In this document: positions 1 through 64,000 of the stretch, piece by piece
How positions within the stretch are numbered: position 1 is the first letter of the stretch
Layout: every line of letters begins with the position of its first letter
Source of the DNA: an uncultured Gammaproteobacteria bacterium
Lineage (GTDB): Bacteria > Patescibacteriota > Microgenomatia > Levybacterales > UBA12049
Assembly: GCA_964490105.1 (NCBI GenBank)
Contig: CAZAZU010000001.1
Location: forward strand, 86,706 to 150,705
Reading direction: 5' to 3'
Length of the DNA stretch: 64,000 nt
Notes under the pieces: model-generated
The model's input: only the letters and a program-made list of their open reading frames with translations
Databases searched by the model: none
Told to the model about the DNA's origin: nothing
Program-made: the position numbers and the translations under genes

Positions 1-7
1 ATCGATA

Positions 8-1177
8 TCAAACACCAGATAGTAAATCTTGGGCTTCCTTAAGATTAGAGTTATACATAACCGCTTTTTGAAATTCCTGACGAGCCAATTCTTTATTTCC
101 CTGTCTTTGATATATTTTTCCGCGCAGAATATATAGTTCTGAAAAAGCCCGGTTTTGATTATTTAAAATTCTTTCAGTTATCTGTAATACTTTTTCATCA
201 TTTCCTAATTCATAATATGAAAGTATCGGGTCAATTTGGTACCAGAGAGTTCTAAAAGAAAGCCGACTTTCTATTTTTTCAAACTCTTCTACAGATTTTT
301 CATATTCTCTAAGTTTGTAATATGCAACTGATAAATTAAAACCAGCATCAACATCATTAGGGTTTGATTCTAAGTCTTTAAGAGAATTGTCTTTAGCTTT
401 TTCCCAAGCAACTTTTTCATTTATATCTTCTCCGATAATTCTTTTTGCAATTTCCTTTTTATCTTTTGGAATTAAAACTAAATATTCATAATTAAACTTT
501 TTCCAAATGTCATCATAATCGGCATATGTATATTCCAAGTCCTTTCCCTGAAGTGAATCATCCTGAATAAAAATTCCTCGAGTATCGTCATAGCCTTTTA
601 TAATTCTATAGTGACCTATATCGTCATCTTTTTTAAGCCAAGTGCGGGTTATTACAGGAATATCTTGAGCTATGAATTGTTTTATAATTTCATCATTTCC
701 CATGGGTCTTAGGTAGGGAGTGAAGCCATACTCTTTTGATTTTTCTGCAACTTCCTCAAGTGTTACAGATTTATCATCGTTATCTCCAAAAGGTACTTGA
801 TAGGGGCGTAAAGCTTGACCCAATTCGGATTGGCTAACATTTATTCCATAAAATCTTAAAGCCATCGAAAGAGCTGCTGGACCGCAGTTATTAAAACTTT
901 GGAAGACATGATATCCGCCATTTGAAAGAGTTTTACTTGATGGAATAGGTGTTAGAGTGGGAGAGGGAGATGGCAAAACCCGATTTATGATTGACGATTT
1001 AGGATTTACGATTTGTTTAGTTTGTCTGTTTAAATAATAGAAGCCTGATATTCCTGCAATTAACATTAATATGATTATTACAGCTAAATATTTCCTGTAT
1101 GATACGGGCTGATTAATTTCTGTTTCTGAAATATTTTTGCTTGCCCTGAGATCGTTGAATGGGTTAAAATCGTCCAT
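8..1177 (-). CDS. Membrane-anchored C39-like cysteine peptidase domain protein with C-terminal TPR repeats
   Basis: 389-aa ORF. N-terminal TM helix (LAVIIILMLIAGISGFYY). C39/BtrH-like core with Cys (NNCGPAALSMAL) and downstream His (GHYRII). The C-terminal third shows TPR-like periodicity (AWEKA, YYKLREYEKS, LRGKIYQRQGNKELARQEF). Family assignment is from motifs only. Confidence 0.45.
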   Translation of the reverse strand: MDDFNPFNDLRASKNISETEINQPVSYRKYLAVIIILMLIAGISGFYYLNRQTKQIVNPKSSIINRVLPSPSPTLTPIPSSKTLSNGGYHVFQSFNNCGPAALSMALRFYGINVSQSELGQALRPYQVPFGDNDDKSVTLEEVAEKSKEYGFTPYLRPMGNDEIIKQFIAQDIPVITRTWLKKDDDIGHYRIIKGYDDTRGIFIQDDSLQGKDLEYTYADYDDIWKKFNYEYLVLIPKDKKEIAKRIIGEDINEKVAWEKAKDNSLKDLESNPNDVDAGFNLSVAYYKLREYEKSVEEFEKIESRLSFRTLWYQIDPILSYYELGNDEKVLQITERILNNQNRAFSELYILRGKIYQRQGNKELARQEFQKAVMYNSNLKEAQDLLSGV

Positions 1178-1786
1178 ATGAAAAAGAAAATATTAATTCT
1201 AGCTATTCTTATTATATCTTTAATTACTGTATTGAGTTTATTAATTTTTCCCAATAAGGAAGTTAAAGGTGAGCTTGCTAAAGCTCCTGAAACATCTCAC
1301 TGGTTTATGCTTCACAGAAAATCGAGCGTGGAAATTTTATATGAGGGAATTCCAGGAGACACAAATAATAGCAAAATTGTGCGTCGTTTTCAAGTAAAAA
1401 CCGGTGCATCCTGGAGCCCGACACCTCTTCCAAGGCTTGCAGGCCGGGATTATTGGAAAATAATTAAAAAAGAATCATCTGCTGATAATCCTGAGACATC
1501 TCCTTACTTTTTACAGCTTGATGTTCCTACAACTGAGGAGTGGCCGTATGGCCCCACACCTTATACAGAATGCGTTGATGCTTACTCGGGTAAAAATATT
1601 CAGTGTGATTGGATATTGCCTGGATATTTTGGGCTTCATGGAATAGGCGGTAATCCTTCAAAATTGTCAGCGGATGATTATGGAAGCTCAGGGTGCATAA
1701 GGCATAGAGATGAAGACATTACTTTTTTGTTTAATCTTTTAGATCCCCAAAAAGAAGAGATCAGATATTACGTTTCCGACATTTAG
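1178..1786 (+). CDS. L,D-transpeptidase (YkuD-domain) protein, secreted
   Basis: 202 aa. N-terminal signal/TM segment. YkuD catalytic signature HGIGGNP...SSGCIRHRDEDI (His...Ser-x-Gly-Cys-Ile-Arg). Confidence 0.6.
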   Translation: MKKKILILAILIISLITVLSLLIFPNKEVKGELAKAPETSHWFMLHRKSSVEILYEGIPGDTNNSKIVRRFQVKTGASWSPTPLPRLAGRDYWKIIKKESSADNPETSPYFLQLDVPTTEEWPYGPTPYTECVDAYSGKNIQCDWILPGYFGLHGIGGNPSKLSADDYGSSGCIRHRDEDITFLFNLLDPQKEEIRYYVSDI

Positions 1787-1810
1787 AAAACTTTGGTATA
1801 ATTTTATTTC

Positions 1811-2920
1811 ATGGAAGAAAAAGTACCGCCTCAAGCTTCAGAAATTCCAACTTTAACTCCGGCTCAAAAAAGAAAGAAAATAATTTTATTGCTCGCTGCT
1901 TTAATTGGAATTAATGTTTTAGTTTTTGGGGGACTTTATTCAGTCCTATCAAGTAATAAAACTGTTGGTGAAGTCACAAATCAAAAAATATCTACCGTAA
2001 ATCCATCTCCAACACCATTTCCCTTTGAGGAACTTACTATTCCATACTTGAGAAACAGAGAATATAAAAGCAATATACCAGTGATTGAGGAAAACTCAAG
2101 AAACGAAGACTATATCTCAAGCCTAGCTAGTTATGAGTCCGACGGAAATACTATTTTTGCCCAGTTAACAAATCCAACGGGTATGCCTCCTGAGGGTGGT
2201 TGGCCAGCAATTATTTTTGTGCATGGATATATTCCGCCAGCAAATTATCAGACTTTTAGCAATTATTCATCATATGTTGATTATTTAGCCCGAAAAGGAT
2301 TTGTAGTTTTTAAAATTGATTTAAGAGGACATGGACAGAGTGAAGGGGAAGCTGGGGGAGCATATTATTCATCTGATTATGTTATCGACGTGCTAAATGC
2401 ATATGCGGCACTTGAAAAATATGAGTTTGTGAATCCTAGGAAAATCGGACTTTGGGGACATTCAATGGCAGGAAATGTAATTTCCCGCGCCCTAGGGGCA
2501 AAGCCTGATATACCCGCAATCGCGATTTGGGGTGGAGCGGTCTATACATATGCTGATTTCACCGAATTTAGCATAGAGGACAATAGTTATCAGCCTCCAA
2601 GTGATGATTCTCCTAGTCGAAAAAAACGAAATGAAATGTTTGAAAAATATGGAGCATTTAATGAAAAATCAGAATTCTGGAAGAAGGTACCTGTTACAAA
2701 CTATTTAGACGAAATAACTGGCGCTATATCTCTAAATCATGCAGTTGACGACTCAGTTGTAGATATTGGTTATAGTAGGAACTTCAACGAAATTCTAGAT
2801 AGGACAGAAATTCCGCATGAGCTTAATGAATATCCGAGTGGTGGGCATAATTTTACTGGGAGTGCTTTTACAGAAGCGATGAATAAGACAATTGAATTCT
2901 ATAATAAATATCTAAATTAG
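1811..2920 (+). CDS. alpha/beta-hydrolase fold peptidase/esterase (S9/dienelactone-hydrolase-like), membrane-anchored
   Basis: 369 aa. N-terminal TM segment. Nucleophile elbow GLWGHSMAG (GxSxG). Conserved GGHNF near the C-terminus. Typical alpha/beta hydrolase layout. Confidence 0.5.
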   Translation: MEEKVPPQASEIPTLTPAQKRKKIILLLAALIGINVLVFGGLYSVLSSNKTVGEVTNQKISTVNPSPTPFPFEELTIPYLRNREYKSNIPVIEENSRNEDYISSLASYESDGNTIFAQLTNPTGMPPEGGWPAIIFVHGYIPPANYQTFSNYSSYVDYLARKGFVVFKIDLRGHGQSEGEAGGAYYSSDYVIDVLNAYAALEKYEFVNPRKIGLWGHSMAGNVISRALGAKPDIPAIAIWGGAVYTYADFTEFSIEDNSYQPPSDDSPSRKKRNEMFEKYGAFNEKSEFWKKVPVTNYLDEITGAISLNHAVDDSVVDIGYSRNFNEILDRTEIPHELNEYPSGGHNFTGSAFTEAMNKTIEFYNKYLN

Positions 2921-2982
2921 AATTTGTTATAATTCAACTTACTTTAAGGTTTAACCCACTCTAATTTAAAGATCGGAGGTGA

Positions 2983-3483
2983 ATGATGGAAGAAGAAGCT
3001 AAAAAAACAGGTATTAGCAAAACCATGATTATGGTAGGAATAGCGGTAGTTATCATTATCGCAGCAGTTGCAATCGGAGGTTTTGTTTTAACCAAAAATA
3101 AAGAGCAGGCTGTAGTAGAAGCTCCGCAAGAAAGCGTAACTGGAGCAATGAGTGAGACCAGGGAAGCGGGAACTAAAGCTACATACAAAGACGGTACGTA
3201 TGAAGCAAAGGGTGAATATTCCTATCACTCAGGTACAGAATCAATTGACGTTACAGTAACGCTTGCAAATGGAGTAATTGAGGATGTTGAGGTTGTGGCG
3301 CAAGCAAAAGCACCAACTTCAAAGAAAATTCAGGCAGATTTCATCGCCAACTATAAAGAACAGGTTGTTGGAAAAAATATTGATGAGGTTAATCTTGGAA
3401 AAATTTCTGGATCAAGTTTGACTCCAGTCGGATTTAACGCGGCACTTGAAGATATTAAGGCACAAGCGCAAGCTAGTTCTTAA
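2983..3483 (+). CDS. FMN-binding domain protein (probable ApbE flavinylation substrate), membrane-anchored
   Basis: 166 aa. SD GGAGGTG 6 nt upstream. N-terminal TM helix. FMN_bind-like core (TYKDGTYEAKGEYSYHSGTESIDVTVTLANGVIEDVEVV). Candidate flavinylation motif ISGSSLT, which resembles the canonical SGAT[LI][ST] motif. Sits immediately upstream of apbE. Confidence 0.55.
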   Translation: MMEEEAKKTGISKTMIMVGIAVVIIIAAVAIGGFVLTKNKEQAVVEAPQESVTGAMSETREAGTKATYKDGTYEAKGEYSYHSGTESIDVTVTLANGVIEDVEVVAQAKAPTSKKIQADFIANYKEQVVGKNIDEVNLGKISGSSLTPVGFNAALEDIKAQAQASS

Positions 3484-3485
3484 GT

Positions 3486-4373
3486 ATGAATTCGTTCCAG
3501 CTGGCTTTTGAAGCAATCGGTACTCAATGGGTAATCGATTGTTTTGATGTACCAATTTCCAAAGAAGAAACCTTGTCCATTATAACCACAAGGATTGAAG
3601 AATTTGATAAGACTTATTCCCGTTTTCGAAAAGATTCAATTGTATGGAAAATATCTGAAAAAACAGGTGAATATGAATTTCCACCTGACGCAAAAGAGTT
3701 ATTTTCTCTTTACGAAAAACTCGAACTTATAACAAATAGCGCCTTCACACTTCTTATCGGAAACACTTTAGTAGAAGCTGGTTATGACTCTGATTATAAA
3801 TTAAAACCAGGAAGAATAAATAAACTACCAAAATCATCAGAAGTTTATTCATATAAGTATCCGTTGTTAACTGTAAAAAAACCATTTATTCTAGATTTTG
3901 GCGGACTTGGAAAAGGTTATTTGATTGATATCATTGCGAATCTTCTTTTAGAAAATAATATTAACACTTTTACGATCGATGGTGGGGGAGACATCTATTA
4001 TAAAAACGATGAAAAAGTTTTAAGTGTAGGACTTGAGCATCCGGGAAATTATAAACAAGTAATTGGGATCGCAAAGATAAAAAATCAAAGTATTGCAGCT
4101 TCTTCTGGAAATAGAAGGGCGTGGGATAGGTTTCACCACATAATAGATGCAAATTCTTTAAAGTCTCCGGATAAAATTCTTGCTACGTGGGTGGTTGCAA
4201 ATGACGCAGTTACTGCAGACGGATTAGCAACATGTTTATTTTTTGTTTCAGAGGAAAAACTATTAAAATATTTTGAATTTGAATACTTAATTCTATATCC
4301 GGATTACTCTTTTAAAAAGTCTAATGGATTTCCTGCTGAGCTATTTATTCAAAAAGAAAATTTAGTACAATGA
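3486..4373 (+). CDS. apbE: FAD:protein FMN transferase (ApbE family)
   Basis: 295 aa. ApbE-like motifs LDFGGLGKGYLID and DGGGD. Stop is TGA. Confidence 0.7.
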   Translation: MNSFQLAFEAIGTQWVIDCFDVPISKEETLSIITTRIEEFDKTYSRFRKDSIVWKISEKTGEYEFPPDAKELFSLYEKLELITNSAFTLLIGNTLVEAGYDSDYKLKPGRINKLPKSSEVYSYKYPLLTVKKPFILDFGGLGKGYLIDIIANLLLENNINTFTIDGGGDIYYKNDEKVLSVGLEHPGNYKQVIGIAKIKNQSIAASSGNRRAWDRFHHIIDANSLKSPDKILATWVVANDAVTADGLATCLFFVSEEKLLKYFEFEYLILYPDYSFKKSNGFPAELFIQKENLVQ

Positions 4374-4377
4374 TATC

Positions 4378-5886
4378 GTGAGGGGAATAGATAATTTACT
4401 TAACAGTTTTACAACTTATAGAGTAGTTCTCTGCGGACTGATTTTTCTCGCATGTATATCCATATTTTTTTCAGGCATAGGAATTGTTCCATTTTCAACA
4501 ATTAACTTGGTTGTTAGTTTGCTTCTTATTCTTGCTTCCTGTTTTATATCAAATTTTATATATGCGAAAATTTTTAAAGTTCAGGTAAATATTGAGTCGT
4601 TCGCAATTACTGGGTTAATTCTATTCTTAATCCTCACTCCATATGAACTGGGAAATTCTCCATTAAATTACATTTTGTTTTCTACAATTGCGATGGGTTC
4701 AAAATATGTTTTGGCAATTCATAAAAAGCATATTTTTAATCCTGCAGCATTTTCCCTTGTAGTAATGGGTTTGTTTGGTGCATATGAGGGTGAATGGTGG
4801 ATTGGAAATACATTCCTATTCCCATTTGTTTTATTGGTAGGACTTTTAATTGTTAGAAAAGTTAGAAAGTTTAGTCTTTTCATTTCTTATTTTATCTTTG
4901 CGGTTATTTCAATTTCTATTTTTGCTTATTTGAATGGATCAGATGTATTAAAAATATTAAGTCAGGCAATTCCATCATGGCCTCTTCTTTTTTTGGGAAC
5001 CATTATGCTGACAGAACCTTTAACTATGCCGCCGAAAAGACGTCTTCAAGTATTTTATGGCGCTTTGGTGGGTTTTCTAACGGGTGTGCAGTTTAATATC
5101 GGCCCTTTCTTTATGACATCTGAGACTGCACTTATTCTAGGAAATATTTTTTCCTATTTTGTAAGTTTTAGAAAAAGATTAATTTTAGAATTTAAAGAAA
5201 AAATTGAATTGTCTCCAAATATCTACGAATTTATTTTTAAAAAACCTTCATCGCTTTCATTTCTGCCAGGACAATATTTTGAATGGACACTTGGTAACAG
5301 AAGACCAGATTCTAGAGGAGTAAGGAGATATTTTACTATTTCATCAAGTCCTACTGAAAATGACATAAGGCTTGGTGTAAGACTTGAAAAAGACAAAGGA
5401 AGTAGTTTTAAAAAATCACTTTTAAATTTAGCTCCAGGACAAAAAATTTATGCAGGAAATTTATCAGGGGATTTTACGCTTCCAAAAAATAAAAATGAAA
5501 AAATAGTTTTCATAGCGGGCGGAATTGGTATAACACCTTTTAGAAGCATGATTAGTTTTATGTTGGATAAAAATGAAAACAGAGACATAGTTTTATTTTA
5601 TTCAAATGCAAAACCCGAGGATTTTGTTTATAGAGATATATTTTACTCTGCAAGGCAGAATGGTTTAAAAACTGTTTATATTTTAACTAAAGAAACGACA
5701 GAAAATTGGAATGGATATACAGGTAGATTAACAGCTGAAATTATTAAAAAAGAAGTTTCTGATTTTACCAATAGAACATATTATCTTTCTGGGCCCATTG
5801 CAATGGTGGACAATTATAAAAAACTCTTAAGAAGGTTGGGTATAAAACAAAATAAAATAATTACAGATTATTTCCCCGGATTCTAA
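4378..5886 (+). CDS. Polytopic membrane protein fused to FNR-like oxidoreductase (FAD_binding_6 + NAD_binding_1)
   Basis: 502 aa, GTG start. About 6 predicted TM helices in the first 260 aa. Then a ferredoxin-NADP reductase-type module: RRYFTISSSP (RxY[ST] FAD motif) and IAGGIGITPFRSM (NAD(P)-binding GGxGxxP). Confidence 0.6.
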   Translation: MRGIDNLLNSFTTYRVVLCGLIFLACISIFFSGIGIVPFSTINLVVSLLLILASCFISNFIYAKIFKVQVNIESFAITGLILFLILTPYELGNSPLNYILFSTIAMGSKYVLAIHKKHIFNPAAFSLVVMGLFGAYEGEWWIGNTFLFPFVLLVGLLIVRKVRKFSLFISYFIFAVISISIFAYLNGSDVLKILSQAIPSWPLLFLGTIMLTEPLTMPPKRRLQVFYGALVGFLTGVQFNIGPFFMTSETALILGNIFSYFVSFRKRLILEFKEKIELSPNIYEFIFKKPSSLSFLPGQYFEWTLGNRRPDSRGVRRYFTISSSPTENDIRLGVRLEKDKGSSFKKSLLNLAPGQKIYAGNLSGDFTLPKNKNEKIVFIAGGIGITPFRSMISFMLDKNENRDIVLFYSNAKPEDFVYRDIFYSARQNGLKTVYILTKETTENWNGYTGRLTAEIIKKEVSDFTNRTYYLSGPIAMVDNYKKLLRRLGIKQNKIITDYFPGF

Positions 5887-5993
5887 TAGAAAAAAATAAT
5901 CGATTTTTATCGTACGATTAGTAAATGCTGCAATTTAAATATTGACAGAAATATATAATTGTTCATTTGACTTGGAAATAATTAAAGAGTATT

Positions 5994-6494
5994 TTGAGAT
6001 TAATGGCTCTAATTGAAGCCTACGCTGGGTTTTTAGCAAAACAAGCTGAATTGGCTAAATATCAGAAAATGGCAAGAATTCTTACTCTTTCTCAGAGAGA
6101 GGCTGTTATCTCTCTTCTTCCAGTAATTCCAGAAATAAATGATAAGACCAGAGTGATTTTTAATGGTGCACAGATAGCTTTAATTGGTCAGGTTGTAGAT
6201 AGATTTGTAAATGGACAAGCAGAAGGACAGGGGGTTGATCTTATAGTTGCAAACAATTCTGTACCAGGCCCGCATCTAGATGGTTTATCCGAATTTGTTG
6301 CTGGAGAATTTTTTTTAATGAGTAGTGGAGGGATTAGAACAGTTCACGAGACGCCAATTTATAGGATTCTTTCAAGCGGTGGAGATAATTCTACTAGGAT
6401 AATCTTAAACACAGAAAGAGTAGACGATAGGCGAAGAATAAAAGCATCTAGAGATCCGGGAAATATGACATTTGTTAATCTAAGTTTAGGATAG
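5994..6494 (+). CDS. hypothetical protein (island A)
   Basis: 166-aa ORF with TTG start and a possible ATG at 6003. Elevated GC relative to flanks. No recognisable motif. Confidence 0.3.
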   Translation: MRLMALIEAYAGFLAKQAELAKYQKMARILTLSQREAVISLLPVIPEINDKTRVIFNGAQIALIGQVVDRFVNGQAEGQGVDLIVANNSVPGPHLDGLSEFVAGEFFLMSSGGIRTVHETPIYRILSSGGDNSTRIILNTERVDDRRRIKASRDPGNMTFVNLSLG

Positions 6495-6517
6495 TAAAAA
6501 TTAAAGGAGGTGAAAAT

Positions 6518-6688
6518 ATGAAAGATAATGCTGGGCTTTCAGCCATTTATTGCACAGGAATAATAGGAGCCGCGATTTATTATATTCAGGTAACTTCTGG
6601 ATTTCAGGAGACAATCTGGGGTCTAATAAAAGCCCTATTCTGGCCAGGAGTTTTCGTTTACGAAGTAATGAAAATGCTTAGCCTTTAA
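6518..6688 (+). CDS. small membrane protein (56 aa), not in supplied ORF track
   Basis: ATG at 6518 preceded by the strong SD AAAGGAGGTGAAAAT. Translation MKDNAGLSAIYCTGIIGAAIYYIQVTSGFQETIWGLIKALFWPGVFVYEVMKMLSL shows two hydrophobic segments. TAA stop at 6686-6688. Confidence 0.4.
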   Translation: MKDNAGLSAIYCTGIIGAAIYYIQVTSGFQETIWGLIKALFWPGVFVYEVMKMLSL

Positions 6689-6741
6689 CTCCTAGGATTA
6701 CCCAAATTAGCAGGTATCTCTTGTGGGCCTCTAGTCAATCA

Positions 6742-6770
6742 TTGACCGAGTCTTATAGTAATTGTATAAT
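6742..6770 (+). promoter_or_regulatory. sigma70-type consensus promoter TTGACC-N17-TATAAT directly upstream of the 6779 gene (leader <=2 nt)
   Basis: -35 at 6742-6747, -10 at 6765-6770, ATG at 6779. Confidence 0.55.
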
Positions 6771-6778
6771 CTACGCTT

Positions 6779-7594
6779 ATGGTTTCAGAAGTATTTGATG
6801 GTCGCGGTCAAGATGGTGGGAGTCCAGCGCCACGCATTTTATTTCCTTTAGCTCAAGTAGAAGAAGGATCAAGTATGGTTGTGGCAAGAAGCGTAGGCGA
6901 ATATGCTCCTAATCCAGATGTGCCCCAAGGATTTAGCCTGCATCCTGATTTCTCTCACCTAAAAGTATTATTAAATGAAGATGGAAATCCGCATGTGCTT
7001 GTGCAGCCAGACGGTGAAATGATTCATTTAGCAAATAGAGATTATGATGATACAGATCTTTCCTTAAATAAATTTCTCTCAGGTAGCTTAACTGCTAAGC
7101 TAAATTCAGGAACGGATCCAATTTCAGTTCTTGATGTTGGGGGAGGCTATAAATCGTCTACAGCAATTGAAATAGGAGCAAGTAACGAGAGATTCAGAGT
7201 TACAAATGTGGACATTTTATTAAAAAATGCAACTCCAGTTTCAGGAAAAGCTCCTCGAAATGTGACACCTGTTTTAGGAGATGCCAGGAATTTACACGTC
7301 CCTGATAATTCCCAGGATGTTGTTTTTTCATCGAGACTTTTAATTTATATGAATGAGGAAGATTTTATTGCAGCATTTAAAGAAATCGTAAGAGTTTTGA
7401 AACCGGGCGGAGAAGCGATTTTGTTTGATTTGCCCATGGAAGCAGGGCGAAGTACACGCTTGACGCAAAGACTATCACGGGAATTAAATGTCGATGTGCC
7501 TGATTGGGAAATTGAAAGTTTTATAGGGATTGGATATGTAGTTTTAGTTTCAAAGCCGGAAAAGTTGGAAAAATCGGTTGCCGCAGAAGTTTAA
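6779..7594 (+). CDS. class I SAM-dependent methyltransferase
   Basis: 271 aa. Motif I VLDVGGGY. Motif II-like VVFSSRLLIYM. Motif III LKPGGEAILFD. Confidence 0.5.
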   Translation: MVSEVFDGRGQDGGSPAPRILFPLAQVEEGSSMVVARSVGEYAPNPDVPQGFSLHPDFSHLKVLLNEDGNPHVLVQPDGEMIHLANRDYDDTDLSLNKFLSGSLTAKLNSGTDPISVLDVGGGYKSSTAIEIGASNERFRVTNVDILLKNATPVSGKAPRNVTPVLGDARNLHVPDNSQDVVFSSRLLIYMNEEDFIAAFKEIVRVLKPGGEAILFDLPMEAGRSTRLTQRLSRELNVDVPDWEIESFIGIGYVVLVSKPEKLEKSVAAEV

Positions 7595-7595
7595 T

Positions 7596-8219
7596 CTAGC
7601 CTCTATAGCCTCTTCTTTGACCAAATACATCATTACTTGCGATAGGCGCAGAAAAATCCTTAATCCGTAGAGTTCTTGTGACGCTGCCAAATCTTGGTTG
7701 AACTGGACCAGTAACATGATCTAAAAAATTCCCAGGAGTAATAGGTCTGTTAGGATCAAAAGGAGGAGGAGAAGTAGGATCTTGATAAGTTTGGGTAACT
7801 GGTTCTGGTTCAGGACGAGCTAACTGCTGTGTAAATAATGAAGCATAGTCGCTAAGGGATCTAAAAGCCATGGTAGGATTTAATCCGCGAAGAGTCGCGA
7901 GGAATTCGTCCATCCTACTTCGCTCAACTGGCGATAGAAATGGATAGTTATCAATTCTTGCGAGCGTAACTAATTTTACGTCGAGAATTCTTTTAGTCAT
8001 TTGATCCTGCATATGAGCTATTTGTTTTTCTGAAAGCCCAGTTAAGTCAATTCCACTGATTACCGCTTCTGCCATGGATGCATCAATAGTACCGTGTCTT
8101 CTTCGTGTAGGATCCTCAGGATCTGGCTCTGCGAGTTTTAATGCTATAACATCTTCTACAGCCTTCCAATCAATAGGATCTTTATCTTTTTTCCCTCTTC
8201 TAGGTTCCTGATCTACCAT
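7596..8219 (-). CDS. hypothetical protein (island A), Pro-rich C-terminus
   Basis: 207-aa ORF. Its own TTGACA-N17-TATAAA promoter sits at 8228-8256 on the minus strand, with an 8-nt leader. Confidence 0.35.
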   Translation of the reverse strand: MVDQEPRRGKKDKDPIDWKAVEDVIALKLAEPDPEDPTRRRHGTIDASMAEAVISGIDLTGLSEKQIAHMQDQMTKRILDVKLVTLARIDNYPFLSPVERSRMDEFLATLRGLNPTMAFRSLSDYASLFTQQLARPEPEPVTQTYQDPTSPPPFDPNRPITPGNFLDHVTGPVQPRFGSVTRTLRIKDFSAPIASNDVFGQRRGYRG

Positions 8220-8227
8220 AAGGGATG

Positions 8228-8256
8228 TTTATACTACTAAATATTTGTTCTGTCAA
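8228..8256 (-). promoter_or_regulatory. sigma70-type promoter TTGACA-N17-TATAAA for the 7596-8219 gene
   Basis: On the minus strand: ttgaca gaacaaatatttagtag tataaa catccctt ATG. Confidence 0.5.
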
Positions 8257-8268
8257 CTAAATTTAGCC

Positions 8269-8297
8269 TTGACATAATCTTATAGTATTTATATAAT
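8269..8297 (+). promoter_or_regulatory. sigma70 consensus promoter TTGACA-N17-TATAAT, 6 nt upstream of the ATG at 8304
   Basis: -35 at 8269-8274, -10 at 8292-8297. Preceded by TTTAGCC at 8262-8268. Confidence 0.55.
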
Positions 8298-8303
8298 CCG
8301 CGC

Positions 8304-8687
8304 ATGGAAAAAAGCGATAGAAAAACACCGCCAGAAGAATTAAGAAGACAGGCTTCAATTAGACTTGCGCAGGTGAAAGCAGCAGGATTAGATGGTCAGG
8401 TAGGAGAAGTCGCGCGTTTTATGGCTTACGCTGCAGGATTTGAGATGGAAGCATTCGCCACTTATCCAAGACAGGATTTTAAAAATAGAAGAAAAAGCGG
8501 GATGGCTGCATTTAGACTTTTCTCAGAAATTTCCGACCATCAGCATGTGGTGACTTTTGGAACATTAATGCTTGAAATTCTTGATGGAAATTTATCCCGT
8601 GATGCTAAAAGAGAGATTAAAACAGGCATTAAGAAATCTAGAGCTCAGCTTCCTCAAAGCCCGATACCTCCAGTACAGAATATTTAA
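8304..8687 (+). CDS. hypothetical protein (island A)
   Basis: 127-aa ORF, leaderless-type promoter, no clear motif. Confidence 0.35.
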   Translation: MEKSDRKTPPEELRRQASIRLAQVKAAGLDGQVGEVARFMAYAAGFEMEAFATYPRQDFKNRRKSGMAAFRLFSEISDHQHVVTFGTLMLEILDGNLSRDAKREIKTGIKKSRAQLPQSPIPPVQNI

Positions 8688-8715
8688 GTTTTAGCCTTGA
8701 TTCTGAAGAAAGAAT

Positions 8716-9312
8716 CTATTTTGGTAGAAACACATATCCGTTTTGGATTCCCTGTGGGCTTTTTATAGCGATTCCTTCAGTGACTAAACTATCCCAAATT
8801 CTCGTTGCAGGAGCAGAAGGAGATAAGCCGGAATGAAGTGGAAGGCGATATGACATTTGAGAAAGAGCATTCATCACAAAAAGTCTTCTTCTCCCAAGGC
8901 CTTGTTTTTCAAAACCACTTTTAGTGTCCGTATATCCTACGAAAGGCTTACCTTTATAAAGTGGATGATTATTCGAAGCCACGTATCCACTCCCAACAGT
9001 TTCTCCATTTTTATCAATATCTACTAGAAATATGTTTTGTGGATTTAAAGGTGCGCCGTCTAACATTTGATCTATGGCGTATCTAGCGACAAAAGTAGTG
9101 CTCCCATCATCGTGAGAAATCCTGCTTACTTCCTGAAATTTTTTATAATCAAACACGCTTTGATCATCATATTCTGCATAAGGTTTTACCTCAGCAATAA
9201 AAGCTTCAGGGAGTTCGGTTATAGGTTCAATTCTTCCAGCAGGGAAATATCTATGGAATACTTCTGCATCTGATTCTTGTGGCGCGTCTCCTGAAATAGG
9301 TACATCACTCAT
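8716..9312 (-). CDS. hypothetical protein, possible GNAT-like acetyltransferase fold
   Basis: 198 aa. FEKQGLGRRRLFVMNAL resembles the GNAT motif A (Q/R-x-x-G-x-G/A). Weak evidence. Confidence 0.3.
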   Translation of the reverse strand: MSDVPISGDAPQESDAEVFHRYFPAGRIEPITELPEAFIAEVKPYAEYDDQSVFDYKKFQEVSRISHDDGSTTFVARYAIDQMLDGAPLNPQNIFLVDIDKNGETVGSGYVASNNHPLYKGKPFVGYTDTKSGFEKQGLGRRRLFVMNALSQMSYRLPLHSGLSPSAPATRIWDSLVTEGIAIKSPQGIQNGYVFLPK

Positions 9313-9339
9313 AAAATCATTTTACCATTCTTTAAATTC

Positions 9340-9367
9340 TTGACACCGAAGCAAAAGAAAGTATAAT
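9340..9367 (+). promoter_or_regulatory. sigma70 consensus promoter TTGACA-N16-TATAAT, 8 nt upstream of the ATG at 9376
   Basis: -35 at 9340-9345, -10 at 9362-9367. Confidence 0.55.
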
Positions 9368-9375
9368 CACTCCTT

Positions 9376-9771
9376 ATGGCAAATGAGAGAGATCCATTGT
9401 CAGGATCAGATTTTGAAATTGCAGATTATCATGCTAGAGCTATGGAATACGCAGATAAAGCAGACGGTAGATTACCTCTTGAGCCTGGAGATTCTATAGA
9501 TGCACGCAAATTAATGAATGCGGCGTTTTGTTTTGAGCAGGCAGTATTTTGGCTTATTCCTGACTTAAGAACAATTCCGAGAAGTCAGGCAGCAGTAAAT
9601 GCAGTGAGTCTGGCATTTAGAGGCAGAGATTATGTAGGAGCGATAAGTTTTGGACAAGAGGCCATGGATGACATGGGAATACACATGTCTGAGGTTTCAA
9701 GAACTAGAATTGAACGAATGATTGAAGAATCAATTGATAAAATTATTGCGCCTTCTATCCGCAAGCCATAA
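9376..9771 (+). CDS. hypothetical protein (island A)
   Basis: 131-aa ORF, no motif recognised. Confidence 0.35.
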   Translation: MANERDPLSGSDFEIADYHARAMEYADKADGRLPLEPGDSIDARKLMNAAFCFEQAVFWLIPDLRTIPRSQAAVNAVSLAFRGRDYVGAISFGQEAMDDMGIHMSEVSRTRIERMIEESIDKIIAPSIRKP

Positions 9772-9789
9772 CACAAAAATAAGGGAGCT

Positions 9790-10182
9790 TTAGCTAGAGC
9801 TTTGATCGGGGTTTTTAGAAAGTATTTCTCTTATTTTCTCAATTAATAACTCAGGTTCTGTAGCCTGTTTTAAAAGAAAGAAAGAAGCGCTATTCTTATA
9901 CACCATATCAGTTAATTCATTTGTAGGATCAAGATTTGTTAGTATTATAACCGGCACATTTGCACCCCATTGGTCTTTGCGAAGAGCTTCAAGTACGTTA
10001 ACTCCATTCATCTTTGGCATTCTAACGTCCAGAATTATGACAGATGGATGATTTTCCAAAGCCATTCTTAGTCCCAATTCTCCATCCTTAGCCCAAGCAG
10101 CACCATATCCCTCCGCAAGAATTCTAGTTAAATAAATATCCGCTTGAACTTTATCATCTTCAATTAATAATATTTTAGCCAT
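9790..10182 (-). CDS. stand-alone response-regulator receiver (CheY-like) domain protein
   Basis: REC hallmarks KILLIEDD, ILDVRMPKMNG, ILTN and a conserved Lys region. I place the start at the internal ATG (MAKILLIEDD, 10182). The ORF-track TTG at 10218 is actually the -35 TTGACA of the promoter TTGACA-N17-TATATT (10190-10218, minus), which leaves a 7-nt leader. Confidence 0.6.
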   Translation of the reverse strand: MAKILLIEDDKVQADIYLTRILAEGYGAAWAKDGELGLRMALENHPSVIILDVRMPKMNGVNVLEALRKDQWGANVPVIILTNLDPTNELTDMVYKNSASFFLLKQATEPELLIEKIREILSKNPDQSSS

Positions 10183-10284
10183 TACAGCAAATATATGCTT
10201 AGCGTTGGCATTTGTCAATCAGGGGAGATATACATAAGCAAGGGATTCATGCTATGCTGAATGTAGAGGAGGTAAATAATAAAA

Positions 10285-10491
10285 ATGGCAAATAAAAAGA
10301 AAAACGGCGTAAATCCATTATTAGCAGCAGTGACTGGAATAGTAGTGGGAGCAAGTGCAGCAGTTGTCGGAGTTGTAACTCTTAAAGATAATAAAAATCT
10401 TAAAAATGTGACTGGTGTTGTGAATAATTTAGTAAGTAAAAGCGGAGAACTTACTGGCCTTATCAAAAAAGACGTTAAAAAGAAAAAATAA
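10285..10491 (+). CDS. small Lys-rich membrane protein
   Basis: 68 aa. SD AGGAGG upstream. Hydrophobic core LLAAVTGIVVGASAAVVGVV. Followed by a terminator. Confidence 0.45.
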   Translation: MANKKKNGVNPLLAAVTGIVVGASAAVVGVVTLKDNKNLKNVTGVVNNLVSKSGELTGLIKKDVKKKK

Positions 10492-10511
10492 CTGAGATAA
10501 AAAGTATTTTT

Positions 10512-10539
10512 AAGAACCGCTTAATAGCGGTTCTTTTTT
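10512..10539. terminator. rho-independent terminator hairpin (AAGAACCGC-TTAATA-GCGGTTCTT) plus T-tract
   Basis: Perfect 9-bp stem, 6-nt loop, then TTTTTT. Lies between the convergent genes 10285-10491 and 10538-12208. Confidence 0.65.
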
Positions 10540-12208
10540 ATATATTGGGGTCTTCGGAGAATTCATCTAGAATTACTTCGTGCTGTTCATGATTCACATC
10601 TCGTCTTAAAGCATCACCTGCAGGTGTCTGAGGAATAGGAGTTAGTGTTGGTAGCGGAGGAGGAAGTGTTTGATTTATATCTCCAACTTTTATAATTTTT
10701 GCTACTGAAGGGACGTCATTATTATTAAGAATAAAAAGCATGTAGTGTCCTGGAGGTGTAGCTCCAGCATTATTCGTAGCTGTTACTTCAATTTCTCCTG
10801 ATCTTTTAACAAAACTTAGGGCATTAATTCGTTGAGACTGATTAAATGAGTGGGTTACAGATCCTAATCTGATCCATCTTACTGTTTTTATGTCAGAAGC
10901 GTCCGGTGTTACAACCTTAAATTTTTGGCCATAATTGACCTGGTTAGGAGCAGAAGCGATAGTAGGGCGAGGTCCTTTAAATAAATATGCCGGAGAATAG
11001 ATCTCCATGCTTGTTCCGCCAACTCTTTCTCCTCCTCCTGAGAAAACTCTCCCGTCAGGAAGAAGAAGAGCTGTTGAATGATAACCTCTATAGACTGTTT
11101 GGGGGGCTACTTTTCTCCAGTTTCCCGTGGTGGAGTTCCAGATCTCAGGAGTTAATACAGCATTCTCGGGTTCATCTTTTACGCCTGAGGTTCCTCCCGT
11201 TACGAGAACTTCGCCTGTCGGGAGAAGAGTTGTATTAGCATGTCTTCTTTTTATAGACATAGAGCCTGTATACATCCATTTTGGTGTCGTAGCTCCTAAG
11301 CTAATTATTTCTGCTGAATTAGTTCCTCCGCCTACTATTAGAATTTTATTATTTGCAAACATTACCGAACTTCCTGCACCCCTTGATACACCATGCCGAG
11401 TTTTAATAATAGGTCCCCATTTACCTGTACCATTTGTATCTAGGATTCTGGTATTTGCTGTATTTCCTGCCATAAATACTTTTCCGCTAGATAATTGATA
11501 CATAAATGGATAAAGTGGCTGTAGTAATTTCGCAGTGCTCAAGGTTCGCCATTTGTTTGTTCTAATATTGTAAACTTGAGGAATTCGGTTATAAACATCT
11601 TTCTCAATTGTTCCTGATGTGGTTAGTAAATCTCCGTTAGTTAAGGTAGTAACAGTTGGATACCACCTTTTGTCGTTCATATTTGCGACTCTTGTCCAGG
11701 AATTAGTAGCAGGATCATAAAAAGAGGCATGCTGAAGCCCAATAGGAGTAACTACATGACCGCCCGGGACAAATAATTTTCCATCTGCAGTTAGAGAATG
11801 ACCTGCACAGAAAATATTATATCCGGCTTTTGGCGCAGCTTCTGTAGCGCCAGTTTCGGGATCCCAAAAATATGCATTATCACCCTCACTTGAAGGCCAA
11901 GTCATTACTTTTCCATTTGGAAGTAGAGAGGTGTGGGTAGCTTTTACTGGAAGCTCTGTTACCTCTGACCACTGACCTACAATAGCAGGGTCTCCTGATT
12001 GAGCAAAAGTATTAGTATTTGTTCCTTTAGTCGTATCTATAATTTTTGGACCCAAGACAGCAGCTATTACTAGAGCAGGTAGTAGTAATATAAATGTACC
12101 CCCAGCTAGTGTCTTTAATTTATGTTGGGACAATTTTTTTAAGAGGTTTGATTTATTAGTTTTTGGAATAATAGAATTAGACTGCGGATTATCTAGAGAA
12201 TCGCTCAT
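10538..12208 (-). CDS. secreted Kelch-repeat beta-propeller protein, galactose-oxidase/glyoxal-oxidase-like with C-terminal E-set (DUF1929-like) domain
   Basis: 556 aa. N-terminal TM/signal. Repeated Kelch-like blades (GG..., W..V..M). C-terminal Ig-like beta domain. Family inferred from repeat architecture. Confidence 0.5.
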   Translation of the reverse strand: MSDSLDNPQSNSIIPKTNKSNLLKKLSQHKLKTLAGGTFILLLPALVIAAVLGPKIIDTTKGTNTNTFAQSGDPAIVGQWSEVTELPVKATHTSLLPNGKVMTWPSSEGDNAYFWDPETGATEAAPKAGYNIFCAGHSLTADGKLFVPGGHVVTPIGLQHASFYDPATNSWTRVANMNDKRWYPTVTTLTNGDLLTTSGTIEKDVYNRIPQVYNIRTNKWRTLSTAKLLQPLYPFMYQLSSGKVFMAGNTANTRILDTNGTGKWGPIIKTRHGVSRGAGSSVMFANNKILIVGGGTNSAEIISLGATTPKWMYTGSMSIKRRHANTTLLPTGEVLVTGGTSGVKDEPENAVLTPEIWNSTTGNWRKVAPQTVYRGYHSTALLLPDGRVFSGGGERVGGTSMEIYSPAYLFKGPRPTIASAPNQVNYGQKFKVVTPDASDIKTVRWIRLGSVTHSFNQSQRINALSFVKRSGEIEVTATNNAGATPPGHYMLFILNNNDVPSVAKIIKVGDINQTLPPPLPTLTPIPQTPAGDALRRDVNHEQHEVILDEFSEDPNI

Positions 12209-12277
12209 TAGATATATTTTAAGATTGATTTAAGCAATGTGTCAATAAGAAGTCTACTTCTGTTATAATTAGCCTCA

Positions 12278-13375
12278 ATGAATTTATCTATTGGAATTGT
12301 GGGCTTTCCAAATGTAGGGAAATCCACGCTTTTTAATGCTTTACTAAAACGCCAACAGGCGCTTGTTGCTAATTATCCGTTTGCGACAATTGAACCAAAT
12401 GTCGGAGTTGTTCCAGTTCCTGATTCCCGTTTGGAAAAAATTGCCGAGATAACTCGCGATGAGGAAAAAATGGGGAGTTTGCCTCCGATTAAGCCTGCAA
12501 CTGTTAATTTCGTTGACATCGCGGGCTTAGTGAAAGGAGCTTCGGAGGGAGCAGGTTTGGGCAATAAGTTTCTTTCTCATATTCGTGAAGTCTCTGTTAT
12601 CGCTCATGTAGTCAGAGCTTTTGAAGACTCGGATATTGTAAGAGAAGGTTCGGTGGGAGTTAAAGAAGATTACGAGACAATTAATACAGAGCTTATGCTT
12701 GCAGATATGCAATCAGCTGCGAATCAGGACGGGAGACTTAAAAGTAATGATCCGAAGAAAAACTTATTTGCAAAAATAATTGCAGGCTTGGACAGGGGAA
12801 CACCGGTTAGGGATATTGATTTTACAAAAGAAGAACAAGAAGAGGTAAATAACATGTCATTTCTAACTAATAAACCTGAAATAGTGGTTTTAAATGTTTC
12901 AGAAGCTGATTACGCTTCGGAAAAAATTGACGGAATCTCTAAGGATTATTCAGAAAAATTAAATATAGGAATTGAAAAAGTAGTAGTAATTTCTGCAAAA
13001 ATCGAAGCAGAACTTGCAAGTTTATCTAACGAAGAGCAAGTAGAATATTTAAAAGATTTAGGGCTTGAATTTTCAGGACTTCAAAGATTGATTCAAAAAG
13101 CTTATCAAGAACTTGGTTTAATTTCATTCTTAACAGCAGGGGAGAAAGAGGTAAGAGCCTGGACAATCCGCAAAGGGTTGAATGCTCAGTTAGCGGCAGG
13201 AGAAATTCACACAGACTTTATAAAAAGATTTATAAAAGCAGAAGTCGTAGGGTTTGACGCGTTTGTCGAGTTCTCAGGATGGAAGGGAGCACGCGAAAAT
13301 GGAAAAGCGCAATTAGAAGGACGGGATTACATAATGCGTGACGGTGACGTAGTTGAATTTAAAATCGGAACCTAG
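12278..13375 (+). CDS. ychF: ribosome-binding ATPase YchF (Obg-like GTPase family) with C-terminal TGS domain
   Basis: 365 aa. P-loop [17 protein letters not shown]. Motif [11 protein letters not shown]-terminal TGS ([10 protein letters not shown]). Confidence 0.85.
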
Positions 13376-13962
13376 CTTTTTGATCTCATTTTTCTAATAA
13401 TGTGATGCGCTAGATTATTAACCAGGGGAGTAAGTATTACTAAATAAGCCCATTTTTCCCAAAGAATTTCTAAAGGGTTTGTCTTGTATTTAAATTTTTG
13501 ATAAGTTTGGGGACTTAGTTTTTTCAATTCGTCGTTAACTTTAAAAAAGTCTAAATTTAGCCCTTCTTTTTTAAAAACCATTTTTGCGCGACCGGCAAAT
13601 TCATTAGTGGTCAAACCTATTAATTGATTGAGTCCTAAATTTTTAATTATTTTTTTTACTTCTATTGCATTTTCTATGGTGTCAAATGAATTTTCTTCCA
13701 GGATAATTTTATTTTCAGGAATTTCCGGAAACTTTTTTAATATAAATTCTTTCATAGCCGCCGCTTCGGAAGGAAATTCAACACCTGCAGTTTTGCCGCC
13801 AGAAAAAATAATTTTATTAAAATTACCAGTTTTAAATAAAAAACCTGCTGCAAAAACGCTTAACTCAGACCTGTCAGAAAGAAAGTGGGGAGTTTTTCTT
13901 ATTTTTTCTCTAGTCCAGCCGACTCCGATGTTTTTCCCTAAGACTATTAATGCATCAAACAT
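13372..13962 (-). CDS. DUF218/YdcF(SanA/ElyC)-like protein
   Basis: 196 aa. Pattern LIVLGKNIG...IIFSGGKTAG is typical of the DUF218 fold. Overlaps the ychF stop by 4 nt. Confidence 0.4.
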   Translation of the reverse strand: MFDALIVLGKNIGVGWTREKIRKTPHFLSDRSELSVFAAGFLFKTGNFNKIIFSGGKTAGVEFPSEAAAMKEFILKKFPEIPENKIILEENSFDTIENAIEVKKIIKNLGLNQLIGLTTNEFAGRAKMVFKKEGLNLDFFKVNDELKKLSPQTYQKFKYKTNPLEILWEKWAYLVILTPLVNNLAHHIIRKMRSKS

Positions 13963-14029
13963 AAAAATATCTTAGCACAATATCTCATTGTTTTTAGCCT
14001 TAATTTATGTTAATATTAACTCTACGAAA

Positions 14030-14302
14030 ATGATTTACCAATTAACTTTAGTCATTAAAACAACTCTAAAAGATGCGGATCAGAAAAAACTACTGGAAAG
14101 CATTAAGTCTGGGTTTGGAAAAGCAAAAATAGAAGAAAAGTCATGGGGCCAAAAAGCTCTTTCATATCCTATTAAAAAAGAAGTATCAGGAGCATTTTTC
14201 AATTGGAATATTGATACCGATGAGGTAATCGAAAAAGACTTTGAAACAAAACTTATAAATAACGATAAGGTTTTAAGACATCTTTTACTTAGGCTTAAAT
14301 AA
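14030..14302 (+). CDS. rpsF: 30S ribosomal protein S6
   Basis: Start moved to the internal ATG (MIYQLTLVIKTT...). The WGQKALSYPIKK motif fits S6. Classic rpsF-ssb-rpsR order. Confidence 0.7.
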   Translation: MIYQLTLVIKTTLKDADQKKLLESIKSGFGKAKIEEKSWGQKALSYPIKKEVSGAFFNWNIDTDEVIEKDFETKLINNDKVLRHLLLRLK

Positions 14303-14303
14303 T

Positions 14304-14816
14304 ATGGCACGATCACTTAATAGAGTTCAGCTTATCGGAAATCTTACCCGCGATCCAGAACTTAGGTACACTCCACAGGGAACAGCAGTTTGTTCATTTG
14401 GACTGGCAACTAACAGAAGCTGGACAACAGATACGGGAGAGAAAAAAGACGAAGCAGAATTTCATAGAATTGTTGCTTGGAATAAATTAGCAGAACTTTG
14501 CAGTCAGTTTTTAACAAAAGGGAAGAAAGTTTTCGTAGAGGGAAGACTTTCTACACGAACTTGGAGCGCTCAGGATGGTACTCAGAAGTCTACAACTGAA
14601 ATAATTATTTCTGACATGATACTTCTTGATTCAATGGGCACAAAACCAGCTGCAGTAGCTGATAAAGAAGAGGCGGAAGTAGAAGAGGCACCAAAAGAAG
14701 TTAAGAAAAAAGCTAAAAAAGAAGATAAAGAAGAAAAGGAGGAAACGGAGGAAACTCCATCTGAACCAGCTAGTTCAACTAGTGAAGAGGTTGCCCCAGA
14801 TGATATACCTTTTTAA
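14304..14816 (+). CDS. ssb: single-stranded DNA-binding protein
   Basis: 170 aa. OB-fold N-terminus (VQLIGNLTRDPELRYTPQG...RIVAWNKLAE). Acidic tail ending DDIPF. Confidence 0.85.
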   Translation: MARSLNRVQLIGNLTRDPELRYTPQGTAVCSFGLATNRSWTTDTGEKKDEAEFHRIVAWNKLAELCSQFLTKGKKVFVEGRLSTRTWSAQDGTQKSTTEIIISDMILLDSMGTKPAAVADKEEAEVEEAPKEVKKKAKKEDKEEKEETEETPSEPASSTSEEVAPDDIPF

Positions 14817-14823
14817 TTAATAT

Positions 14824-15069
14824 ATGGGAAAAGACAGAAGACCAAGAAAAAGAATATTAAAAGGAGTGCCAAAGAAATGTTTTTTCTGTGAGGAAAGAAA
14901 AACACCTTCTTTTGAAGATGTTTCGACGCTTCAGAGATTTTTGACAGAGAGAGGAAAAATAATTCCTAGAAGTAGAAACGGACTCTGTGCAAAACATCAA
15001 AAAGAGATGACGAAAAACATTAAGTACGCACGACACCTAGCCCTAGTGCCATTTGTTGCAAGAGGATAG
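14824..15069 (+). CDS. rpsR: 30S ribosomal protein S18
   Basis: 81 aa. CFFCEE...LQRFLTERGKIIPRSRNGLCAKHQ...LALVPF is a textbook bS18 sequence. Confidence 0.85.
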   Translation: MGKDRRPRKRILKGVPKKCFFCEERKTPSFEDVSTLQRFLTERGKIIPRSRNGLCAKHQKEMTKNIKYARHLALVPFVARG

Positions 15070-15090
15070 GTTTTAAGCTATTCTATCTAG

Positions 15091-16347
15091 ATGCATAAGA
15101 CCCCAAGAATCCAATTAGTTCTTGTGATTTTAATCTCACTCTTAGTGGGCTATTACTTTGGGGTAAATAAGATTAACTTTGACTGGAAAGGATTTAAGCC
15201 TCAAATAAGTGTTGCAAGCAAAGAGCCTCCACCCCAGGTAACTAATGTAGATTTCGAGCAATTTTGGACAGTTTGGCAAAAGCTTGAAAAAGATTACTAC
15301 GATAAAACAAAATTAGATCCTCAAAAAATGCTGAACGGAGCTATTTCCGGGATGGTTCAGTCGCTTGATGATCCTTTCACTGTTTATCTTCCACCAGTTC
15401 AAAACGATAACTTTAAGCAGGGGATGGCTGGTCAATTCCAGGGAATTGGAGCAGAGTTAGGAATGAAAGACCAAAAAATAATTGTAATATCTCCTCTTAA
15501 TGGCAGTCCTGCGCAAAAGGCTGGAGTTAGAGCAGGGGATTTTATAGTCGCAGTTAATAAGCAGTCCACAGCTGCTATGACACTTTCTCAGGCTGTTGAA
15601 AAGATAAGAGGAGAAAAGGGAACTACAGTTGAGTTAACTCTTCTGCATAAAGATGAAGAAAAGACGCGAGACGTAAAAATAATTAGAGACGTTATTACGG
15701 TAAAAAGTGTTCAGACCTGGATTAAGAAAGGAAAAGATATTGACTCAATTGAGCTAGATAAGAAATATGACGACTTAAACATAGCATACGTTAGCCTTTC
15801 GCAATTTGGCGATAACACTAATTCAGAGTGGCTGGCCGCAATTAACGACATGAATCTTAAGCTTGGTAAAACTAAGGTAGAAGGTATAATTTTAGATCTT
15901 AGAAATAATCCCGGAGGATATTTAACTGATGCAGTATTTATCTCCTCAGAGTTTGTAGAAGAGGGATCGGATGTAGTGAGTGAAGAAGACGCATCTGGAA
16001 AGTCAACTCTTAAGGCTAACAGAAGAGGATTCTTAACAGAAATACCCGTAGTTGTTCTTATTAATAAAGGATCTGCTTCAGCATCTGAGATAGTTGCTGG
16101 TGCACTTAGAGATAACCAAAGAGCAAAATTAGTTGGAGAGACATCATTTGGAAAAGGAACGATTCAACAAGCAGAGGACTTGGGTGGGGGCGCAGGAATT
16201 CATGTAACGATAGCAAAATGGCTAACTCCAAATGGAACATGGGTAAATGGAGAGGGATTAAAGCCTGACATAGAAGTTAAGCTTGATCCAAAGAGTCCCG
16301 AAAGAGACACCCAGCTTGAAAAAGCAGTACTTGAATTGTTAAAATAA
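15091..16347 (+). CDS. C-terminal processing (tail-specific) peptidase, S41 family, with PDZ domain
   Basis: 418 aa. N-terminal TM. PDZ segment (GDFIVAVNKQST). S41 motifs (VVLINKGSASASEIVAGAL...GKGT). Confidence 0.75.
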   Translation: MHKTPRIQLVLVILISLLVGYYFGVNKINFDWKGFKPQISVASKEPPPQVTNVDFEQFWTVWQKLEKDYYDKTKLDPQKMLNGAISGMVQSLDDPFTVYLPPVQNDNFKQGMAGQFQGIGAELGMKDQKIIVISPLNGSPAQKAGVRAGDFIVAVNKQSTAAMTLSQAVEKIRGEKGTTVELTLLHKDEEKTRDVKIIRDVITVKSVQTWIKKGKDIDSIELDKKYDDLNIAYVSLSQFGDNTNSEWLAAINDMNLKLGKTKVEGIILDLRNNPGGYLTDAVFISSEFVEEGSDVVSEEDASGKSTLKANRRGFLTEIPVVVLINKGSASASEIVAGALRDNQRAKLVGETSFGKGTIQQAEDLGGGAGIHVTIAKWLTPNGTWVNGEGLKPDIEVKLDPKSPERDTQLEKAVLELLK

Positions 16348-16354
16348 TCTTCCT

Positions 16355-17494
16355 ATGAGAAGACTCATGCTCCTATTTGTAGTTCTAGCTATTCTTATTC
16401 TAAGCTTTTCGGATCTCGGTGATAAGCTGACATCAAATTTAAATCCCAAGATTGAAGAGAAAAAAGTAGAAAACAGCAGACTAAGAATCCAAAGCGAAGA
16501 ATCGGTAGTTATTGATACAGTTAATAAGGTAGGGCCTTCTGTTGTAACAATTTCCCGCGATCTTCCTCCGCAAGCAAATGCTTATGATCTAGCACCATTT
16601 TCGGTGTTTGGTTTTGATATTCCGGAGGAAACAACAGACCCTCAGCCCCAAAGTATAGGGTCAGGATTTATAGTAAGCGCAGATGGTTTAATTGTTACCA
16701 ATAAACACGTTGTGAGTGATTTAACGGCTAAGTATGAAGTCGTAACAAATAATAACAAGAGATATGAAGTTACCCAAATCTATAGAGACCCTATTAATGA
16801 TATATCAATTTTAAAAATAGATCCTAAGAAAAATCCTGGGCAGGAATTAAAACCTGTTGTTTTAGGAAGTTCTTCAAATCTTCAAGTTGGACAGTTTGTA
16901 ATTGCAATTGGGACCGCGCTAGGTGAATTTCCGAATACTGTTACAACGGGTGTGATTTCCGGATTAGGGCGCGGGATTACGGCGGGTGATTATTTCGATG
17001 CAGAAGAATTAGATAATGTAATCCAAACAGACGCCGCGATTAATCCAGGGAATTCTGGAGGTCCGCTTCTTAATTCATCCTCCGAAGTCATCGGAGTTAA
17101 TACTGCGGTTGCAGCAGGTGGACAGAATATAGGATTTGCATTACCAATAGATACTATTAAAGCCTCAATTGAGAATTTTAATAAAACAGGACAGTTTAAT
17201 AGAGCCTTTTTAGGAGTTTCGTATAGAGTTATCGATGAAGATATAGCAAAGGAAAATGAAATTGTAGAGGGCGCATATATTCAAAGCGTCATATCCGGCT
17301 CACCGGCAGAAAAAGCAGGCCTTACTAGAGGAGACATCGTCACGAAAGTTGATGGCAAAGCTTTATCAGAGAAATTCCAAATCTCAAATGCAGTATCAGG
17401 GAAAAAGGTGGGGGATACAATAGTTCTTGAAGTTTGGAAAGATGGACAAACTAGATCTGTTAGCGCTAAACTGGAATTAGCTCCTTCCCAATAA
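16355..17494 (+). CDS. HtrA/DegP-family trypsin-like serine protease with PDZ domain
   Basis: 379 aa. Catalytic His (VTNKHVV), Asp (DISILKI) and Ser (TDAAINPGNSGGPLLN). C-terminal PDZ. Confidence 0.75.
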   Translation: MRRLMLLFVVLAILILSFSDLGDKLTSNLNPKIEEKKVENSRLRIQSEESVVIDTVNKVGPSVVTISRDLPPQANAYDLAPFSVFGFDIPEETTDPQPQSIGSGFIVSADGLIVTNKHVVSDLTAKYEVVTNNNKRYEVTQIYRDPINDISILKIDPKKNPGQELKPVVLGSSSNLQVGQFVIAIGTALGEFPNTVTTGVISGLGRGITAGDYFDAEELDNVIQTDAAINPGNSGGPLLNSSSEVIGVNTAVAAGGQNIGFALPIDTIKASIENFNKTGQFNRAFLGVSYRVIDEDIAKENEIVEGAYIQSVISGSPAEKAGLTRGDIVTKVDGKALSEKFQISNAVSGKKVGDTIVLEVWKDGQTRSVSAKLELAPSQ

Positions 17495-18426
17495 TGATTC
17501 AAACAAATGTTCTTCTAAAAAAACACAGCAATTTTAAAATTGGCGGACCAGCCTCTTTTTTTTATGAATTTAAATCTGAAGAAAGTCTAAAAGAAGCTCT
17601 AACTGAATGGCAGAATTTAAAAAAAGATTTACCAATTTTTATTTTAGGAAAAGGCACTAACATTTTATTTAATGATGATGGATATGATGGGTTAGTTCTT
17701 AAAGATTCAATCAATTTCATAAAAAGAGAAGGAAATATTCTTGAAGTGGGATCAGGAACTTTAGTATCCGAGCTTGTAGGATATTGCTTGCAAAATTCTC
17801 TTTCTGGATTTGAATGGGCAGGAGGACTTCCCGGGACTGTAGGAGGCGGAGTGAGAGGAAATGCCGGTGCTTTCTTAGGAGAAATGAAAGACAGTTTAGT
17901 TGAGGTAACTAGTATAGACGTCAAAACATTGAAGATAAAAATTAGAAATAATACGGATTGTAAATTTAGCTATAGACAAAGTGTTTTTAAAAAAGGGAAT
18001 GGAGAAAACGAAATAATCCTATCAGTAAAGTTTAAGCTTGAAAAAGGAAATAGGGAAGAGATTAAGAAAAAAACTCAGGAAAAAATCGACTATAGAATTG
18101 ACAGGCATCCGCTAGACCTGCCAAACATCGGAAGTACTTTTAAGAATGTTGATGTAAAATCTATTTCAAGAAAAGTTCTAAAGGAATTTGAGGCAAGTAT
18201 AAAACCAGATCCGTTTCCTGTTCTTCCTGTCGCAAAGTTATTAGTGGGCGCGGATTTTAAGGGTAGGGAAATAGGAGGCGCCAAATTTTCAGAAAGACAC
18301 CCGAATTTTATAGTTAATTTTAATAACGCAAAAGCGCGTGATGTCAGGGCGTTAATTGATTTAGCAAAAAAAGAGATTAAAGAAAAATATGACATTTCGC
18401 TTGAAGAAGAAATAATGATCGTATAG
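17494..18426 (+). CDS. murB: UDP-N-acetylenolpyruvoylglucosamine reductase
   Basis: 310 aa. FAD-binding N-terminal domain (KIGGPASFF...ILGKGTNILF). MurB C-terminal domain. TAATG overlap with the preceding gene. Confidence 0.65.
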   Translation: MIQTNVLLKKHSNFKIGGPASFFYEFKSEESLKEALTEWQNLKKDLPIFILGKGTNILFNDDGYDGLVLKDSINFIKREGNILEVGSGTLVSELVGYCLQNSLSGFEWAGGLPGTVGGGVRGNAGAFLGEMKDSLVEVTSIDVKTLKIKIRNNTDCKFSYRQSVFKKGNGENEIILSVKFKLEKGNREEIKKKTQEKIDYRIDRHPLDLPNIGSTFKNVDVKSISRKVLKEFEASIKPDPFPVLPVAKLLVGADFKGREIGGAKFSERHPNFIVNFNNAKARDVRALIDLAKKEIKEKYDISLEEEIMIV

Positions 18427-18435
18427 ACTAGATGT

Positions 18436-20109
18436 GTGGAGAGTATTTTTCTTGAACTTACAGTTGTAATTTTTTTAGCTGCAGTCTTGTCTATAATTTT
18501 TCGCTTCTTAAAACAGCCTTCGATTCTCGCATTCATTGTAACAGGAGTGATTGTGGGTCCAGTTGGTTTATTTAATTTTCATAGTCACGAGTTAATGCAG
18601 TCTCTTGCTTCAATTGGAATAACGCTTCTTTTATTTATGATCGGTCTCGAGCTGAATATAAAAGAGCTGAAATCAGTAGGGAAAGTCGCCTTACTAGCAG
18701 GGGTGGGGCAGATGTTTTTTACATCCGTTGCAGGGTTTGGAATTAGTATGCTTCTGGGATTCTCTGCTTTAACATCCATTTATATAGGAATTGCCCTAGC
18801 TTTTTCTTCGACTATTTTAATTATAAAGCTTCTATCTGATAAGAGAGACATTAAAAGTCTTTATGGAAAAATAACCATAGGTATTTTGCTGGTGCAGGAT
18901 TTAATTGCAATTCTTATTTTAATCTTGCTTTCAACCTTTAGCGGTGTTGCGGGTACATCAATTAATTTTTTTGAAATAATCATTGCTCTTTTAAAGGTAA
19001 TAGTTTTATTTGGTTGGGTTATATTTTTGAGTAAAAATATTTTACCAAGAATACTTAACGTGATCGCTCGCTCATCTGAATCTCTTTTCCTGTTTAGTCT
19101 TGCTTGGGTTTTTGGGATTGCAGCATTAGTTAGTTCTCCTATAATCGGTTTTTCAATTGAAATTGGGGGTCTTTTGGCGGGAATTGCATTGGCATCCTCA
19201 ATTGAAAGTTTTCAAATTATCACAAAAATAAAACCTCTTAGGGATTTTTTCATAACTATTTTCTTCGTGACGCTTGGGATGGATTTAGCATTTAATAACA
19301 TTTCTCAAATTCTCGTGTCTGTATCTGTATTCTCTATTTTCGTTTTACTTATTAGCCCAATTATTATAATGATAATTTTAGGATTACTTAAATATAAAAA
19401 AAGAACTTCATTCATGGCGGGAGTTACGCTTGCTCAAATTTCTGAATTTTCTCTCATCATGCTTTATTTAGGAAATAAAATAGGTCATATTTCTGAGGAA
19501 GTTCTCTCCATAATAACTTTTGTGGGAGTTGTGACTTTTGTAATTTCAACTTACTTCATTACCAACAGTAATTATATTTATAAATTTCTATTACCAATTT
19601 TGGGAATTTTTGAAAGAAAAAATATTAATGATCAAAAAGAGCCTGAGGAATTAAAAAATCACACTATTTTAATAGGAGCGAATAGAATGGGGGAGGGAAT
19701 TCTCAATGCGCTTATAAAAAAGAATGCAAAATTTGTAGTTGTAGATTTTGATCCGGATATTATCGAAAAGTTAAATAAAAAAAAGATAAAAACATTCTTC
19801 GGAGATATTTCCGATCCTGAAATTGCACAGGCAGTTAATGTTGAAAAGGCAGATTTAATTATATCTACGGCCTCAGATCCAGAGGACAATCTCCTCCTCC
19901 TAAAAAGTATAAAGAAATTTAAAGATGTTAAGGTGATCGTTGCAGCATTTGATAAGAGGGACGCGAGGGATTTTTATAAAGCAGGAGCTGATTATGTAAT
20001 AATGCCTCATATAGCAGGAGGTAATCATCTAGCAAATATTTTAGTTGCTGATGATCATTTGAAGTTAATTGAGGAGCATAAAGAAAAAGAAAAAGTTTAT
20101 ATTTCGTAA
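18436..20109 (+). CDS. monovalent cation:proton antiporter (CPA2/Kef-type) with C-terminal RCK/TrkA-N domain
   Basis: 557 aa, GTG start. 10-12 TM helices. C-terminal Rossmann-like RCK ([13 protein letters not shown]). Confidence 0.7.
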
Positions 20110-20984
20110 TCTGCATTTACAATATCTTCAATTTCTCCATCCATAATTTTTGGTAAATTGTGCCAGGATTTATTTATTCTGTGATCCGTTAGGCGATCTT
20201 GCGGAAAGTTAAATGTTCTTATTTTTTCACTTCTCATTCCTCGTCCCACCTGAGTAGATTTAAGTGAGCTAATTTCTGAATGTTGTTTTTCAACTTCAAT
20301 CTCCCAAAGCTTACTGCGTAGCAAATTCATAGCAATTTCTCTATTTTGTCCTTGAAATCTTTCTGTTGAAGCGGTTACCACAATTCCAGTCGGAATATGT
20401 TTGATGCGAACAGCAGTGGATACTTTATTTACATTCTGACCGCCGTGTCCGCCTGATCTATAAGCCTCAAAGCTTATATCTGCTGGATTAATGTGGAGAT
20501 CAATGTCTTCAAGTTCGGGAAGAACAGATACTGTTGCTGTTGATGTGTGAACTCTGCCTCTTTTTTCAGTGGCAGGAATGCGTTGAACTCTGTGAACTCC
20601 TGCTTCATACTTAAAAATATTAAAGGGACCTTTTCCATTATATTTTCCGCTAACTCTCAAAACACCCTCATCTATTTGTTCGAATTTAAGTCCGACTCTT
20701 TCACCAAACCTGGTGTACATTCGAAGTAGTTCATCACCCCACAGCTTAGCTTCTTCTCCTCCTGCAGCACCGCTTGTTTGGAGAATTGCATTTCGGTCAT
20801 CCAGCGAATCTTCTTCATCGTCTTCTGATTGACTATAATTTCCCATGATTTGATCTTTTTGTTTGTTAAGTTCTAGGAGTTCCAGTTCAGCCATTTCTTT
20901 AAAATCAGGATCTGACAAGAGTTGCGAAGTTTCCGCAATTTTTGCGTCAATAGACTCAATTAGGGCTTTTCTGTAATCGTCCAT
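20097..20984 (-). CDS. prfA: peptide chain release factor, RF1-like (PxT=PAT, GGQ) with shortened N-terminal domain
   Basis: 295 aa. RIPATE tripeptide-anticodon motif and [11 protein letters not shown]. An in-frame TAG 9 nt upstream of the ATG confirms the short N-terminus. Confidence 0.7.
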
Positions 20985-20990
20985 GTGGAG

Positions 20991-21290
20991 CTAACTTATT
21001 TGCGAAAGCATTTCGCGAAGAGTTTTAGGGGCTTCTGCCTGTTTTCTTTGAGCTTCTTTCTTTTCTTTATTTACAATTTGATATTTCTTAGCATTTTCAG
21101 ATCTTGTTTGGAATTTTTGAATTCTAGAAGCTGTATCTACAAATCTTTGTTCACCGGTATAGAATGGGTGACAGTTAGAGCAAAGTTCCACGTGAATTAC
21201 TTCCTGAGTAGAACCAGTTGTCCATTTGTGTCCGCAAACACAAATTACTTGTGCTTCGTTAAAATACTGTGGGTGAATCGCTTGTTTCAT
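20991..21290 (-). CDS. rpmE: 50S ribosomal protein L31
   Basis: Internal start MKQAIHPQY...CVCGHKW...[16 protein letters not shown] has the typical bL31 Cys4 ribbon. The 205-aa track ORF is an upstream artefact extension. Confidence 0.8.
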
Positions 21291-21347
21291 TCCATTTATT
21301 ATATCGTAAAACGAGCCTAAAAACAATACTCGTGGTATAATTTTGAA

Positions 21348-21806
21348 ATGAAAAAGAGCAAACAAATTGATGGAGTAGGGGTGGGAGCTGTAATTTTTGA
21401 TGAAAATAATCGGCTTTTTCTTGCAAAAAGAGGAGAAAAAGCCAGAAGTGAACGCGGAAAATGGGAATGTCCAGGTGGGGGGCATGAGCGTTTTGAGACA
21501 TTTAAAGAAACAATAGAAAGAGAATTTAAAGAAGAATTTGGTGCGGAAGTAGAATTTATCAAAACTTTGGGAGTATTGAATCATGTAATTCCTGAGGAAA
21601 ATAAACACTGGGTAGCGATTCCCGCACTTTGTAAATTAAAGAATGGAAATCCAAAAATTCTGGAGCCTGAGAAGTGTGCAGAAATCGGTTGGTTCAGTTT
21701 TTCAGAGATGGAAAAAATGCCACTTTCAGTTTTATTTAAAGATGGCTTGATGAGATTATTAGAAGATTATTTAAATGAAAAAACTGACCGAAAAAGGAAT
21801 AATTAA
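21348..21806 (+). CDS. Nudix hydrolase
   Basis: 152 aa. Nudix box [23 protein letters not shown] (Gx5Ex7REUxEExGU). Confidence 0.7.
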
Positions 21807-22356
21807 TTTAATTGAAAACGATCCATGGATGATGGATGTTCTTAGAGCAGCTGAGAGTTTAAAGCTTCCCGATTGCTGGGTTGGGGGAGGCTTTATAAGA
21901 AGTAAGGTTTGGGACTATCTACATAATTACACTGAGAGAACTCCACTTCCTGATATTGACGTTGTTTACCTCGATTCAAAAGACTTTATAAAAGATGAAG
22001 CGCAGCATCACTCAACAAAAAAGGAAAAAGAATATGAATCAAAACTTAACGAATTAATGCCGGGTAATATTTGGTCTGTAACAAATCAAGCAAGGATGCA
22101 TCTTTATCACAATAAGTCTCCATATAAAACTTCAAAAGACGCCATGAGAGACTGGGTAGAGACTGCAACTGGAATAGGCGCAAGGATTAATAAAAAAAAT
22201 GAAGTTGAATTAATTGCGGCGTGGGGAATTGATGACCTTGTCAATTTAATCTTAAGGCCTTCTGAAACAAAAACTGACAGATTAAGAGAATTTAATAGAC
22301 GAATAAAAACAAAAAAGTGGTTGGAAAAATGGCCGAAGTTAAGAGTGGTTTCTTAA
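21775..22356 (+). CDS. nucleotidyltransferase-family protein (DUF925/NTP_transf_6-like)
   Basis: 193 aa. LPDCWVGGGFIRSKVWDY...PDIDVVYLD resembles minimal nucleotidyltransferases. Confidence 0.4.
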   Translation: MKKLTEKGIINLIENDPWMMDVLRAAESLKLPDCWVGGGFIRSKVWDYLHNYTERTPLPDIDVVYLDSKDFIKDEAQHHSTKKEKEYESKLNELMPGNIWSVTNQARMHLYHNKSPYKTSKDAMRDWVETATGIGARINKKNEVELIAAWGIDDLVNLILRPSETKTDRLREFNRRIKTKKWLEKWPKLRVVS

Positions 22357-23253
22357 TTTGTGAAATGGATGATAATGAAGACGTCCCTCTGAGATAAAAA
22401 TTCCCAGGAATACAAATACAGCGCCAGCTAAATATAATGGTGTGATTTCTTCATGAAGAAGCGGAACTGCGACGACGATTGTTGCGACCGGGTCTACATA
22501 GGTGAAAACTCCCACCTCAGAAGCTTTTATAAATTTAATTCCATATGCATAAATTGAATGTGCAATAGCTGTCGCAAGTACAGCTCCAAAAAATATTCCA
22601 ATAATTATTTTCATGTTAATGTCTGATGTCCAATGCGTTTGGTTAAGTTCTATAAAGAAAAATGGAAGAAGGGGGAGGGAACCGATTAAAAATTGCCAAA
22701 ATGCGATAGGAAGTGGTTTGTATTTCGGCATAATCTTTTTTAGTAAAAGCGCGTGAATAACTGAAGTGATCGCAGCTCCGACTAAAAACAAATTTCCCAA
22801 AACACTTCCGTCCAGGCCTTCTTTAAAAACAGGAAGTATTACGATTAAAAGAACACCGATCAAGCTGACAAGTGTTCCAAGTACCACTTTTCTTTTAAGT
22901 TTTTCTTTTAAATAAAGGAAGGATCCGATAATTAAAACGACAGGTCCAGCAGACATTATGATTGGGGCATTGATACTTGATGATAATTTGAGTCCTAAGA
23001 TTAAAAGCGAAATTGAAATTGTAATTCCGACGAAAGACATTAGGAATAAATCCCACCAATCTTCTCGTTCAACTTTTAAATCTTTATATACGAAGGGAAG
23101 TAAAATTAATGCGCCTATATAAAAACGTAAAAAAACAAACGTAAGAGAGGGGATATCATCAAGTGCCCATTTATAAATAGGGAATGAAGCTCCCCAAATA
23201 ACATTGGCAATAATTAACGCTAAAATGGATAATTGGATTTTACCTAATTGCAT
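22339..23253 (-). CDS. EamA/DMT-superfamily transporter
   Basis: 304 aa, 10 TM helices, duplicated EamA-like halves. Confidence 0.6.
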   Translation of the reverse strand: MQLGKIQLSILALIIANVIWGASFPIYKWALDDIPSLTFVFLRFYIGALILLPFVYKDLKVEREDWWDLFLMSFVGITISISLLILGLKLSSSINAPIIMSAGPVVLIIGSFLYLKEKLKRKVVLGTLVSLIGVLLIVILPVFKEGLDGSVLGNLFLVGAAITSVIHALLLKKIMPKYKPLPIAFWQFLIGSLPLLPFFFIELNQTHWTSDINMKIIIGIFFGAVLATAIAHSIYAYGIKFIKASEVGVFTYVDPVATIVVAVPLLHEEITPLYLAGAVFVFLGIFISEGRLHYHPFHKLRNHS

Positions 23254-24448
23254 CGGACAGTTGATCTAGGGTAATTTCTTTTTTCTCTCCAGTTATCATG
23301 TTTTTTAGAGTGAGGGATTCTTCTACGATTAAAACATATGGGATACTTTTTTTGTCAGCGTATTTAAGTTGTTTGTCTAAATCTTTTTCATCAATGTATA
23401 ATTCTGTTTTAATTCCTTTTTCTCGAAGTGTATTTGCAATTTTTGGAGAGTTTGGATTTGTGTTCGTAACTAAAATTTTAGCCTCTTCTAAATCAGGAGG
23501 GAAGATGCCTAGCTCTGTCATTGCTTCCATGACTCTATCAAAACCAAAAGCAAATCCTACAGCGGGAATTTGAGAATCACTAAACATTCCAATTAAATTA
23601 TCATATCTTCCGCCGCCGCCTACAGATCCTACCCCGTATCCATCTACCTCAACTTCAATTATTATCCCGGTGTAGTAATCTAGACCTCTTGCTAGAGTTG
23701 GAACAAATTCCATTCTTTCTCTATCAACTCCCATTTTTTCTGCCTGGTTAATTATCTCTAAAATATTATTTGTAGGATTCATGCTCTCAAATTTTTGTAA
23801 AATATAATTTGAGTAATCAGATTCAAAACCACTGCTGATTAATTCATCAAGAACTCCTTCTTTTCCAATTTTTTTAATTTTATCAATCGCCCTAATCATT
23901 TTTGGAAGATTTTCGTCAGTAACAATTCCATCTTTTTTTAATTCTGAAAAAGTTTGTCTGTCATTAAGAAGTATCTTGAAATTTTTAAAACCTAATCTTT
24001 TATATCCTTCTGCGATTAACGCGATTATTTCTGAATCTGCTAAGAGGGAAGTGGAGCCGACAGTGTCGATATCTACTTGAAGAAATTCCCTGAAGCGTCC
24101 TTTTTGCGTGTTTTCTGCGCGATAAACATTTTGGATTTGATACCTTTTAAATGGAAGAGGGAGGTCATTTTGGTATTGAGCTACAACTCTAGCAAGTGGC
24201 ACTGTTTGGTCATATCGCATCGCAACACGTCTCTTTCCATTATCTACGAATTTGTACATTAATTTATCTCCTTCGTCTCCATATTTTCCTGATAAAATTT
24301 CTTCGTATTCTAATGCTGGAGTTTCAAGCGGTTCAAAACCATAAGACTCAAACACCTCCTTTAAGATGTTTAAAACGTAGGCCCTTTTTCTTGCGTCATT
24401 TGGCAAGAAATCTCGGAAGCCTTTTAATGTTCTAGGTTCAACTTTCAT
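23240..24448 (-). CDS. hisS: histidine--tRNA ligase
   Basis: 402 aa. Class II motifs; the N-terminus MKVEPRTLKGFRDFLP is diagnostic of HisRS. Also GGGGRYD. Confidence 0.85.
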   Translation of the reverse strand: MKVEPRTLKGFRDFLPNDARKRAYVLNILKEVFESYGFEPLETPALEYEEILSGKYGDEGDKLMYKFVDNGKRRVAMRYDQTVPLARVVAQYQNDLPLPFKRYQIQNVYRAENTQKGRFREFLQVDIDTVGSTSLLADSEIIALIAEGYKRLGFKNFKILLNDRQTFSELKKDGIVTDENLPKMIRAIDKIKKIGKEGVLDELISSGFESDYSNYILQKFESMNPTNNILEIINQAEKMGVDRERMEFVPTLARGLDYYTGIIIEVEVDGYGVGSVGGGGRYDNLIGMFSDSQIPAVGFAFGFDRVMEAMTELGIFPPDLEEAKILVTNTNPNSPKIANTLREKGIKTELYIDEKDLDKQLKYADKKSIPYVLIVEESLTLKNMITGEKKEITLDQLSDAIR

Positions 24449-24495
24449 AGAAGTATTGTACCATGAAGAAATTTGGTTCGAAAGATGTGGGCAAT

Positions 24496-25500
24496 TTAAT
24501 CTTCTCTTTCTTTAAAGTAAAAATTGTAGTATTCGCGGCCAACTATGAGAATTATACTGGCAACAGGAATTGCGAAAACTGCGCCGGTCGCACCAGCTAC
24601 TTTTAGTCCAATTAGAAGAGAAAGGATTACTATTACAGGATTTATATTAAATGCACTTCCGATAATTTTTGGTCCTAAGGCATTAAAGATAAATTGCTGA
24701 ATCGCGAAAATAATCAAAAATATAATTAAGGCTTGATCGGGACTATCAATTAACGCAACTAGCAGGGGAGGGATAACTCCTATTATAGGGCCAATTACTG
24801 GAACAGCTGTTAGGATGCCTGCTATTAAAGATGTGGATCCTGCGAAATTTATTCCAAATAGAGTTAATACTATCCAAGTGATTACTCCTCCTATTACACC
24901 CCAGAGGATTTGAATTCTAACAAATGATGCAAATGACTGATTGATAACTTTTTGTACAAATCTAATTTCTCCGTGATATTTTCTGGGTGTTAGGGCAAAC
25001 AATCTTTTATTTAGATTATCTTTATCTATAACTAGATAGAAAGAAAGAATTAAGATCGTTACTAAATTTACCAGGAATTGAGTAACTGAAGGAATAACAT
25101 TTGTATAATTTCCAAGAGATTTTGTAAAATTATCTATTCCGTCAGCCACAACCGGGGGCGCATTTTGTTTAAATGTTGGAAGTAACTGCTCAAGAGTTTT
25201 AAGTTGGATAGCTAAATCAGGAATAAAAGCTATAAAAGCGAGTCCAATTAGTATCGCAGCTAATACAAAGACTATAACAGTTGAAATTATTCTTGGAACT
25301 TTTAAATAATTTGTAAAGATATCAACAAAAGGTTCCAGAATAAAGCTAACCAGCCAGCCGAAGAAAATAATTATTATTATGTCTGAAAAATCCCTGAGAA
25401 ATTTGACTACATATTCAAAAAGATAAAGTCCAACTGCTATGGTTCCAAGTGAAATTAGAAGTTTTAAAGATGAGAGATCTTTTTTTAGTTCGTCGAGCAT
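24496..25500 (-). CDS. AI-2E family (PerM/UPF0118) transporter
   Basis: 334 aa, 7-8 TM helices, conserved C-terminal AI-2E-like region. Confidence 0.55.
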   Translation of the reverse strand: MLDELKKDLSSLKLLISLGTIAVGLYLFEYVVKFLRDFSDIIIIIFFGWLVSFILEPFVDIFTNYLKVPRIISTVIVFVLAAILIGLAFIAFIPDLAIQLKTLEQLLPTFKQNAPPVVADGIDNFTKSLGNYTNVIPSVTQFLVNLVTILILSFYLVIDKDNLNKRLFALTPRKYHGEIRFVQKVINQSFASFVRIQILWGVIGGVITWIVLTLFGINFAGSTSLIAGILTAVPVIGPIIGVIPPLLVALIDSPDQALIIFLIIFAIQQFIFNALGPKIIGSAFNINPVIVILSLLIGLKVAGATGAVFAIPVASIILIVGREYYNFYFKERED

Positions 25501-25504
25501 ATAG

Positions 25505-26557
25505 TTATAGCTCTATTATTTCTCTATTTGAATGAGAAATCAACTCTGCCTTTCCGTTCCTAACTAGTACTAAATCCTCGATTCTGACTCCGCCAAAATC
25601 AGGAAAATAAATTCCGGGCTCTACAGAGAAAATCATATTATTTTTGATTATGTCCTTGGAGTTAGGAGAAATATAAGGTGTTTCATGCACCTCAACTCCT
25701 ATACCATGTCCAACGGAATGGGGAATACTTGGGAATTTGTGTTTGATAATATATTCACGCGCTGTTTTATCAATTGTAGATGCATTAGTATTTAATTTTA
25801 TTCTTTTAATAGCTTCAGTCTGTGCATTAAAAACCGCTTTATGCATTTTTTTGAATTTTTCCGGAGCTTTGCCAAAATAAATGGTGCGGGACATATCGGA
25901 ACAATAATTATTTATTTTTACGCCAAAATCTATGAGAATTATTTGATTCTTCTTAAGCTTGCCGTCACTTGTCTGGTGATGGGGAACTGCGGAACTTTTT
26001 CCAAATGCGATAATTGACCTAAATGAAGTTTCTGCGTTTTTTTCTTTTATAAAATTTTCAATTAGATTGGCAATTTCTTTTTCACTTGCTCCAAGTTTTA
26101 TATTTTTTAGTATATAACTAAATGTTTGATCCGCGATTTTGCAAGCGAGTTTTATGTTTTCAATCTCTTCACTAGTTTTAATTATTCTAAGTTTTCTTAG
26201 ATCAACAGGTTTAAGATTAACTACTTTTTTAAATGCATTAAATTCTGTGACAGTTAGATTATTTTCCTCAAATCCAACTGTTTTTATTTTTAGTTTTTTA
26301 AATAATTCTTCTGATTTATTTTCTAAGAAATTGTGAAGGCCGCTATCAATTACATTGAAAGACTTAACCTGTTTTTTAACTGCCTCAGAATATCTTTTAT
26401 CTGTAATTAAAAAATTAGATTTTTTAGTAATTAGGAGGATGCACTCTCTTTCTGTTTCAGAAAAACCCGAGTAATTTGTTAAGTAAACTATGTTTGCTTG
26501 TGAGGAAATTAAGATAGCGTCGATTGTTTCTAAAATCTTTTTAAACTTTTGGTTCAT
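25505..26557 (-). CDS. M24-family Xaa-Pro aminopeptidase
   Basis: 350 aa. Pita-bread fold metal ligands: HSVGHGIGVEVHE and a C-terminal E...E pattern. Confidence 0.7.
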   Translation of the reverse strand: MNQKFKKILETIDAILISSQANIVYLTNYSGFSETERECILLITKKSNFLITDKRYSEAVKKQVKSFNVIDSGLHNFLENKSEELFKKLKIKTVGFEENNLTVTEFNAFKKVVNLKPVDLRKLRIIKTSEEIENIKLACKIADQTFSYILKNIKLGASEKEIANLIENFIKEKNAETSFRSIIAFGKSSAVPHHQTSDGKLKKNQIILIDFGVKINNYCSDMSRTIYFGKAPEKFKKMHKAVFNAQTEAIKRIKLNTNASTIDKTAREYIIKHKFPSIPHSVGHGIGVEVHETPYISPNSKDIIKNNMIFSVEPGIYFPDFGGVRIEDLVLVRNGKAELISHSNREIIEL

Positions 26558-27309
26558 TCTTCCTCTTCTTCTGGGGTAGGGGTGGGAGTGGATTTAGTTT
26601 CATTATCAACTACCTGAATCTTAGGATTTTTTGGGAGGTCGGGGAAAGTAATAATTCTAGAGGCAGTGAGCCTATTATTTTCTTTAGGATCTAGAAATCC
26701 AATTACTATGCTATTTTGCATTTTTTCGATTTTAGAAAATCCTGACGTTTCTAACTCGCCGTCATTATACGAGAAGGATTTTGTAATTTTTTCTATATCA
26801 ACTACATATTCTTTTCCATCTTCTGTCAGAAGTGTTACTGTGAATTTATCTTCGTCTGTTTCTGAAATTACTCCATGAAGAAATAATGGAATATTTTTTT
26901 CATTTACAAAACGGGCGAGAAGTCTATGAGACTCTTTGTTATAAAGTCCTAGTGCAGCAATTCGGGAACCCCTTTTTATATCAGATATTCCAAATGAATT
27001 ATCATCCTCTGAAGAAAATTTAGTTAGTTCATCTACATCAATAATTCTTGTTTTATTATTCAAATCATTTACAGTAATTTGCGTATCGGAAACATCTTCT
27101 ACTACTCCTATGATTCCTCTTCTTTCAATAAGATTAAGTTCTGCTACACGAGAGGCCACTTTATCTTTTAATGCGTCTACTTTGTCAGAAATTTTTTCAA
27201 TTTCATCACTCGTAGGAATTACATTTTTAGTTGGAGCCTTTGTTTGTCCGTATGCATGAGGAATAGATACAGCAAATAATATTAATGTAATTATTAAAAT
27301 TCTAATCAT
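26554..27309 (-). CDS. secreted hypothetical protein
   Basis: 251 aa. N-terminal signal peptide (IPHAYG-Q). TPTPTPEEEEE tail. Confidence 0.35.
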   Translation of the reverse strand: MIRILIITLILFAVSIPHAYGQTKAPTKNVIPTSDEIEKISDKVDALKDKVASRVAELNLIERRGIIGVVEDVSDTQITVNDLNNKTRIIDVDELTKFSSEDDNSFGISDIKRGSRIAALGLYNKESHRLLARFVNEKNIPLFLHGVISETDEDKFTVTLLTEDGKEYVVDIEKITKSFSYNDGELETSGFSKIEKMQNSIVIGFLDPKENNRLTASRIITFPDLPKNPKIQVVDNETKSTPTPTPEEEEE

Positions 27310-27311
27310 AT

Positions 27312-27737
27312 TTAAAAAGTTTCTGTTGAATAAGTCACCGTAAGCTTTGTTTTAGCTATTTCACCATTTTCTGCTATCGCACTGATTTCAATAATATTTT
27401 CTCCATCATCTAGTGAAATTTCTGTTGAGAAATTCCCATTACTTGCAGCAACTGCTGCTTCTTCGTTAGTTTCCGTAAGTACTACTATTTTAGCATTGGG
27501 GACCGTTTTTCCGGAAATAGTAATTATTCGTTCGTCCGTTACTTCCTCATCTCTTGGCCGTTCTACGGTGACAAAAACAGAAGAGCTGGGTGAAGGTGTA
27601 GGATTTTCTATGGTGATTTTCTTAATATCAGATGGGTCTACTTTTTTCGTTGATTGGTAGATGAAAAAAGCGCCAATAGCCACAGCAATTCCAATTAAGG
27701 CAGCGATAAAAGAAAGAATAATTTTTTCTTTTTTCAT
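27312..27737 (-). CDS. membrane-anchored hypothetical protein
   Basis: 141 aa. Single N-terminal TM, beta-rich remainder. Confidence 0.35.
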   Translation of the reverse strand: MKKEKIILSFIAALIGIAVAIGAFFIYQSTKKVDPSDIKKITIENPTPSPSSSVFVTVERPRDEEVTDERIITISGKTVPNAKIVVLTETNEEAAVAASNGNFSTEISLDDGENIIEISAIAENGEIAKTKLTVTYSTETF

Positions 27738-27851
27738 AAGACCGAGGATTTATCCTGCCATGCTTAAAGAAAAGCAAAAGACACTCTAAAGTAAGGCTCA
27801 TGATACTACTTAAATAATTATCTTGTCAAGAAAACTTACACATGGTAGGAT

Positions 27852-28382
27852 ATGCAAATGGATGTAATCTTGCTTAATGAAAATACATTAAAAATTAAGG
27901 GCAAAAACGCCTCAATTATCATAAATCCCTCAACTTCTACCTCAAAAACAGAAGCAGATGCGATAATTCTACTTAAAAGTGATTTGAGTTTTAATCCAGA
28001 TAAGATTGAAGGAAGCAGAATTACCATAAAAGGTCCTGGGGAATATGAAATAAGCGGTGTAAAAATATCTACTACTAGAGTTGAAGAGGATCAGGTAGCA
28101 AGAGTTGATGTAGACAACGTTAAAGTACTAGTAGGAAATGGATCAGCGATAGAAAAAATCCACGATAAGATCGAAGAGGCACAAGTTGTTGTAATTAACT
28201 CAGATGAAGAATTTAACCACTCTATTCTTACATCGCTTGAGCCGAATGTTTTATTAGTTTACGGAGCAAAAAGGACAGAAGTTGCAAAATCGCTTGGAAA
28301 AGACGAAGCAGCTAGTGCCAGTAAATATTCAACATCTTCAGACAAACTCCCTGCGGAAATGGAAGTAATATTATTAGGCTAA
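27852..28382 (+). CDS. hypothetical protein
   Basis: 176-aa ORF with intact start and stop. No motif recognised. Confidence 0.35.
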   Translation: MQMDVILLNENTLKIKGKNASIIINPSTSTSKTEADAIILLKSDLSFNPDKIEGSRITIKGPGEYEISGVKISTTRVEEDQVARVDVDNVKVLVGNGSAIEKIHDKIEEAQVVVINSDEEFNHSILTSLEPNVLLVYGAKRTEVAKSLGKDEAASASKYSTSSDKLPAEMEVILLG

Positions 28383-28456
28383 ATTCAAAGATTTTTAGTT
28401 TGCTACTGTTTGAGTCATTGTTTTTTCAAGAGTGTTGATTTATCATTTTAAAACTT

Positions 28457-29809
28457 ATGGCTACATCAAAAGTTCCACCTCATAGTGAAGAAGCAGAGCA
28501 AAGCGTATTAGGAGCAATTCTCATGAGTAAGGATTCAATTGGGCTTATTTCCGAAAAATTAAAACCCAAAGATTTTTATGATGATAATAATGGGAAAATT
28601 TTTGAAGCCATGCTATCTCTTCATGATCGAGCAAAACCGATTGATTTATTAACGCTAACCAAGGAGTTAAAAAGCCTTAAAGCAAAAGTAGATGCATCTT
28701 ATTTAACAGATCTTTTAAATGCAGTCCCAACAGCTGCAAACATTGAACACTATGCGCAAATTATTCAGGAGGATTCAATGAAAAGATCTCTTATAAGCTT
28801 GGGTTCAAATATAGCTGAAATGGGTTTTATGGAGGATAAAGAAGCTGAGGATTTATTGGATAAAGCAGAGGCTTCAGTTTTTGCAATTACTCAGGGACAT
28901 ACGATAAAAGGTTTCGTTCCAATTAAAGCTGGATTAGCTGAAAGTTTTGACAGAATCGATGAATTACATAAATCAGGAGCAGGGTTAAGGGGTGTAAAAA
29001 CTGGTTTTACAGATTTAGATAATCTTCTTTCTGGAATGCAGGCTTCAAATTTATTAATTCTGGCTGCGCGTCCGGGACAGGGAAAAACTGCTTTTGTTGT
29101 TAATATGTCGCAGCATATAGCGGTTAATGAAAAAAAATCTGTGGGTATTTTTTCCCTAGAAATGAGCCAAGAGGAATTAGTGGATCGTCTTTTGGTGGGC
29201 CAGGCTGATGTGGATGCCTGGAGACTTAAAACGGGACGCCTTACTGAGTCTGACTTTACAAAACTTTCTGAAGCAATGGGTGTATTAGCTGATGCGCCTA
29301 TTTATATAGATGACACTCCCGGAATTTCTGTTTCACAAATTAGAACTAAAGCAAGAAGGCTTCAGCTGGAGCATAATGTATCAATTATAATTGTTGATTA
29401 CCTTCAGTTAGTAGATCCAGGAAAGCATTATGATAACAGGGTTCAGGAAGTTTCAATTGTTTCTCAGGCTCTGAAAAATCTAGCTCGTGAATTAAAAATT
29501 CCAGTTTTAGCACTATCTCAGCTTTCCCGTGCAGTAGAGCATAGAGGAGAGAAAAAACCGCAGCTCGCTGATCTTAGAGAGTCGGGAGCTATCGAGCAGG
29601 ATGCTGACGTAGTTATGTTTTTATATAGACCTGATGCTGAAATAGCGGATGTAATGCAGACTAAGTTGTCTGTAGCTAAGCACAGAAATGGACCTCAGGG
29701 AGAGGTGGACCTTCTATTTAGAGGGGACAGAATTAGATTTTATAATATGGATAGAAAGAGAGAGGAAATACCGGTTCCCCAAGCTCCAACGCAATCAACA
29801 GTTATTTAA
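28457..29809 (+). CDS. dnaB: replicative DNA helicase
   Basis: 450 aa. DnaB N-terminal domain. Walker A ARPGQGKTAF. RecA-like motifs. Confidence 0.9.
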   Translation: MATSKVPPHSEEAEQSVLGAILMSKDSIGLISEKLKPKDFYDDNNGKIFEAMLSLHDRAKPIDLLTLTKELKSLKAKVDASYLTDLLNAVPTAANIEHYAQIIQEDSMKRSLISLGSNIAEMGFMEDKEAEDLLDKAEASVFAITQGHTIKGFVPIKAGLAESFDRIDELHKSGAGLRGVKTGFTDLDNLLSGMQASNLLILAARPGQGKTAFVVNMSQHIAVNEKKSVGIFSLEMSQEELVDRLLVGQADVDAWRLKTGRLTESDFTKLSEAMGVLADAPIYIDDTPGISVSQIRTKARRLQLEHNVSIIIVDYLQLVDPGKHYDNRVQEVSIVSQALKNLARELKIPVLALSQLSRAVEHRGEKKPQLADLRESGAIEQDADVVMFLYRPDAEIADVMQTKLSVAKHRNGPQGEVDLLFRGDRIRFYNMDRKREEIPVPQAPTQSTVI

Positions 29810-29920
29810 ATATTTTTTAACATCACAAAATCCACAGATGCGATTGATATATTTACATTTTTTATTAAGATCGATATGATAGGGAAATCAAGCCCTTGAA
29901 GTAATTCAAGGCGGAAGGGG

Positions 29921-30232
29921 GTGAATGTTATGGACGATCAAAATAATCCAACGGTTGGAACTCCAGACCCAAATGCAGGTGGAATGCCACCTCAAGATCC
30001 AGGAGTAGGAGGGGGAATGCCAGCACAGGATCCTAATGCAGGGGGAGGAGTAACTCCACCACCAGCAGAAAATCCAGGAGCAGGAGAAGCACCGGCAGTT
30101 GACCCAAATCAGGGGTGGACACCGCCACCTGCACCCTCAACGCCACCAGCAGCTGACCCAAGCGCAGGAGTACCTGCCGGAGAACCAGCTCAGGGTGGAG
30201 GAGACCAGGGAACAGGACAAGGAGTAGTTTAA
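29921..30232 (+). CDS. Gly/Pro-rich low-complexity repeat protein
   Basis: 103 aa. SD AAGGGGGTGA. Repeating D-P-N-A-G-G-G-(M/V)-P units. The nucleotide sequence shows approximately 30-bp degenerate tandem repeats. Confidence 0.4.
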   Translation: MNVMDDQNNPTVGTPDPNAGGMPPQDPGVGGGMPAQDPNAGGGVTPPPAENPGAGEAPAVDPNQGWTPPPAPSTPPAADPSAGVPAGEPAQGGGDQGTGQGVV

Positions 30233-30264
30233 ATTTCTCTTTGAATTTTTGTTTCGAAACAAAA

Positions 30265-30303
30265 ATAGACTAGCAAAATTTGGAAGCTAGTCTATTTTTT
30301 TGT
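30265..30303. terminator. bidirectional rho-independent terminator (10-bp stem ATAGACTAGC/GCTAGTCTAT) with T-tracts on both sides
   Basis: Hairpin 30265-30295 plus TTTTTTT. The reverse complement is followed by TTTTGTTT. Lies between convergent 29921-30232(+) and tRNA(-). The palindrome TTGTTTCGAAACAA lies just upstream. Confidence 0.65.
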
Positions 30304-30313
30304 TTAATGCTAG

Positions 30314-30397
30314 TACCGGGGGAGGGATTCGAACCCTCAAGAGTTTTAAGCCCACGGGTTTTTGAGACCCGCGTGTATACCGTTCCACCACCCCGGC
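30314..30397 (-). tRNA. tRNA (type II, long variable arm), anticodon CAA -> Leu
   Basis: Reverse complement GCCGGGGTGGTGGAACGGTATACACGCGGGTCTCAAAAACCCG...GAGGGTTCGAATCCCTCCCCCGGTA. Acceptor stem 7 bp. T-loop TTCGAAT. Anticodon loop CTCAAAA. CCA not encoded. Confidence 0.65.
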
Positions 30398-30442
30398 GAT
30401 TAAATATGGATTTTTAGCCTTGTTTATTATATACTTTCAACT

Positions 30443-31399
30443 ATGACACTTCAACAAATTTACGATTTGGCGATCCAGATGGGAATGGACGCTGATCCAA
30501 GGGGAAGAAAAAGAGTAGAAGAACTTCTTAAAAGAAGAAAAAAAGAGTTAGATGAAATCTCTCCTAAAAAGAAACAATACTTTGATAATGAAACCACTAC
30601 AAATCCTTATTCGGATACAAGGATTTTATATGGAGATCCTAAAAAAGAAATAAAGAAGATTTTAGTTGGAATTGATCCTGATGCCACAGAATTATTGCTT
30701 GCAGATCGCCTAAATCAAAAAGGAGAAAAAATCGATGCTCTTATCGGTCATCATCCAGTGGGAGTTTCGCTAGCTGCGCTTCATGATGTGATGGATATTC
30801 AGATTGATAGTTATGCGAAAGCAGGAGTCCCAGTTAATATCATGGATGCTCTCATGCGCGAGCGAATGGATGATGTAAAAAGGAAGATTCATCCAAGTAA
30901 CCATAACCAGATTACAGACGTAGCCAGGCTTTTAGATATGCCGCTTGTCAGTCTTCATACAGTTTGGGATAACATAGGAGACAAATTTATGGAAAATTAT
31001 TTATCGAAAAGAGATTTCGAAACAGTAGATGAGATAGTTGATTATTTAATGGAGCTCCCTGAATATCAGGAGGCAACAAGGGGCAAAAATGCACCTGAAA
31101 TAGTTTCAGGAGGTCCAAAGAGCAGGGTAGGAAAAATTGCAATATTTTTCACAGGAGGAACTAATCCATCTAAAGAAGCATATGCAGAACTCGCGCGTGC
31201 CGGTGTGGGGACAATAGTTGATATGCACATTCCAGAAGACGGTCTTAAGGAAGCTAAAAAAATGCATATGAATGTAATTAATGCAGGTCACATGGCATCG
31301 GACTCAATTGGCGCAAATATATTTTTAGACGAAATTGAAAAGAGGGGAGTAGAGGTTATAGCCGTTTCAGGTTTAATCCGCGTAAAGAAAAAGAAATGA
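30443..31399 (+). CDS. Nif3-family dinuclear-metal-centre protein
   Basis: 318 aa. HHP motif (IGHHPVGVS) and overall Nif3/YqfO-like length. Moderate. Confidence 0.45.
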   Translation: MTLQQIYDLAIQMGMDADPRGRKRVEELLKRRKKELDEISPKKKQYFDNETTTNPYSDTRILYGDPKKEIKKILVGIDPDATELLLADRLNQKGEKIDALIGHHPVGVSLAALHDVMDIQIDSYAKAGVPVNIMDALMRERMDDVKRKIHPSNHNQITDVARLLDMPLVSLHTVWDNIGDKFMENYLSKRDFETVDEIVDYLMELPEYQEATRGKNAPEIVSGGPKSRVGKIAIFFTGGTNPSKEAYAELARAGVGTIVDMHIPEDGLKEAKKMHMNVINAGHMASDSIGANIFLDEIEKRGVEVIAVSGLIRVKKKK

Positions 31400-31956
31400 T
31401 TGGCGTACAAGAGCTTCGAGCAGGCACAGTTTTTGAAGAGGACGGAAATTTATATGTAGTGATCTCCTACGAACATATTAAGATGGGGAGAGGATCTGCA
31501 AATATAAAAGTTAAAGTTAGAAATATAAGACAAGGATCTACTACTGAAAAAGGATTTACCAATAACGCAAAAGTTAAAAACGTGCAGGTTTTTAAAAGGG
31601 ATGTCCAGTATTTATATAAAGACGGAGACAATGCATATTTTATGGATCCATCATCTTTCGAGCAAATTTCTGTTCCGCTGGCTCTCATCGGAACAGATGC
31701 TGCTTATTTAAAAGAAGGAGAGAGCTTTAATGTTTCATTCTTGGGTAGTGAGGCATTAGCTTTAAATCTCCCACCTAAAATGGATTTTGTAATTACAGAT
31801 GCAGACCCTGGTGTAAAGGGAAATTCTGCTTCAAATATTTATAAAGATGCCACATTAGATAATGGATTGAAAACTCGCGTTCCTCTTTTTATAAAAATAG
31901 GGGATAAAGTAAGAATCGACACAAGAACCGGAGAATACAGTCAAAAAGTCAATTAA
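31396..31956 (+). CDS. efp: elongation factor P
   Basis: 186 aa. N-terminal KOW-like domain (ELRAGTVFEEDGNLYVV...GRGSA). Three-domain EF-P length. Confidence 0.85.
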   Translation: MIGVQELRAGTVFEEDGNLYVVISYEHIKMGRGSANIKVKVRNIRQGSTTEKGFTNNAKVKNVQVFKRDVQYLYKDGDNAYFMDPSSFEQISVPLALIGTDAAYLKEGESFNVSFLGSEALALNLPPKMDFVITDADPGVKGNSASNIYKDATLDNGLKTRVPLFIKIGDKVRIDTRTGEYSQKVN

Positions 31957-31958
31957 TT

Positions 31959-33212
31959 ATGCGAAGCCCCTTTTTAAAGGTTCTTTCTATTTCTTCTTTT
32001 TCGTATCTTCTAATCTCTGAATTTTTCTCGCAATTTGCGATGAATCTTCTTAACTTTACGCTTCTAATTGTAGTGTTTCAGTTGTCAGCTTCTAATACTG
32101 CCGTAGCAGGAGTTGTTCTATCTTTTACGCTCCCGTCAATTTTATTTGGAATAATTGCAGGAGTTTATGTAGATAAATGGAACAAGAAGCATGTCTTGGT
32201 TTACACAAATGTCTTAAGAGCTTTGGCAGCATTTCCTCTAATTTTTATTTCCCATGAATTATTTTTTGTATATGTTTTAAGTTTTCTAATTTCTCTTATA
32301 ACGCAATTTTTTATCCCTGCTGAAACTCCTATCATTCCTCTTCTGGTTCCCAAGAAATATTTAATTACTGCAAACGCCCTTTTTAGTATGGGGATTTTTG
32401 GATCTATCATTGTAGCTTATGCTTTGTCGGGACCGCTTTTACTTATATTTGGGAAAACAAATGTATTTATCTTTATCACATTTCTATTTGCAGTATCCGC
32501 TATCTTTGCGTACTTAATAAGATTTAAATATGACAAGCCTAAAGAAAAGATAAAGATAAATTTTTTTGAAGAAGTGAGGGATGCTTTTTCTTTTATGGCA
32601 AAGAAAGATAAAGTATATCACTCTCTATTCCTTTTAACTCTTCTTCAGACGCTAATTTTAGTAATTGCAGTAATTGGTCCTGGTTATGCTGAGAATATTC
32701 TTCATATCGATGTAGAGAAATTCCCGGCGCTTTTCGTGACACCAGCAGTAGTTGGAATGAGCATAGGTGCAGTTTTGATTGGTAATTATTGGCACAACAA
32801 GCCAAAGCAAGTACTAGCTAAAATAGGACTTTTAATAATTGGAATTGTAATACTTCTTTTTCCATACGGATATTTAATAACTTCTCAGGAAACAGTAAGA
32901 AATGTTAATAGTTATATGCCTACTCTCTTGAGTATAAATGATGTTCATATAATGATATTTTTGGCCGTTATAGTAGGATTTGCATTCTCGCTGGTTTTTG
33001 TTCCATCTAACACTTTAATTCAGGAGGAGACTACAGATAGACAACGTGGTAAAATCTATGGATCGTTAAATACTTTAGTCGGAATTGTCTCAATTGTTCC
33101 TATTTTGGGAGTAGGGGCATTAGCAGATTTAATAGGAGTTTCTAAAGTTATTACGTTAATTGGAGTTTCAGTAATTGGAATAGCGCTTTTAAGAATATTT
33201 AAATTTAAATAA
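31959..33212 (+). CDS. MFS transporter
   Basis: 417 aa, 12 TM helices. GxxxDKxxxK-like motif (VYVDKWNKKHV) in loop 2-3. Confidence 0.6.
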   Translation: MRSPFLKVLSISSFSYLLISEFFSQFAMNLLNFTLLIVVFQLSASNTAVAGVVLSFTLPSILFGIIAGVYVDKWNKKHVLVYTNVLRALAAFPLIFISHELFFVYVLSFLISLITQFFIPAETPIIPLLVPKKYLITANALFSMGIFGSIIVAYALSGPLLLIFGKTNVFIFITFLFAVSAIFAYLIRFKYDKPKEKIKINFFEEVRDAFSFMAKKDKVYHSLFLLTLLQTLILVIAVIGPGYAENILHIDVEKFPALFVTPAVVGMSIGAVLIGNYWHNKPKQVLAKIGLLIIGIVILLFPYGYLITSQETVRNVNSYMPTLLSINDVHIMIFLAVIVGFAFSLVFVPSNTLIQEETTDRQRGKIYGSLNTLVGIVSIVPILGVGALADLIGVSKVITLIGVSVIGIALLRIFKFK

Positions 33213-33213
33213 T

Positions 33214-33912
33214 ATGCAGTTCTTTATTTTTGTTTTAGTAATTTGTTTAGTTTTATTTCTTTATAGAATTTATCATTTAGCAAATGATGATTATGTCTTA
33301 ATTAAAAAAAACATAACACTTGAAGACATTTTTAATGCTGTATTTGTTTGTTCATTAGTGTCTCTTTTATTTTCGCGCCTTTTTTATGTATTAATGAATC
33401 CGGACCCAGTATTTATTAATCCACTTGGTTTTTTACTTTTTCCATATTTTCCAGGTCTCTCAATAACAGGTGCAATCCTTGGGGGAGCATTAGCGTTATT
33501 CTTTTTTTGCAGAAAGAAAAAAATTCCAAGAGCTAGAGTTTTTGATTTCTTCTCGATGGCATTTATTTTTGTTTTACCTTTTGGATTTCTTGGATACTTT
33601 CTTTTGTCCCAGGATTTTACAACAGGCACTATTGTTAAATTTGCTTTATATACGGTAATTCTAATTGCTTCAAATATTTATCTATACCCAAAAGCAAGCT
33701 CACTTGAAATAAAAGACGGGACAATTAGCGCATTATTTTTGGTATTTTTCTCTTTAATTTCTCTTTTATCTAGCGCAATCGATAATCCTGGAACAAATTA
33801 TTTCATAACTCACAAGGAAAATTTTATTTTACTTTCGATTCTTTTTGTGTCTATAGGAATTATTATTAAACAAGAATTGACAGGTAGAATATCACTTAAG
33901 AATGGAAAATAA
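33214..33912 (+). CDS. hypothetical polytopic membrane protein
   Basis: 232 aa, about 6 TM helices. I considered Lgt but the GRIGNF signature is missing. Confidence 0.35.
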   Translation: MQFFIFVLVICLVLFLYRIYHLANDDYVLIKKNITLEDIFNAVFVCSLVSLLFSRLFYVLMNPDPVFINPLGFLLFPYFPGLSITGAILGGALALFFFCRKKKIPRARVFDFFSMAFIFVLPFGFLGYFLLSQDFTTGTIVKFALYTVILIASNIYLYPKASSLEIKDGTISALFLVFFSLISLLSSAIDNPGTNYFITHKENFILLSILFVSIGIIIKQELTGRISLKNGK

Positions 33913-34630
33913 TTTAAAAATTTTATTTGAAAATGTAGATTATTTAGTAATTGAAAAACCTGCGGGAATTACAGTAAACAGATCAGATACGACTTCAAAA
34001 GAAATAACCCTTCAGGATTTAATCGAAAAAGAAAACAAGATTAACCCATCTGACCCTGACCAGGAATTTTTAGAAAGGTCGGGAATAGTTCATAGACTTG
34101 ATAAGGAGACTTCAGGAGCCATAATAATTGCAAAAAATTCTAAAGCCTTTAGAGAACTTCAGAGACAATTTAAAGAGAGAATTGTTGAGAAAAGTTACAT
34201 TGCTCTAGCTCACGGGGAAATTAAGCCTGAAAAAGGAGAGATAAACGTGCCAGTCGGCAGACTTCCTTGGAATAGAAAAAGATTTGGAGTAATTGCTGGG
34301 GGAAGGGAAGCATTAACTTACTATGAAGTAGAGAAGTATTATCAGTTTGAACGGGAAACATTAACTTTGGTCAGATTATTTCCCAAAACCGGAAGAACAC
34401 ACCAGATTAGGGTGCATTTAAAGCATATTAATCACCCGATATTTTCTGATCCTTTGTATGGAGGAAGAAAAGTTTCAATATCAGACAGAAAAATTTTACA
34501 CCGGGTATTCCTTCATGCAGAGCAGATTTCTTTTTTAGATCCAAGAACGGGGGATAAAGTTAGTTATAAAAGTGAGTTATCGGATGATTTAGTTAGATTT
34601 TTGAAGTTGATTTCGAGTTCAAGAAATTGA
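33902..34630 (+). CDS. RluA-family pseudouridine synthase
   Basis: 242 aa. Catalytic HRLDKETSGAIIIAKN motif. Confidence 0.75.
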   Translation: MENNLKILFENVDYLVIEKPAGITVNRSDTTSKEITLQDLIEKENKINPSDPDQEFLERSGIVHRLDKETSGAIIIAKNSKAFRELQRQFKERIVEKSYIALAHGEIKPEKGEINVPVGRLPWNRKRFGVIAGGREALTYYEVEKYYQFERETLTLVRLFPKTGRTHQIRVHLKHINHPIFSDPLYGGRKVSISDRKILHRVFLHAEQISFLDPRTGDKVSYKSELSDDLVRFLKLISSSRN

Positions 34631-34655
34631 TAGACTTTAATTAGGAGGTGAGTTT

Positions 34656-34790
34656 ATGCCAGGATTTGGTGGATTTTACAAAGGAGAAAAGAAAAAGGCA
34701 AAAAAAGGTAAGGACGGGAAGGTGATTTCTTCAAACGCTCCTACTTATGTTATGCCTGAGCTGATCTCCAAAAAGAAAAAAGATTGGTAA
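34656..34790 (+). CDS. small basic protein (44 aa), not in ORF track
   Basis: ATG 34656 with SD AGGAGGTGA 7 nt upstream. MPGFGGFYKGEKKKAKKGKDGKVISSNAPTYVMPELISKKKKDW. Its TAA overlaps the next ATG (TAATG). Confidence 0.35.
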   Translation: MPGFGGFYKGEKKKAKKGKDGKVISSNAPTYVMPELISKKKKDW

Positions 34791-35569
34791 TGAAAAAAGC
34801 TAAGAAGGAGAACATCAAGAGTATTAATCTTGCTCTTTATTTTGGTCTTTTAGTTCTTCTAATAATCATAATTTCAGTCTCATTTAAAACAATCGACATA
34901 GTAAGAAAAAGTGAATTTGATAGCAAGAATCGATTTACAGTCGCTGTTTTGAATGATAAAAACGTGGATTTAATTTCTGTAAATCCAACTAGCGGAGAGC
35001 AAATTGGAATTAGAGTAGAAAATGCAGGAAGCTTAGAAGCAGTGGAGAATTTTTCTATTCCAATTGATGTTCATGTTGAGACAAATTCAAGTTTTTCATC
35101 TGAATCAAAAAGTGTTTTTTTGAAAATGCTCCTTAATAAAAGAGGGCTTGAATCGACTCTAAATGTTTTGGATCTTTTGAAATTAAGTATCTATTCATTT
35201 GGTGTTGATGGTGAGAATTTTTCATATCAAAATATTGAATCTGACAGCATAAATGAACTTAATAGTCTTTCATCGAGTGAATTTATAGATGAAGCCATGT
35301 CTCAAGATAAGGTGAGTATTCAAGTAACAAACTCAACTGAAATAGGAGGTCTCGGAAATAAAATCGCAAAAACAATTACAAATCTTGGGGGAAATGTAGT
35401 TCTGGTTAATTCTTCTAAAGAAGAAATAGAGGAGTCAGTAATCTACTATAAAGAAAATTCTTATACTGTTGAAAAACTATCAAAAGTTTTGGATATTAAA
35501 ACTGAAAAAAATGAAACAAATTCAATTGCAGATATAATTATTGTTTTAGGGAAGGATCAAGAAGAATGA
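34790..35569 (+). CDS. membrane-anchored LytR_C (LCP C-terminal)-domain protein
   Basis: ATG at 34790; the track start at 34784 is a TTG. N-terminal TM. C-terminal segment KVSIQVTNSTEIGGLGNKIAKTITNLGGNVV is typical of LytR_C. Confidence 0.45.
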   Translation: MKKAKKENIKSINLALYFGLLVLLIIIISVSFKTIDIVRKSEFDSKNRFTVAVLNDKNVDLISVNPTSGEQIGIRVENAGSLEAVENFSIPIDVHVETNSSFSSESKSVFLKMLLNKRGLESTLNVLDLLKLSIYSFGVDGENFSYQNIESDSINELNSLSSSEFIDEAMSQDKVSIQVTNSTEIGGLGNKIAKTITNLGGNVVLVNSSKEEIEESVIYYKENSYTVEKLSKVLDIKTEKNETNSIADIIIVLGKDQEE

Positions 35570-35699
35570 ATATTTTAATTTGGATTGTAATTATCGCATT
35601 GGTGTCATTTTTCTGGGCATTTCTGGCTCTTAAAAAAGAGAAAAATAAAAAAGAATTAAGTGAAGCACAAAAAGATATATCGAAGGGGAGAGTTATATA

Positions 35700-36401
35700 T
35701 CACTCTTCTGATGATTCGTCAGTTTCTTCTTCGTCATAATCTGCATTTTTCTTAGCTTTTCCTTTGTTTGCCTTTTTAAGACTTAATTTCTTTTCTATTA
35801 CATGCAAGAATGAGGGCTGATCCTTAAACTTAGCGGCTCTTTTCAGTTCTCTAATAAAAATAGTTACATTTTGATGATTTGATGATTTAACAAAAGCTTC
35901 ATATTTATTCCCGCCATTAATAAACTTAATTAGCCTTTTTCCGATATCATCAGGCAAAACTCCTATATACTTTTTGCCCTGAGAAATAAATATCTTTAAT
36001 CTCTTCGCTGATAGATCTAGAGCTTGACCAGTTCTTAAGGTATTTAGTACTTCAGCCTGAGCTAGGTTTATTAGGTCGACAACTTTTGTTTTACCAGTTT
36101 CCTCGATAAAAATATTGTTCATGTTAATTACGATTGTGGCTCCATTTTCATCATTTGAGTCAGCGGTAATTTTACTTAAGTTTTTCAGCGCAATTGAATT
36201 TAACGGATCAATTTCCAGCACTTTTTGATAAGTAGTTTTTGCAGATTTACTTTTGCCAAGAATTGTATAGGCGAGTCCCATTCTATTCAGGGCTTCAACG
36301 TCTCTTGGGTTATCATCAAGGAGAGTTTTGTTAAGTTTAATAGCTTCATCCCAGTTGCCTTTTAGTGTTGCTTGTATGGCGTGATTTGAAGTTATTTTCA
36401 T
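35700..36401 (-). CDS. TPR-repeat protein with acidic C-terminal tail
   Basis: 233 aa. N-terminal TPRs (AIQATLKGNWDEAIKLNKTLL...ALNRMGLAYTILGKSKSAKTTYQKVLEIDP). Confidence 0.45.
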   Translation of the reverse strand: MKITSNHAIQATLKGNWDEAIKLNKTLLDDNPRDVEALNRMGLAYTILGKSKSAKTTYQKVLEIDPLNSIALKNLSKITADSNDENGATIVINMNNIFIEETGKTKVVDLINLAQAEVLNTLRTGQALDLSAKRLKIFISQGKKYIGVLPDDIGKRLIKFINGGNKYEAFVKSSNHQNVTIFIRELKRAAKFKDQPSFLHVIEKKLSLKKANKGKAKKNADYDEEETDESSEE

Positions 36402-36479
36402 TGGGGATTTAATTGAAAAATTTTACTATTACAAATTGCAAAAGTCAATAATCAAATGGTAAAATGGAGAGATTAAATT

Positions 36480-37202
36480 ATGAGCGGACATTCTAAATGG
36501 TCAACAATTAAAAGACAAAAAGGCGCAGCTGATGTAAAGCGCGGTGCAACTTTCACGAAAATTTCTAATGCTATTACAATTGCGGTGAAACAGGGTGGGG
36601 GAATAGGAGACCCGGATCAGAACCCCAGGCTTCGTTTGGCGATAGAATTAGCAAGAAGCGCTAATATGCCAAAAGACAATATTGAACGCGCCATTACGAG
36701 AGCTACGAGCAAGGAGGCGGGAGATTTAACAGAGCTTACCTATGAAGGGTTTGCACCCGGTGGGGTAGCAGTATTAGTTGAAGCGGTTACGGACAATGCA
36801 AATAGAACAACTAGTGAGGTAAAAAGTCTTTTTAATAAATCAGGGGCAAGTTTTGCTGGTCCTGGAGCTGTTGCATATCAATTTGATCAAACAGGGGAGA
36901 TATCAGTTTTAAAGAATGGAAAGTCAATTGATGATATTTTTCTTCAAGCAGCAGAATTAGGAGCTACGGACGTTGAAGATAGGGGAGAAGAGGTAGCTGT
37001 TTACACTCAAGTTGTAGATTTATCTAAAATTAAAGAGGGACTTATTGCGTCGGGAATTGAAGTAACAGGAGCTGAAATTTCAAGAAAACCTAAGAACGCT
37101 ATGTCTGTCGGGGAAGAACAGAAGGAAAAAATAGTTAATTTCCTGTCAGCGCTTGAGGACATGGATGATATACAAAAAGTTTATTCCAATGTCAGTCTTT
37201 AA
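36480..37202 (+). CDS. yebC: YebC/PmpR-family DNA-binding transcriptional regulator
   Basis: 240 aa. MSGHSKWSTIKRQKGAADVKRG is the diagnostic N-terminus. Confidence 0.85.
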   Translation: MSGHSKWSTIKRQKGAADVKRGATFTKISNAITIAVKQGGGIGDPDQNPRLRLAIELARSANMPKDNIERAITRATSKEAGDLTELTYEGFAPGGVAVLVEAVTDNANRTTSEVKSLFNKSGASFAGPGAVAYQFDQTGEISVLKNGKSIDDIFLQAAELGATDVEDRGEEVAVYTQVVDLSKIKEGLIASGIEVTGAEISRKPKNAMSVGEEQKEKIVNFLSALEDMDDIQKVYSNVSL

Positions 37203-38006
37203 ATGAAGTTTAAATCTTCTGCTTTTTTAAAAAAGAATATTTTCACAAAAAGACAACGCTTCGGTGTTGGTGTACTTATCCTCTCTATCTGTTTGTTTCT
37301 GGTTGAGCATTTCCTAACTAGATCCGGAATATATTTAGTTATTCTACTTTCTTTCTTGACCAATGGATTTCTATATTGGGCGCTTCACAAAGATCTTAAG
37401 GGTAATTTCACGCCACAGGTTTTTATCTTGCCTTTCCTTTATACACTTGCATTTGGTTTGTTCTATTTCTCACTTCCACCGCGTTTACTTGTGCAAACAT
37501 TTTTAACAGTTCTTTATGCAATAGGACTTTACTCTGCATTTCTGAGTCAAAACATTTTCACAATTTCAACCGTTAGAACTATAGCTTTATTATCAAGTGC
37601 TCGAACAGTTTCTTATGTTTTATCAATTTTCGTATACGCTTTTTTCACAAACACAGTATTTAGTTCTCAGTTAAGTTTTTTCATAATACTTCCTTTGATA
37701 TTTATCTATTCATTCCTTCTTATAGTTCATTCGTTGTGGACTTATACGCTGGAAAGGAAAGTAAAAACTGAAATTATTTGGGGAACATTCTTAAGTATCG
37801 CGTTAACTCAAATGTCATTCTTGTTATGGTTCTGGCCAAGTAAGCCACTGGTAATATCACTTTTCCTGACAGGTTTTTACTACATCATAGTAGGACTTGC
37901 TCACTTATGGTTTGAGAAAAGATTATTTAAATCAGTTCTATGGGAATATGTCTGGGTAGCTGTTTTCGTCTTTATAGTATTAGTAGTGTTTACTTCCTGG
38001 ACATAA
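37203..38006 (+). CDS. hypothetical polytopic membrane protein
   Basis: 267 aa, 7-8 TM helices. Confidence 0.4.
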   Translation: MKFKSSAFLKKNIFTKRQRFGVGVLILSICLFLVEHFLTRSGIYLVILLSFLTNGFLYWALHKDLKGNFTPQVFILPFLYTLAFGLFYFSLPPRLLVQTFLTVLYAIGLYSAFLSQNIFTISTVRTIALLSSARTVSYVLSIFVYAFFTNTVFSSQLSFFIILPLIFIYSFLLIVHSLWTYTLERKVKTEIIWGTFLSIALTQMSFLLWFWPSKPLVISLFLTGFYYIIVGLAHLWFEKRLFKSVLWEYVWVAVFVFIVLVVFTSWT

Positions 38007-38037
38007 AAAGGGAAGTGGAGGCTACTAATAGACCAAA

Positions 38038-38906
38038 ATTAAACTCCTATTCTATTATCAGGCACCAAATCGAAAAACATTTTAGGCACAAATTGAGGCT
38101 AAGCATTCTAAAAAATGTCATTAAATAAGACAGGGAAGAGGAGAGTGCTATGTGAGGCTAGTGATATAGTTTGATATGGGTAAGGGTGATATAGTGTGAT
38201 ATAGTTATTCAGCAAATTATTATAGGACTTAAATGGACAAATTTTAGCCTCATGCATGTAATTTCACGGGTTTTTACAACAATTTTCACAACCTCGCAGG
38301 TCCATACTCACGCCTACAGAGTACCGTAGATAGTTATGTTCTCAGATCGGGAAATGCGACGTGCGTTCATTATACGAAGATTATACTTTCTCTCCTTGCT
38401 CGCTATATTGGTCCTACACAAATCGAAAAAAATACGAACGCTGAGTTAATAACATTTTGAGGCTAAAAAATGTAGTTTAGCTTGATAGATCAATCTAAAT
38501 GTGATCTATGTGGATAACTCTACTTGTAGGGTACTAAGTGGTTTAGGATATTAAGCAAATTACTAACCATTTACACGTCCTAGGGAGTGATCCGTCCTTA
38601 AAACTAAACGTAGTGACTTATATCATTCTCTCTATAAGGATATAACTTTAAAAAAAAGACATATTAGGCGCTAGGAAGTAGAAACTGATAACGTCGTAGA
38701 ATAATACTTTTACGACGTCACGGAGGCTAGTATACCCGGAGAAGACCCTTTTTTCTTTCCAATTTTTCTCCTATATTTATTGAAATTTTATAATTCGTTT
38801 TACTTTCCGCTGTCAGATCTCTCTATTTATTTGAATTGCTTAAAATTATTCCGCTCCCCTGCTATAGGATACTATTTTATTTATAATTTGAGGCTAAATG
38901 AGGCTA
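38038..38906. repeat. ORF-free region with 8 dispersed copies of GAGGCTA(A) in both orientations, 3 tandem GTGATATAG, an inverted repeat and a DnaA-box-like TGTGGATAA
   Basis: GAGGCTA at 38038, 38115, 38174, 38265(rc), 38459, 38723, 38890 and 38900. GTGATATAG at 38181, 38206 and 38216. IR GATAGATCA-N9-TGATCTATG at 38484-38510. TGTGGATAA at 38509-38517. AT-rich block 38749-38815. Confidence 0.6.
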
Positions 38907-38984
38907 ATTTTCAATTACTATCACACTCATCCAGCCATAGAGTAGTGGTTATTCACGGACTTTTAAAGTAGAAAGGTTTATTGG

Positions 38985-39443
38985 CTATTTCTTTTTCGGT
39001 TCTGGAGCTCGTACAACTAAGGAGCGATTTATGTATACATCTGTGGGGATTTGCGGTTGACCGTTTTTATCAAGTCGTACCATTCCATCATTAATGCGAA
39101 TGTCAGGATCATCAGCGTTTAATTTAACTCGCACCCATGAGCCATTTTCAGCATAACCTGATACTTCAAATCTTTCTCCAATAGGAGCTTTTCCAATAGG
39201 AGCAGAAACAGTAGATGGACCGCCGCGAAGAGTTGCTCCTTCATTTTCTACTAGTTGATCCATGATTGCACTATTATAACTTCCAACCTTGACATGGGTT
39301 AAGGGTTTCGGTGCTTCTGGTAAAGGCGCTGCAAAGGAAAGGGTTGTGGAGAGCGCAACAGCTCCGACAGCTCGTCTGTGTCTAAAAGTGAACCTGGCAG
39401 CTTCAGCTATAGATTTTGGTATTGATCTTAATCTGTCTGACAT
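38985..39443 (-). CDS. secreted SH3b-domain protein (island B)
   Basis: 152 aa. Signal peptide with RR (RFTFRHRRAVGAVALSTTLSFAAP). SH3_3-like core ATLRGGPSTVSAPIGKAPIGERFEVSGYAENGSWVRV. Higher GC than flanks. Confidence 0.45.
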   Translation of the reverse strand: MSDRLRSIPKSIAEAARFTFRHRRAVGAVALSTTLSFAAPLPEAPKPLTHVKVGSYNSAIMDQLVENEGATLRGGPSTVSAPIGKAPIGERFEVSGYAENGSWVRVKLNADDPDIRINDGMVRLDKNGQPQIPTDVYINRSLVVRAPEPKKK

Positions 39444-39486
39444 AGGTGTATATTATAACTATAGGCTCTGGGTATGTCAAGTTAAA

Positions 39487-40260
39487 TTATGACTGTGGAT
39501 TTCCAACCTGGGTGGTTACAGAGTGTCCTGCGATTGATGCTATGCCAACTTGATCAGCAGGAACGACTGTTTCTCCAAGTTCATTTTTACCAGTTAGCTG
39601 ACCATTTTCGAATCGAGCACTTATTATACCGCCGCTTGAGTCAATGGGAGTGATATGAGAGTCTGTAGAACTACTGTGACTTATAAAGCCAACTGTCTTA
39701 GTGATGTCTCCTAAGGGGCTTTTGTGTTCAAGTTCTACTGCAAGCCAAGGAGCTTCTAGAATTCCAGACGAAGGATCGGTGGCCATGGCAATCGGTGTAT
39801 TCTCGATAATAAATGGGGTTTTTCCATCCCACGCAGTCCCATTAATTGATATTATATCGTTCATTTCGATATAATTGTCTCTTCCTTCTTGTCTATCATC
39901 AAAATCAGGCATATAAGGATCATGCCGGATTACTAAATCTTTTTCACCCTCTTTATGAATCTCAACAAGATACTTATTCGTATCAATTTGTTTAAGCATA
40001 CTATGATAGCTCTGAAAGGATTCTGCGGGAGGTTTACTAACCTCGTCAACTATATGTGCGACACCTGCTCCTCCGCCTGCAATTATTCCTAATGCCAGGG
40101 CTATGTTTCTAATTCTGTGACGCACGCTTGGGCCGTGGTCTTTAGATGATGTTATTCTTCTTGCCTGCTGAATCCTGGGATTGTTAGAGCTTACTTGATC
40201 GATTGATCTAAAAGCTCCTTGTGATGGTCTAATGTCTCGCCCATGTGATCCTTCTGGCAT
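39487..40260 (-). CDS. hypothetical membrane-anchored protein (island B)
   Basis: 257 aa. One TM (IALALGIIAGGGAGVAHIV) after a basic N-terminus. Confidence 0.35.
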   Translation of the reverse strand: MPEGSHGRDIRPSQGAFRSIDQVSSNNPRIQQARRITSSKDHGPSVRHRIRNIALALGIIAGGGAGVAHIVDEVSKPPAESFQSYHSMLKQIDTNKYLVEIHKEGEKDLVIRHDPYMPDFDDRQEGRDNYIEMNDIISINGTAWDGKTPFIIENTPIAMATDPSSGILEAPWLAVELEHKSPLGDITKTVGFISHSSSTDSHITPIDSSGGIISARFENGQLTGKNELGETVVPADQVGIASIAGHSVTTQVGNPQS

Positions 40261-40291
40261 GATTAATTTATATCATCCTTAGGATCTTATT

Positions 40292-40699
40292 TCAAACTTT
40301 TGGAAATTGAACCGGAACCTTTCTATCAACTTGAGTAAATAATTCCCACGCTTTGGCAAGTGAGGCTGGCCTTAAAACTCGAGAGTCTGGTTGACCTTGT
40401 CGATATTCGTACTCTGTTACATCTCTGCCATCTATGGCAATTCCTTTCATTTGCATGGGATTTTCAGTATCTGGGGTTTCAAAGAAATATACATATCTCG
40501 TCACATGCGGATGGTGCGTTAATCTTCCCTCAGTTATAACAGGTATGCTGCCAAGTCTTGTGCCAAGTACATTTACCGATCTTCCTCTTACGTCTTCATG
40601 ATCGTTCGTCATAGTAGAAGTAACTTTCTCAAGGATCCTATCGGTTAAAATTTTTGGATTACCTCTTTCGTGAATTGATATCGCTAACTCAGTAAACAT
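40292..40699 (-). CDS. hypothetical protein (island B)
   Basis: 135 aa. Own promoter TTGAAT-N17-TATAAT on the minus strand at 40708-40736, with an 8-nt leader. Confidence 0.35.
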   Translation of the reverse strand: MFTELAISIHERGNPKILTDRILEKVTSTMTNDHEDVRGRSVNVLGTRLGSIPVITEGRLTHHPHVTRYVYFFETPDTENPMQMKGIAIDGRDVTEYEYRQGQPDSRVLRPASLAKAWELFTQVDRKVPVQFPKV

Positions 40700-40707
40700 A
40701 AGTTGCC

Positions 40708-40736
40708 ATTATAAAGGATTAAGGTTGACTATTCAA
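40708..40736 (-). promoter_or_regulatory. sigma70-type promoter TTGAAT-N17-TATAAT for the 40292-40699 gene
   Basis: Overlaps a plus-strand TTGACT-N18-TATAAT (40725-40754) that points toward xer. Confidence 0.45.
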
Positions 40737-40989
40737 TTCCACGCGTCGTATAATTAATCAGCTGCGGTGATCATGATTGCTCCTTTTTACAACGCAAGCG
40801 TCGCAAAAAGGATCTGGCATAGCTAAATATAATAATTTATGAATTATAGCCTGCCCATAACTAGTAATAATCCTCGATATAGTCTGATCTACTTCGATAT
40901 AGAAATATTTCAAACGTGGCGCTCCTCCCCTATCTCTGCTAATCGACGTTTTTCTGGGAATTTAGCCTTGAATTTTATCTTATAGTATT

Positions 40990-41925
40990 ATGGAAGAAAA
41001 GCTTTTAAAGTACACTGAAGATTTTTTAGAGTATCTGGAGATCGAGAAAAACTGCAGTAAGCTCACGATCCGAGATTACAGGCATTATCTGGAGGTGTTT
41101 AGGATCTGGCATAAAGAGACAATTCCCACTAAAGAACTCGATAAATTGGACTTATCAGATATAAGAAAATACAGGGTTTATTTATCTAACAAGGTCGACG
41201 TTAAAGGTGCGGGGTTAAAGCGAGTTACTCAAAATTACTATATTATCGCCTTTCGCTCTTTCCTTAGATTCTTGATAAAAAATGACATCAAGACTCTTGA
41301 GCCATCAAAAATAGATCTCCCTAAGACGGAAAGCAGATCTTTGAAATTCCTGGAAAGAGAGCAAGTGGATAGGCTGGTAACCAGTCCTGATACTTCTAAA
41401 GAAGAAGGTGTTAGGGATAGAGCAATTATGGAACTTTTGTTCTCGACTGGCCTTCGTGTATCTGAACTTGTGAGTCTTAACCGCGATCAGATCAACTTAG
41501 AGCGAAAAGAGTTCGGAATAATAGGAAAAGGCAGGCGTTCAAGAATTGTGTTCGTTTCTGATAGAGCTGCGGAGTGGATACAAAAATACCTCAATCACAG
41601 GAAAGACGATTTTAAGCCTATGTTCATCCGGTATTCAGGGGCAGTAATTGAGGAGAATAATGGCGAGAGAATGAGGCTTACGGCTAGAAGCGTTGAGAGG
41701 ATTGTTAAGAAATATGTGAGGCAGGCCAGAATTCCTGTGGATGCTACGGTTCACACTTTGCGCCATAGTTTTGCGACAGACTTATTAACTAACGGCGCGG
41801 ATCTAAGATCGGTTCAGGAGATGCTGGGGCATAAGAATATAGCTACTACTCAGATTTATACTCACATAACAAATAAACAATTAAGAGAGGTTCATAAATC
41901 TTTCCATAGTGGAAATGATAAGTGA
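40990..41925 (+). CDS. XerC/XerD-family tyrosine site-specific recombinase
   Basis: 311 aa. N-terminal SAM-like core-binding domain (FLEYLEIEKNCSKLTIRDY). Catalytic motifs R...HxxR...Y (LRHSFATDLL...LGHKNIATTQIYTH). Confidence 0.8.
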   Translation: MEEKLLKYTEDFLEYLEIEKNCSKLTIRDYRHYLEVFRIWHKETIPTKELDKLDLSDIRKYRVYLSNKVDVKGAGLKRVTQNYYIIAFRSFLRFLIKNDIKTLEPSKIDLPKTESRSLKFLEREQVDRLVTSPDTSKEEGVRDRAIMELLFSTGLRVSELVSLNRDQINLERKEFGIIGKGRRSRIVFVSDRAAEWIQKYLNHRKDDFKPMFIRYSGAVIEENNGERMRLTARSVERIVKKYVRQARIPVDATVHTLRHSFATDLLTNGADLRSVQEMLGHKNIATTQIYTHITNKQLREVHKSFHSGNDK

Positions 41926-42067
41926 GGATTAATTTCTGCCGTCCATCTTTTTTCTATAGAAATTTACTTTACTTCTAGCACGAGAGGCAAGTTCGTAATC
42001 CCCTTTTAGGGTAGCTCTTACTTGAAGTAAAAATGCCCTTTGAAACTTCTGTTCGTCCTTAGACATA

Positions 42068-42844
42068 TTAATTTGTTTGATAAGTTAAAATTACAGTTAC
42101 CTCTACGTTACTTTCTCCGGGTGTAATGCTGCTTACTTCCCTTTCAGGATTCTGGATCAAAACATCCCCTCCTTGGGCAGTGTCCATTGCTTTAGTTGCC
42201 ATTGTGAATGGCATCGGGTATCCAGTTCCTGTTGATTCAGTGACGTTAATTATTTTTCCCAGTTTTATTCCAGATGCTTTTGCAAGTCCTTGAGCCGAAG
42301 CTTTAGCATTTTCGACAGCTTCTTTTCTAGCGGTATTCTTAAGCTCTAATTGCTTTTTGTCGTTAAGTTTAAATGAAATGTTTCCTACCATATTTGCGCC
42401 TGCCTCAGTTCCAGCATCGACTACTTGATTTGTCTTTCCGATTGGCACTTCTACTTCAAAATTTTGTGATACAGTGTAGCCGGTTATTCTCTGGTTATCT
42501 CCTGTGAAGCTGTAGTTTGGGTTTATTGAGTAATTTGTAGTTTTAATTTTTTCTTCTTCAACCCCTTGTGCCTTTAGGGCATTTATTATTTTAGTTGAGG
42601 CAGCATTTGCGCTATTTTGGGCCTGTTCTACATTAGTACCCTGAGTAGTGACGCCAAGGCTGATTAAAGCCTCGTCTGGGGCCGCTGAAGCCTTTCCTGT
42701 GCCGGTTGACTGGAATACGTCAGTTGTAGTTGTATTAATATTATTAACCGTGAATGGGATAGGGCCTAAAAATTTTGTATATACGAAAAGAAGAACGAAG
42801 AAAACTACAATTGCACCAATTAAATCAAAGCCCTTTTTTTCCAT
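42068..42844 (-). CDS. SIMPL-domain (DUF541) protein, membrane-anchored
   Basis: 258 aa. N-terminal TM, then a SIMPL-like secreted domain. Confidence 0.55.
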   Translation of the reverse strand: MEKKGFDLIGAIVVFFVLLFVYTKFLGPIPFTVNNINTTTTDVFQSTGTGKASAAPDEALISLGVTTQGTNVEQAQNSANAASTKIINALKAQGVEEEKIKTTNYSINPNYSFTGDNQRITGYTVSQNFEVEVPIGKTNQVVDAGTEAGANMVGNISFKLNDKKQLELKNTARKEAVENAKASAQGLAKASGIKLGKIINVTESTGTGYPMPFTMATKAMDTAQGGDVLIQNPEREVSSITPGESNVEVTVILTYQTN

Positions 42845-42900
42845 GGATATATATATCTAAGTACATATGTCAGGGCTTTGTCAAGTGGGGACAATCTAAT

Positions 42901-43335
42901 TTAAAGACTGCAGTCTACAGTAACGAAGTCATCTTTATATAATGCTTTTCCTTCGTTTTGTTCTTTCACAGATAAATAATATTTTCCTGTTCCGCATGTT
43001 CTTTTAGTTATTTTCCAATAACTGTCGTTATTCAAAACTTTAACTCTATTGGATTCAATTCCCATAACTACCACATCTTTTGCTTTAGGAATAGGTGCTT
43101 GGGTTGGTTTTTTCGTCGGTTCTGTTATTGCCGCTGAGGTAATTTTATTGGATTGATTTGAGCTTAGATTTGAAATTGCAAAAATCGAAACAGGTAGTAT
43201 GGCGAGAATTGCGACGAAAGAAATAGTAATTGCTAGCTTTCGCTTTTTAGTTCGTCCGGGTTTTTTTGGGTCTAAATAAATACTTTTATAATCTTCTCCC
43301 CAGTAGTTTATTTGAAAATCTTCATTTGCGCTCAT
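42901..43335 (-). CDS. hypothetical membrane-anchored protein
   Basis: 144 aa, single TM, C-terminal Cys pair. Confidence 0.35.
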   Translation of the reverse strand: MSANEDFQINYWGEDYKSIYLDPKKPGRTKKRKLAITISFVAILAILPVSIFAISNLSSNQSNKITSAAITEPTKKPTQAPIPKAKDVVVMGIESNRVKVLNNDSYWKITKRTCGTGKYYLSVKEQNEGKALYKDDFVTVDCSL

Positions 43336-43430
43336 TGTGCTCGAAATTCTAGCACACTATAAGTTGGGAAGTCAATATATTTTAGCTTGCTGTGTCAGTC
43401 TATATTTGCTTAATGCAATAACTACAAGAC

Positions 43431-44273
43431 TTATTTGATGGAATTTTCTGCGGCTTTAACTAAATTCTCCATGAGGCATGCCACATTTACCGGTCCTACT
43501 CCGCCGGGAGTTGGTGAATAAAAGCTTGCTACATTTTCTACATCTGAGCTATTATAATCCCCTCTTAATTTGCCGGTATCGTCCGTGTAAATACCCACAC
43601 CAATAAGAATCGCGCCTTTTTTAAATTGCTTTGTGGATAGAATTGTTTTTCCGACTGCTGTAATGATAATATCTGCTTCTTTTAACAGCTTTTCTTTGTT
43701 TTCTGTCTTTGAATCAATTACCTGAGGTTTTAATTTATGTTTTTTAAGTAAATCTATAATAGGTCTTCCTGCTGTCTCCCCTTTTCCGATAACTGCTATT
43801 TTTTTAGTTTTTAGCCATGTGGAAAATGCTCCTTTTGTATTTGTTTGCTCAAAGGCGTTTTTAATAAGAAGAAATGAAGCCTCGGCGACGGGAACTGGAT
43901 ATTTAGTATGTTTTCCAAACCCGTCAATTTCTTTTACTCCTGAAATAAGCTCAGTAAGTGCATCTGCATTAATGCCAGGAGCTGCAGGTCGCTGGATAAT
44001 TACGCCATGAATTTTAGGATTTTTATCTAATTTTTTAACAAGTTTTTCTAAATCTTTAATCGTGGTTTCATTTGTAACAGGAAAGACTTTTACTTTTGCT
44101 CCGATTTCTTCGGCTTTTACTCCTTTTTGGCGCACATAAATTTTAGAGGCTTCATTGTCGCCCATCAAAATTATGGCCATGGTTGGGGTAATTTTTTTCT
44201 TTTTGAGTTCTTCCACGCGTTGCTTGAGTTTTTCTAAGATTTCAGAGGAAATGGCTTTGCCGTCTAGTTTCAT
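43431..44273 (-). CDS. folD: bifunctional methylenetetrahydrofolate dehydrogenase/methenyl-THF cyclohydrolase
   Basis: 280 aa. Motifs YVRQK..., GKTAGRPI and PTPGGVGPV. Confidence 0.8.
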   Translation of the reverse strand: MKLDGKAISSEILEKLKQRVEELKKKKITPTMAIILMGDNEASKIYVRQKGVKAEEIGAKVKVFPVTNETTIKDLEKLVKKLDKNPKIHGVIIQRPAAPGINADALTELISGVKEIDGFGKHTKYPVPVAEASFLLIKNAFEQTNTKGAFSTWLKTKKIAVIGKGETAGRPIIDLLKKHKLKPQVIDSKTENKEKLLKEADIIITAVGKTILSTKQFKKGAILIGVGIYTDDTGKLRGDYNSSDVENVASFYSPTPGGVGPVNVACLMENLVKAAENSIK

Positions 44274-46735
44274 TATTCAACACAGGTGATAGCTGCGATT
44301 CTGTCTTCATTCTTTGAGAATCTCATTAAAATTACTCCTTGAGTTGCGCGGGATAGCTTTGGAATCGAATCTATTTCAAGTCTAACGACCTGGCCTTTAA
44401 TTGAAGTTATGATTACTTCTTTAGCATTTGGCGGAATAACTTGGCTTGACGCAACTTTTCCAGTCTTAGCAGTTACTTCAGCAATTTTAACTCCCATCCC
44501 TCCCCTACTCTGCGCGTTAAATTCCTTAACAAGAGTTTTCTTTCCGTATCCATTTTCCATGATTGTTAGAAGTTCAGGATTGTCTGCCTTTTTAACTACG
44601 TCCATACCGACTACTAAGTCATCTCCTGAGAGCTTGATTCCCCTTACTCCTCTTGTTGCTCTTCCAAGCGGACGAATAGATTTCTCATCAAATCTAATAC
44701 ATTTTCCATTTCGTGTATATACTAAAATGTCGTCAGCTCCAGTTGTTGGATTGCTCCATGCTAGCTCGTCACCTTTATCTAGTTTTATAGCCACAATTCC
44801 AGACTTTCTTATATTTTCGAATTCAGATTTAGCTGTTTTTTTAACAGTCCCATTCCTTGTTGCTAAGAACACATATTTGAATTCATCTCCCTTGTTATAT
44901 GTAATAAATGATTCAACTTTCTCTCCTGCTTCGATATTGATGAGATTTACAACTGCTGTACCCTTGCTGGTTCTTGAAGATTCATCTATTTCATAAGCTT
45001 TTGTTTGGTAAACCTTTCCTTTATTTGTAAAGAAAAGAATATTATCGTGAGTCATGGTGGAGCGGATGTTCATTATTCCGTCTTCATCTTTTGTAGTCAT
45101 TCCCTTTACTCCTTTTCCTCCTCTTTGTTGGGTTCTGAAACTAGTTAAGCTTTGTCTTTTAATGTAACCGGTCGTCGTAAGAGTTATAACAGTTGGTTCA
45201 TTTGGAATAAGATCTTCCTCTGAGAATTCGCCGACTTTTCCTTTGTAGACTTTAGTTCTTCTATCATCTGCGTATTTTTCTTTTAGATAATCTGATTCGT
45301 CTTTTACAATTTTAAGGATTTTTTCAGGATGAGCTAATAAATCCTCAAGATACGCGATAGTTTCTTTAACCATCTGATATTCGTCCTCGATTTTTTGCCT
45401 TTCAAGAGCCGCTAAGCGTCTAAGCTGAAGGTCAAGAATTGCAACGGATTGAAGCTCTGATAGCTTAAATTTCTTCATCAGGTTTTCCTTAGCGTCATCC
45501 TGTGTTTTTGATTCTCTAATTGTTTTAATTACAGCATCTAAATTATCTACTGCGATCTTAAGTCCTTCTAAGATGTGAAGTCTTGCCTTAGCTTGTTTTA
45601 ATTCAAACTCAGATCTTTTTCTGATAATTAAGTATCTATGCTTAATGTATTCCTCAAGAATTGTTTTAAGATTAAGGGTCTGAGGCGTGTTGTCGACAAG
45701 TGCGACTACATTTGCTGAGAAAGTAGTCTGAAGACTTGTGTATTTGAATAGATTGTTGAGGACCCTTTTTGGAGAAGAATCCCTTTTAAGTTCTACGACT
45801 ACTCGAATTCCGTGTCTGTCTGACTCGTCTCTAAGATCAGAGATTCCTTCAATTTTCTTTTCTTTAACGAGTTCAGCAATGCGCGCTACGAGAAGCGCTT
45901 TATTAACTTGATACGGAAGTTCCGTAATAATAACTGCAGATTTTCCCTGTCCGATTTCTTCTATTTCAGCTTTTCCGCGGATTAAAATTCTTCCGCGCCC
46001 TGTTGTGTAAACGTTTTTAATTTCCGCAATGTCATAGATACTACCTGCGGTTGGAAAATCCGGGCCTTTTATAAATTCTAAAAGTTCATCAACTGTCACG
46101 TCACTAGTTACTGTAAATGGATCAAGTGTAATTTTTGTTTTACCTATCATGTGATTAACTGCATCAATTACCTCGCCTAAATTATGCGGGGGAATTTTAG
46201 TAGCCATTCCGACAGCAATTCCTTCTGAGCCCATAAGTAAAAGATTTGGAAGCTTTGCAGGTAGGTAGGTTGGCTCCTGTATAGTGTCATCGAAATTTCC
46301 TGTAAAGGTTACTGTTTCCTTATCAATATCGGTAAGCATTTCTGTAGTAATTGCAGCCATTCTAGCTTCCGTATAACGCATAGCAGCTGGCGGGTCTCCA
46401 TCCATGGATCCAAAGTTTCCCTGGCCGTCAATTAGCGGGTATCTCATTGAGAAGTCTTGTGCGAGTCTCACAAGCGCATCATAAATAGCTGTGTCTCCAT
46501 GCGGATGGAATTTTCCCATTACTTCTCCGACAATCTTTGCGCTCTTTGAATATTTTGCACTGTGTCCTAAATTAAGTTCGTCCATCGCGAAAAGAATTCT
46601 ACGATGCACTGGTTTTAATCCGTCTCTAACATCTGGGAGTGCGCGGGAGACTATAACTGACATTGCGTAATCCAAATACGCACGTTTCATTTCTTCTGAT
46701 ATTCCGGTCTGGTGAAGTTTTCCTATGTCGGCCAT
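44273..46735 (-). CDS. gyrA: DNA gyrase subunit A
   Basis: 820 aa. AAMRYTE active-site Tyr region. C-terminal beta-pinwheel repeats. Confidence 0.9.
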
Positions 46736-46790
46736 TCGTTATAGTTTAGTTAAATTTTTTGGACAGTTCATATTGAAACTTTTCTAGGTT

Positions 46791-48830
46791 TTATACTAGA
46801 AATGAGGCAATTAATAATGCAACAATGTTCAATACTTTGATCATTGGGTTAATTGCCGGGCCTGCTGTGTCTTTATAAGGATCTCCAACTGTATCTCCTG
46901 TTACCGCTGCAGCGTGCGCAAAGCTACCCTTTCCTCCGAATTTACCTTCTTCAATATATTTCTTAGTGTTATCCCAGGCAGCTCCACCTGTGGTCATTGA
47001 AATTCCTACGAATAGTCCTGTTACGATTGAACCGATTAGTAGTCCTCCAAGTGCTTTTGGACCTAGTAAAAATCCTACTAAAATAGGTGCTACAACTGGA
47101 ATTAATGCTGGAACAATCATCTGTTTTATGGCTGCAGTTGTAACGATGTCTACTGCTTTTGCATACTCTGGTTTTGCTTTTCCGGTCATAATGCCTTTAA
47201 TTTCTTTAAACTGGCGTCTAACTTCATCAACTACTGCAACTGATGCTTTTCCAACTGCTTCCATGGCTAGAGCTCCGAAGAAATATGGAAGTGCTCCTCC
47301 GATGAAAAGTCCGATGATAACTCTTGGATCAGATAGCGTAAATGAAGCAGCGGTGATGCTGCCGCCAAGATGAACTAATTCTTCTGTGTAGCTTGCAAAT
47401 AATACTAAAGCTGCAAGTCCCGCTGAGCCAATAGCATAAGCTTTAGTCACAGCTTTGGTGGTATTTCCTACGGCATCAAGCGGATCCGTAACGTTTCTTA
47501 CTTTTTCTGGAAGTCCTGACATCTCAACAATTCCGCCGGCATTATCAGTGATTGGTCCGAAAGCGTCAATCGCAACAACTATTCCAGTAAGTGAAAGCAT
47601 CGACATAGCTGCAATTGCGATTCCATATAATCCTGCTAATTCATATGCGACTAATGTTCCTGCTGAGATAAGTAAGATTGGAAGTAATGTGGATTTCATA
47701 GAGATCGCGAGTCCAGCAATAACATTTGTTCCTGATCCTGTATTTGATGCCTCAGCAATCGTTCTAACTGGAGAGAATTTTTTGGATGTATAGAATTCTG
47801 TAATGGCAACGAGTCCAATTGTAATTACGAGTCCTACAATTGAGGAGATAAATAATGACATGCTTGAAACATCTCCTAGTCCATTTGGGAAAAGAAGATT
47901 TGTTAAGAAATAAAATCCTGCTAATGCTAAAAGAGCTGAAACGATAAGTCCTTGATAGAGAGCTGCCATGATAGCTTTTCCTCTAACTCTTACAAACCAG
48001 GTTCCTATAATACTTGTTACGATTGATATGGCTCCGATTAATAGCGGATAAAGAAGTACTGTTTGATTTCCTCTGAATGCTAGATCTCCAAGAATCATTG
48101 CGGCAACAGCTGTAATTACATATGTTTCAAAAAGATCCGCTGCCATTCCCGCGTCATCTCCGACGTTATCCCCTACCAAATCAGCGATAACTCCTGGATT
48201 TCTAGGATCGTCTTCTGGAATTCCTTTTTCAATTTTTCCTACCATGTCAGTTCCAACGTCAGCAGATTTTGTAAAAATTCCTCCGCCTAGTCTAGCGAAC
48301 ACTGAAATAAGAGAGCCTCCGAATCCTAGCGCGATTAATGGCTGGAGATTTGGTGTTGAATCCTGAGAGCTAAGGAATAGATAAAAGCCTGTAACAGAGA
48401 CCAAAGCAAGCCCGCAAACCATAAGTCCCGTTACCGCTCCGCCTTTAAACGCCATTCCAAACGCTTCTTTTAATCCTTTTTTTGCAGCCTCAGCAGTGCG
48501 AATATTACTTCTCACGGCTATTCCCATTCCAAAAATTCCAGCTACTGAGGAAAGGATAGCGCCGATTGCAAAACCAATTGCGGTATATGAACCAAATACG
48601 AAGTAAAGGCCTGCAAGCATGACGATTCCAATTCCTGCAATTACTAAATATTGTTTTTTCATGTAGGCATTTGCGCCTTCAGAAATTGCGTCAGCGATTG
48701 CATTCATTTTTTCGTCACCGCGGGGATTTCTAAGAATTACTAAGCTTAAATATGCTCCGTAAATTATAGAAAGAAGACCTGCCCCCAAGCAGATCATTAA
48801 TGCATTATTAAGAATAAATGATAAGTCCAT
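46791..48830 (-). CDS. hppA: membrane-bound H+/Na+-translocating pyrophosphatase
   Basis: 679 aa, about 16 TM helices. GDNVGD and [18 protein letters not shown] signatures. Confidence 0.9.
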
Positions 48831-48989
48831 CCCGTTTAGAAGTAGATCGCTATCTACTTAAAATTTCCCTTCTTTATTTTTTATTATTTTCATAAAATAC
48901 TTTGTCCAGATTAGAAATCAGATGCGATCGCGACTTCTAACGGGATCCATAAAAAAGTATTATAGCAATATTAGCCTGAATCCTCAATA

Positions 48990-50993
<2,004 letters not shown>

Positions 50994-51036
50994 TTATAGA
51001 CTATATTAGCAAAAAAAACGACTACTTTCCAGATCT

Positions 51037-51279
51037 TTAACTATGATCAGGTAAACCCTCTTGAGCTTTAATTTCTCGAATAAATCCAGTTAATGTTTGT
51101 CTGTCGCCGCGCGTAGCCCATAATTCATTTACGATTTCTTTTCTTAATCTAGCTGGTGCTTGATCACCTACTATACTCGTTAAGCTTTCAAGGCGTTTTG
51201 GTGCCCAAGTCGCAACAGGCGTTCTAACCACAGTTGATTTGTCGGGAGTTTTTCTCGTAGCCCAATTCATTCTTTCCAT
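51037..51279 (-). CDS. small hypothetical protein immediately upstream of gyrB
   Basis: 80 aa. A TATAAT lies 7 nt upstream of the ATG. TAGCCTCAA (rc of TTGAGGCTA) sits where the -35 would be. Confidence 0.3.
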   Translation of the reverse strand: MERMNWATRKTPDKSTVVRTPVATWAPKRLESLTSIVGDQAPARLRKEIVNELWATRGDRQTLTGFIREIKAQEGLPDHS

Positions 51280-51303
51280 CGGGGTATTATATCAAACTTG
51301 AGG

Positions 51304-51690
51304 CTATTGAAGTTCTTGGATTTGATTTAGTAGTTCTGTTTGATTCCCAGCTGGAACTGCATTCATAGAGCTTTGGATTTGCATGACTTGGTTATATGCA
51401 TCTTTATAATAGTTAAGAACTCTAGAGGTTATTATAAGCATTAGTCCCGTCGCGATAATTGTAACTGCTATGGTAATCAGTCCCACAAACTGTGCTCTCC
51501 TATCATCTTTAAGAAAATATTTAACGCCGGGAATAATTCCGAAAGGAGGTATGAGAATTGCAACTACTATAATAGTAATAGACTTCCCTAGCGAAAATTT
51601 AAAAGGCGGCTCTTTTATTTTTTTCCCACAGTTAGGACAAAAATAAAAATTTTCCTGTACCGGACTTTTACAAAACTTACAATTCCCCAT
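51304..51690 (-). CDS. zinc-ribbon (CxxC...CxxC) membrane protein
   Basis: 128 aa. CKFCKSP...CPNCGKK followed by 2 TM helices. Confidence 0.4.
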   Translation of the reverse strand: MGNCKFCKSPVQENFYFCPNCGKKIKEPPFKFSLGKSITIIVVAILIPPFGIIPGVKYFLKDDRRAQFVGLITIAVTIIATGLMLIITSRVLNYYKDAYNQVMQIQSSMNAVPAGNQTELLNQIQELQ

Positions 51691-51790
51691 CTAACCTAGC
51701 ATACTACTTTTATTGATTTAAACAAATTTTTAATGGTAATGCGGGGGGATGGCGCGGATTGAGTTTAGTCAGATGATAAGCTTGCGATGT

Positions 51791-52879
51791 TTATGGTGAA
51801 ATAAAATCTACTATGGAGGTAAGCACGGAGCGTTCTTGAGCAACAACATTTCCGCTATTTGCTGACACAAACGCTGTGGTTGGAGAATTAACCGGAATAA
51901 ATCCTAATATCTTATGTTCTTTCTTTCCTTTTATTCTATAGACAATATCTTTATTTTTTAATTCAAGCTTTACAACTTCATTGCCTGACCCTAGTTGATC
52001 TAAAATCTGAGTGTCCGCTGAAGCATCAATAGTATTAACTATCCCTGTTCTTAAAAGATTTTGAATCGCCTGATCCGGGAGAACGGTTACAATTCGCTGG
52101 CCTTCGGGCGTTGAAAGAATTAGTAAATTTGTACCTATATCAACTGAAAGAGGAAAATTTGTTATCGCGCTAGTATTATTTTTAGTGAAAGCTACTGTGT
52201 CATCGTCTAATGCCTCAACCTCTAAGCCCTCGTCCTCTAATTCAGTCTCTGTTTCATCTTCAAGTTCACTTAGCTCATCTTCATCCAGCTTAACTTCTTC
52301 CCCGTCTTCATTTTCGACTTTTAATTCAAGCTGTCCGTTTTTATATTCATATTTTAATTTTAGTTCACCGCGCTCTATTTCAATTTTTGTGGTGATTCCG
52401 TTTTTGATTTTTGTTTTTATTTTTTGACCATCTGCTGTTTCAATTTCAGTCTCCTGTTCACTGTCCTCAGATTCATCATCCTCAAGATCCTCCTCTTCTA
52501 TAGGGCTGATGGCAGATTTTGATGGTTTTGGCGAAAGATATTTAGATTTAGATGACAGAGATTCTTGTTTTTTCTGTTCCTGTTCTTTATACTTTTCTTC
52601 TTCTTTCTTTATCTCTTCATTTCTTTTTTCCTCTTCTTTGTTTTCATCTTCGTCCTCATCTGATTTGTCTTCTTCCTGGTCTTCACCGCTATCTTCATCT
52701 TCTCCTAGAACGCTCTGTTCATTATTAGCAGTTAGTACTTGAGTTGTTTGAACATTCGCTGAGATAACCAATAGCAATACGGAAACAATAGAGATAATTA
52801 CAAGCGGATGCAGTGAAGTAAACTTGCTCACTGTAGATGAAGAATTTCGTTTTTTATTTCTAGCTTTAGATTTTGGCAT
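51791..52879 (-). CDS. membrane-anchored highly acidic (E/D/K-rich) protein
   Basis: 362 aa. Basic N-terminus plus TM, then a long low-complexity acidic stretch and a C-terminal globular domain. Confidence 0.4.
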   Translation of the reverse strand: MPKSKARNKKRNSSSTVSKFTSLHPLVIISIVSVLLLVISANVQTTQVLTANNEQSVLGEDEDSGEDQEEDKSDEDEDENKEEEKRNEEIKKEEEKYKEQEQKKQESLSSKSKYLSPKPSKSAISPIEEEDLEDDESEDSEQETEIETADGQKIKTKIKNGITTKIEIERGELKLKYEYKNGQLELKVENEDGEEVKLDEDELSELEDETETELEDEGLEVEALDDDTVAFTKNNTSAITNFPLSVDIGTNLLILSTPEGQRIVTVLPDQAIQNLLRTGIVNTIDASADTQILDQLGSGNEVVKLELKNKDIVYRIKGKKEHKILGFIPVNSPTTAFVSANSGNVVAQERSVLTSIVDFISP

Positions 52880-52944
52880 CTACTTTATTTATATACTTCA
52901 TGTTGAAAATGTCAAGTTTGTTAACTCGCCTTAGATTTAAAACC

Positions 52945-53592
52945 TTAAATATTCAGGAAAAGATTTTCGAGGGCGAGGCGGGGGTTGGCGTTGGTGGTTT
53001 TTAAATCGTAGTGAGTGAGTTCGAGTTTGTGGATTAGCTTGCGAAGTTTCAATGCCTCCTGTTTATCTTCTACTTTTTCTAACATTCTTTCCCGGGCTGC
53101 TAAGATGGCTTTTTCGAGCCATGATATCGCTTCTGTTTTTTCTTTACTTACCACTTGTGCTAAATATAATCTCTCCCCTGCGCTATCAAATGCCAGAATT
53201 TTTTCTAACCCCTCCCCTTCTATTTTTATCTCTTCTTTCTCCGGTTCTATGAGTTTTGCTCGCGAAAGAACTGTCGGGATAAATGAAAAATGACTGGTGG
53301 TAATTAAATAAATAAGTGTATTTGCGGGAGGCTCTTCTAAAAGTTTTAGCATGGCGTTTTGGGCGTCAGGAGTGGCTGATTGTTGCATTACTACAAATAA
53401 AGCTTTTTTATCTCCCTTAAATGGCTTTAAAAATATTTTTTCCTGAATTTTCCTAACGTCTTCAATTCCAAGCGCTTTTTCAAACTCTAAGATTTGTCTA
53501 TCAAACGGATCGATTTTAAGTTTGTCTGACTCAGATATTGCGTGCTCCTGCGCTTTTTTTAAATCTTTGGAGCTTACTATAAAAGTATTCAT
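52945..53592 (-). CDS. holB: DNA polymerase III clamp-loader delta-prime-like subunit
   Basis: 215 aa. NAMLKLLEEPP and SRAKLIEPE (SRC-like) motifs. Confidence 0.55.
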   Translation of the reverse strand: MNTFIVSSKDLKKAQEHAISESDKLKIDPFDRQILEFEKALGIEDVRKIQEKIFLKPFKGDKKALFVVMQQSATPDAQNAMLKLLEEPPANTLIYLITTSHFSFIPTVLSRAKLIEPEKEEIKIEGEGLEKILAFDSAGERLYLAQVVSKEKTEAISWLEKAILAARERMLEKVEDKQEALKLRKLIHKLELTHYDLKTTNANPRLALENLFLNI

Positions 53593-53643
53593 ACAGCTTT
53601 GATTCCCTTGATTTATATCACACTTTTAAATACTATTATAGTA

Positions 53644-55356
53644 ATGCCCGCGATATCTACTTCACAGACCGCGTTATCTGACGCGCTTTATCAACAGCGC
53701 TTGCTTAGTCCTGCGCAGTATAACGACATAAAATTAAAAGTCGTAACACAGGGGCTTTCCGAAGAAGACGTTTTAAATGCTCTAAATGTAGTTAGTGAAG
53801 ACAAAATGTCTGAAACTAAAGCTAAGATTTTAGGAGTTCCGTATATATCCCTTGAGTCCACTTCATTTTCTCCTCAAGCCTTAGGTTTAGTTCCTGAAGC
53901 TGTTGTTCAGAGATTTAACTTAATCCCCTTTTCTTATGACGAGAGAAGCAGAACTCTATCAATCGCGATGGGAAATCCTGTAGATCTGGATGCTCTTTCT
54001 TTTGTTAGGCAAAAAACCGGACTAAATATTAAAGCATTTGCGGCTTCACCATCCGGCGTTAAGCAAGCCATAGACATGCAGTATAAGCAGCAGCTTGTAG
54101 GTCAAGTTGGAGAAGCTTTAAAGGAAACAGAGGATACAAATAAAACAAAGACTGTAGATGCAACTCAAATCGCGCAGATAATTAAAGAGGCTCCAATCGC
54201 TAAGATCGTTTCCACCATTTTAGAATATGCTGTAAAAAGCAGAGCGTCAGATGTGCACATAGAACCTCAGGAAGAAAGAGTCCGCGTCCGCTATAGAATT
54301 GACGGAATTTTATATGATCGCTTGAGTCTTCCAAAATCTGTTCAGGAGGCTGTAATTTCCCGCATAAAAATTCTGTCTGAAATGAAAATTGACGAGCATC
54401 GTGCGCCTCAAGACGGAAGATTTAATTTTAAGATTGAAGATAAGGAAGTCGATCTTCGTATATCAGTGCTTCCTGCAGCGCACGGTGAAAAAATCGTAAT
54501 GAGACTACTCCGAAAGAGCGGAGGAATTCCAACGCTTGAGGAGCTTGGTCTTATGGGAACAGCTTTAAGAAATCTTGAAACAAATATGCTTAGACCGCAC
54601 GGAATTATTATCGTCTGCGGACCCACTGGGTCTGGAAAAACTACAACACTTTATTCCGTCTTAAACAAGCTTAATAGTCCAAAGGTAAATATTATGACTC
54701 TTGAGGATCCGGTCGAGTATGAAATGCCTGGCATAAATCAGGTGCAGGTTAATTCATCCGTAGGACTTACTTTTGCAACAGGACTTCGTGCTTTTCTTAG
54801 ACAGGATCCAAACGTAATTCTCGTAGGAGAAATTAGAGATAAAGAAACTACAGACCTCGCTATACAGGCAGCTTTAACAGGACATTTGGTTTTTTCAACA
54901 CTTCACACTTCAAATGCATCGGGAGCACTTCCTAGGCTGATTGATTTAGGAGCTGAAACCTTTCTCTTGTCTTCAAGTATAAATGCTATAGTCGGGCAAA
55001 GAATCGTTAGGCGACTTTGCCAAACTTGCAAATCTGCATATCCTCCCCCTCCCCAGCTCTTAGATATGATGAAAAGAGAACTAGGTGCACTTTTCCCACA
55101 AGGAGAAGCTAAATTTTATAAACCAGTTGGCTGCGCAGAATGTGACAATTCTGGATATCTGGGAAGAGTTGGAGTTTTTGAGGTTCTGCCTGTTTCTCCA
55201 AAGATAGCAGAAATGATATTAAAAAGAACTGATAGCCCAACAATTGAGAAAGAAGCAATTTCTGAGGGAATGATCACCATGAAACAGGATGGATATATAA
55301 AAGTGTTAAGAGGAGTGACTACTGTCGAAGAGGTTTTGCGTGTTGCACAGGAATAG
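53644..55356 (+). CDS. pilB: type IV pilus assembly ATPase PilB (GspE family)
   Basis: Walker A GPTGSGKTTT. Asp box, His box. Tetracysteine CQTC...CAEC. Start placed at ATG 53644, behind the promoter TTGATT-N17-TACTAT (53608-53636); the track ORF starts at 53599. Confidence 0.75.
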   Translation: MPAISTSQTALSDALYQQRLLSPAQYNDIKLKVVTQGLSEEDVLNALNVVSEDKMSETKAKILGVPYISLESTSFSPQALGLVPEAVVQRFNLIPFSYDERSRTLSIAMGNPVDLDALSFVRQKTGLNIKAFAASPSGVKQAIDMQYKQQLVGQVGEALKETEDTNKTKTVDATQIAQIIKEAPIAKIVSTILEYAVKSRASDVHIEPQEERVRVRYRIDGILYDRLSLPKSVQEAVISRIKILSEMKIDEHRAPQDGRFNFKIEDKEVDLRISVLPAAHGEKIVMRLLRKSGGIPTLEELGLMGTALRNLETNMLRPHGIIIVCGPTGSGKTTTLYSVLNKLNSPKVNIMTLEDPVEYEMPGINQVQVNSSVGLTFATGLRAFLRQDPNVILVGEIRDKETTDLAIQAALTGHLVFSTLHTSNASGALPRLIDLGAETFLLSSSINAIVGQRIVRRLCQTCKSAYPPPPQLLDMMKRELGALFPQGEAKFYKPVGCAECDNSGYLGRVGVFEVLPVSPKIAEMILKRTDSPTIEKEAISEGMITMKQDGYIKVLRGVTTVEEVLRVAQE

Positions 55357-55376
55357 TATTAATTCATAATAGATTT

Positions 55377-56444
55377 ATGGACATTAGAGAACTATTAAAT
55401 ATTACAGTTAAGAATAAGGCTTCGGACTTACATCTTCTGGTGGGAATCGCGCCCACAATTAGACTTGACGGAGTTTTAAACCCTTTAACCAATTATCCCC
55501 CTCTGACCAGCGAGGTTCTGGAAGCTATGATTTTTTCTGTAATTAGCCCCCATCAGAAAGAATTACTTTTGGCAAATAAAGAACTCGATTTTTCTTTTGG
55601 ATTTTCTAAAGATGCAAACGGAAGCGAGGGAAGATTTAGGGTAAATATTTACTATCAGAGAGGTTACATTTCAGGAGCCTTTAGATATTTAGAGCCAACT
55701 ATAAGAACCATAGAAGAGCTTAAGCTGCCTAAAATTTGTAATGAATTTGCAAAATTAAAACAAGGATTTGTGTTGGTAACAGGGCCTACCGGACACGGAA
55801 AGTCAACCACACTGGCGGCGATGATAAATGAGGTAAATATAAACAGACCGCTTCACATTTTAACTATCGAGGATCCAATAGAATACGTTTATCCGGTTGG
55901 AAAAAGTATAGTTAGTCAGCGTGAAATGGGTCAAGATTCTCACTCATGGAATTATGCGCTTAGATCCGCACTTCGTGAGGATCCAGACGTAGTATTAGTC
56001 GGAGAAATGAGAGATCCAGAGACTATTGCAGCAGCCATAACCATTGCTGAAACAGGGCATTTAGTTTTCTCGACACTTCATACAAATTCAGCATCCCAGA
56101 CAATTGACAGAATGATCGATTCTTTTCCTCCAAGCCAGCAGCCGCAGGTTAGAATTCAGCTAGCCTCAACCCTTAAGGGAATTATTTCCCAAAGACTTCT
56201 TCCTCAGATTAACGGTGGAAGAGTTCCAGCCGCAGAAGTTCTAATCGGAAATAATGCTGTAGCGACAAATATCAGAGACGGAAAAACTCATCTTATTGAT
56301 TCTATAATTGAAACTTCACAGGATGTCGGAATGATAAGTCTTGAGTCTTCTCTTTCATCTCTAGTTATGACTGGAGCAATTAGTCTTGAAACCGCGAAGA
56401 GTTATGCTACCCGCCCCGACGATTTACTTAGGATGGTTGTTTAA
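55377..56444 (+). CDS. pilT: twitching-motility retraction ATPase PilT
   Basis: 355 aa. Walker A GPTGHGKSTT. PilT-type C-terminus. Confidence 0.8.
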   Translation: MDIRELLNITVKNKASDLHLLVGIAPTIRLDGVLNPLTNYPPLTSEVLEAMIFSVISPHQKELLLANKELDFSFGFSKDANGSEGRFRVNIYYQRGYISGAFRYLEPTIRTIEELKLPKICNEFAKLKQGFVLVTGPTGHGKSTTLAAMINEVNINRPLHILTIEDPIEYVYPVGKSIVSQREMGQDSHSWNYALRSALREDPDVVLVGEMRDPETIAAAITIAETGHLVFSTLHTNSASQTIDRMIDSFPPSQQPQVRIQLASTLKGIISQRLLPQINGGRVPAAEVLIGNNAVATNIRDGKTHLIDSIIETSQDVGMISLESSLSSLVMTGAISLETAKSYATRPDDLLRMVV

Positions 56445-56446
56445 AT

Positions 56447-57652
56447 ATGAGACTAAGGTATAAAGCAGTTTCTCAGGATGGAAAGAAAGTTAGAGGATTT
56501 GTAGAAGCAAAGGAAATAAAGGATGCTGCGTATTATCTTCGTCAGAGAAATCTTATCCCCATCCAGATCAGTAAAGAGGCAGAATATGAATTTATAAAAA
56601 AATTACCTTTTGTAAGTAAGACAAAATCAAAAGATCTTATTCTTTTTACCCGTCAGCTCTCATCTATGCTCGCTTCAGGACTTACTCTAATTAAATCTTT
56701 AGAAATACTAAAAGAACAGACAACGAATAAATATCTCCAGGAAACAATCGGGGGAATTTTACTAGACTTGGAAGAGGGAAAATCTTTCTCAGACTCAATT
56801 GCGAAGTATCCCGATGTTTTCCCGTCTATTTATGTGTCTTTAGTTAGAGCTGGTGAATCATCAGGACTACTGGATAAGATTTTTTTAAGACTTGCTACTA
56901 ATTTAGAAAAACAGCATAAATTAAGAAATACTGTCAGGGGCGCCCTTATGTATCCGATAATTGTTATAACGCTTATGGTGATCGTTATGCTTATCTTGAT
57001 GGTTTTTGTTATTCCTGAACTTAGTAAACTTTATGATAGTTTAGGTGTGACTCTTCCTTTTGTGACAAGAGTAGTCGTGGGAATTTCAAGTGGGGTGGGT
57101 AAAATCTGGTTTCTTTTAGTTGGCCTGACAGTTGTATTTGTTTATGCTTTTTTGAGATGGAAAAAAACTCCAACGGGTAAGGAAATGTACGATCGAAATA
57201 TTCTAAGATTTCCGCTTTTTGGAAAAATCATAAGACAAACGATTCTTACTGAATTTTCAAGAACCTTTGGGCTATTGGTCGGAACGGGAACTCTAATCGT
57301 GGACGCTCTTAATCAGAGCGCAGCGGTGACAGGAAATTTTGTTTATGATAAGTCAATTAGGGAAATTGCCAAAAGAGTCGAGAAAGGAGTTCCTGTGGGA
57401 GAGGCAATGGCTACTTATTCATATTTCCCTCCCCTTTTAATCCAGCTAGTAAAAGTAGGAGAAGAAACCGGAAAAATGGATGAAAATTTATTAAAAGCTT
57501 CGGAATATTTTGAAGAAGAAGTTAGCCAGGCGGTAAAAACCTTAACAACAGCTATGGAGCCATTTATTATGATAGTTCTAGGAATAGGTGTAGGTTTTCT
57601 CGTTTTTTCAGTAATTACACCAATCTACAGTATTCTTAATGCGGTTCAATAA
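56447..57652 (+). CDS. pilC: type IV pilus platform protein PilC (GspF family)
   Basis: 401 aa. Duplicated GspF domains, 3 TM helices. Confidence 0.8.
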   Translation: MRLRYKAVSQDGKKVRGFVEAKEIKDAAYYLRQRNLIPIQISKEAEYEFIKKLPFVSKTKSKDLILFTRQLSSMLASGLTLIKSLEILKEQTTNKYLQETIGGILLDLEEGKSFSDSIAKYPDVFPSIYVSLVRAGESSGLLDKIFLRLATNLEKQHKLRNTVRGALMYPIIVITLMVIVMLILMVFVIPELSKLYDSLGVTLPFVTRVVVGISSGVGKIWFLLVGLTVVFVYAFLRWKKTPTGKEMYDRNILRFPLFGKIIRQTILTEFSRTFGLLVGTGTLIVDALNQSAAVTGNFVYDKSIREIAKRVEKGVPVGEAMATYSYFPPLLIQLVKVGEETGKMDENLLKASEYFEEEVSQAVKTLTTAMEPFIMIVLGIGVGFLVFSVITPIYSILNAVQ

Positions 57653-57673
57653 AATCAGGCACAGAATGACTAC

Positions 57674-57703
57674 TTGACAAGGGAAAAAATATCTGGCAAT
57701 AAT
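57674..57703 (+). promoter_or_regulatory. sigma70-type promoter TTGACA-N18-AATAAT for the pilin gene
   Basis: The track ORF start (TTG 57674) is the -35 hexamer itself. The ATG at 57713 follows the -10 by 9 nt. Confidence 0.5.
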
Positions 57704-57712
57704 GACTTATAC

Positions 57713-58204
57713 ATGAAAAAACTGCTCGAACTTCTTAAGAAGCTTTTAGGTAATAAATCTTCAAATGATACATCTTCTGGTTTTACTCTCATTGAGCTTT
57801 TAATTGTTATCGCAATTCTAGGTATTTTAGCAGGAGGACTTTTGCTGGCAATTGATCCAGCAGAAAAGTTAAGACAGGGAAATGATACAAGAGCTATTAA
57901 TGATGTAGCTCAGACTGCTTCGAAGATTGAGCAATATGCAATTTCGACTAATGCAGGAGTTTATCCTGCTGCTGCTGCTGGAAACGAAATTCCTGCTGCT
58001 ATCGGAGCTCCTACTCCTCCAAATGCTAGCTATGATTATGAGTATTTTTATAATGGGGCCGCAACGAATACGTTCGTAATTAGTGTTGCAAGTCTTCAAT
58101 CAAAAAAATATACAACAACTCCAGTATTCGTATATGTTTCGTCTCAAGGGAAAAGCTGCTTCCTAGCTGCAGGAACACCTTCTGGAGCTAGTACCTGTCC
58201 ATAA
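57713..58204 (+). CDS. major type IV pilin (class III signal peptide)
   Basis: MKKLLELLKKLLGNKSSNDTSSG|FTLIELLIVIAILGILAGG shows the prepilin cleavage motif with Glu+5. Unusually long, basic 23-aa leader. C-terminal Cys pair (disulfide-bonded loop). Confidence 0.7.
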   Translation: MKKLLELLKKLLGNKSSNDTSSGFTLIELLIVIAILGILAGGLLLAIDPAEKLRQGNDTRAINDVAQTASKIEQYAISTNAGVYPAAAAGNEIPAAIGAPTPPNASYDYEYFYNGAATNTFVISVASLQSKKYTTTPVFVYVSSQGKSCFLAAGTPSGASTCP

Positions 58205-58231
58205 CTTGACGAACTGATAGGAATTAATTAT

Positions 58232-58257
58232 GCTCACTTAGGTGAGCATTTTTTTTG
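58232..58257 (+). terminator. rho-independent terminator/attenuator after the pilin gene (GCTCAC-TTAG-GTGAGC plus T8)
   Basis: The hairpin stem contains the GTG start codon (58242) of pilD. Confidence 0.55.
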
Positions 58258-59075
58258 TATTTATAGTTGGATTATTCATCGGGTCATTTCTTGATGTTCT
58301 TATTGACCGCCTTCCCAGAAATGAAAAAATCACCGGAAGAAGTTATTGTGAATCCTGTAAGAGAGAGCTTAAATGGATGGATCTCATTCCCCTTCTCTCC
58401 TATATTTATTTGCGAGGAAAATGCAGATACTGCAAGGCTCCTTTTTCCATGCAATACCCGTTACTGGAGCTAATTACAGGTTTAATGTTTGTATTCACAT
58501 TTAATTTTTCTTTAAACGGGTCTGTGTTTAATTTTAGTCAAGAATATTTAGGAAGCATGATGTTTCCCTTTTTCATAATTAGCGTGTTATATCACTTATT
58601 TATTATCTCCTCATTTATTGTTATCTTTTTTGCAGACCTAAAACATGGAATAATCCCAGACAAAGTGCTTGCCCCAGGAGTTATTGTTTCAATAGTTTAC
58701 TTATTTGTAGCGCCTGGTTTAAGCCAGACTCTCTACCCCGCTTTTATGCATCCAATTATTAATAATCTTCTTTCTGGAATCGGAGCATTCTTATTTTTCC
58801 TGGGAATATTTTTACTTACTAAAGGACGTGGAATGGGATTTGGAGATGTTAAATTATCATTTTTACTGGGTCTAATTCTGGGGTTTCCGGGTATTCTTTT
58901 AGCTTTATACATAGCATTCTTGACAGGTGGAGCGTTAGGGATCATACTTATTTTATGGAAGAAAAAGTCTTTAAAACTTGCGGTTCCGTTCGGTCCCTTT
59001 TTGATAACTGGCGCAATGATATCTTTTTATTTTTCGCAAAATATAATTCCAAAAATACTTCCTTTCTTCCGCTAA
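58242..59075 (+). CDS. pilD: prepilin peptidase (A24 family) PilD
   Basis: 277 aa. GSFLDVLIDRLP motif. Zn-binding CxxC...CxxC (CESCKREL...CRYCKAP). Catalytic GFGDVK. Confidence 0.75.
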   Translation: MSIFFVFIVGLFIGSFLDVLIDRLPRNEKITGRSYCESCKRELKWMDLIPLLSYIYLRGKCRYCKAPFSMQYPLLELITGLMFVFTFNFSLNGSVFNFSQEYLGSMMFPFFIISVLYHLFIISSFIVIFFADLKHGIIPDKVLAPGVIVSIVYLFVAPGLSQTLYPAFMHPIINNLLSGIGAFLFFLGIFLLTKGRGMGFGDVKLSFLLGLILGFPGILLALYIAFLTGGALGIILILWKKKSLKLAVPFGPFLITGAMISFYFSQNIIPKILPFFR

Positions 59076-59551
59076 AATCTAAAGGTTTTACTTTAGTTGA
59101 AATTATAATAGTTGTTGCGCTCATAGGTGTTCTTGCAGGAGGATTGATTACTATTATTGATCCTGCAGGCCAGCTTAAGAGCTCCAGGGATTCTAAGAGA
59201 AAAGCTGATTTAAAACAAATTCAGGCAGCTTTAGAGCTTTACAGGGCGGATCAAGGTACTTATCCCGACAATTCTGACATTGGATATGATGCGGCAAATT
59301 ATAATACAAATACCTCCTTGGTAGATGATCCAACCGATGTGCAAGCAACATACCTTCAAACTGTTCCTAAGGACCCCAAATCAAGCGCTCACTATTACTA
59401 CTGTACTTCAAGTGCTTGCGGTGTTTCGAGTGGATATCGTATATATGCTTGCTTAGAGAAAAGCAATGATCCAGATAGATCCACATCCAGCACTTTCCCC
59501 TCTGGTTATTGCGCAGCAGGCTCGTCTTTTATATTTGTCACAAACCCATGA
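58955..59551 (+). CDS. pseudopilin / minor pilin (start uncertain)
   Basis: Prepilin motif KSKG|FTLVEIIIVVALIGVLAGG. The only in-frame ATG lies 120 nt inside pilD, and no canonical start sits near the cleavage site. C-terminal Cys residues. Confidence 0.5.
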   Translation: MEEKVFKTCGSVRSLFDNWRNDIFLFFAKYNSKNTSFLPLKSKGFTLVEIIIVVALIGVLAGGLITIIDPAGQLKSSRDSKRKADLKQIQAALELYRADQGTYPDNSDIGYDAANYNTNTSLVDDPTDVQATYLQTVPKDPKSSAHYYYCTSSACGVSSGYRIYACLEKSNDPDRSTSSTFPSGYCAAGSSFIFVTNP

Positions 59552-60039
59552 GATCACTTAAAGGCTTTACTTTAATCGAAATTCTAATTTCTATGGCAGT
59601 AATTTTACTTCTTTCAGTGGGTTCTCTAGTGGGTTTTAATCAGTTTAGTAAAAGACAAAGCTTAAATATTTCAAGCGATGCGCTGCGTAATAGCTTAAAT
59701 GAAGCAAAAGCTAAATCACAAGCACAGGTTATTGTAACTTCAGATTGCAGACGAAGCGGGAGAGTTTTAGTGGGTTATCAAATTAGATTTAATACAAGTA
59801 CTGATCCCGATTCCTATACATTGGAGGAGGTTTGTACGAGCGGAGCTGCCGAGCTTTTTGCAGTTGTTAAGACTGTATCCCTCTCAAAAGATGTTAATTT
59901 TAGCTCTCCGCCTGCGACTCCAATAAGGTTTTTGCTCCATCCGGGGACTATTAATTCAGCTTCTACTGTAAATATAAATCTAAGGAGTGGATCAAGAACA
60001 CATATAATTCAGGTGGATACAGCGGGAATAGTAAGATGA
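59548..60039 (+). CDS. pseudopilin / minor pilin
   Basis: MRSLKG|FTLIEILISMAVILL. ATGA overlap with the upstream gene. Confidence 0.6.
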   Translation: MRSLKGFTLIEILISMAVILLLSVGSLVGFNQFSKRQSLNISSDALRNSLNEAKAKSQAQVIVTSDCRRSGRVLVGYQIRFNTSTDPDSYTLEEVCTSGAAELFAVVKTVSLSKDVNFSSPPATPIRFLLHPGTINSASTVNINLRSGSRTHIIQVDTAGIVR

Positions 60040-60536
60040 GAAAAAATATTTTTTTAACACAAAATGGGAGCACGCTTGTTGAGTCTATTCTTGCCCTTAC
60101 ATTCGCAGTAGTGATAATTACTGCGGTTGTGATCGCAGTGACAACTGCATTGAGTAACTCTACTTTTACAAAGAATCAAAATCAGGCAACCCAGCTTGCT
60201 CAGGAGGGACTTGATATCGCCAGATACATGAAGACCTCTGACTATACAAGATTTAGAGCACTAAATGATGACGTAAATTATTGCCCCAATGATGAGGGAG
60301 AATTGGCGCCTTTAGACGAGTTACCTTGTGATGATGGTATTTTTATTTCTTCAATAGATATAGACCATGCTGGAGGAAATAATCCAAGCGGCGGAAGAGC
60401 ATGTGAGGTTCTTAACTCGACATTTGTAACATCAGAAGTGAGCTGGACGGACGCAAAGTGTACGGATGGAGAATATTGCCATAAAGTAGCGCTTAGTACA
60501 TGCCTGAGTGATTTAGAGCAACTGGATAACCCATGA
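60036..60536 (+). CDS. pseudopilin-like protein
   Basis: LTQNG|STLVESILALTFAVV (Glu+5, hydrophobic helix). Several Cys. ATGA overlaps at both ends. Confidence 0.5.
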   Translation: MRKNIFLTQNGSTLVESILALTFAVVIITAVVIAVTTALSNSTFTKNQNQATQLAQEGLDIARYMKTSDYTRFRALNDDVNYCPNDEGELAPLDELPCDDGIFISSIDIDHAGGNNPSGGRACEVLNSTFVTSEVSWTDAKCTDGEYCHKVALSTCLSDLEQLDNP

Positions 60537-61069
60537 TAAAAAAAATAAATTCCGCAGGCTTTACACTTATTGAGATGCTTGTCTCAATTGCCATAATAAT
60601 TACCACAACTACAGTCGTCGTTGGAATTCTGGCCTCATCTTTCACGGGAATTACCAAGAGTACTATTTCAGAAGATGTGAGACAGAATGGTAATAGTGCA
60701 CTTAGTCGTATGACGCGTACAATTCAATTCGCTGAGTCATTTCAGGGAGTAAGTCAGAATGGCGTAGATTATATAAATAATTGCACTCTTTCAGGAGGTG
60801 AGAAGTATAATTACGTTAGGGTTAAAACAAATACCCAAATAGTTACACTTTCTTGCACAGACGCAGACATAATGAACGGTGCGTCTTCTCTTATCGATAA
60901 AAATAAAGTTGGAATTCGTGATGGGTCATGTGCTATCACCTGCTTGCAAGAGAGTGAAATTGTGCCTCCTGTTTTGGGAATTAGCTTTGCGCTCTTTAAC
61001 GCGGGAGTAACTAATCAGAAAAAAACTGAAATATATTTCTCAACTAGTGTAAAAATGAGAAACCTCTGA
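60533..61069 (+). CDS. pseudopilin / minor pilin
   Basis: MIKKINSAG|FTLIEMLVSIAIIITT. Cys pairs in the C-terminal domain. Confidence 0.6.
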   Translation: MIKKINSAGFTLIEMLVSIAIIITTTTVVVGILASSFTGITKSTISEDVRQNGNSALSRMTRTIQFAESFQGVSQNGVDYINNCTLSGGEKYNYVRVKTNTQIVTLSCTDADIMNGASSLIDKNKVGIRDGSCAITCLQESEIVPPVLGISFALFNAGVTNQKKTEIYFSTSVKMRNL

Positions 61070-61105
61070 GTTGACATCATTAACTATCATTGTTAGTCTT
61101 AAAGT

Positions 61106-62014
61106 ATGGGCCTTTTTAATTCAAAACAAAGCCAAACCCTGCATAATTTCCCCCCACTAAATACTGGAAATATCAAGAAAGAATTTGCGGGTTTAATCCT
61201 GAAGGGGCAGCCTAAAGGGCAATCGGGTCAGATTTTACTTATTGTTGTGCTTGCTGCTGTTGTTTCATTAACCGTAGGTTTATCCGCTGTTTCTAGAAGT
61301 ATTACAAATACAAATGTTACTACGGAAGAAGCAAATTCGCAAAAAGCTCTTTCAGCAGCTGAAGCAGGAGTCGAGCAGCTCATTAAGCAAAGAAATCCTG
61401 CAACTCTTGCAAACGAGCTTTCGGACGATTCAGGGTTTAGTGCGGAAGCTACTCCTATTCAAGGATATCAATTTAAATTAAACGGAGGTAATCAAGTTTT
61501 AAAGGATGATGGAGCGGATATCTGGCTAACGACATATCCTAATTTCGGAGGGACTCCATGGACAGGAACGCTTAGAATTTTTTGGGACAATAACGGGGGC
61601 GGATGCGGAACGACTGGTACAAACATCAACCCCGCTATAGAAGTAGTCTACATTAGCGGAAATAGAAATACGCCAGATATGACAAGAACTGTATTTGATG
61701 CATGTCCAAGCCGCGGAAATGGATTCATAAATCCTCCAAACCTAAGTGCGGCAGAGCGAACAGCGGATGGAAAAGTATATAGTCAGGCATTTGATTTAAA
61801 TGTAGCTCAGGGCTATATCATAAGAGTAATTCCTCTGTATGCAAATGCAGTAATGGGTGCGAGAGTTTTAGCTGGTCCTGGATTTCCGTCTCAAGGACAT
61901 ATTATTGATTCTGTGGGAACGAGCGGAAATACTAAAAGATCAGTAAGAGTATTTAAAGGATATCCAAAAATCCCTATCGAGTATTTTCCTTACAACCTTT
62001 TTCAAACTCAGTAA
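61106..62014 (+). CDS. PilX N-terminal-domain-like pilus assembly protein
   Basis: 302 aa. GQSGQILLIVVLAAVVSLTVGLSAVS...ALSAAEAGVEQL matches the PilX_N pattern (hydrophobic helix plus AAEAG). Confidence 0.45.
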   Translation: MGLFNSKQSQTLHNFPPLNTGNIKKEFAGLILKGQPKGQSGQILLIVVLAAVVSLTVGLSAVSRSITNTNVTTEEANSQKALSAAEAGVEQLIKQRNPATLANELSDDSGFSAEATPIQGYQFKLNGGNQVLKDDGADIWLTTYPNFGGTPWTGTLRIFWDNNGGGCGTTGTNINPAIEVVYISGNRNTPDMTRTVFDACPSRGNGFINPPNLSAAERTADGKVYSQAFDLNVAQGYIIRVIPLYANAVMGARVLAGPGFPSQGHIIDSVGTSGNTKRSVRVFKGYPKIPIEYFPYNLFQTQ

Positions 62015-62017
62015 TCT

Positions 62018-63061
62018 ATGAATAAAAAATCCTTCGGTTTAGATATCGGAATATCTACAATTAAAGCTGTAGAGCTAGGAGCAGATAAAAATGCTTTTAG
62101 GCTCAATGCGTGTATAGTTGTGCCAACTCCTGCCAAGGGAATGTTATCTGAATCTCCAGTTGACGAGGAGGAAATGGCTCAGGCAATTCATAGGGCTGTA
62201 AGTGATGCAGGGATTTCAACGAAAAATGTAAACGTAGCACTTCCTGAAAATCAAGTTTACACAAAAGTTGTAGAAATGCCATATTTGTCGGACAGGGAGC
62301 TGGCATCAGCAATTTATTGGGAAGCAGAGCAGTATATTCCTATTCCCCTAGCAAATGTTTCATTATCTTGGAATGTTATTAGAAGATCTGCAAAGCCTCA
62401 GCCAAATGAAAAAATGGAAGTTTTAATGGTGGGTGCTCCAAGTTTAATTGTAAAAAAATATCAAAAGATTATGTCCATGGCTGGTCTTTCTATAAGCACA
62501 ATGGAAACCGAAATAATTTCCTGTGTCAGAGCGCTAACTGCATTTATACCTCCAACTGCGGTTACACCGTCCATAATAGTAAACATAGGTGCAATTAGCA
62601 CATCTCTGGCAATTGTTATTGGTCATGATCTGGTATTTACCTACTCCCTGCCGATTGGAGGGTCAGCAATTAATAGAGCAATTTCTGCCGATTTTGGACT
62701 CTCAAGTGTCCAGGCGGAAGAATATAAGACAACTTATGGAATCGCAAAGGGGCCGTTAGGGCAGCGAATAGGTGCTGCCACAGAACCAATTATGTCATCA
62801 ATTCTTTCTGAGGTTAAAAAAGCCATAATTTATTACTCACAAAAATATAAGGATTCAAGAATAGAACAAATCATTCTTTCTGGAGAAAGTGCAAAACTTC
62901 CGGGAATCGACGCTTATTTTGCGAACAGCTCGGGAATTGAAGCGGTTGTCGCAAATCCGTGGAGATTTTTAGACCCTAATGCAGTTCCGAAAGAAATTCT
63001 GGATAAAGCCCCTGACTATTCAATTGCGGTAGGGCTCAGCTTGCGAGACTATGAGCATTGA
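62018..63061 (+). CDS. pilM: type IV pilus assembly protein PilM (actin-like ATPase fold)
   Basis: 347 aa. FGLDIGISTIKAVEL N-terminus. Ends in an SD-less overlap with the next gene. Confidence 0.75.
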   Translation: MNKKSFGLDIGISTIKAVELGADKNAFRLNACIVVPTPAKGMLSESPVDEEEMAQAIHRAVSDAGISTKNVNVALPENQVYTKVVEMPYLSDRELASAIYWEAEQYIPIPLANVSLSWNVIRRSAKPQPNEKMEVLMVGAPSLIVKKYQKIMSMAGLSISTMETEIISCVRALTAFIPPTAVTPSIIVNIGAISTSLAIVIGHDLVFTYSLPIGGSAINRAISADFGLSSVQAEEYKTTYGIAKGPLGQRIGAATEPIMSSILSEVKKAIIYYSQKYKDSRIEQIILSGESAKLPGIDAYFANSSGIEAVVANPWRFLDPNAVPKEILDKAPDYSIAVGLSLRDYEH

Positions 63062-63569
63062 TATAAATCTAGTAAATAAGAAAACCTCGGAAAGCGTAAA
63101 AGATTTAAGGCTTAAGAAGGTAAAAACTATCTCATTTGCCGTATTAATTGCTGTGGCGGTATCTTCTGTCTTGCTGTTTTTAATAAATTTAAGATTTTCT
63201 GTGAACTATGTTAAGGGTCAGCAAAATAAAATTATCGAGGCATTGTCAGCATATGATGAAACTACGTCAAAGATATTTATACTTCATCAAAGAGTTGAGG
63301 ATTTGTCCACGATAATTTCAGAAAGAAAGAAATATCATGATAAAACTGAGCTCATATTTAAGAATTTTCCAACGGGAATTAGCATAGAAGAATATGAAAT
63401 TGATGAAAGCGGAGTCATCTTGGGTGTAAGTTCAAATTCCCTTCTAGAGCTAGATACATTTTTAAATTATTTACTCGATTTAACAAAAACTAAAAAAATA
63501 ACATCTATCAGGATGACGGAGCTTGCTTCATCTGACGATGGATATTCGATGAAACTAGTTTTAAATTAA
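63051..63569 (+). CDS. pilN: PilN-like pilus assembly protein
   Basis: 172 aa. Single TM after a basic N-terminus, coiled periplasmic domain, position after pilM. Confidence 0.55.
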   Translation: MSIDINLVNKKTSESVKDLRLKKVKTISFAVLIAVAVSSVLLFLINLRFSVNYVKGQQNKIIEALSAYDETTSKIFILHQRVEDLSTIISERKKYHDKTELIFKNFPTGISIEEYEIDESGVILGVSSNSLLELDTFLNYLLDLTKTKKITSIRMTELASSDDGYSMKLVLN

Positions 63570-63570
63570 T

Positions 63571-64000
63571 ATGAATAAAAAATTTAGTCAAGAAAGGTTA
63601 ATGCTTTATTATTACGAAAATAAAGAATATTTAGTCCCTGTTTTAGCAATTTCTGTTTCTCTTTTATTATTTTTTGTATTCTTACTTCCTCAGATTCTAA
63701 CATTTCCTTCAAGAAAGCAGGCTATTGACTCGGAGAACGAGGTATTAAAAAAAATTCAAGAAACAGAGAGAATAGTTCTCTCAGAAGATTCAGAAGAGCT
63801 AGATTCCAAAATAAAAATAGCATCAAATGCGCTCCCCCCAGGTAAAAATTTCGAACAAATTTTAAATGGAATTTCTACAGCAGCTGCACTATCTGGAACA
63901 CAAATAGAGAACTATCAATTTCAAAATGTTGAACTCATGGATGATGTTGAGTCTAAGTATCCTAAGTTGGAATTTAAAGTTTCAATTATAGGAGATGCAC
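63571..64000 (+). CDS. PilO-like protein (3' partial, runs off window)
   Basis: ATG at 63571. TM (VPVLAISVSLLLFFVFLL) then a coiled region. Position after pilN. Confidence 0.4.
   Translation, partial: MNKKFSQERLMLYYYENKEYLVPVLAISVSLLLFFVFLLPQILTFPSRKQAIDSENEVLKKIQETERIVLSEDSEELDSKIKIASNALPPGKNFEQILNGISTAAALSGTQIENYQFQNVELMDDVESKYPKLEFKVSIIGDA

Follow-up and report, generated by a model that had tools for sequence, protein, structure and literature searches.

A three-gene NQR/RNF-like flavinylation operon of a Levybacteria-type CPR bacterium, with an ApbE that has no recognizable export signal

The closest described relatives of the locus reported here are the NQR/RNF-like flavinylation systems, which have been reported mainly from Actinobacteria and CPR bacteria and were defined as a fusion of the PF03116 and PF00175 domains encoded within five genes of ApbE or an FMN_bind protein (Méheust et al. 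2021, eLife, PMC8238504). The flavinylation threonine of NqrB and RnfD has been lost in these systems (Huang et al. 2024, mSystems, PMC11334425), and the published support for them is bioinformatic and AlphaFold based only (PMC8238504, PMC11334425). In the Rnf and Nqr complexes themselves, RnfD and NqrB hold a riboflavin nearer the cytoplasm and, at a distance of about 8 Å from it, an FMN nearer the periplasm, and RnfG passes electrons to RnfD and then to RnfC (PMC12174285).

We analyzed a 64-kb stretch of DNA (64,000 nucleotides, here called the window) of a Levybacteria-type CPR bacterium and found in it a three-gene operon that is a member of this already published system. The genes and the elements discussed below are the following.

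2983 to 3483, forward strand: FMN_bind protein, an NqrC/RnfG-like subunit of 166 aa
3034 to 3090, forward strand: hydrophobic anchor at the N terminus of the FMN_bind protein, spanning residues 18 to 36 (Kyte-Doolittle peak, 2.95), predicted to be N-in/C-out
3403 to 3423, forward strand: candidate flavinylation motif I141-S-G-S-S145-L-T147, with the predicted FMN-bearing Ser145 at codon 3415 to 3417
3486 to 4373, forward strand: ApbE, FAD:protein FMN transferase, 295 aa
4378 to 5886, forward strand: 502-aa fusion protein with a GTG start, consisting of an RnfD/NqrB-like membrane domain and an FNR-type FAD/NAD(P)H module
4378 to 5181, forward strand: RnfD/NqrB-type membrane domain, residues 1 to 268, with about ten membrane elements, predicted to be N-in/C-in
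4774 to 4818, forward strand: short, predicted extracytosolic loop, residues 133 to 147, FGAYEGEWWIGNTFL, at the position of the ~90-residue covalent-FMN insert of RnfD
5182 to 5886, forward strand: predicted cytoplasmic FNR-type module, with the FAD motif RRYFTISSSP at 5323 to 5352 and the NAD(P)H motif GGIGITP at 5518 to 5538

As the first-pass annotation of this DNA had described, the three genes are co-directional and tightly packed, with 2 bases between the first and second genes and 4 between the second and third. The fused protein matches PF00175 (E value, 8e-17) and, below the cut-off, PF03116, and the ApbE and FMN_bind genes lie directly upstream, an arrangement that corresponds to the published definition; the filter of the 2021 authors might nevertheless miss the locus. 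In architecture, in the lost threonine, and in the proposed one-way path from NAD(P)H to an extracytosolic FMN, the operon shows no difference in kind from the NQR/RNF-like system. No respiratory-chain gene and no other Rnf/Nqr subunit gene was present among the scanned ORFs of the 64-kb window (nearly all of at least 130 aa), in agreement with the earlier statement that no respiratory chain genes were visible there, and no gene for RnfA, -B, -C, or -E or for NqrA, -D, or -E was found in the window or in related loci. Other genes of the window code for a membrane pyrophosphatase and a Na+/H+ exchanger.

The membrane domain of the 502-aa protein, whose family had initially been left open, is of the RnfD/NqrB type. 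Its Pfam PF03116 match is weak (E value, 1.9e-5; 24.6 bits, below the cut-off of 27.7), but precomputed PF03116 matches exist in many fusion homologues, and the domain profile matches RnfD of A. vinelandii (8ahx_D) with an E value of 2.3e-4. When a model of the domain (pLDDT, 85) was compared with the PDB by Foldseek, the top 15 matches were all RnfD or NqrB chains (TM-scores, 0.58 to 0.78), and urea/ammonium channels ranked below them. In the models (pLDDT of the full-length fusion, 89.4), about ten helical elements (eight long ones and two short) are embedded in the membrane, more than the approximately six TM helices counted at first. The number of K+R residues per loop alternates between 0.8 to 4.0 in even-numbered loops and 0.04 to 0.6 in odd-numbered ones, and the K+R-rich loops predict that both termini of the domain, together with the FNR-type module, are cytoplasmic.

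The profile of the domain is colinear with E. coli RsxD in two blocks (residues 24 to 144 with RsxD 20 to 142, and residues 160 to 261 with RsxD 234 to 334). The loss of the RnfD flavinylation site is seen here too: RsxD residues 143 to 233, which include the I-S-Q-A-T187 motif, are deleted and have no counterpart in the membrane domain. Inspection of this domain by eye showed no [ST]G[AS][ST] motif either. The loop of residues 133 to 147 has a mean K+R of 0.13, consistent with a location outside, and its residues Trp140 and Trp141 (4795 to 4800) are invariant. The F-N-P-A and T-(D/E)-P-x-T motifs common to RnfD are kept.

The FAD and NAD(P) motifs that had been read from the C-terminal module were borne out by Pfam matches to NAD_binding_1 (PF00175, with the E value given above) and FAD_binding_6 (E value, 0.0022), and by the alignment of 52 fusion homologues, in which RRYFTISSSP (residues 316 to 325) and GGIGITP (residues 381 to 387) fall on invariant columns. 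The FNR-defining R-x-Y-[ST] and G-G-x-G-x-x-P signatures correspond to R317-Y-F-T320 and G381-G-I-G-I-T-P387, respectively. The best PDB sequence matches of the module were the FAD/NADH domains of NqrF (E value, 8e-19), and Foldseek returned NqrF, flavohaemoglobin, and FNR folds with target-normalized TM-scores of up to 0.84.

The first gene had been described as encoding a membrane-anchored FMN_bind protein with the motif ISGSSLT. Both the anchor (residues 18 to 36) and the motif are in place, whereas the Pfam FMN_bind match (PF04205) of the window protein scores 17.7 bits (E value, 0.0059), short of the cut-off of 22. The same Pfam family was matched by 17 of 35 family members (best E value, 4.8e-6), and the family profile matched the FMN-binding domain of PDB entry 8p2a (E value, 0.023), aligning "vsgsSLt" with "VSGATYT" and Ser145 with the Thr of SGAT that carries the flavin; an hhalign comparison of the profile with E. 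coli RsxG was not significant. Conservation of the motif serine, a check proposed with the original description, was confirmed, since Ser145 is invariant among the 35 FMN_bind homologues; for Ser144, Leu146, and Thr147, conservation is 90% or higher. The terminal Ser145 is in keeping with [ST]GA[ST]-like motifs; the window sequence G-K-I-S-G-S-S departs from the canonical D-x-x-[ST]-G-A-[ST] twice, with Gly139 in place of Asp (-6) and Ser144 in place of Ala (-1).

The true start of this protein is probably the second ATG, at 2986, which has GGAGG 5 nt upstream; the database copy of the protein (P0121) is 165 aa long. Its single hydrophobic segment is probably an uncleaved anchor, judging from the sequence, and the FMN_bind domain is predicted to lie outside the cell, with the anchor N-in/C-out. 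For the window protein taken alone, the two flanks of the anchor differ little in charge; family-wide, the net charge is +1.4 in the N-terminal flank versus -0.7 in the C-terminal flank, and the N-terminal flank is the more positive one in 23 members, with the reverse in 5. A lipobox (LAGC/VAGC) replaces the anchor in homologues P0188, P0196, P0198, and P0201, and actinobacterial homologues have standard lipoprotein signal peptides. In one locus (L010), an FMN_bind homologue with a lipoprotein signal is encoded in the same operon as an ApbE that is also without a signal.

The product of 3486 to 4373 is identified as ApbE by its family and active-site motifs, as had been annotated. It matches Pfam ApbE (PF02424) with an E value of 1.5e-35, over profile positions 2 to 256 of 266 and from residue 12 onwards, and its alignment with 6nxi, a construct of V. 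cholerae ApbE that has no signal, begins at residue 9 and shows GGLGKGY, HHIID (4134 to 4148), and TADGLAT to be conserved. The active-site motifs of the family comprise the general-base His as well as an Asp and a Thr that bind Mg; the role of His257 is taken from a review. The accompanying assumption that the enzyme acts outside the cell did not hold up as readily, as no signal peptide, lipobox, TM helix, or other hydrophobic segment was found in the window ApbE. An in-frame stop lies 3 codons upstream of its ATG, and the catalytic domain starts from about residue 8. An N-terminal lipoprotein or secretion signal is typical of the ApbE family but not defining. Export signals were likewise absent from the 120 best database homologues of the enzyme and from all 52 complete ApbE ORFs neighboring fusion homologues, and the ApbE substrate in the same survey nearly always had a membrane anchor or lipobox. 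An ApbE without an export signal and a substrate predicted to be outside would thus form a mismatch that is consistent across the survey. The papers searched contained no discussion of the missing signal.

The fusion family comprises 609 clusters at 50% identity (counted at an E value of ≤1e-30), mostly of about 500 aa, and full-length homologues of the fusion have identities of 47 to 100%. The full three-gene module was found in all five close relatives, with ApbE split into two fragments in one of them (L004), and in 35 of the 49 more distant loci whose flanking sequence was long enough; because it recurs in this way, the gene arrangement is not a matter of chance. The fusion can also work with other partners, since it occurs with neither ApbE nor FMN_bind nearby in 10 of the 49 loci and with ApbE only in 1. 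There are two operon subtypes in the survey: (i) type A, to which the window locus belongs, its FMN_bind motif being SGSS rather than SGAT and lacking the Asp of the motif, and (ii) type B, in whose partners an MKK-hydrophobic signal sequence precedes a linker rich in Ser, Thr, and Pro. No terminal-acceptor gene was conserved next to the module in the surveyed loci. The ApbE without an export signal, the two subtypes, and the larger family size (609 clusters at 50% identity versus 127 published gene clusters) are absent from the papers searched.

We consider it likely that the operon encodes a two-subunit NQR/RNF-like electron-transfer module together with its flavin transferase. The module would correspond to the RnfC-RnfD-RnfG arm run one way, with the fused FNR-type reductase standing in for RnfC. 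By homology, the FAD in the C-terminal FNR-type module would be reduced by cytosolic NAD(P)H, and the electrons would then cross the RnfD/NqrB-like domain, probably via a non-covalent flavin at the cytoplasm-proximal riboflavin site. They would be received at the outer face by the covalent FMN on Ser145, which ApbE would have put on the FMN_bind protein. This FMN probably fills the pocket vacated by the lost covalent-FMN loop of RnfD, beside Trp140-Trp141, a placement in line with what Huang et al. 2024 proposed from AlphaFold-multimer (PMC11334425). The route suggested in the first-pass annotation, from NAD(P)H through a membrane FNR to a flavinylated exported protein, agrees with the published model (PMC8238504, PMC11334425) and with the topology evidence; it had missed the RnfD/NqrB homology and the flavin-based path through the membrane. 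As for the acceptor of the electrons, we purely infer an extracellular one, and the physiological value of the module may, speculatively, lie in NAD(P)H re-oxidation or in the reduction of an outside substrate such as Fe(III).

With Rnf (A. vinelandii 8ahx and A. woodii 9eri), the module shares the RnfD fold (TM-score, up to 0.78), a partner with an N-terminal helix and an FMN_bind domain (here with a candidate covalent-FMN motif), and a cytoplasmic NAD(H)-binding partner. However, it has none of the RnfA, RnfE, and RnfB subunits; RnfC, with its FMN and two [4Fe-4S] clusters, is replaced by the in-cis FNR-type FAD module; the periplasmic covalent-FMN insert of RnfD is deleted; and the electron flow is presumably one way, outward. 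The Na+-NQR complex (V. cholerae 7xk3 and 8a1t) resembles the module in the FAD/NADH domains of NqrF and in NqrB, but the [2Fe-2S] ferredoxin domain of NqrF and the NqrA, -D, and -E subunits are missing here, and NqrF feeds NqrD/E in NQR, not NqrB. In addition, NqrB has about 415 aa, including a quinone-site N-terminal extension, whereas the window domain has 268 aa and no such extension. The extracellular electron transfer (EET) system of Listeria (Ndh2, EetA/B, PplA, and FmnB) also uses an ApbE-type enzyme to flavinylate an extracytosolic FMN_bind protein, by way of which cytosolic NADH electrons are sent outward in a monoderm cell. It uses the quinone pool, whereas the window module has no quinone step and an unrelated membrane protein, and its FmnB is exported as a lipoprotein and receives FAD via an ECF transporter, in contrast to the window ApbE, which has no export signal.

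The absence of a signal from the window ApbE, its 120 best homologues, and the 52 neighboring ORFs would also fit flavin chemistry that is entirely cytoplasmic, in which an FMN_bind protein located inside is flavinylated by the signal-less ApbE and shuttles electrons from the FNR module to the RnfD-like domain and on to an acceptor in the membrane or outside. Cytosolic ApbEs with cytosolic substrates are known (e.g., K. pneumoniae fumarate reductase), and the small charge difference across the window anchor is compatible with such an arrangement. We regard it as unlikely because the charge bias of the family (23 members versus 5) favors N-in/C-out, the actinobacterial homologues have lipoprotein signals, in L010 even in one operon with a signal-less ApbE, the type B partners have signal sequences and Ser/Thr/Pro-rich linkers, and the published AlphaFold-multimer model docks the FMN_bind subunit on the outer face (PMC11334425). 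A minimal NAD(P)H-driven ion pump, with the RnfD/NqrB-like domain translocating Na+ or H+ in addition to electrons, could be imagined because RnfD/NqrB, one proposed ion path in Rnf/Nqr, has a fold in common with urea/ammonium channels. Ion gradients also matter to the bacterium, given the membrane pyrophosphatase and the Na+/H+ exchanger encoded in the window. Coupling in Rnf/Nqr, however, is tied to the [2Fe-2S] switch of RnfA/E (NqrD/E) and to movement of RnfG/NqrC between two partners, and with those partners absent from the scanned ORFs of the window, pumping seems improbable.

Homology to RnfD/NqrB, to FMN_bind domains of the RnfG/NqrC type, and to NqrF, together with a view that covers 64 kb of a contig of ~785 kb, could suggest a decayed or paralogous fragment of a canonical six-subunit Rnf/Nqr complex encoded elsewhere in the genome. 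This is very improbable, as the fused architecture is kept across the 609 clusters and, in the same gene order, in dozens of loci; the reading frames are intact and the motifs invariant; the covalent-FMN loop has been removed cleanly and not degraded; no RnfA/B/C/E or NqrA/D/E gene was found in the window; and the literature treats the NQR/RNF-like system as a separate one (PMC8238504, PMC11334425). Hardly any likelihood is left for a haem ferric reductase of the NOX/FRE type, with a haem membrane domain ahead of the FNR module. The order of membrane, FAD, and NAD(P)H parts resembles NOX, and Foldseek of the full-length model lists S. pneumoniae NOX and DUOX, but through the shared FNR part and with rmsd values of 17 to 19 Å in the NOX alignments. 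For the membrane-domain model alone, RnfD/NqrB matches come first and urea/ammonium channels next, with no NOX among them. No Pfam ferric-reductase match (PF01794) was obtained, and where two haem-ligating His pairs would be expected in a six-helix domain, His118 is the lone invariant His of the membrane domain; the first reading had likewise seen no obvious haem-ligating His pattern there.

If the two-subunit module with its FMN on the outer face is accepted, the location of ApbE calls for comment. One tentative and on balance doubtful proposal is that a cytoplasmic ApbE flavinylates the short motif while the FMN_bind pre-protein is unfolded and that the pre-protein then passes through Sec, in the reverse order of all characterized ApbE systems; alternatively, ApbE may get outside in some other way. 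In either case, "extracytosolic flavinylation" as published would not be the full scheme for any part of the NQR/RNF-like family. Were the FMN-bearing chain exported via Sec, the cell could do without an exported ApbE and without an FAD exporter, and such a cofactor-first export route, if true, would suit minimal CPR genomes.

The usual picture of CPR bacteria (Patescibacteria) is that of fermenters that have no electron-transport chains. A widespread module of three genes that could take NAD(P)H electrons across the membrane by means of flavins only would give them a redox outlet or a means of reducing iron or host-surface substrates; this idea is already in the literature, and the window locus therefore adds an example, not a concept. 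The mismatch between ApbE and its substrate, if real, is relevant to the assembly of covalent flavoproteins outside the cytoplasm and to the reason why flavinylation came out as "strikingly underrepresented" in CPR bacteria in earlier screens that relied on signal peptides.

The flavinylation module consists of three co-directional ORFs separated by gaps of 2 and 4 bases:

2983-3483, plus strand: FMN_bind protein gene (166-aa ORF; the second ATG, at 2986, is the more likely start)
3486-4373, plus strand: ApbE gene (295-aa ORF)
4378-5886, plus strand: membrane/FNR fusion gene (502-aa ORF, GTG start)

The packed arrangement and the flavin motifs reported in the first-pass annotation were borne out: all the ORFs and motifs are present, and the motifs fall on invariant columns of the homologue alignments, among them those of RRYFTISSSP (residues 316 to 325) and GGIGITP (residues 381 to 387) in the fusion. 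ISGSSLT occupies residues 141 to 147 of the 166-aa protein. Pfam models identified ApbE (E value, 1.5e-35) and, in the fusion, NAD_binding_1 (8e-17) and FAD_binding_6 (0.0022). Two further matches were below threshold: NQR2_RnfD_RnfE at residues 142 to 261 of the fusion (E value, 1.9e-5; 24.6 bits versus a cut-off of 27.7) and FMN_bind in the 166-aa protein (17.7 bits versus a cut-off of 22). Promoter and terminator scans gave results no better than those for shuffled sequence.

The membrane domain of the fusion is of the RnfD/NqrB type, as shown by both profile and fold matches, an identity that the first-pass annotation had missed; it had also counted about 6 transmembrane helices, whereas about ten membrane elements were found in this domain. 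A profile was needed because a single-sequence phmmer search of the domain against PDB sequences gave zero matches; the profile of the N-terminal 268 residues matched Azotobacter vinelandii RnfD (8ahx_D; E value, 2.3e-4). Foldseek matches to the full-length model were mostly to the FNR domain, and the membrane domain was therefore modelled separately with AlphaFold (pLDDT, 85). The best 15 PDB matches to this model were only RnfD chains (A. woodii, A. vinelandii, and C. tetanomorphum) and V. cholerae NqrB chains, with E values of 5e-7 to 5e-4 and TM-scores of up to 0.78 for the RnfD/NqrB matches. Urea and ammonium channels, known distant relatives of this fold, ranked next.

The family profile aligned with Escherichia coli RsxD in two colinear blocks (profile positions 24 to 144 with RsxD 20 to 142 and positions 160 to 261 with RsxD 234 to 334). 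RsxD residues 143 to 233, a periplasmic insert containing the I-S-Q-A-T187 motif, have no counterpart in the fusion family profile; Thr187 is the covalent-FMN site of RnfD-type proteins. The insert is replaced by a 15-residue loop, FGAYEGEWWIGNTFL, in which Trp140-Trp141 is invariant. Across 52 homologues, the Lys plus Arg counts of the loops alternate (0.8 to 4.0 in even loops and 0.04 to 0.6 in odd loops), and thus both termini and the FNR module are predicted to be cytoplasmic and the Trp-Trp loop to be outside. The closest PDB sequence relatives of the C-terminal module are the FAD/NADH domains of NqrF (E value, 8e-19), and its fold matches those of NqrF, FNR, and flavohaemoglobin. Two other candidate readings, a NOX/FRE-type haem membrane domain for the 502-aa protein and, judging from the window and related loci, an origin of the operon as a decayed Rnf/Nqr fragment, were rejected.

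In the FMN_bind partner, the candidate FMN-bearing residue Ser145 is invariant in 35 homologues, and conservation is 90% or more at Ser144, Leu146, and Thr147. Pfam FMN_bind was matched by 17 of these 35 family members (best E value, 4.8e-6), and the family profile pairs "vsgsSLt" with "VSGATYT" of the solved FMN-binding domain 8p2a. Two residues of the candidate motif, Gly139 and Ser144, do not fit the canonical D-x-x-[ST]-G-A-[ST]. The protein has a single hydrophobic segment (residues 18 to 36), and the charges flanking the anchor in the family (+1.4 on the N side versus -0.7 on the C side) indicate an N-in/C-out orientation; in four distant homologues, standard lipoprotein signals take the place of the anchor. 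On the basis of this charge bias and the lipoprotein signals, the FMN_bind domain is predicted to lie outside the cytoplasm. Since the family did not align significantly with the single E. coli RsxG sequence in hhalign (probability, 1.25%), we do not claim specific orthology with RnfG.

The ApbE gene product had been assumed to be extracytosolic, but it carries no export signal: an in-frame stop lies three codons 5' of the ATG, the catalytic domain begins at about residue 8, and there is no hydrophobic segment. The same is true of the 120 best database homologues (263 to 310 aa) and of all 52 complete ApbE ORFs found beside fusions, in which a hydrophobic N-terminal stretch is absent even from the longest possible frames. 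Sequence comparison showed intact active-site motifs, and an N-terminal anchor is present in 49 of 52 partners; in one actinobacterial operon (L010), a signal-less ApbE accompanies a lipoprotein FMN_bind partner. According to the literature, characterised ApbEs with exported substrates are themselves exported, and every known cytosolic ApbE acts on a cytosolic substrate; no comment on the mismatch seen here was found in the literature searched. Export through Tat of a domain already flavinylated and folded was rejected as a general answer, as a twin-arginine-like motif occurs in only 1 of 132 distinct partner proteins. Because ApbE is reported to require just a seven-residue motif, it is chemically conceivable that the pre-protein is flavinylated while still unfolded and then exported through Sec, and such cofactor-first export of the flavinylated subunit is a tentative, rather unlikely solution.

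The locus fits, feature by feature, the published description of the NQR/RNF-like system. Méheust et al. 2021 defined it as a PF03116-PF00175 fusion beside ApbE or FMN_bind, identified 127 such clusters, mainly in Actinobacteria and CPR, and proposed one-way electron transfer from NAD(P)H to extracytosolic FMN (PMC8238504). Huang et al. 2024 built a model of the Ktedonobacter complex, which has two subunits, noted that the NqrB/RnfD flavinylation threonine is lost, and suggested that the tethered FMN of the partner samples the site at which the membrane subunit holds its non-covalent flavin (PMC11334425). The route sketched in the first-pass annotation, from NAD(P)H through a membrane FNR to a flavinylated exported protein, agrees with this published model. 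Compared with Rnf, the operon corresponds to the RnfC-RnfD-RnfG arm, with the FNR module fused in the place of RnfC; the Rnf arm runs from riboflavin to covalent FMN and on to the FMN of RnfG (PMC12174285). No experimental test of any NQR/RNF-like member was found in the literature searched.

We conclude that the operon is probably an NQR/RNF-like electron outlet. Its main rival, an arrangement in which the flavin chemistry faces the cytoplasm, we consider very improbable. An added ion-pumping role for the module has equally little likelihood.

The membrane-domain profile retrieved 609 clusters at 50% identity with E values of 1e-30 or lower, most of about 500 aa, and 1484 clusters at 1e-10 or lower. 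A single-protein search of genome contigs gave only five close relatives and one unrelated FNR match, a narrow yield made good by an alignment-based metagenome search. Altogether, 83 related loci were examined, 49 of them distant and with at least 1.7 kb of upstream sequence. The full three-gene module was present in 35 of these 49, ApbE only in 1, FMN_bind only in 3, and neither gene in 10. Operons resembling that of the window (type A) encode an ApbE of ~292 aa and a partner with an SGSS or SGAS motif; type B operons encode an ApbE of only ~248 aa (Pfam ApbE E value, ~1e-40) and a partner with the canonical SGAT. Type B was seen in L016, L019, L028, L047 (2739-5491), L072, and ~20 other loci; its ApbE starts with MKxTRxxMGMP and has no export signal, and its FMN_bind protein has a Ser/Thr/Pro-rich linker.

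Clustering of neighbouring ORFs across loci revealed no conserved terminal-acceptor gene beside the module; the only recurrent neighbours were pairs of histidine kinase and response regulator genes, in 8 loci. In L012 (3499-5521), one of the 10 loci without either flavinylation gene, a 51%-identical fusion from which ApbE and FMN_bind are both absent within 4 kb lies head-to-head with a gene for a 150-aa cupredoxin (plastocyanin/azurin-type), a possible alternative extracytosolic electron acceptor. In L007 (4111-6518, on a 1.3-Mb CPR contig; also in L008 and L009), ApbE adjoins the fusion and the upstream genes encode Zincin_1 and Zn_ribbon_2 proteins, not FMN_bind, so that either the gene for the substrate must lie elsewhere or this ApbE acts on a different protein. 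In L004 (5110-5988), a 69%-identical relative with intact FMN_bind and fusion genes, ApbE is in two pieces (96 and 123 aa) with the middle missing, so that it is a pseudogene or was misassembled.

Other features of the window are as follows:

5994-9771: six ORFs directly 3' of the operon (166, 271, 207, 127, 198, and 131 aa)
10538-12208, minus strand: protein of 556 aa that combines a Kelch propeller with Glyoxal_oxid_N and GO-like E-set domains and has a hydrophobic segment at its N terminus
18436-20109, plus strand: Na+/H+ exchanger with a TrkA_N domain
46791-48830, minus strand: membrane H+/Na+-pyrophosphatase
53599-63569, plus strand: type IV pilus cluster that looks complete (PilB, PilT, PilC, prepilin peptidase, pilins, and PilM)

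Apart from a SAM methyltransferase at 6779-7594, the six downstream ORFs matched no Pfam or PHROG family, and PHROG scans of the region were uninformative. Among the five close relatives, only L002 has this block, and the others have at that position a pair of genes encoding 278 and 373 aa; the block looks like a strain-variable island. The 556-aa protein, encoded 4.6 kb from the flavin module, is a candidate galactose/glyoxal-oxidase-like copper radical oxidase, and an extracellular, O2-dependent redox enzyme of this kind would be unexpected in a CPR genome.

The closest homologues carry the names Candidatus Levybacteria or Levyibacteriota, and an identical protein is recorded on a contig of 784,859 bp. 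Four of the close relatives (L001, L002, L004, and L005), whose operon copies are 69 to 83% identical, come from MAG records titled "uncultured Gammaproteobacteria bacterium"; L001 and L002 keep part of the upstream flanking synteny of the window. These labels are probably wrong, because the fifth relative, L003, and the protein names indicate Levybacteria.

A scan of nearly all window ORFs of at least 130 aa revealed housekeeping genes, the pilus cluster, the pyrophosphatase, the exchanger, and Lgt, and neither respiratory-chain genes nor further Rnf/Nqr subunits, in line with the earlier remark that the window holds no respiratory chain. The pyrophosphatase, the Na+/H+ exchanger, and the pilus cluster are typical of CPR and are relevant to the question of how the membrane is energised without a respiratory chain.

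Follow-up and report, generated by a model that had tools for sequence, protein, structure and literature searches.

The 4.3-kb stretch at positions 5890–10220 of the 64-kb window (the whole stretch of DNA analysed) is probably part of a plasticity locus that is native to a Levyibacteriota (CPR/Patescibacteria) genome and specific to its lineage. The source organism is a tiny-genome Levyibacteriota (CPR) bacterium, and the locus was found between a gene for an FNR-like membrane oxidoreductase and ychF. In the proposed explanation, a scaffold composed of the I1-I2 operon, I3, I4, the receiver gene (I8) and a gene for a 68-aa membrane peptide would be vertically inherited under purifying selection, and a slot between I4 and the receiver gene would differ in content in every related genome. 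The slot genes would be autonomous single-gene cassettes, each made up of a promoter and a leaderless ORF. The present slot would thus hold I5 behind a chimeric I3-type promoter, the inverted I6 gene for a predicted GNAT-fold acyltransferase, and I7 behind a canonical module (Table 1).

Table 1. Genes, promoters and candidate partial modules of the locus (positions in the window; promoter scores are matches to the 12 consensus positions)
Feature	Coordinates	Strand	Description
I1-I2 operon promoter	5967..5995	+	TTGACT-17-TATTTT, 9/12; ATG 7 nt downstream
I1	6003..6494	+	163-aa hypothetical protein; scaffold gene
I2	6518..6688	+	56-aa membrane peptide, two hydrophobic segments; Shine-Dalgarno AAGGAGGTG at 6504-6512
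I3 promoter	6742..6770	+	TTGACC-17-TATAAT, 11/12; ATG 8 nt downstream
I3	6779..7594	+	Class I SAM-dependent methyltransferase, 271 aa
I4	7596..8219	-	207-aa hypothetical protein, Pro/Glu-rich ends; scaffold gene bordering the cassette slot
I4 promoter	8228..8256	-	TTGACA-17-TATAAA, 11/12; ATG 8 nt downstream; kept in all relatives
I5 promoter (first slot gene)	8269..8297	+	12/12; ATG 6 nt downstream
I5	8304..8687	+	127-aa strain-specific putative cassette gene; helical-looking from sequence
Possible partial module copy	8694..8716	+	GCCTTGAttctGAAGaAAGA, directly after I5 stop; 15/23, noise level
I6	8716..9312	-	198-aa predicted divergent GNAT-fold protein, motif A QGLGRRRL; strain-specific here
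I6 promoter	9319..9346	-	GTGTCA-16-TAAAAT, 9/12; ATG 6 nt downstream
I7 promoter (canonical cassette module)	9337..9367 (-35 to -10: 9340-9367)	+	tcTTGACACCGAAGCAAAAGAAAGTATAAT, 12/12; ATG 8 nt downstream
I7	9376..9771	+	131-aa strain-specific putative cassette gene; helical-looking from sequence
Possible degenerate partial module	9765..9789	+	Between I7 and receiver stops; 15/23, weak
I8	9790..10182	-	Single-domain CheY-like receiver, 130 aa
Receiver promoter	10190..10218	-	TTGACA-17-TATATT, 11/12; ATG 7 nt downstream
68-aa Lys-rich peptide	10285..10491	+	One hydrophobic segment; Shine-Dalgarno sequence; scaffold gene

Conserved frame and variable slot

All eight ORFs of an earlier note on this DNA were recovered, with two starts revised: that of I1 is most likely the ATG at 6003, giving 163 aa, and the receiver begins not at TTG 10218 but at ATG 10182, in agreement with the public gene call. 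The alternating layout described there applies to six genes, I3 to I8 (+ - + - + -), and I1-I2 form a two-gene operon.

The comparison covered six genomes of one narrow clade, the window and five relatives. FNR-like proteins of the five related loci, one of which is labelled Levyibacteriota, are 69–83% identical, and in these five genomes the interval from the FNR-like gene to the YchF gene is a plasticity zone. A gene-by-gene map showed that I1, I2, I3, I4, the receiver gene and the 68-aa peptide gene recur in order, and the same arrangement was present in three independent assemblies. As regards conservation of all eight genes in place, five (I1, I2, I3, I4 and the receiver gene) recur, although none of the relatives has all five. 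Each recurring gene was found in two to five related Levyibacteriota genomes, with synonymous divergence and purifying selection; pS was 0.37–0.67 for I2, the receiver gene and the 68-aa peptide gene, compared with 0.53–0.69 for the flanks, and dN/dS was 0.03–0.29. On this comparison, the five recurring genes appear to be lineage-specific native content and not recent cargo.

The I2 protein is 100% identical across the window and four relatives (all five genomes carrying I2), yet pS is 0.37–0.65. I3 shares 63–66% identity with its counterparts in related loci L002 and L004, and L003 and L004 encode the receiver and the 68-aa peptide with 82–86% and 93–95% identity, respectively. For I4, only four relatives were found among 5.8 billion proteins, every one in the same clade. 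I1 falls into two allelic types, being 83% identical to L002/L004 and 46–48% to L003/L005. Against L004, I1 and I4 have a pS of 0.35, below that of the flanks (0.53–0.61), and they also diverge far more from L003, so that the scaffold itself cannot be called purely clonal.

I5, I6 and I7, which span 8304–9771 between I4 and the receiver gene, are missing in all five relatives, where unrelated genes fill the slot. An accessory element is therefore present, but it measures ~1.5 kb and not 4.3 kb. No homologue of I5 was present in the related loci examined. One relative of I7, with 61% identity, was found on a 2.5-kb contig with a different gene context, and the I6 family has at least 335 cluster representatives elsewhere. 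The Kelch gene is missing from L003 and L004, and L002, L004 and L006 carry 3.4 kb of additional genes after the FNR-like gene.

Promoters and the proposed cassette module

The five near-consensus promoters reported previously were all confirmed, with an ATG 6–8 nt past the -10. Five of the 12 sites in the window scoring at least 11/12 fall within the 6.8% of its length that the region occupies (binomial p=7.5e-4), and ~2.3 such sites are expected in a random 64 kb. Of the 44 genes in the window that come first in a transcription unit, at least 24 have a -10 ending 5–9 nt before the start, compared with 15% of control ATGs, and I4 and the receiver gene, overlooked by the strict scan, raise the leaderless-type first genes to 26 of 44. 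A Shine-Dalgarno sequence precedes just three of the 44. The leaderless grammar is common to the whole window and not specific to the region, as the remark that the region shares the host promoter grammar had implied, and near-consensus versions are enriched in the region. With a -10 ending 6–9 nt before the ATG, transcription should begin at or beside the start codon, giving an mRNA expected to be translated without a leader, as predicted for the majority of first genes here. From their sequence, the slot-gene promoters should be near-consensus and sigma-70-type, with starts predicted to be leaderless.

The I3 promoter, including its spacer, is kept in L002 and L004, and the receiver promoter in L003 and L004. 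The -35 and -10 hexamers of the I5 promoter are kept in all five genomes, but this promoter looks chimeric because in the window its spacer is instead similar to the I3 promoter (80% identity, 35 nt). The -35 elements of the I6 and I7 promoters overlap as a palindrome.

Many cassettes of the clade have one ~35-bp promoter module, gCCTTGACACCgAAGCAAAAGaGnGTATAAT, in common ahead of unrelated ORFs, and every slot gene in the relatives has a TTGACA-16/17-TATAAT promoter and an ATG of its own. Behind the module in L006 and L008 lies an I2 gene predicted to be leaderless, whereas I2 in the window has a Shine-Dalgarno sequence. In the five-genome alignment past I4, conservation extends over both promoter hexamers (-35 and -10) and stops at the start codon. 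L003 and L006 have a single cassette in common (136/133 aa), at array positions that differ between the two, and its DNA homology runs exactly from the -35 to the stop codon. An nhmmer model of the module identified 16 sites at E<0.01, all within variable regions, though 11 of the 16 had been used to build it and the truly independent held-out matches number four. At this threshold, the housekeeping flanks had no module, and 9337..9367 is the sole copy in the 64-kb window. Identity among module spacers is 72–75%, even where the promoters serve non-homologous ORFs, compared with 31% for other consensus promoters.

Partial modules were found after the last cassette in L004 and after I2 in L008. 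The two candidates in the window (Table 1) are only suggestive, as ~7 matches of 15/23 are expected per random 64 kb and their positions were noticed post hoc; where the alignment places that at 9765..9789, L004 has a clear partial module. Cassettes would be gained, lost and reordered by recombination in or next to common promoter modules, and a gene pool common to related CPR bacteria would be their source. Homology from promoter to stop is also expected where genes are gained and lost in the ordinary way and compactness is selected for, and the conserved module spacer could be an operator instead of a recombination substrate.

The locus resembles flexible genomic islands (marine replacement/additive islands, defence/accessory hotspots) in its fixed site between conserved genes and in content that varies per related genome, with unrelated genes in one slot. 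However, the slot here is tiny (1.5–3 kb) and built of single-gene units that are predicted to be leaderless and have a common, portable promoter module; its composition is not atypical and mobility genes are absent. Integron gene-cassette arrays likewise have ordered, mostly co-oriented single-ORF units that vary in content and order among relatives, with a short conserved sequence at each unit boundary. Here, no IntI integrase adjoins the locus, attC hairpins are absent, the boundaries being unstructured (z about 0), and each cassette has its own promoter, the conserved 5' element itself, without reliance on a common Pc. The vsp, vlp and vsa loci of Mycoplasma are also strain-variable loci of small-genome, host-dependent bacteria, in which clustered near-identical promoters precede divergent coding sequences. 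In contrast, the ORFs here are mutually unrelated, and inspection of the products indicated neither signal peptide nor lipobox and no repetitive surface proteins; phase-variable repeats and an invertase are absent.

Composition, mobility and alternative readings

The earlier note had read the whole of 5890–10220 as a compositionally distinct, horizontally acquired phage or plasmid remnant, which is now very improbable. The GC content of 38.4%, against 36.7% for the window, is at the 74th percentile of same-size windows, and the 100-nt samples put at 45–49% GC measured 22–46%, mostly 33–44%. The region seemed GC-rich because its left neighbour (4001–6000) is unusually AT-rich (30.5% GC). GC3 was 0.26 in the eight genes and 0.27 elsewhere (p=0.39), and 26% of same-size windows were at least as deviant in tetranucleotides, so the region is no outlier. 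Composition was thus uniform by all three measures, one of the two outcomes named beforehand as together arguing against an island. Only GC1 and GC2 differed, reflecting amino-acid make-up; the enrichment of G, A, R and P (p=0.0015) and depletion of K, N, I, F and Y (p=0.0036) in the eight proteins favour foreign origin, as does the lack of homologues beyond the narrow clade for most of them. However, relatives carry five of the eight genes in synteny, at a synonymous divergence like that of the flanks. As had been observed, the region contains no integrase or transposase, and no tRNA or flanking direct repeat was found at it; the sole tyrosine recombinase of the window, XerC/D-like, is 31 kb distant and no recombinase adjoins the locus. 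Searches with tblastn gave no match among 50,697 phage and 72,556 plasmid records, no I4 relative was found in IMG/VR, and the hypotheticals had no match in PHROG. Defence hotspots typically consist of variable genes flanked by conserved core genes, as here, and the slot might be a hotspot for uncatalogued anti-phage or anti-host genes, with the methyltransferase and GNAT as modifying enzymes. ParE/Phd in the neighbourhood of one relative, a sub-threshold match of an L004 slot protein to the Xre/MbcA antitoxin domain (E=0.007) and a weak PADLOC match of the methyltransferase to mad2 (E=2.7e-6) point the same way. Such an islet is nevertheless improbable, as PADLOC reported nothing for I1, I2, I4, I5, I6 and I7 and matched only generic domains in the methyltransferase and receiver, the genes are all small and monocistronic, and nuclease, ATPase, helicase and restriction partner are all absent; the methyltransferase is of the small-molecule/protein type (Methyltransf_11/UbiE-like) and not a DNA methyltransferase.

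Alternatively, the module may be an operator-bearing regulon promoter through which the slot genes are jointly controlled by one sigma factor or regulator that may act downstream of the orphan receiver, with differences in gene content due to ordinary gain and loss independent of the module. The spacer is kept even where the ORFs are unrelated and in genomes near synonymous saturation, suggesting selection on it, and the module is confined to the locus, where the conserved receiver gene adjoins the slot. However, the receiver has no DNA-binding domain in Pfam, the spacer is non-palindromic and unstructured, and a regulon alone leaves the array-end partial modules lacking a -10 and the chimeric I5 promoter unexplained; it is therefore rated as unlikely, although the regulon and cassette readings are compatible and not mutually exclusive. 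It is hardly to be expected that I6 and either I5 or I7 make up a toxin-antitoxin pair of the GNAT type, like TacT/AtaT, despite the modelled GNAT fold of I6, its accessory location and the small, helical-looking proteins on both sides. I6 is monocistronic and convergent or divergent to its neighbours, not co-transcribed with them, Pfam gave no RHH/DUF1778 or other antitoxin domain for I5 or I7, and no conserved partner gene lies beside I6 homologues elsewhere. Typical GNAT toxins are also shorter than I6, which has 198 aa with an N-terminal extension.

Predicted gene products

In the preferred cassette reading, the products would be accessory proteins of the cytoplasm whose expression is strong and constitutive. 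Among them may be enzymes that modify small molecules or proteins (GNAT and methyltransferase here, NUDIX at other points of the interval in relatives) and would tune strain-specific interactions. This functional reading is weak because no fold or family was detected for I1, I4, I5 or I7; I1 had no match in Pfam, PDB, PADLOC or PHROG. Pfam supported only the methyltransferase and receiver assignments among the eight ORFs. I3 matched Methyltransf_11 with 50.5 bits (cut-off 21.2), with the domain at residues 117–215, motif I VLDVGGG and a preceding N-terminal extension of ~100 aa.

The suggestion that I6 is a possible GNAT was borne out by an AlphaFold model (pLDDT 91.5) for which GNAT-fold proteins dominate the listed Foldseek PDB matches, indicating a divergent GNAT fold. 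Motif A (Q-G-L-G-R-R) aligns with aminoglycoside 2'-N-acetyltransferase, and 11 of 64 I6 family members touch Pfam Acetyltransf_1. However, I6 itself has no Pfam match and carries extra N-terminal elements, its Foldseek E-values are only ~2.5e-3 (TM 0.35–0.46), and the family is uncharacterised, with no conserved genomic context.

I8 matched Response_reg with 67.2 bits (cut-off 30.2) and shares with CheY-like single-domain response regulators all five phospho-acceptor pocket residues (D9, D10, D52, T82 and K105, read directly from the sequence), but the 64 kb contain neither a cognate histidine kinase nor chemotaxis genes. Its description as an orphan was upheld, as an H-box regex had no match in the window and the sole HATPase_c match among the listed Pfam matches, for called genes to ~61 kb of the window, is GyrB. 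The 68-aa peptide gene, which lies outside the coordinates first given for the region yet is part of the conserved frame, is followed by an intrinsic terminator at 10512–10535.

Gene content and base composition of the 5890–10220 region

All eight ORFs listed in the earlier note were found in the sequence between positions 5890 and 10220, and are designated here I1 to I8 (see table). The start of I8 was placed at ATG 10182, 7 nt past the −10 hexamer, in agreement with the public gene call; TTG 10218 is the start given by a mechanical ORF list. The ends of the three convergent gene pairs (7594/7596, 8687/8716 and 9771/9790) are 1, 28 and 18 nt apart, respectively. As these pairs are driven by strong convergent promoters and no terminator-like hairpin was found between their ends, overlapping antisense transcripts should arise. 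No RNA elements were detected in the region using Rfam, either with the window at gathering thresholds or with two sub-regions at E≤1.

Genes in and next to the 5890–10220 region
Feature	Coordinates	Strand	Length (aa)	Pfam domains
I1	6003–6494	+	163	
I2	6518–6688	+	56	
I3	6779–7594	+	271	Methyltransf_11
I4	7596–8219	−	207	
I5	8304–8687	+	127	
I6	8716–9312	−	198	
I7	9376–9771	+	131	
I8	9790–10182	−	130	Response_reg
68-aa peptide	10285–10491		68	
Kelch/galactose-oxidase-like gene	10538–12208			Glyoxal_oxid_N, GO-like_E_set

Only I3 and I8 of the eight proteins were recognised by Pfam, and searches of PADLOC, PHROGs and NCBIfam added nothing for the other six. I3 matches Methyltransf_11 with 50.5 bits (cut-off 21.2) and has a motif I readable as VLDVGGG, predicting a class I SAM-dependent methyltransferase; it matched no specific NCBIfam equivalog at its cut-off. 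I8 is a CheY-like receiver (Response_reg, 67.2 bits) that retains all five pocket residues (D9, D10, D52, T82 and K105). It was described previously as lacking a partner kinase, and indeed a search of all frames of the window for an H-box motif was negative. The listed precomputed Pfam matches of window genes to ~61 kb include no HisKA domain, and the one HATPase_c match in that list is GyrB. Sequence and profile searches of the PDB with I1, I4 and I6 gave nothing significant (best E 0.03–1). I4 has only four relatives, all from this clade, and I7 has one (61% identity), which lies on a short contig in another gene context.

I2 includes two hydrophobic segments, and its protein sequence is identical in five genomes despite synonymous divergence (pS) of 0.37–0.65. 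An invariant protein across near-saturated synonymous divergence marks I2 as an unusually constrained small membrane peptide. More distant homologues (43–75% identity) are present in other metagenomes, and a metagenome scan recovered a single close locus, the rearranged L008.

The region had been considered a GC-rich island on the basis of 100-nt samples of 45–49% GC, but the actual samples are mostly 33–44%. GC content is 38.4% for the region and 36.7% for the window, placing the region at the 74th percentile among windows of the same size, and the contrast reported earlier is due to an unusually AT-rich gene to the left (4001–6000, 30.5%). GC3 is 0.26 for the eight genes and 0.27 for the other 61 (p=0.39), and the tetranucleotide delta of the region is equalled or exceeded in 26% of same-size windows. 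The eight genes differ from the others at codon positions 1 and 2 alone, which is explained by the make-up of their proteins, where Gly/Ala/Arg/Pro are more frequent (p=0.0015) and Lys/Asn/Ile/Phe/Tyr less frequent (p=0.0036). A GC or tetranucleotide island spanning the whole region is thus ruled out, and a compositional signature of recent foreign origin is absent. This correction is relevant to any scan that relies on eyeballed GC.

Promoters and leaderless starts

The five consensus promoters reported previously were located at the expected positions, with −35/−10 scores of 11–12 out of 12 and an ATG 6–8 nt past the −10 hexamer. Weaker promoters precede I1 (5967–5995) and I6 (9346–9319). 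Sites scoring at least 11 number 12 in the window (~2.3 expected at random), and five of these fall within the region, which makes up 6.8% of the window (p=7.5e-4). This density follows from the arrangement of the genes as monocistronic units on alternating strands.

The suggestion that the region uses the same promoter grammar as the host was borne out, as the leaderless layout is found throughout the window and is not special to the region. Of the 44 genes that come first in their transcription units, at least 24 have a −10 hexamer ending 5–9 nt ahead of the start, compared with 15% of control ATGs. The strict scan giving this count missed I4 and I8, and with both added the number is 26. Only three of the 44 are preceded by a Shine-Dalgarno sequence. 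Leaderless initiation therefore appears, from the sequence, to be the norm for genes at the head of transcription units in this Levyibacteriota genome, and the consensus matches predict both transcription starting at the ATG and leaderless translation. In the searchable literature, no directly relevant account was found of leaderless translation in CPR/Levyibacteria, or of variable loci there. The ychF gene, the product of which is reported to modulate translation of leaderless mRNA (PMC12641178), is located at 12278–13375 in the window.

A conserved scaffold framing a variable slot

The arrangement of the region is shared by three independent assemblies. The neighbouring FNR-like gene (69–83% identity) led to five related loci (L002 to L006), one of them labelled Candidatus Levyibacteriota. 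A further locus with a Lentimicrobiaceae label (L007), sharing 26% identity over part of the FNR-like protein, is not close kin and was left out. According to gene-by-gene mapping, all of the related loci have a plasticity zone that runs from the FNR-like gene to ychF. Three additional genes are present past the FNR-like gene in L002, L004 and L006, and the position of a NUDIX gene shifts among the related intervals. The Kelch/galactose-oxidase-like gene, which has its own leaderless promoter (12245–12216, 11 out of 12), had been taken as the right-hand housekeeping boundary. The gene is itself variable: neither L003 nor L004 has it, and in L008, a further metagenome locus, its position has changed.

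The genes recurring in the same order in the relatives are I1, I2, I3, I4, I8 and the 68-aa peptide, and I5, I6 and I7 are missing from all five. The pS values for I2, I8 and the 68-aa peptide (0.37–0.67) are similar to those of the flanks (0.53–0.69), and dN/dS is 0.03–0.29 for all conserved genes, indicating purifying selection. Recurrence, flank-like pS and purifying selection together argue that most of the supposed island is old, native, lineage-specific content. Sporadic presence among close relatives, as expected of a horizontally acquired island, is seen for I5–I7 and not for I1, I2, I3, I4 and the receiver gene, which are syntenic in the relatives. Only 8304–9771 is strain-specific.

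Within the scaffold, I1 and I4 each fall into two allelic types, with 83–91% identity to L002 and L004 and 46–58% identity to L003, L005 and L006, whereas the flanking housekeeping proteins share 80–88% identity with L002, L003, L004 and L006. This sequence pattern suggests that allelic replacement or diversifying selection may have acted inside the scaffold.

Three or four small genes fill the slot between I4 and the receiver gene, and they differ from genome to genome. The encoded proteins are of 127, 198 (inverted) and 131 aa in the window, 93, 136, 121 and 196 aa in L003, 249, 253 and 164 aa in L004, and 168, 266, 133 and 248 aa in L006. A separate TTGACA-16/17-TATAAT promoter serves every slot gene, and the ATG follows 6–9 nt downstream. 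The alignment of the five genomes past I4 spans both hexamers of the first slot promoter and breaks at the start codon. One cassette, comprising a promoter and a leaderless ORF, is common to L003 and L006 (136 and 133 aa) at differing array positions, and its DNA homology starts precisely at the −35 hexamer and runs to the stop codon.

Many slot promoters are alike beyond the hexamers and share a module of ~35 bp with the consensus gCCTTGACACCgAAGCAAAAGaGnGTATAAT. Spacer identity is 72–75%, including between promoters of non-homologous ORFs, compared with 31% for the other consensus promoters of the window. An nhmmer model of the module identified 16 sites at E<0.01, every one within variable regions. 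The housekeeping flanks contain none at any locus, and the 64-kb window has a single site, the I7 promoter (9337–9367). In L006 and L008, I2 also lies behind the module and is leaderless in layout, and in the window it is led by a Shine-Dalgarno sequence. Held-out matches include partial copies without a −10 hexamer, located directly past the last cassette of L004 and past I2 in L008. The I5 promoter has the conserved −35 context, with a spacer and −10 hexamer resembling those of the I3 promoter (80% over 35 nt), and looks chimeric from its sequence. Possible degenerate partial modules past the I5 and I7 stop codons (8694 and 9765) have noise-level scores, and their positions alone are suggestive. 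An exact 16-mer from the module core gave at least 120 single matches in IMG/VR, which by rough estimate is about what chance predicts for a collection of that size, and is uninformative.

Toxin-antitoxin-type genes are present in the variable regions of two relatives: in L145, ParE/PhdYeFM adjoins the I4 homologue (1439–1970), and in L008 a small ORF (3170–3475) has sequence resemblance to a ribbon-helix-helix protein. These fit an interval that collects accessory genes.

Origin of the slot genes and possible roles of the module

As had been noted, no integrase or transposase lies inside the region, and no such Pfam domains were found within ~8 kb either side. No tRNA insertion site was identified, the only tRNA in the window being at 30313, and a repeat search revealed no att-like direct repeats around the region. 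Neither composition nor mobility genes thus mark it as a horizontally acquired island. A phage or plasmid remnant had also been proposed, but a tblastn search with I1, I2, I4, I5, I6 and I7 (concatenated) returned no matches in 50,697 phage and 72,556 plasmid records, the hypothetical proteins had no significant PHROG matches, and no relatives of I4 were found in IMG/VR. Hence, the remnant reading found no support in those homology tests that could be run. The alternative proposal of a defence module fared no better, as PADLOC-DB 2.0 gave no matches for the five hypothetical proteins or the 56-aa peptide and generic-domain matches only for the methyltransferase and the receiver, so the region does not correspond to an anti-phage defence system known to that database.

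The nature of I6 was examined separately, as a GNAT had been considered possible. No relatives were detected by word-indexed search, and an exhaustive HMMER search recovered 335 cluster representatives, the nearest with 37% identity. A single-sequence AlphaFold model was unusable (pLDDT 46.7), whereas an alignment of 64 sequences produced a model with pLDDT 91.5. Among the PDB matches listed by Foldseek for this model, most were GNAT-fold proteins and the majority acetyltransferases (probability up to 0.99, best E=2.5e-3, TM 0.35–0.46). Across the family alignment, motif A of I6 (EKQGLGRRRL) hardly varies (G138, R142 and R143), and it aligns with RRQGIGRQ of the aminoglycoside 2′-N-acetyltransferase AAC(2′). 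I6 itself has no Pfam match, and 11 of the 64 relatives match Acetyltransf_1 weakly (best E=4e-4). The model, the Foldseek matches and motif A support the GNAT fold, so I6 is predicted to be a divergent GNAT-fold protein and may catalyse acyl transfer. A GNAT toxin-antitoxin pair, in which an RHH/DUF1778 protein and a GNAT form a bicistron, was rejected, as I6 is monocistronic and on the opposite strand to the genes on either side. No antitoxin domain is present in I5 or I7, and I6 homologues elsewhere, some of them on short contigs, have no conserved neighbour or partner.

The locus resembles an integron in being an array of single-ORF cassettes that differs between relatives. However, integrons have an IntI-type recombinase with attI and Pc, and here no recombinase is present within ~30 kb, a XerC/D-like tyrosine recombinase gene being located at 40990–41925. 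Integron cassettes carry attC at their 3′ ends, whereas a repeat search detected no inverted repeat at the cassette boundaries here; no attC-like or terminator hairpins were found between cassettes, where folding is no better than that of shuffled sequence (z −0.8 to +0.2). Integron cassettes are also promoterless, whereas each cassette of this locus has its own promoter.

A native flexible locus has the best support. In this reading, the slot is filled with autonomous cassettes, each consisting of a promoter and a leaderless ORF, and is enclosed by the conserved scaffold; many of the cassettes use the module, which is portable. The cassettes would move by recombination at or beside the modules. 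It is possible, if rather unlikely, that the module is both an expression signal and the crossover site for cassette exchange, making the locus an integrase-free, promoter-delimited array and a functional analogue of an integron. Homology breakpoints at the −35 hexamer and at the stop codon, partial modules without a −10 hexamer closing arrays, one seemingly chimeric promoter, and the module's position 5′ of unrelated ORFs and of an otherwise Shine-Dalgarno-led I2 are all compatible with such a dual role. If so, an ultra-small CPR genome could draw on a common pool of accessory genes that are leaderless and strongly expressed. The principal competing reading, in which the module acts as the operator of a regulon, is compatible with most of the data, though an operator role does not exclude exchange of cassettes.

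Variable slots between conserved genes and integron cassette arrays are both well known, and this locus resembles both. CPR/Patescibacteria have tiny genomes with few recognisable mobile elements. The locus is a variation on these known arrangements in that it combines single-gene units with a leaderless promoter module, shared by many of the units and marking their boundaries, in an ultra-small CPR genome. Unrelated single genes behind a shared near-consensus leaderless module represent a testable candidate mechanism for strain-level variation in CPR/Patescibacteria.

Elsewhere in the window, the stretch at 38007–41925 resembles a second cluster of this kind and is the strongest tetranucleotide outlier. 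It includes three minus-strand genes for Gly/Ala/Arg/Pro-rich hypothetical proteins (38985–39443, 39487–40260 and 40292–40699) with consensus leaderless promoters (that at 39480–39452 scoring 12 out of 12), which adjoin an ORF-poor stretch of ~1 kb (38007–38984, no Rfam match) and the XerC/D-type recombinase gene. An ORF of ~100 aa at 29921–30232, which the public assembly annotates as a gene, is almost wholly of Pro/Gly/Ala/Asp/Gln low complexity with 55.8% GC in a 37% genome, has no Pfam domain or convincing Rfam match, and adjoins tRNA-Leu(CAA) (30313–30397). A type IV pilus/type II secretion-like cluster, of a kind typical for CPR episymbionts, is located at 53599–61069 and includes two T2SSE ATPases, T2SSF and several N_methyl pilins.

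Follow-up and report, generated by a model that had tools for sequence, protein, structure and literature searches.

A conserved intergenic element of Microgenomates with a putative dif-type site linked to a single xer gene

At positions 38007–38984 of the 64-kb stretch of DNA analyzed here (the window), a gene-free gap forms the conserved left portion of an intergenic element that is ancient and chromosomal in Microgenomates (CPR); more than 100 genomes of these ultra-small bacteria have retained the element. Its best-conserved part is a palindrome of 11-6-11 architecture on the plus strand, ACGTCGTAGAA-TAATAC-TTTTACGACGT (38691–38718), which we consider, with modest confidence, to be probably a dif-type recombination site for the single Xer recombinase encoded nearby, accompanied by autoregulation of xer and by accessory sites. 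The initial annotation had recorded a hairpin with a 7-bp stem at 38692–38717; an inverted repeat is indeed present there, but its full extent is that of the longer palindrome, and the likely key feature of the region, a dif-type site linked to the neighboring xer gene, had thus been overlooked.

Genomic setting and non-coding nature of the element

The gap is flanked by convergent reading frames, a DUF5656 gene (37203–38006, plus strand) and an ORF of 152 aa (38985–39443, minus strand), and the initial statement that no internal ORF exceeds 63 aa was borne out, the longest having exactly that length. The element was found to be chromosomal and syntenic in 16 Levyibacteriota genome loci, each time as an ORF-free gap after DUF5656, and more than 120 metagenome contigs also contained both element and palindrome. 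The gene order was dnaB...YebC-DUF5656-element-xer-...-gyrA-gyrB, with dnaB, ssb, gyrA, gyrB and holB as replication-related neighbors. Conserved non-coding DNA amounted to about 0.8 kb, in a genome that is more than 90% coding. Homology with close relatives stopped near 38948, which is some 250 bp rightward of the palindrome, and the sequence from 38950 to 40724 is a variable insert with three minus-strand ORFs, lying outside the conserved element. Across loci, the gap between palindrome and xer ranged from 319 to 9564 nt and was occupied by unrelated genes. A seeming deletion of the left module in one locus (L011) was rejected, the run of N found there being an assembly gap.

An ORF-free kilobase in so dense a genome could be taken for a decayed pseudogene, a reading to which we give almost no credence. 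No relative has a gene at this position, the stop-free stretches are as long as expected from shuffling (median 72 versus 63 codons), a 3-nt periodicity of substitutions is lacking and the conservation is motif-like. Another initial proposal saw in the region an iteron-type origin from a plasmid- or phage-like element that had become integrated, for which its repeated words, a DnaA box and the recombinase gene nearby would speak. This proposal was not borne out and is highly improbable: the element is syntenic between housekeeping genes in more than 100 genomes, a rep gene is absent (as had been noted for the adjacent genes), and the words of 7–10 bp are scattered over 900 bp instead of forming a regular tandem array of 17–22 bp. 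The database search that the annotation had suggested gave no match by BLAST to 72 556 plasmids and 50 697 phages, and the full core had no match among viral contigs; 17-mer matches in the latter were dismissed as chance, since they came from ten related contigs and all lay inside one phage ORF.

A structured non-coding RNA had been a further suggestion; whether as one large RNA or as a few smaller ones, it would be compatible with the mosaic of conserved blocks and variable spacers and with a few short inverted repeats showing apparent compensatory changes in close relatives. The order of motifs changes between lineages, however, with one motif even flipping strand, and the tests for RNA gave nothing: Rfam 15 had no match at gathering or permissive thresholds, even at E ≤ 10, folding energies on the two strands were close to those of shuffled sequences (z of −0.2 and −1.1), and sliding-window RNAalifold over 52 diverse sequences gave no consensus structure except for two DNA palindromes. 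An RNA is therefore very unlikely. Promoter predictions in the region were likewise at chance level, and no terminators were detected in the same scan. In our model, the element would instead act as DNA, through bound proteins, rather than as RNA or protein.

The palindrome and its linkage to xer

The two arms of the palindrome are complementary at 10 of 11 positions, while the spacer TAATAC is asymmetric. Allowing up to three mismatches, it was single in the 64-kb window, and no second copy was found in 1 Mb of loci. All of the 14 protein-anchored loci that reach the position have kept it with at most four changes and an invariant spacer, and arms and non-palindromic spacer were retained even where the flanking protein was only 48% identical; in Ch65-like genomes the arms were retained with the spacer changed to TGTTAC. 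Every locus with enough flank had the palindrome 0.3–9.6 kb upstream of the xer gene and in the orientation of that gene. The same criteria led to the identification of archaeal dif (PMC2958812) and of difSL (PMC1914069). Likeness to the dif consensus with its conserved XerD arm was weak in comparisons with E. coli and B. subtilis dif: 11–12 of 28 positions agreed with the former and 16 of 28 with the latter (left arm 9/11, right arm 5/11).

The gene itself (xer, 40990–41925, plus strand) encodes a lone tyrosine recombinase of 311 aa as identified with Pfam, being equally XerC- and XerD-like with NCBIfam scores of 259.5 for XerD and 259.1 for XerC; the score for the archaeal XerA model, 215.6, was near its cut-off of 220, and that for XerS was 141.6 bits, the cut-off there being 267. 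On its side of the variable insert we found a promoter, TTGACT-18-TATAAT (40725–40754, plus strand), whose −10 hexamer lies inside a copy of the palindrome arm, GCGTCGTATAA (40743–40753), and which is conserved upstream of xer in relatives as TTGAC-N17-(A/G)YGTCGYAYAAT. The leader holds the inverted repeat CCTTTTTACAACGC-AA-GCGTCGCAAAAAGG (40782–40811, plus strand), in which the palindrome arms stand in swapped order; it is also conserved in relatives, and arm copies at the xer −10 and in the leader recur in many lineages. Such copies would allow Xer to repress its own gene.

In the proposed mechanism, the 11-bp arms at 38691–38701 and 38708–38718 would be occupied by a pair of Xer subunits, and strand exchange across the asymmetric 6-bp spacer would then unlink dimeric chromosomes. 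That the variable genes next to the element had been inserted by Xer at the palindrome, in the manner of an IMEX, was considered and rejected, because the break lies about 250 bp away, the genes are ordinary cellular ones and there is no second site; neither close relatives nor the 1 Mb of loci showed a footprint of Xer-mediated insertion at the palindrome. Separately, a −10 hexamer of good quality was seen within the arm (TAGAAT / TACAAT), compatible with a transcription-factor or promoter reading.

A different reading is that the region serves transcriptional control, with the palindrome being the operator of a non-Xer repressor that also acts on the xer promoter, and with the GAGGCTAAA / TTTAGCC word and the other repeats being sites of global regulators or nucleoid proteins, as the initial annotation had offered among its alternatives. 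The identity of the arm with the −10 region of the xer promoter would fit this, as would the phasing of repeats at 10 and 21 bp and the position of the element away from any skew switch. The reported occurrence of TTTAGCC near promoters was likewise found again, beside −35-like hexamers of other genes at 8262, 30413 and 40961, but GAGGCTA was at chance level outside the region. It would moreover be unusual for an operator to keep 11-bp arms around an invariant, non-palindromic 6-bp spacer over lineages with 30–50% protein identity, some 0.8 kb of conserved non-coding DNA far exceeds what a promoter needs in a genome more than 90% coding, and the conserved DnaA box would be left unexplained. 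We thus regard transcriptional control as unlikely.

Conserved motifs and DnaA boxes around the palindrome

For the word GAGGCTA, all eight copies described initially were recovered, but the first four had been placed 20 nt too high; the correct positions are 38018, 38095, 38154, 38245 (reverse complement), 38459, 38723, 38890 and 38900. About 0.1 copies would be expected by chance in the 978 bp, in agreement with the earlier estimate of fewer than 0.2 per kb for any 7-mer. The whole 64-kb window had 15 copies as compared with 6.7 ± 2.6 in shuffles, and the seven outside 38007–38984 correspond to chance. Three tandem copies of GTGATATAG (38161, 38186 and 38196), the only ones in the window, were also confirmed, again with their range having been given 20 nt too high.

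Over 106 loci, the motifs were 15- to 72-fold enriched in the element as compared with its flanks (42-fold for GAGGCTAA), which supports the earlier view that the repeated words are not due to chance and favor sites for DNA-binding proteins. They were mostly fixed in strand, while their order varied among lineages, and this combination of kept strand and changed order points to protein-binding sites.

A purine run, AGGGAAGAGGAGAG (38132–38145, plus strand), marks where the conserved element begins on the left; it is invariant in nine close relatives and 60–80% conserved over 54 sequences, with GGGAAGTGGG-type runs in distant lineages; a mini-ORF behind it, ATG-ATA-TAG, is not kept as an ORF. 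It is followed on the plus strand by direct repeats of TGATATAGT in 10-bp phasing (38161–38204), with full copies at 38161, 38186 and 38196 and a degenerate one at 38171. The pair TGATATAGTNTGATAT was present in 93 of the 106 loci, 20-fold enriched over flanks, with 113 forward against 2 reverse occurrences and always 5′ of the DnaA box. The motif CCTATAAT on the minus strand (38219–38226; ATTATAGG on the plus strand) was more than 90% conserved in the 54 sequences and occurred in either orientation in 86 of 106 loci, with 21-fold enrichment. On the plus strand, TTTAGCCTCA (38243–38252) is a reverse-orientation copy of the GAGGCTAAA word, kept in the close group only.

Further to the right on the plus strand, the CGAAAAAAATACGAACGCT block (38424–38442) was 72-fold enriched, invariant in close relatives and about 90% conserved in the 54 sequences. 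A composite plus-strand site (38455–38499) consists of TTTTGAGGCTAAAA and then a partial palindrome, TTTAGCTTGAT-N-ATCAATCTAAA, thereby holding three CTAAA-type half-sites; it occurred in 58 distinct sequences, lies between −300 and −180 relative to the 11-6-11 palindrome and is triplicated in one locus (L068). The 27-bp inverted repeat reported initially, GATAGATCA-N9-TGATCTATG, does exist at 38484–38510, but is restricted to the present genome; all that persists of it in relatives is the nested TTTAG...CTAAA motif. On the right side of the 11-6-11 palindrome, again on the plus strand, GAGGCTA and then a GGAGAAG block (38723–38744) were conserved in close relatives and the 54 sequences, GGAGAAG having its positional peak at +40 to +50. 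The CTCCCCTGCTATAGGAT block (38854–38870, plus strand) was more than 90% conserved in the 54 sequences, and a tandem of two TTTGAGGCTAAATGAGGCTAATT copies in 10-bp phasing (38887–38909, plus strand) was conserved in close relatives and the 54 sequences, with a peak at +180 to +240 across loci.

The perfect DnaA box reported at 38509–38517, TGTGGATAA (plus strand, flanks CTATGTGGATAACTC), was confirmed as the single perfect one in the window. One per 64 kb is what chance would give, and its significance thus lies in its conservation and not in the window count. A strong DnaA box was present in 79 of 115 loci, one per element, at 0.67 per kb as compared with 0.010 per kb in the flanks, with identical orientation in 82 of 82 cases, which bears out the earlier listing of this box as a component of the region. 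The ancestral site of the box (38233–38241, plus strand), at which most relatives have a perfect TGTGGATAA, holds only a decayed copy here, ATGGACAAA. Two DnaA-box-like repeats, ATTTCACGG and ATTTTCACA, follow 21 bp apart on the plus strand (38261–38290), having two mismatches and one mismatch, respectively, to TTWTNCACA, the DnaA-box consensus used in PMC7561715. The corresponding motif TTTTCACR was 15-fold enriched and present in 101 of the 106 loci, with 179 occurrences in forward and 5 in reverse orientation, and the perfect box, ATTTCACGG and ATTTTCACA are all three conserved and strand-fixed. Counted at up to one mismatch, DnaA boxes occurred at 4.1 per kb in the region and 3.0 per kb elsewhere.

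Around the proposed recombination core there would thus be one strong and two weaker DnaA boxes, the 10-bp-phased TGATATAGT repeats and CTAAA-type half-sites including the GAGGCTAAA word. In addition to DnaA, at least one or two further proteins may bind to these sites, as accessory or regulatory factors or as components of an origin.

Strand asymmetry, replication and known Xer systems

Classical dif sits at a switch of skew. The GC skew at four-fold sites did not change sign across the element, within the window as well as when pooled over about 130 loci, and the raw window skew was modest (+0.06). Neither the skew switch of a terminus nor the minimum or switch of an oriC was thus found, and a missing inflection is what the initial annotation had named as speaking against an origin. 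This finding loses force because related Microgenomates have skew of one sign genome-wide (PMC7143001); it is uninformative with regard to dif if the chromosome is one-signed, and under unidirectional replication no switch would be expected at an origin. Such one-signed skew is seen in closed genomes of Ch65, Collierbacteria and Beckwithbacteria, for which one-way replication with an adjacent origin and terminus was proposed in 2020, neither being located (PMC7143001). We found the element in a Collierbacteria contig (L092), the DUF5656 protein of which is 100% identical to a Collierbacteria protein, and also in Ch65-like contigs, which contain 29.8% G and 14.5% C and have skew of the same sign on both sides of it. 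Its presence in Collierbacteria- and Ch65-like genomes, groups with one-signed skew in published closed genomes, makes the element a candidate for a combined origin and terminus.

In this extension of the dif-site reading, compatible with it and which we put forward tentatively as possible, an origin (the DnaA-box module with its phased AT-rich repeats) and a terminus (the dif-type site) would lie within about 500 bp, with the chromosome being copied one way: the fork would leave rightward and return from the left, so that the dimer-resolution site is copied last. The model gives same-sign skew on both sides, as observed, but so would any mid-replichore point, and the window skew is modest. 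In E. coli, the R1 box has the unwinding element on a defined facing side; here the oriented DnaA box is conserved and the TGATATAG repeats always lie on the R1-like unwinding side. The proximity of dnaB, ssb, gyrA, gyrB and holB would also fit, as would the verified unidirectional chromids, which have dif at 4–27 kb from their origin (PMC7858055). Against an origin stand the single strong DnaA box, the failure to see a DnaA-trio array on inspection by eye (no run of 3′-GAT-5′ triplets in the flanks of the 82 boxes) and ordinary AT-rich stretches. The AT-rich block noted initially at 38749–38815 is present with 74% AT, but its stability is unexceptional, at least 15 windows of 80 bp elsewhere being less stable; the least stable 80-bp stretches had −1.146 kcal/mol per bp at 74% AT, ordinary for the genome. 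Furthermore, neither dnaA nor dnaN was found from −38 to +25 kb in the window or in any locus, when using a B. subtilis sequence as the DnaA query; a 362-aa ORF beside gyrB, considered as DnaN, gained no support.

Several known systems resemble the dif-type module as proposed here. In the XerS/difSL system of streptococci and lactococci, a single tyrosine recombinase is likewise encoded beside its own site, itself recognized as inverted repeats around a short spacer in a conserved non-coding stretch upstream of the gene (PMC1914069); the recombinase here is not XerS, however, and the site is of 28 bp (11-6-11) instead of 31 bp, lies 0.3–9.6 kb from xer instead of immediately upstream and shows no skew switch, where difSL sits at one. 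Archaeal XerA/dif also combines a single generic Xer with a nearly palindromic 11-6-11 site and conserved flanks, and crenarchaeal dif is predicted to be near xerA (PMC2958812); the present element differs from it by its bacterial host, unrelated arm sequence and much larger conserved flank (about 0.8 kb) with a DnaA box. A single recombinase with a fairly symmetrical site is also found as XerH/difH in Helicobacter and Campylobacter, where slight asymmetries between the arms determine which cleavage comes first (PMC5357621), but XerH is of a longer, distinct subfamily.

The ori2-dif2 regions of Pseudoalteromonas chromids are similar in having dif near an origin and one-signed GC skew, and their adjacency served as evidence for one-way replication (PMC7858055). 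Those chromids are RepA-type secondary replicons using classical XerCD, with 4–27 kb between the sites, whereas the element would lie on a primary chromosome, with less than 0.5 kb and a DnaA box. The plasmid sites cer and psi share with it an Xer core having a one-sided flank of a few hundred bp of protein-binding DNA (PMC5357621), although the element is chromosomal and no PepA, ArgR or ArcA sites were identified in it; by analogy with cer, its flank could impose resolution selectivity without FtsK. With oriC and its basal unwinding system the element has in common an oriented high-affinity DnaA box, weaker boxes, phased AT-rich repeats and a location in long, conserved intergenic DNA with replication genes in the vicinity (PMC8287927, PMC7561715), but unlike oriC it has no clear DnaA-trio array, outstanding unwinding element, dnaA/dnaN neighbor or skew switch.

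In the literature searched, we found no description of a dif site or replication origin for CPR/Patescibacteria. The element offers a precise, sequence-defined and clade-wide candidate locus for the idea of one-way replication (PMC7143001), and its motifs allow the same locus to be traced across fragmentary CPR assemblies, of which there are thousands. A conservative reading still makes it a new module of the Xer/dif type with a single recombinase and an unusually large conserved flank for protein binding. If the combined reading is true, replication in Microgenomates would start and finish at one conserved intergenic locus.

An ORF-free region in stable chromosomal synteny

The observation that the ORF-free stretch at 38007–38984 is packed with repeated words is real and far from chance. 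All words listed in the initial annotation were found in the region, although five of their positions had been placed 20 nt too high, and GAGGCTA occurred in eight copies against about 0.1 expected; window-wide we counted 15 copies compared with 6.7 ± 2.6 in shuffles, with those elsewhere in the window being at chance level. The 27-bp inverted repeat was also present but private to this genome, and the AT-rich block is ordinary in a genome with 63% A+T.

The window is contained in a 464.7-kb metagenome contig, and its nearest relatives are Candidatus Levyibacteriota MAGs (CPR/Patescibacteria, Microgenomates). The genes flanking the 978-bp stretch converge on it: one for a DUF5656 membrane protein on the left (37203–38006, +) and a 152-aa ORF on the right (38985–39443, −). 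Further left lie ychF-rpsF-ssb-rpsR, dnaB, efp and yebC, and to the right three family-less ORFs, the tyrosine recombinase gene xer (40990–41925, +), folD, gyrA, an H+-PPase gene, gyrB and a holB-like gene. Between the latter two, where dnaN might be expected, a 362-aa ORF (51791–52879, −) gave no match in Pfam, NCBIfam or PDB sequences. Directly 3′ of dnaB and adjoining a tRNA (30314–30397, −) is a Pro/Gly/Ala-rich, low-complexity and G+C-rich 103-aa ORF (29921–30232, +), which the source assembly lists as a gene but which has no family.

Loci found via the DUF5656 protein had a 0.8–1.0-kb ORF-free gap 3′ of that gene in 16 of 16 genomes, with the gene beyond the gap varying. A profile built from nine close relatives matched distant relatives over ∼750 nt, and one invariant 24-mer retrieved >120 further metagenome contigs, most of them with the whole element. 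Strand was constant in every case for DUF5656 (96 loci), YebC (76) and xer (74), and gyrA was present in 20 loci, those with enough flank. In locus L011, a 100-N scaffold gap (6633–6732) stands in place of the element's left two-thirds and mimics a deletion in the MAG, and several other contigs stop within or beside it; these contig ends and the gap suggest that the element is hard to assemble.

This clade-wide synteny, together with the lack of similarity in plasmid and phage sequence comparison, led us to reject the plasmid- or phage-like origin first proposed. A decayed pseudogene was also rejected, since stop-free stretches matched shuffled sequence and substitutions had no 3-nt periodicity, leaving conserved non-coding DNA instead of a remnant. 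The suggested structured ncRNA fared no better: Rfam gave no family even at E ≤ 10, folding energies were no different from shuffled sequence (z = −0.2 and −1.1), an RNAalifold run over 52 diverse sequences found no consensus structure apart from two DNA palindromes, and the words were rearranged between lineages. Ten related viral contigs (among L141–L155) have the 17-mer AATAATACTTTTACGAC in common; it was rejected as an attachment site, lying inside a conserved 370-aa phage ORF (...DEERRKSIIHLAEA...), and the match is a coincidence.

A conserved palindrome upstream of xer

What had been described as a 7-bp-stem hairpin (38692–38717) is a genuine palindromic feature, actually spanning 38691–38718 as ACGTCGTAGAA-TAATAC-TTTTACGACGT, with 11-bp arms complementary at 10 of 11 positions and a non-palindromic 6-bp spacer. 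No other copy was found in the window or in 1 Mb of related loci. The palindrome with invariant spacer was present in all 14 protein-anchored loci reaching it, with flanking protein down to 48% identity, while genomes like Ch65, a Microgenomates lineage with a closed genome, kept the arms around a TGTTAC spacer. It was always upstream of xer, at 319 to 9564 nt, and the product of xer is one generic protein resembling XerC, XerD and XerA. Both difSL (PMC1914069) and archaeal dif (PMC2958812) were discovered by how the site is built, its occurrence in one copy, its conservation and its linkage to a recombinase gene; on the same grounds, with uniqueness seen over the window and the 1 Mb of related loci, we infer that the palindrome is the probable Xer target.

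In many lineages xer is preceded by a conserved TTGAC-N17-TATAAT promoter, here at 40725–40754 (TTGACT-18-TATAAT), with arm sequence lying over its −10, and a leader inverted repeat with a 14-bp stem (40782–40811), likewise found in many lineages, has the arms in swapped order. Through these arm copies, xer is probably autoregulated. The region 40725–40989 is itself conserved and rich in motifs, with GATATAG at 40876 and 40896, CTCCTCCCCT near 40922 and TTTAGCC at 40961, word families as in the element.

Homology of close relatives stops near 38948, beyond which ordinary, unrelated genes fill the space before xer over 0 to 9.5 kb, depending on the relative: here three ORFs of 152, 257 and 135 aa (38985–40700, −), without family save a weak SH3_3 match, and in relatives transaldolase-like, trehalase-like, RND pump and GH18-like genes. 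This slot is a hot spot of plasticity and gene insertion, in which no sign of Xer-mediated insertion was found.

Oriented words and a DnaA box

Motif counts inside the element were set against those in the flanks over 106 non-identical loci. Enrichment was 42-fold for GAGGCTAA (71 loci; forward:reverse 100:50), 20-fold for TGATATAG (93 loci; 113:2), 15-fold for TTTTCACR (101 loci; 179:5), 21-fold for CCTATAAT (86 loci; 38:71) and 72-fold for AAAAATACGAA (43 loci; 43:0), with GAGGCTAA copies concentrated at about −240 and +200 relative to the palindrome. Each conserved block is a short word whose strand is constant while order and spacing differ by lineage, CCTATAAT unlike the others also changing strand. 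Separate protein-binding sites behave in this way, and such sites are what the initial annotation had rightly favoured. The GAGGCTAAA word noted there belongs to a recurring unit with three CTAAA-type half-sites, of which it is one: GARGCTAAA-N8-TTTAGATTG-N6-CAATCTAAA.

A duplicated unit occurs in the window at 38066–38118 and 38419–38473. In locus L068 (∼5880–6320), the unit TTTAGCYTC...GTTTAG-(stem)-CTAAA stands in three tandem copies of ∼108 nt each, showing local duplication as the way in which the element would grow. TTTAGCC also lies directly 5′ of TTGACA-like hexamers before several genes (8262, 13993, 30413 and 40961), at 8262 followed by a perfect TTGACA-17-TATAAT; the word may extend the promoter or serve as a common regulator's site, akin to the CTAAA-type half-sites.

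A perfect DnaA box was found inside the element in 79 of 115 loci (0.67 per kb versus 0.010 per kb in flanks), always as TGTGGATAA on the strand reading from DUF5656 to xer, and with the TGATATAG repeats 5′ of it without exception. In the close group of this genome, the ancestral box position (38233–38241) has decayed and a new perfect box is present at 38509.

GC skew and the possible role in replication

Taking the sequence comparisons together, the best-supported reading is a clade-wide chromosomal maintenance element having a putative dif-type Xer site as its core, with a flank that would bind DnaA and other proteins. We also considered, as a reading less likely than not, that these CPR chromosomes might replicate one way, with the element as both their origin and their terminus. 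Judged by four-fold degenerate sites, the + strand was G-rich for genes of either orientation on both sides of the element, with a strand-specific component of 0.24 left and 0.17 right in the window, and 0.18 and 0.11 pooled over ∼130 loci. The skew check asked for initially thus gave no polarity switch in either set, which at face value counts against an origin as well as a terminus at this position. Coding-strand four-fold skew over the whole window was about +0.07 to +0.22 for + genes and −0.21 to −0.37 for − genes, by which analysis a naive cumulative-skew maximum near 42 kb was rejected as a gene-orientation effect.

In the closed Ch65, Collierbacteria and Beckwithbacteria genomes (Microgenomates), however, skew is one-signed across the whole chromosome, and one-way replication with adjoining origin and terminus, neither located, has been proposed for them (PMC7143001). 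Genomes of this kind contain the element, which speaks for a combined origin and terminus: L092 (G 30.9%/C 16.4%) encodes a protein matching one from Collierbacteria at 100% identity, and the Ch65-like L164–L167 (G 29.8%/C 14.5%) have unchanged synteny, with skew of the same sign to the left and right of the element (0.44 and 0.23). Moreover, dif adjoins the origin in experimentally verified unidirectional chromids (PMC7858055), and the layout seen here, a putative dif-type site ≤0.5 kb from a conserved oriented DnaA-box module, with dnaB, ssb, gyrA and gyrB flanking, is the one that the model predicts. It is weakened by the element having only one strong DnaA box and no special AT-rich element, by no DnaA-trio array being seen on inspection by eye of the flanks of 82 boxes, and by no dnaA being found in the window or, with B. 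subtilis DnaA as query, in related loci. A combined origin and terminus would be the most interesting possible meaning of the element, and one within reach of existing closed genomes and read coverage.
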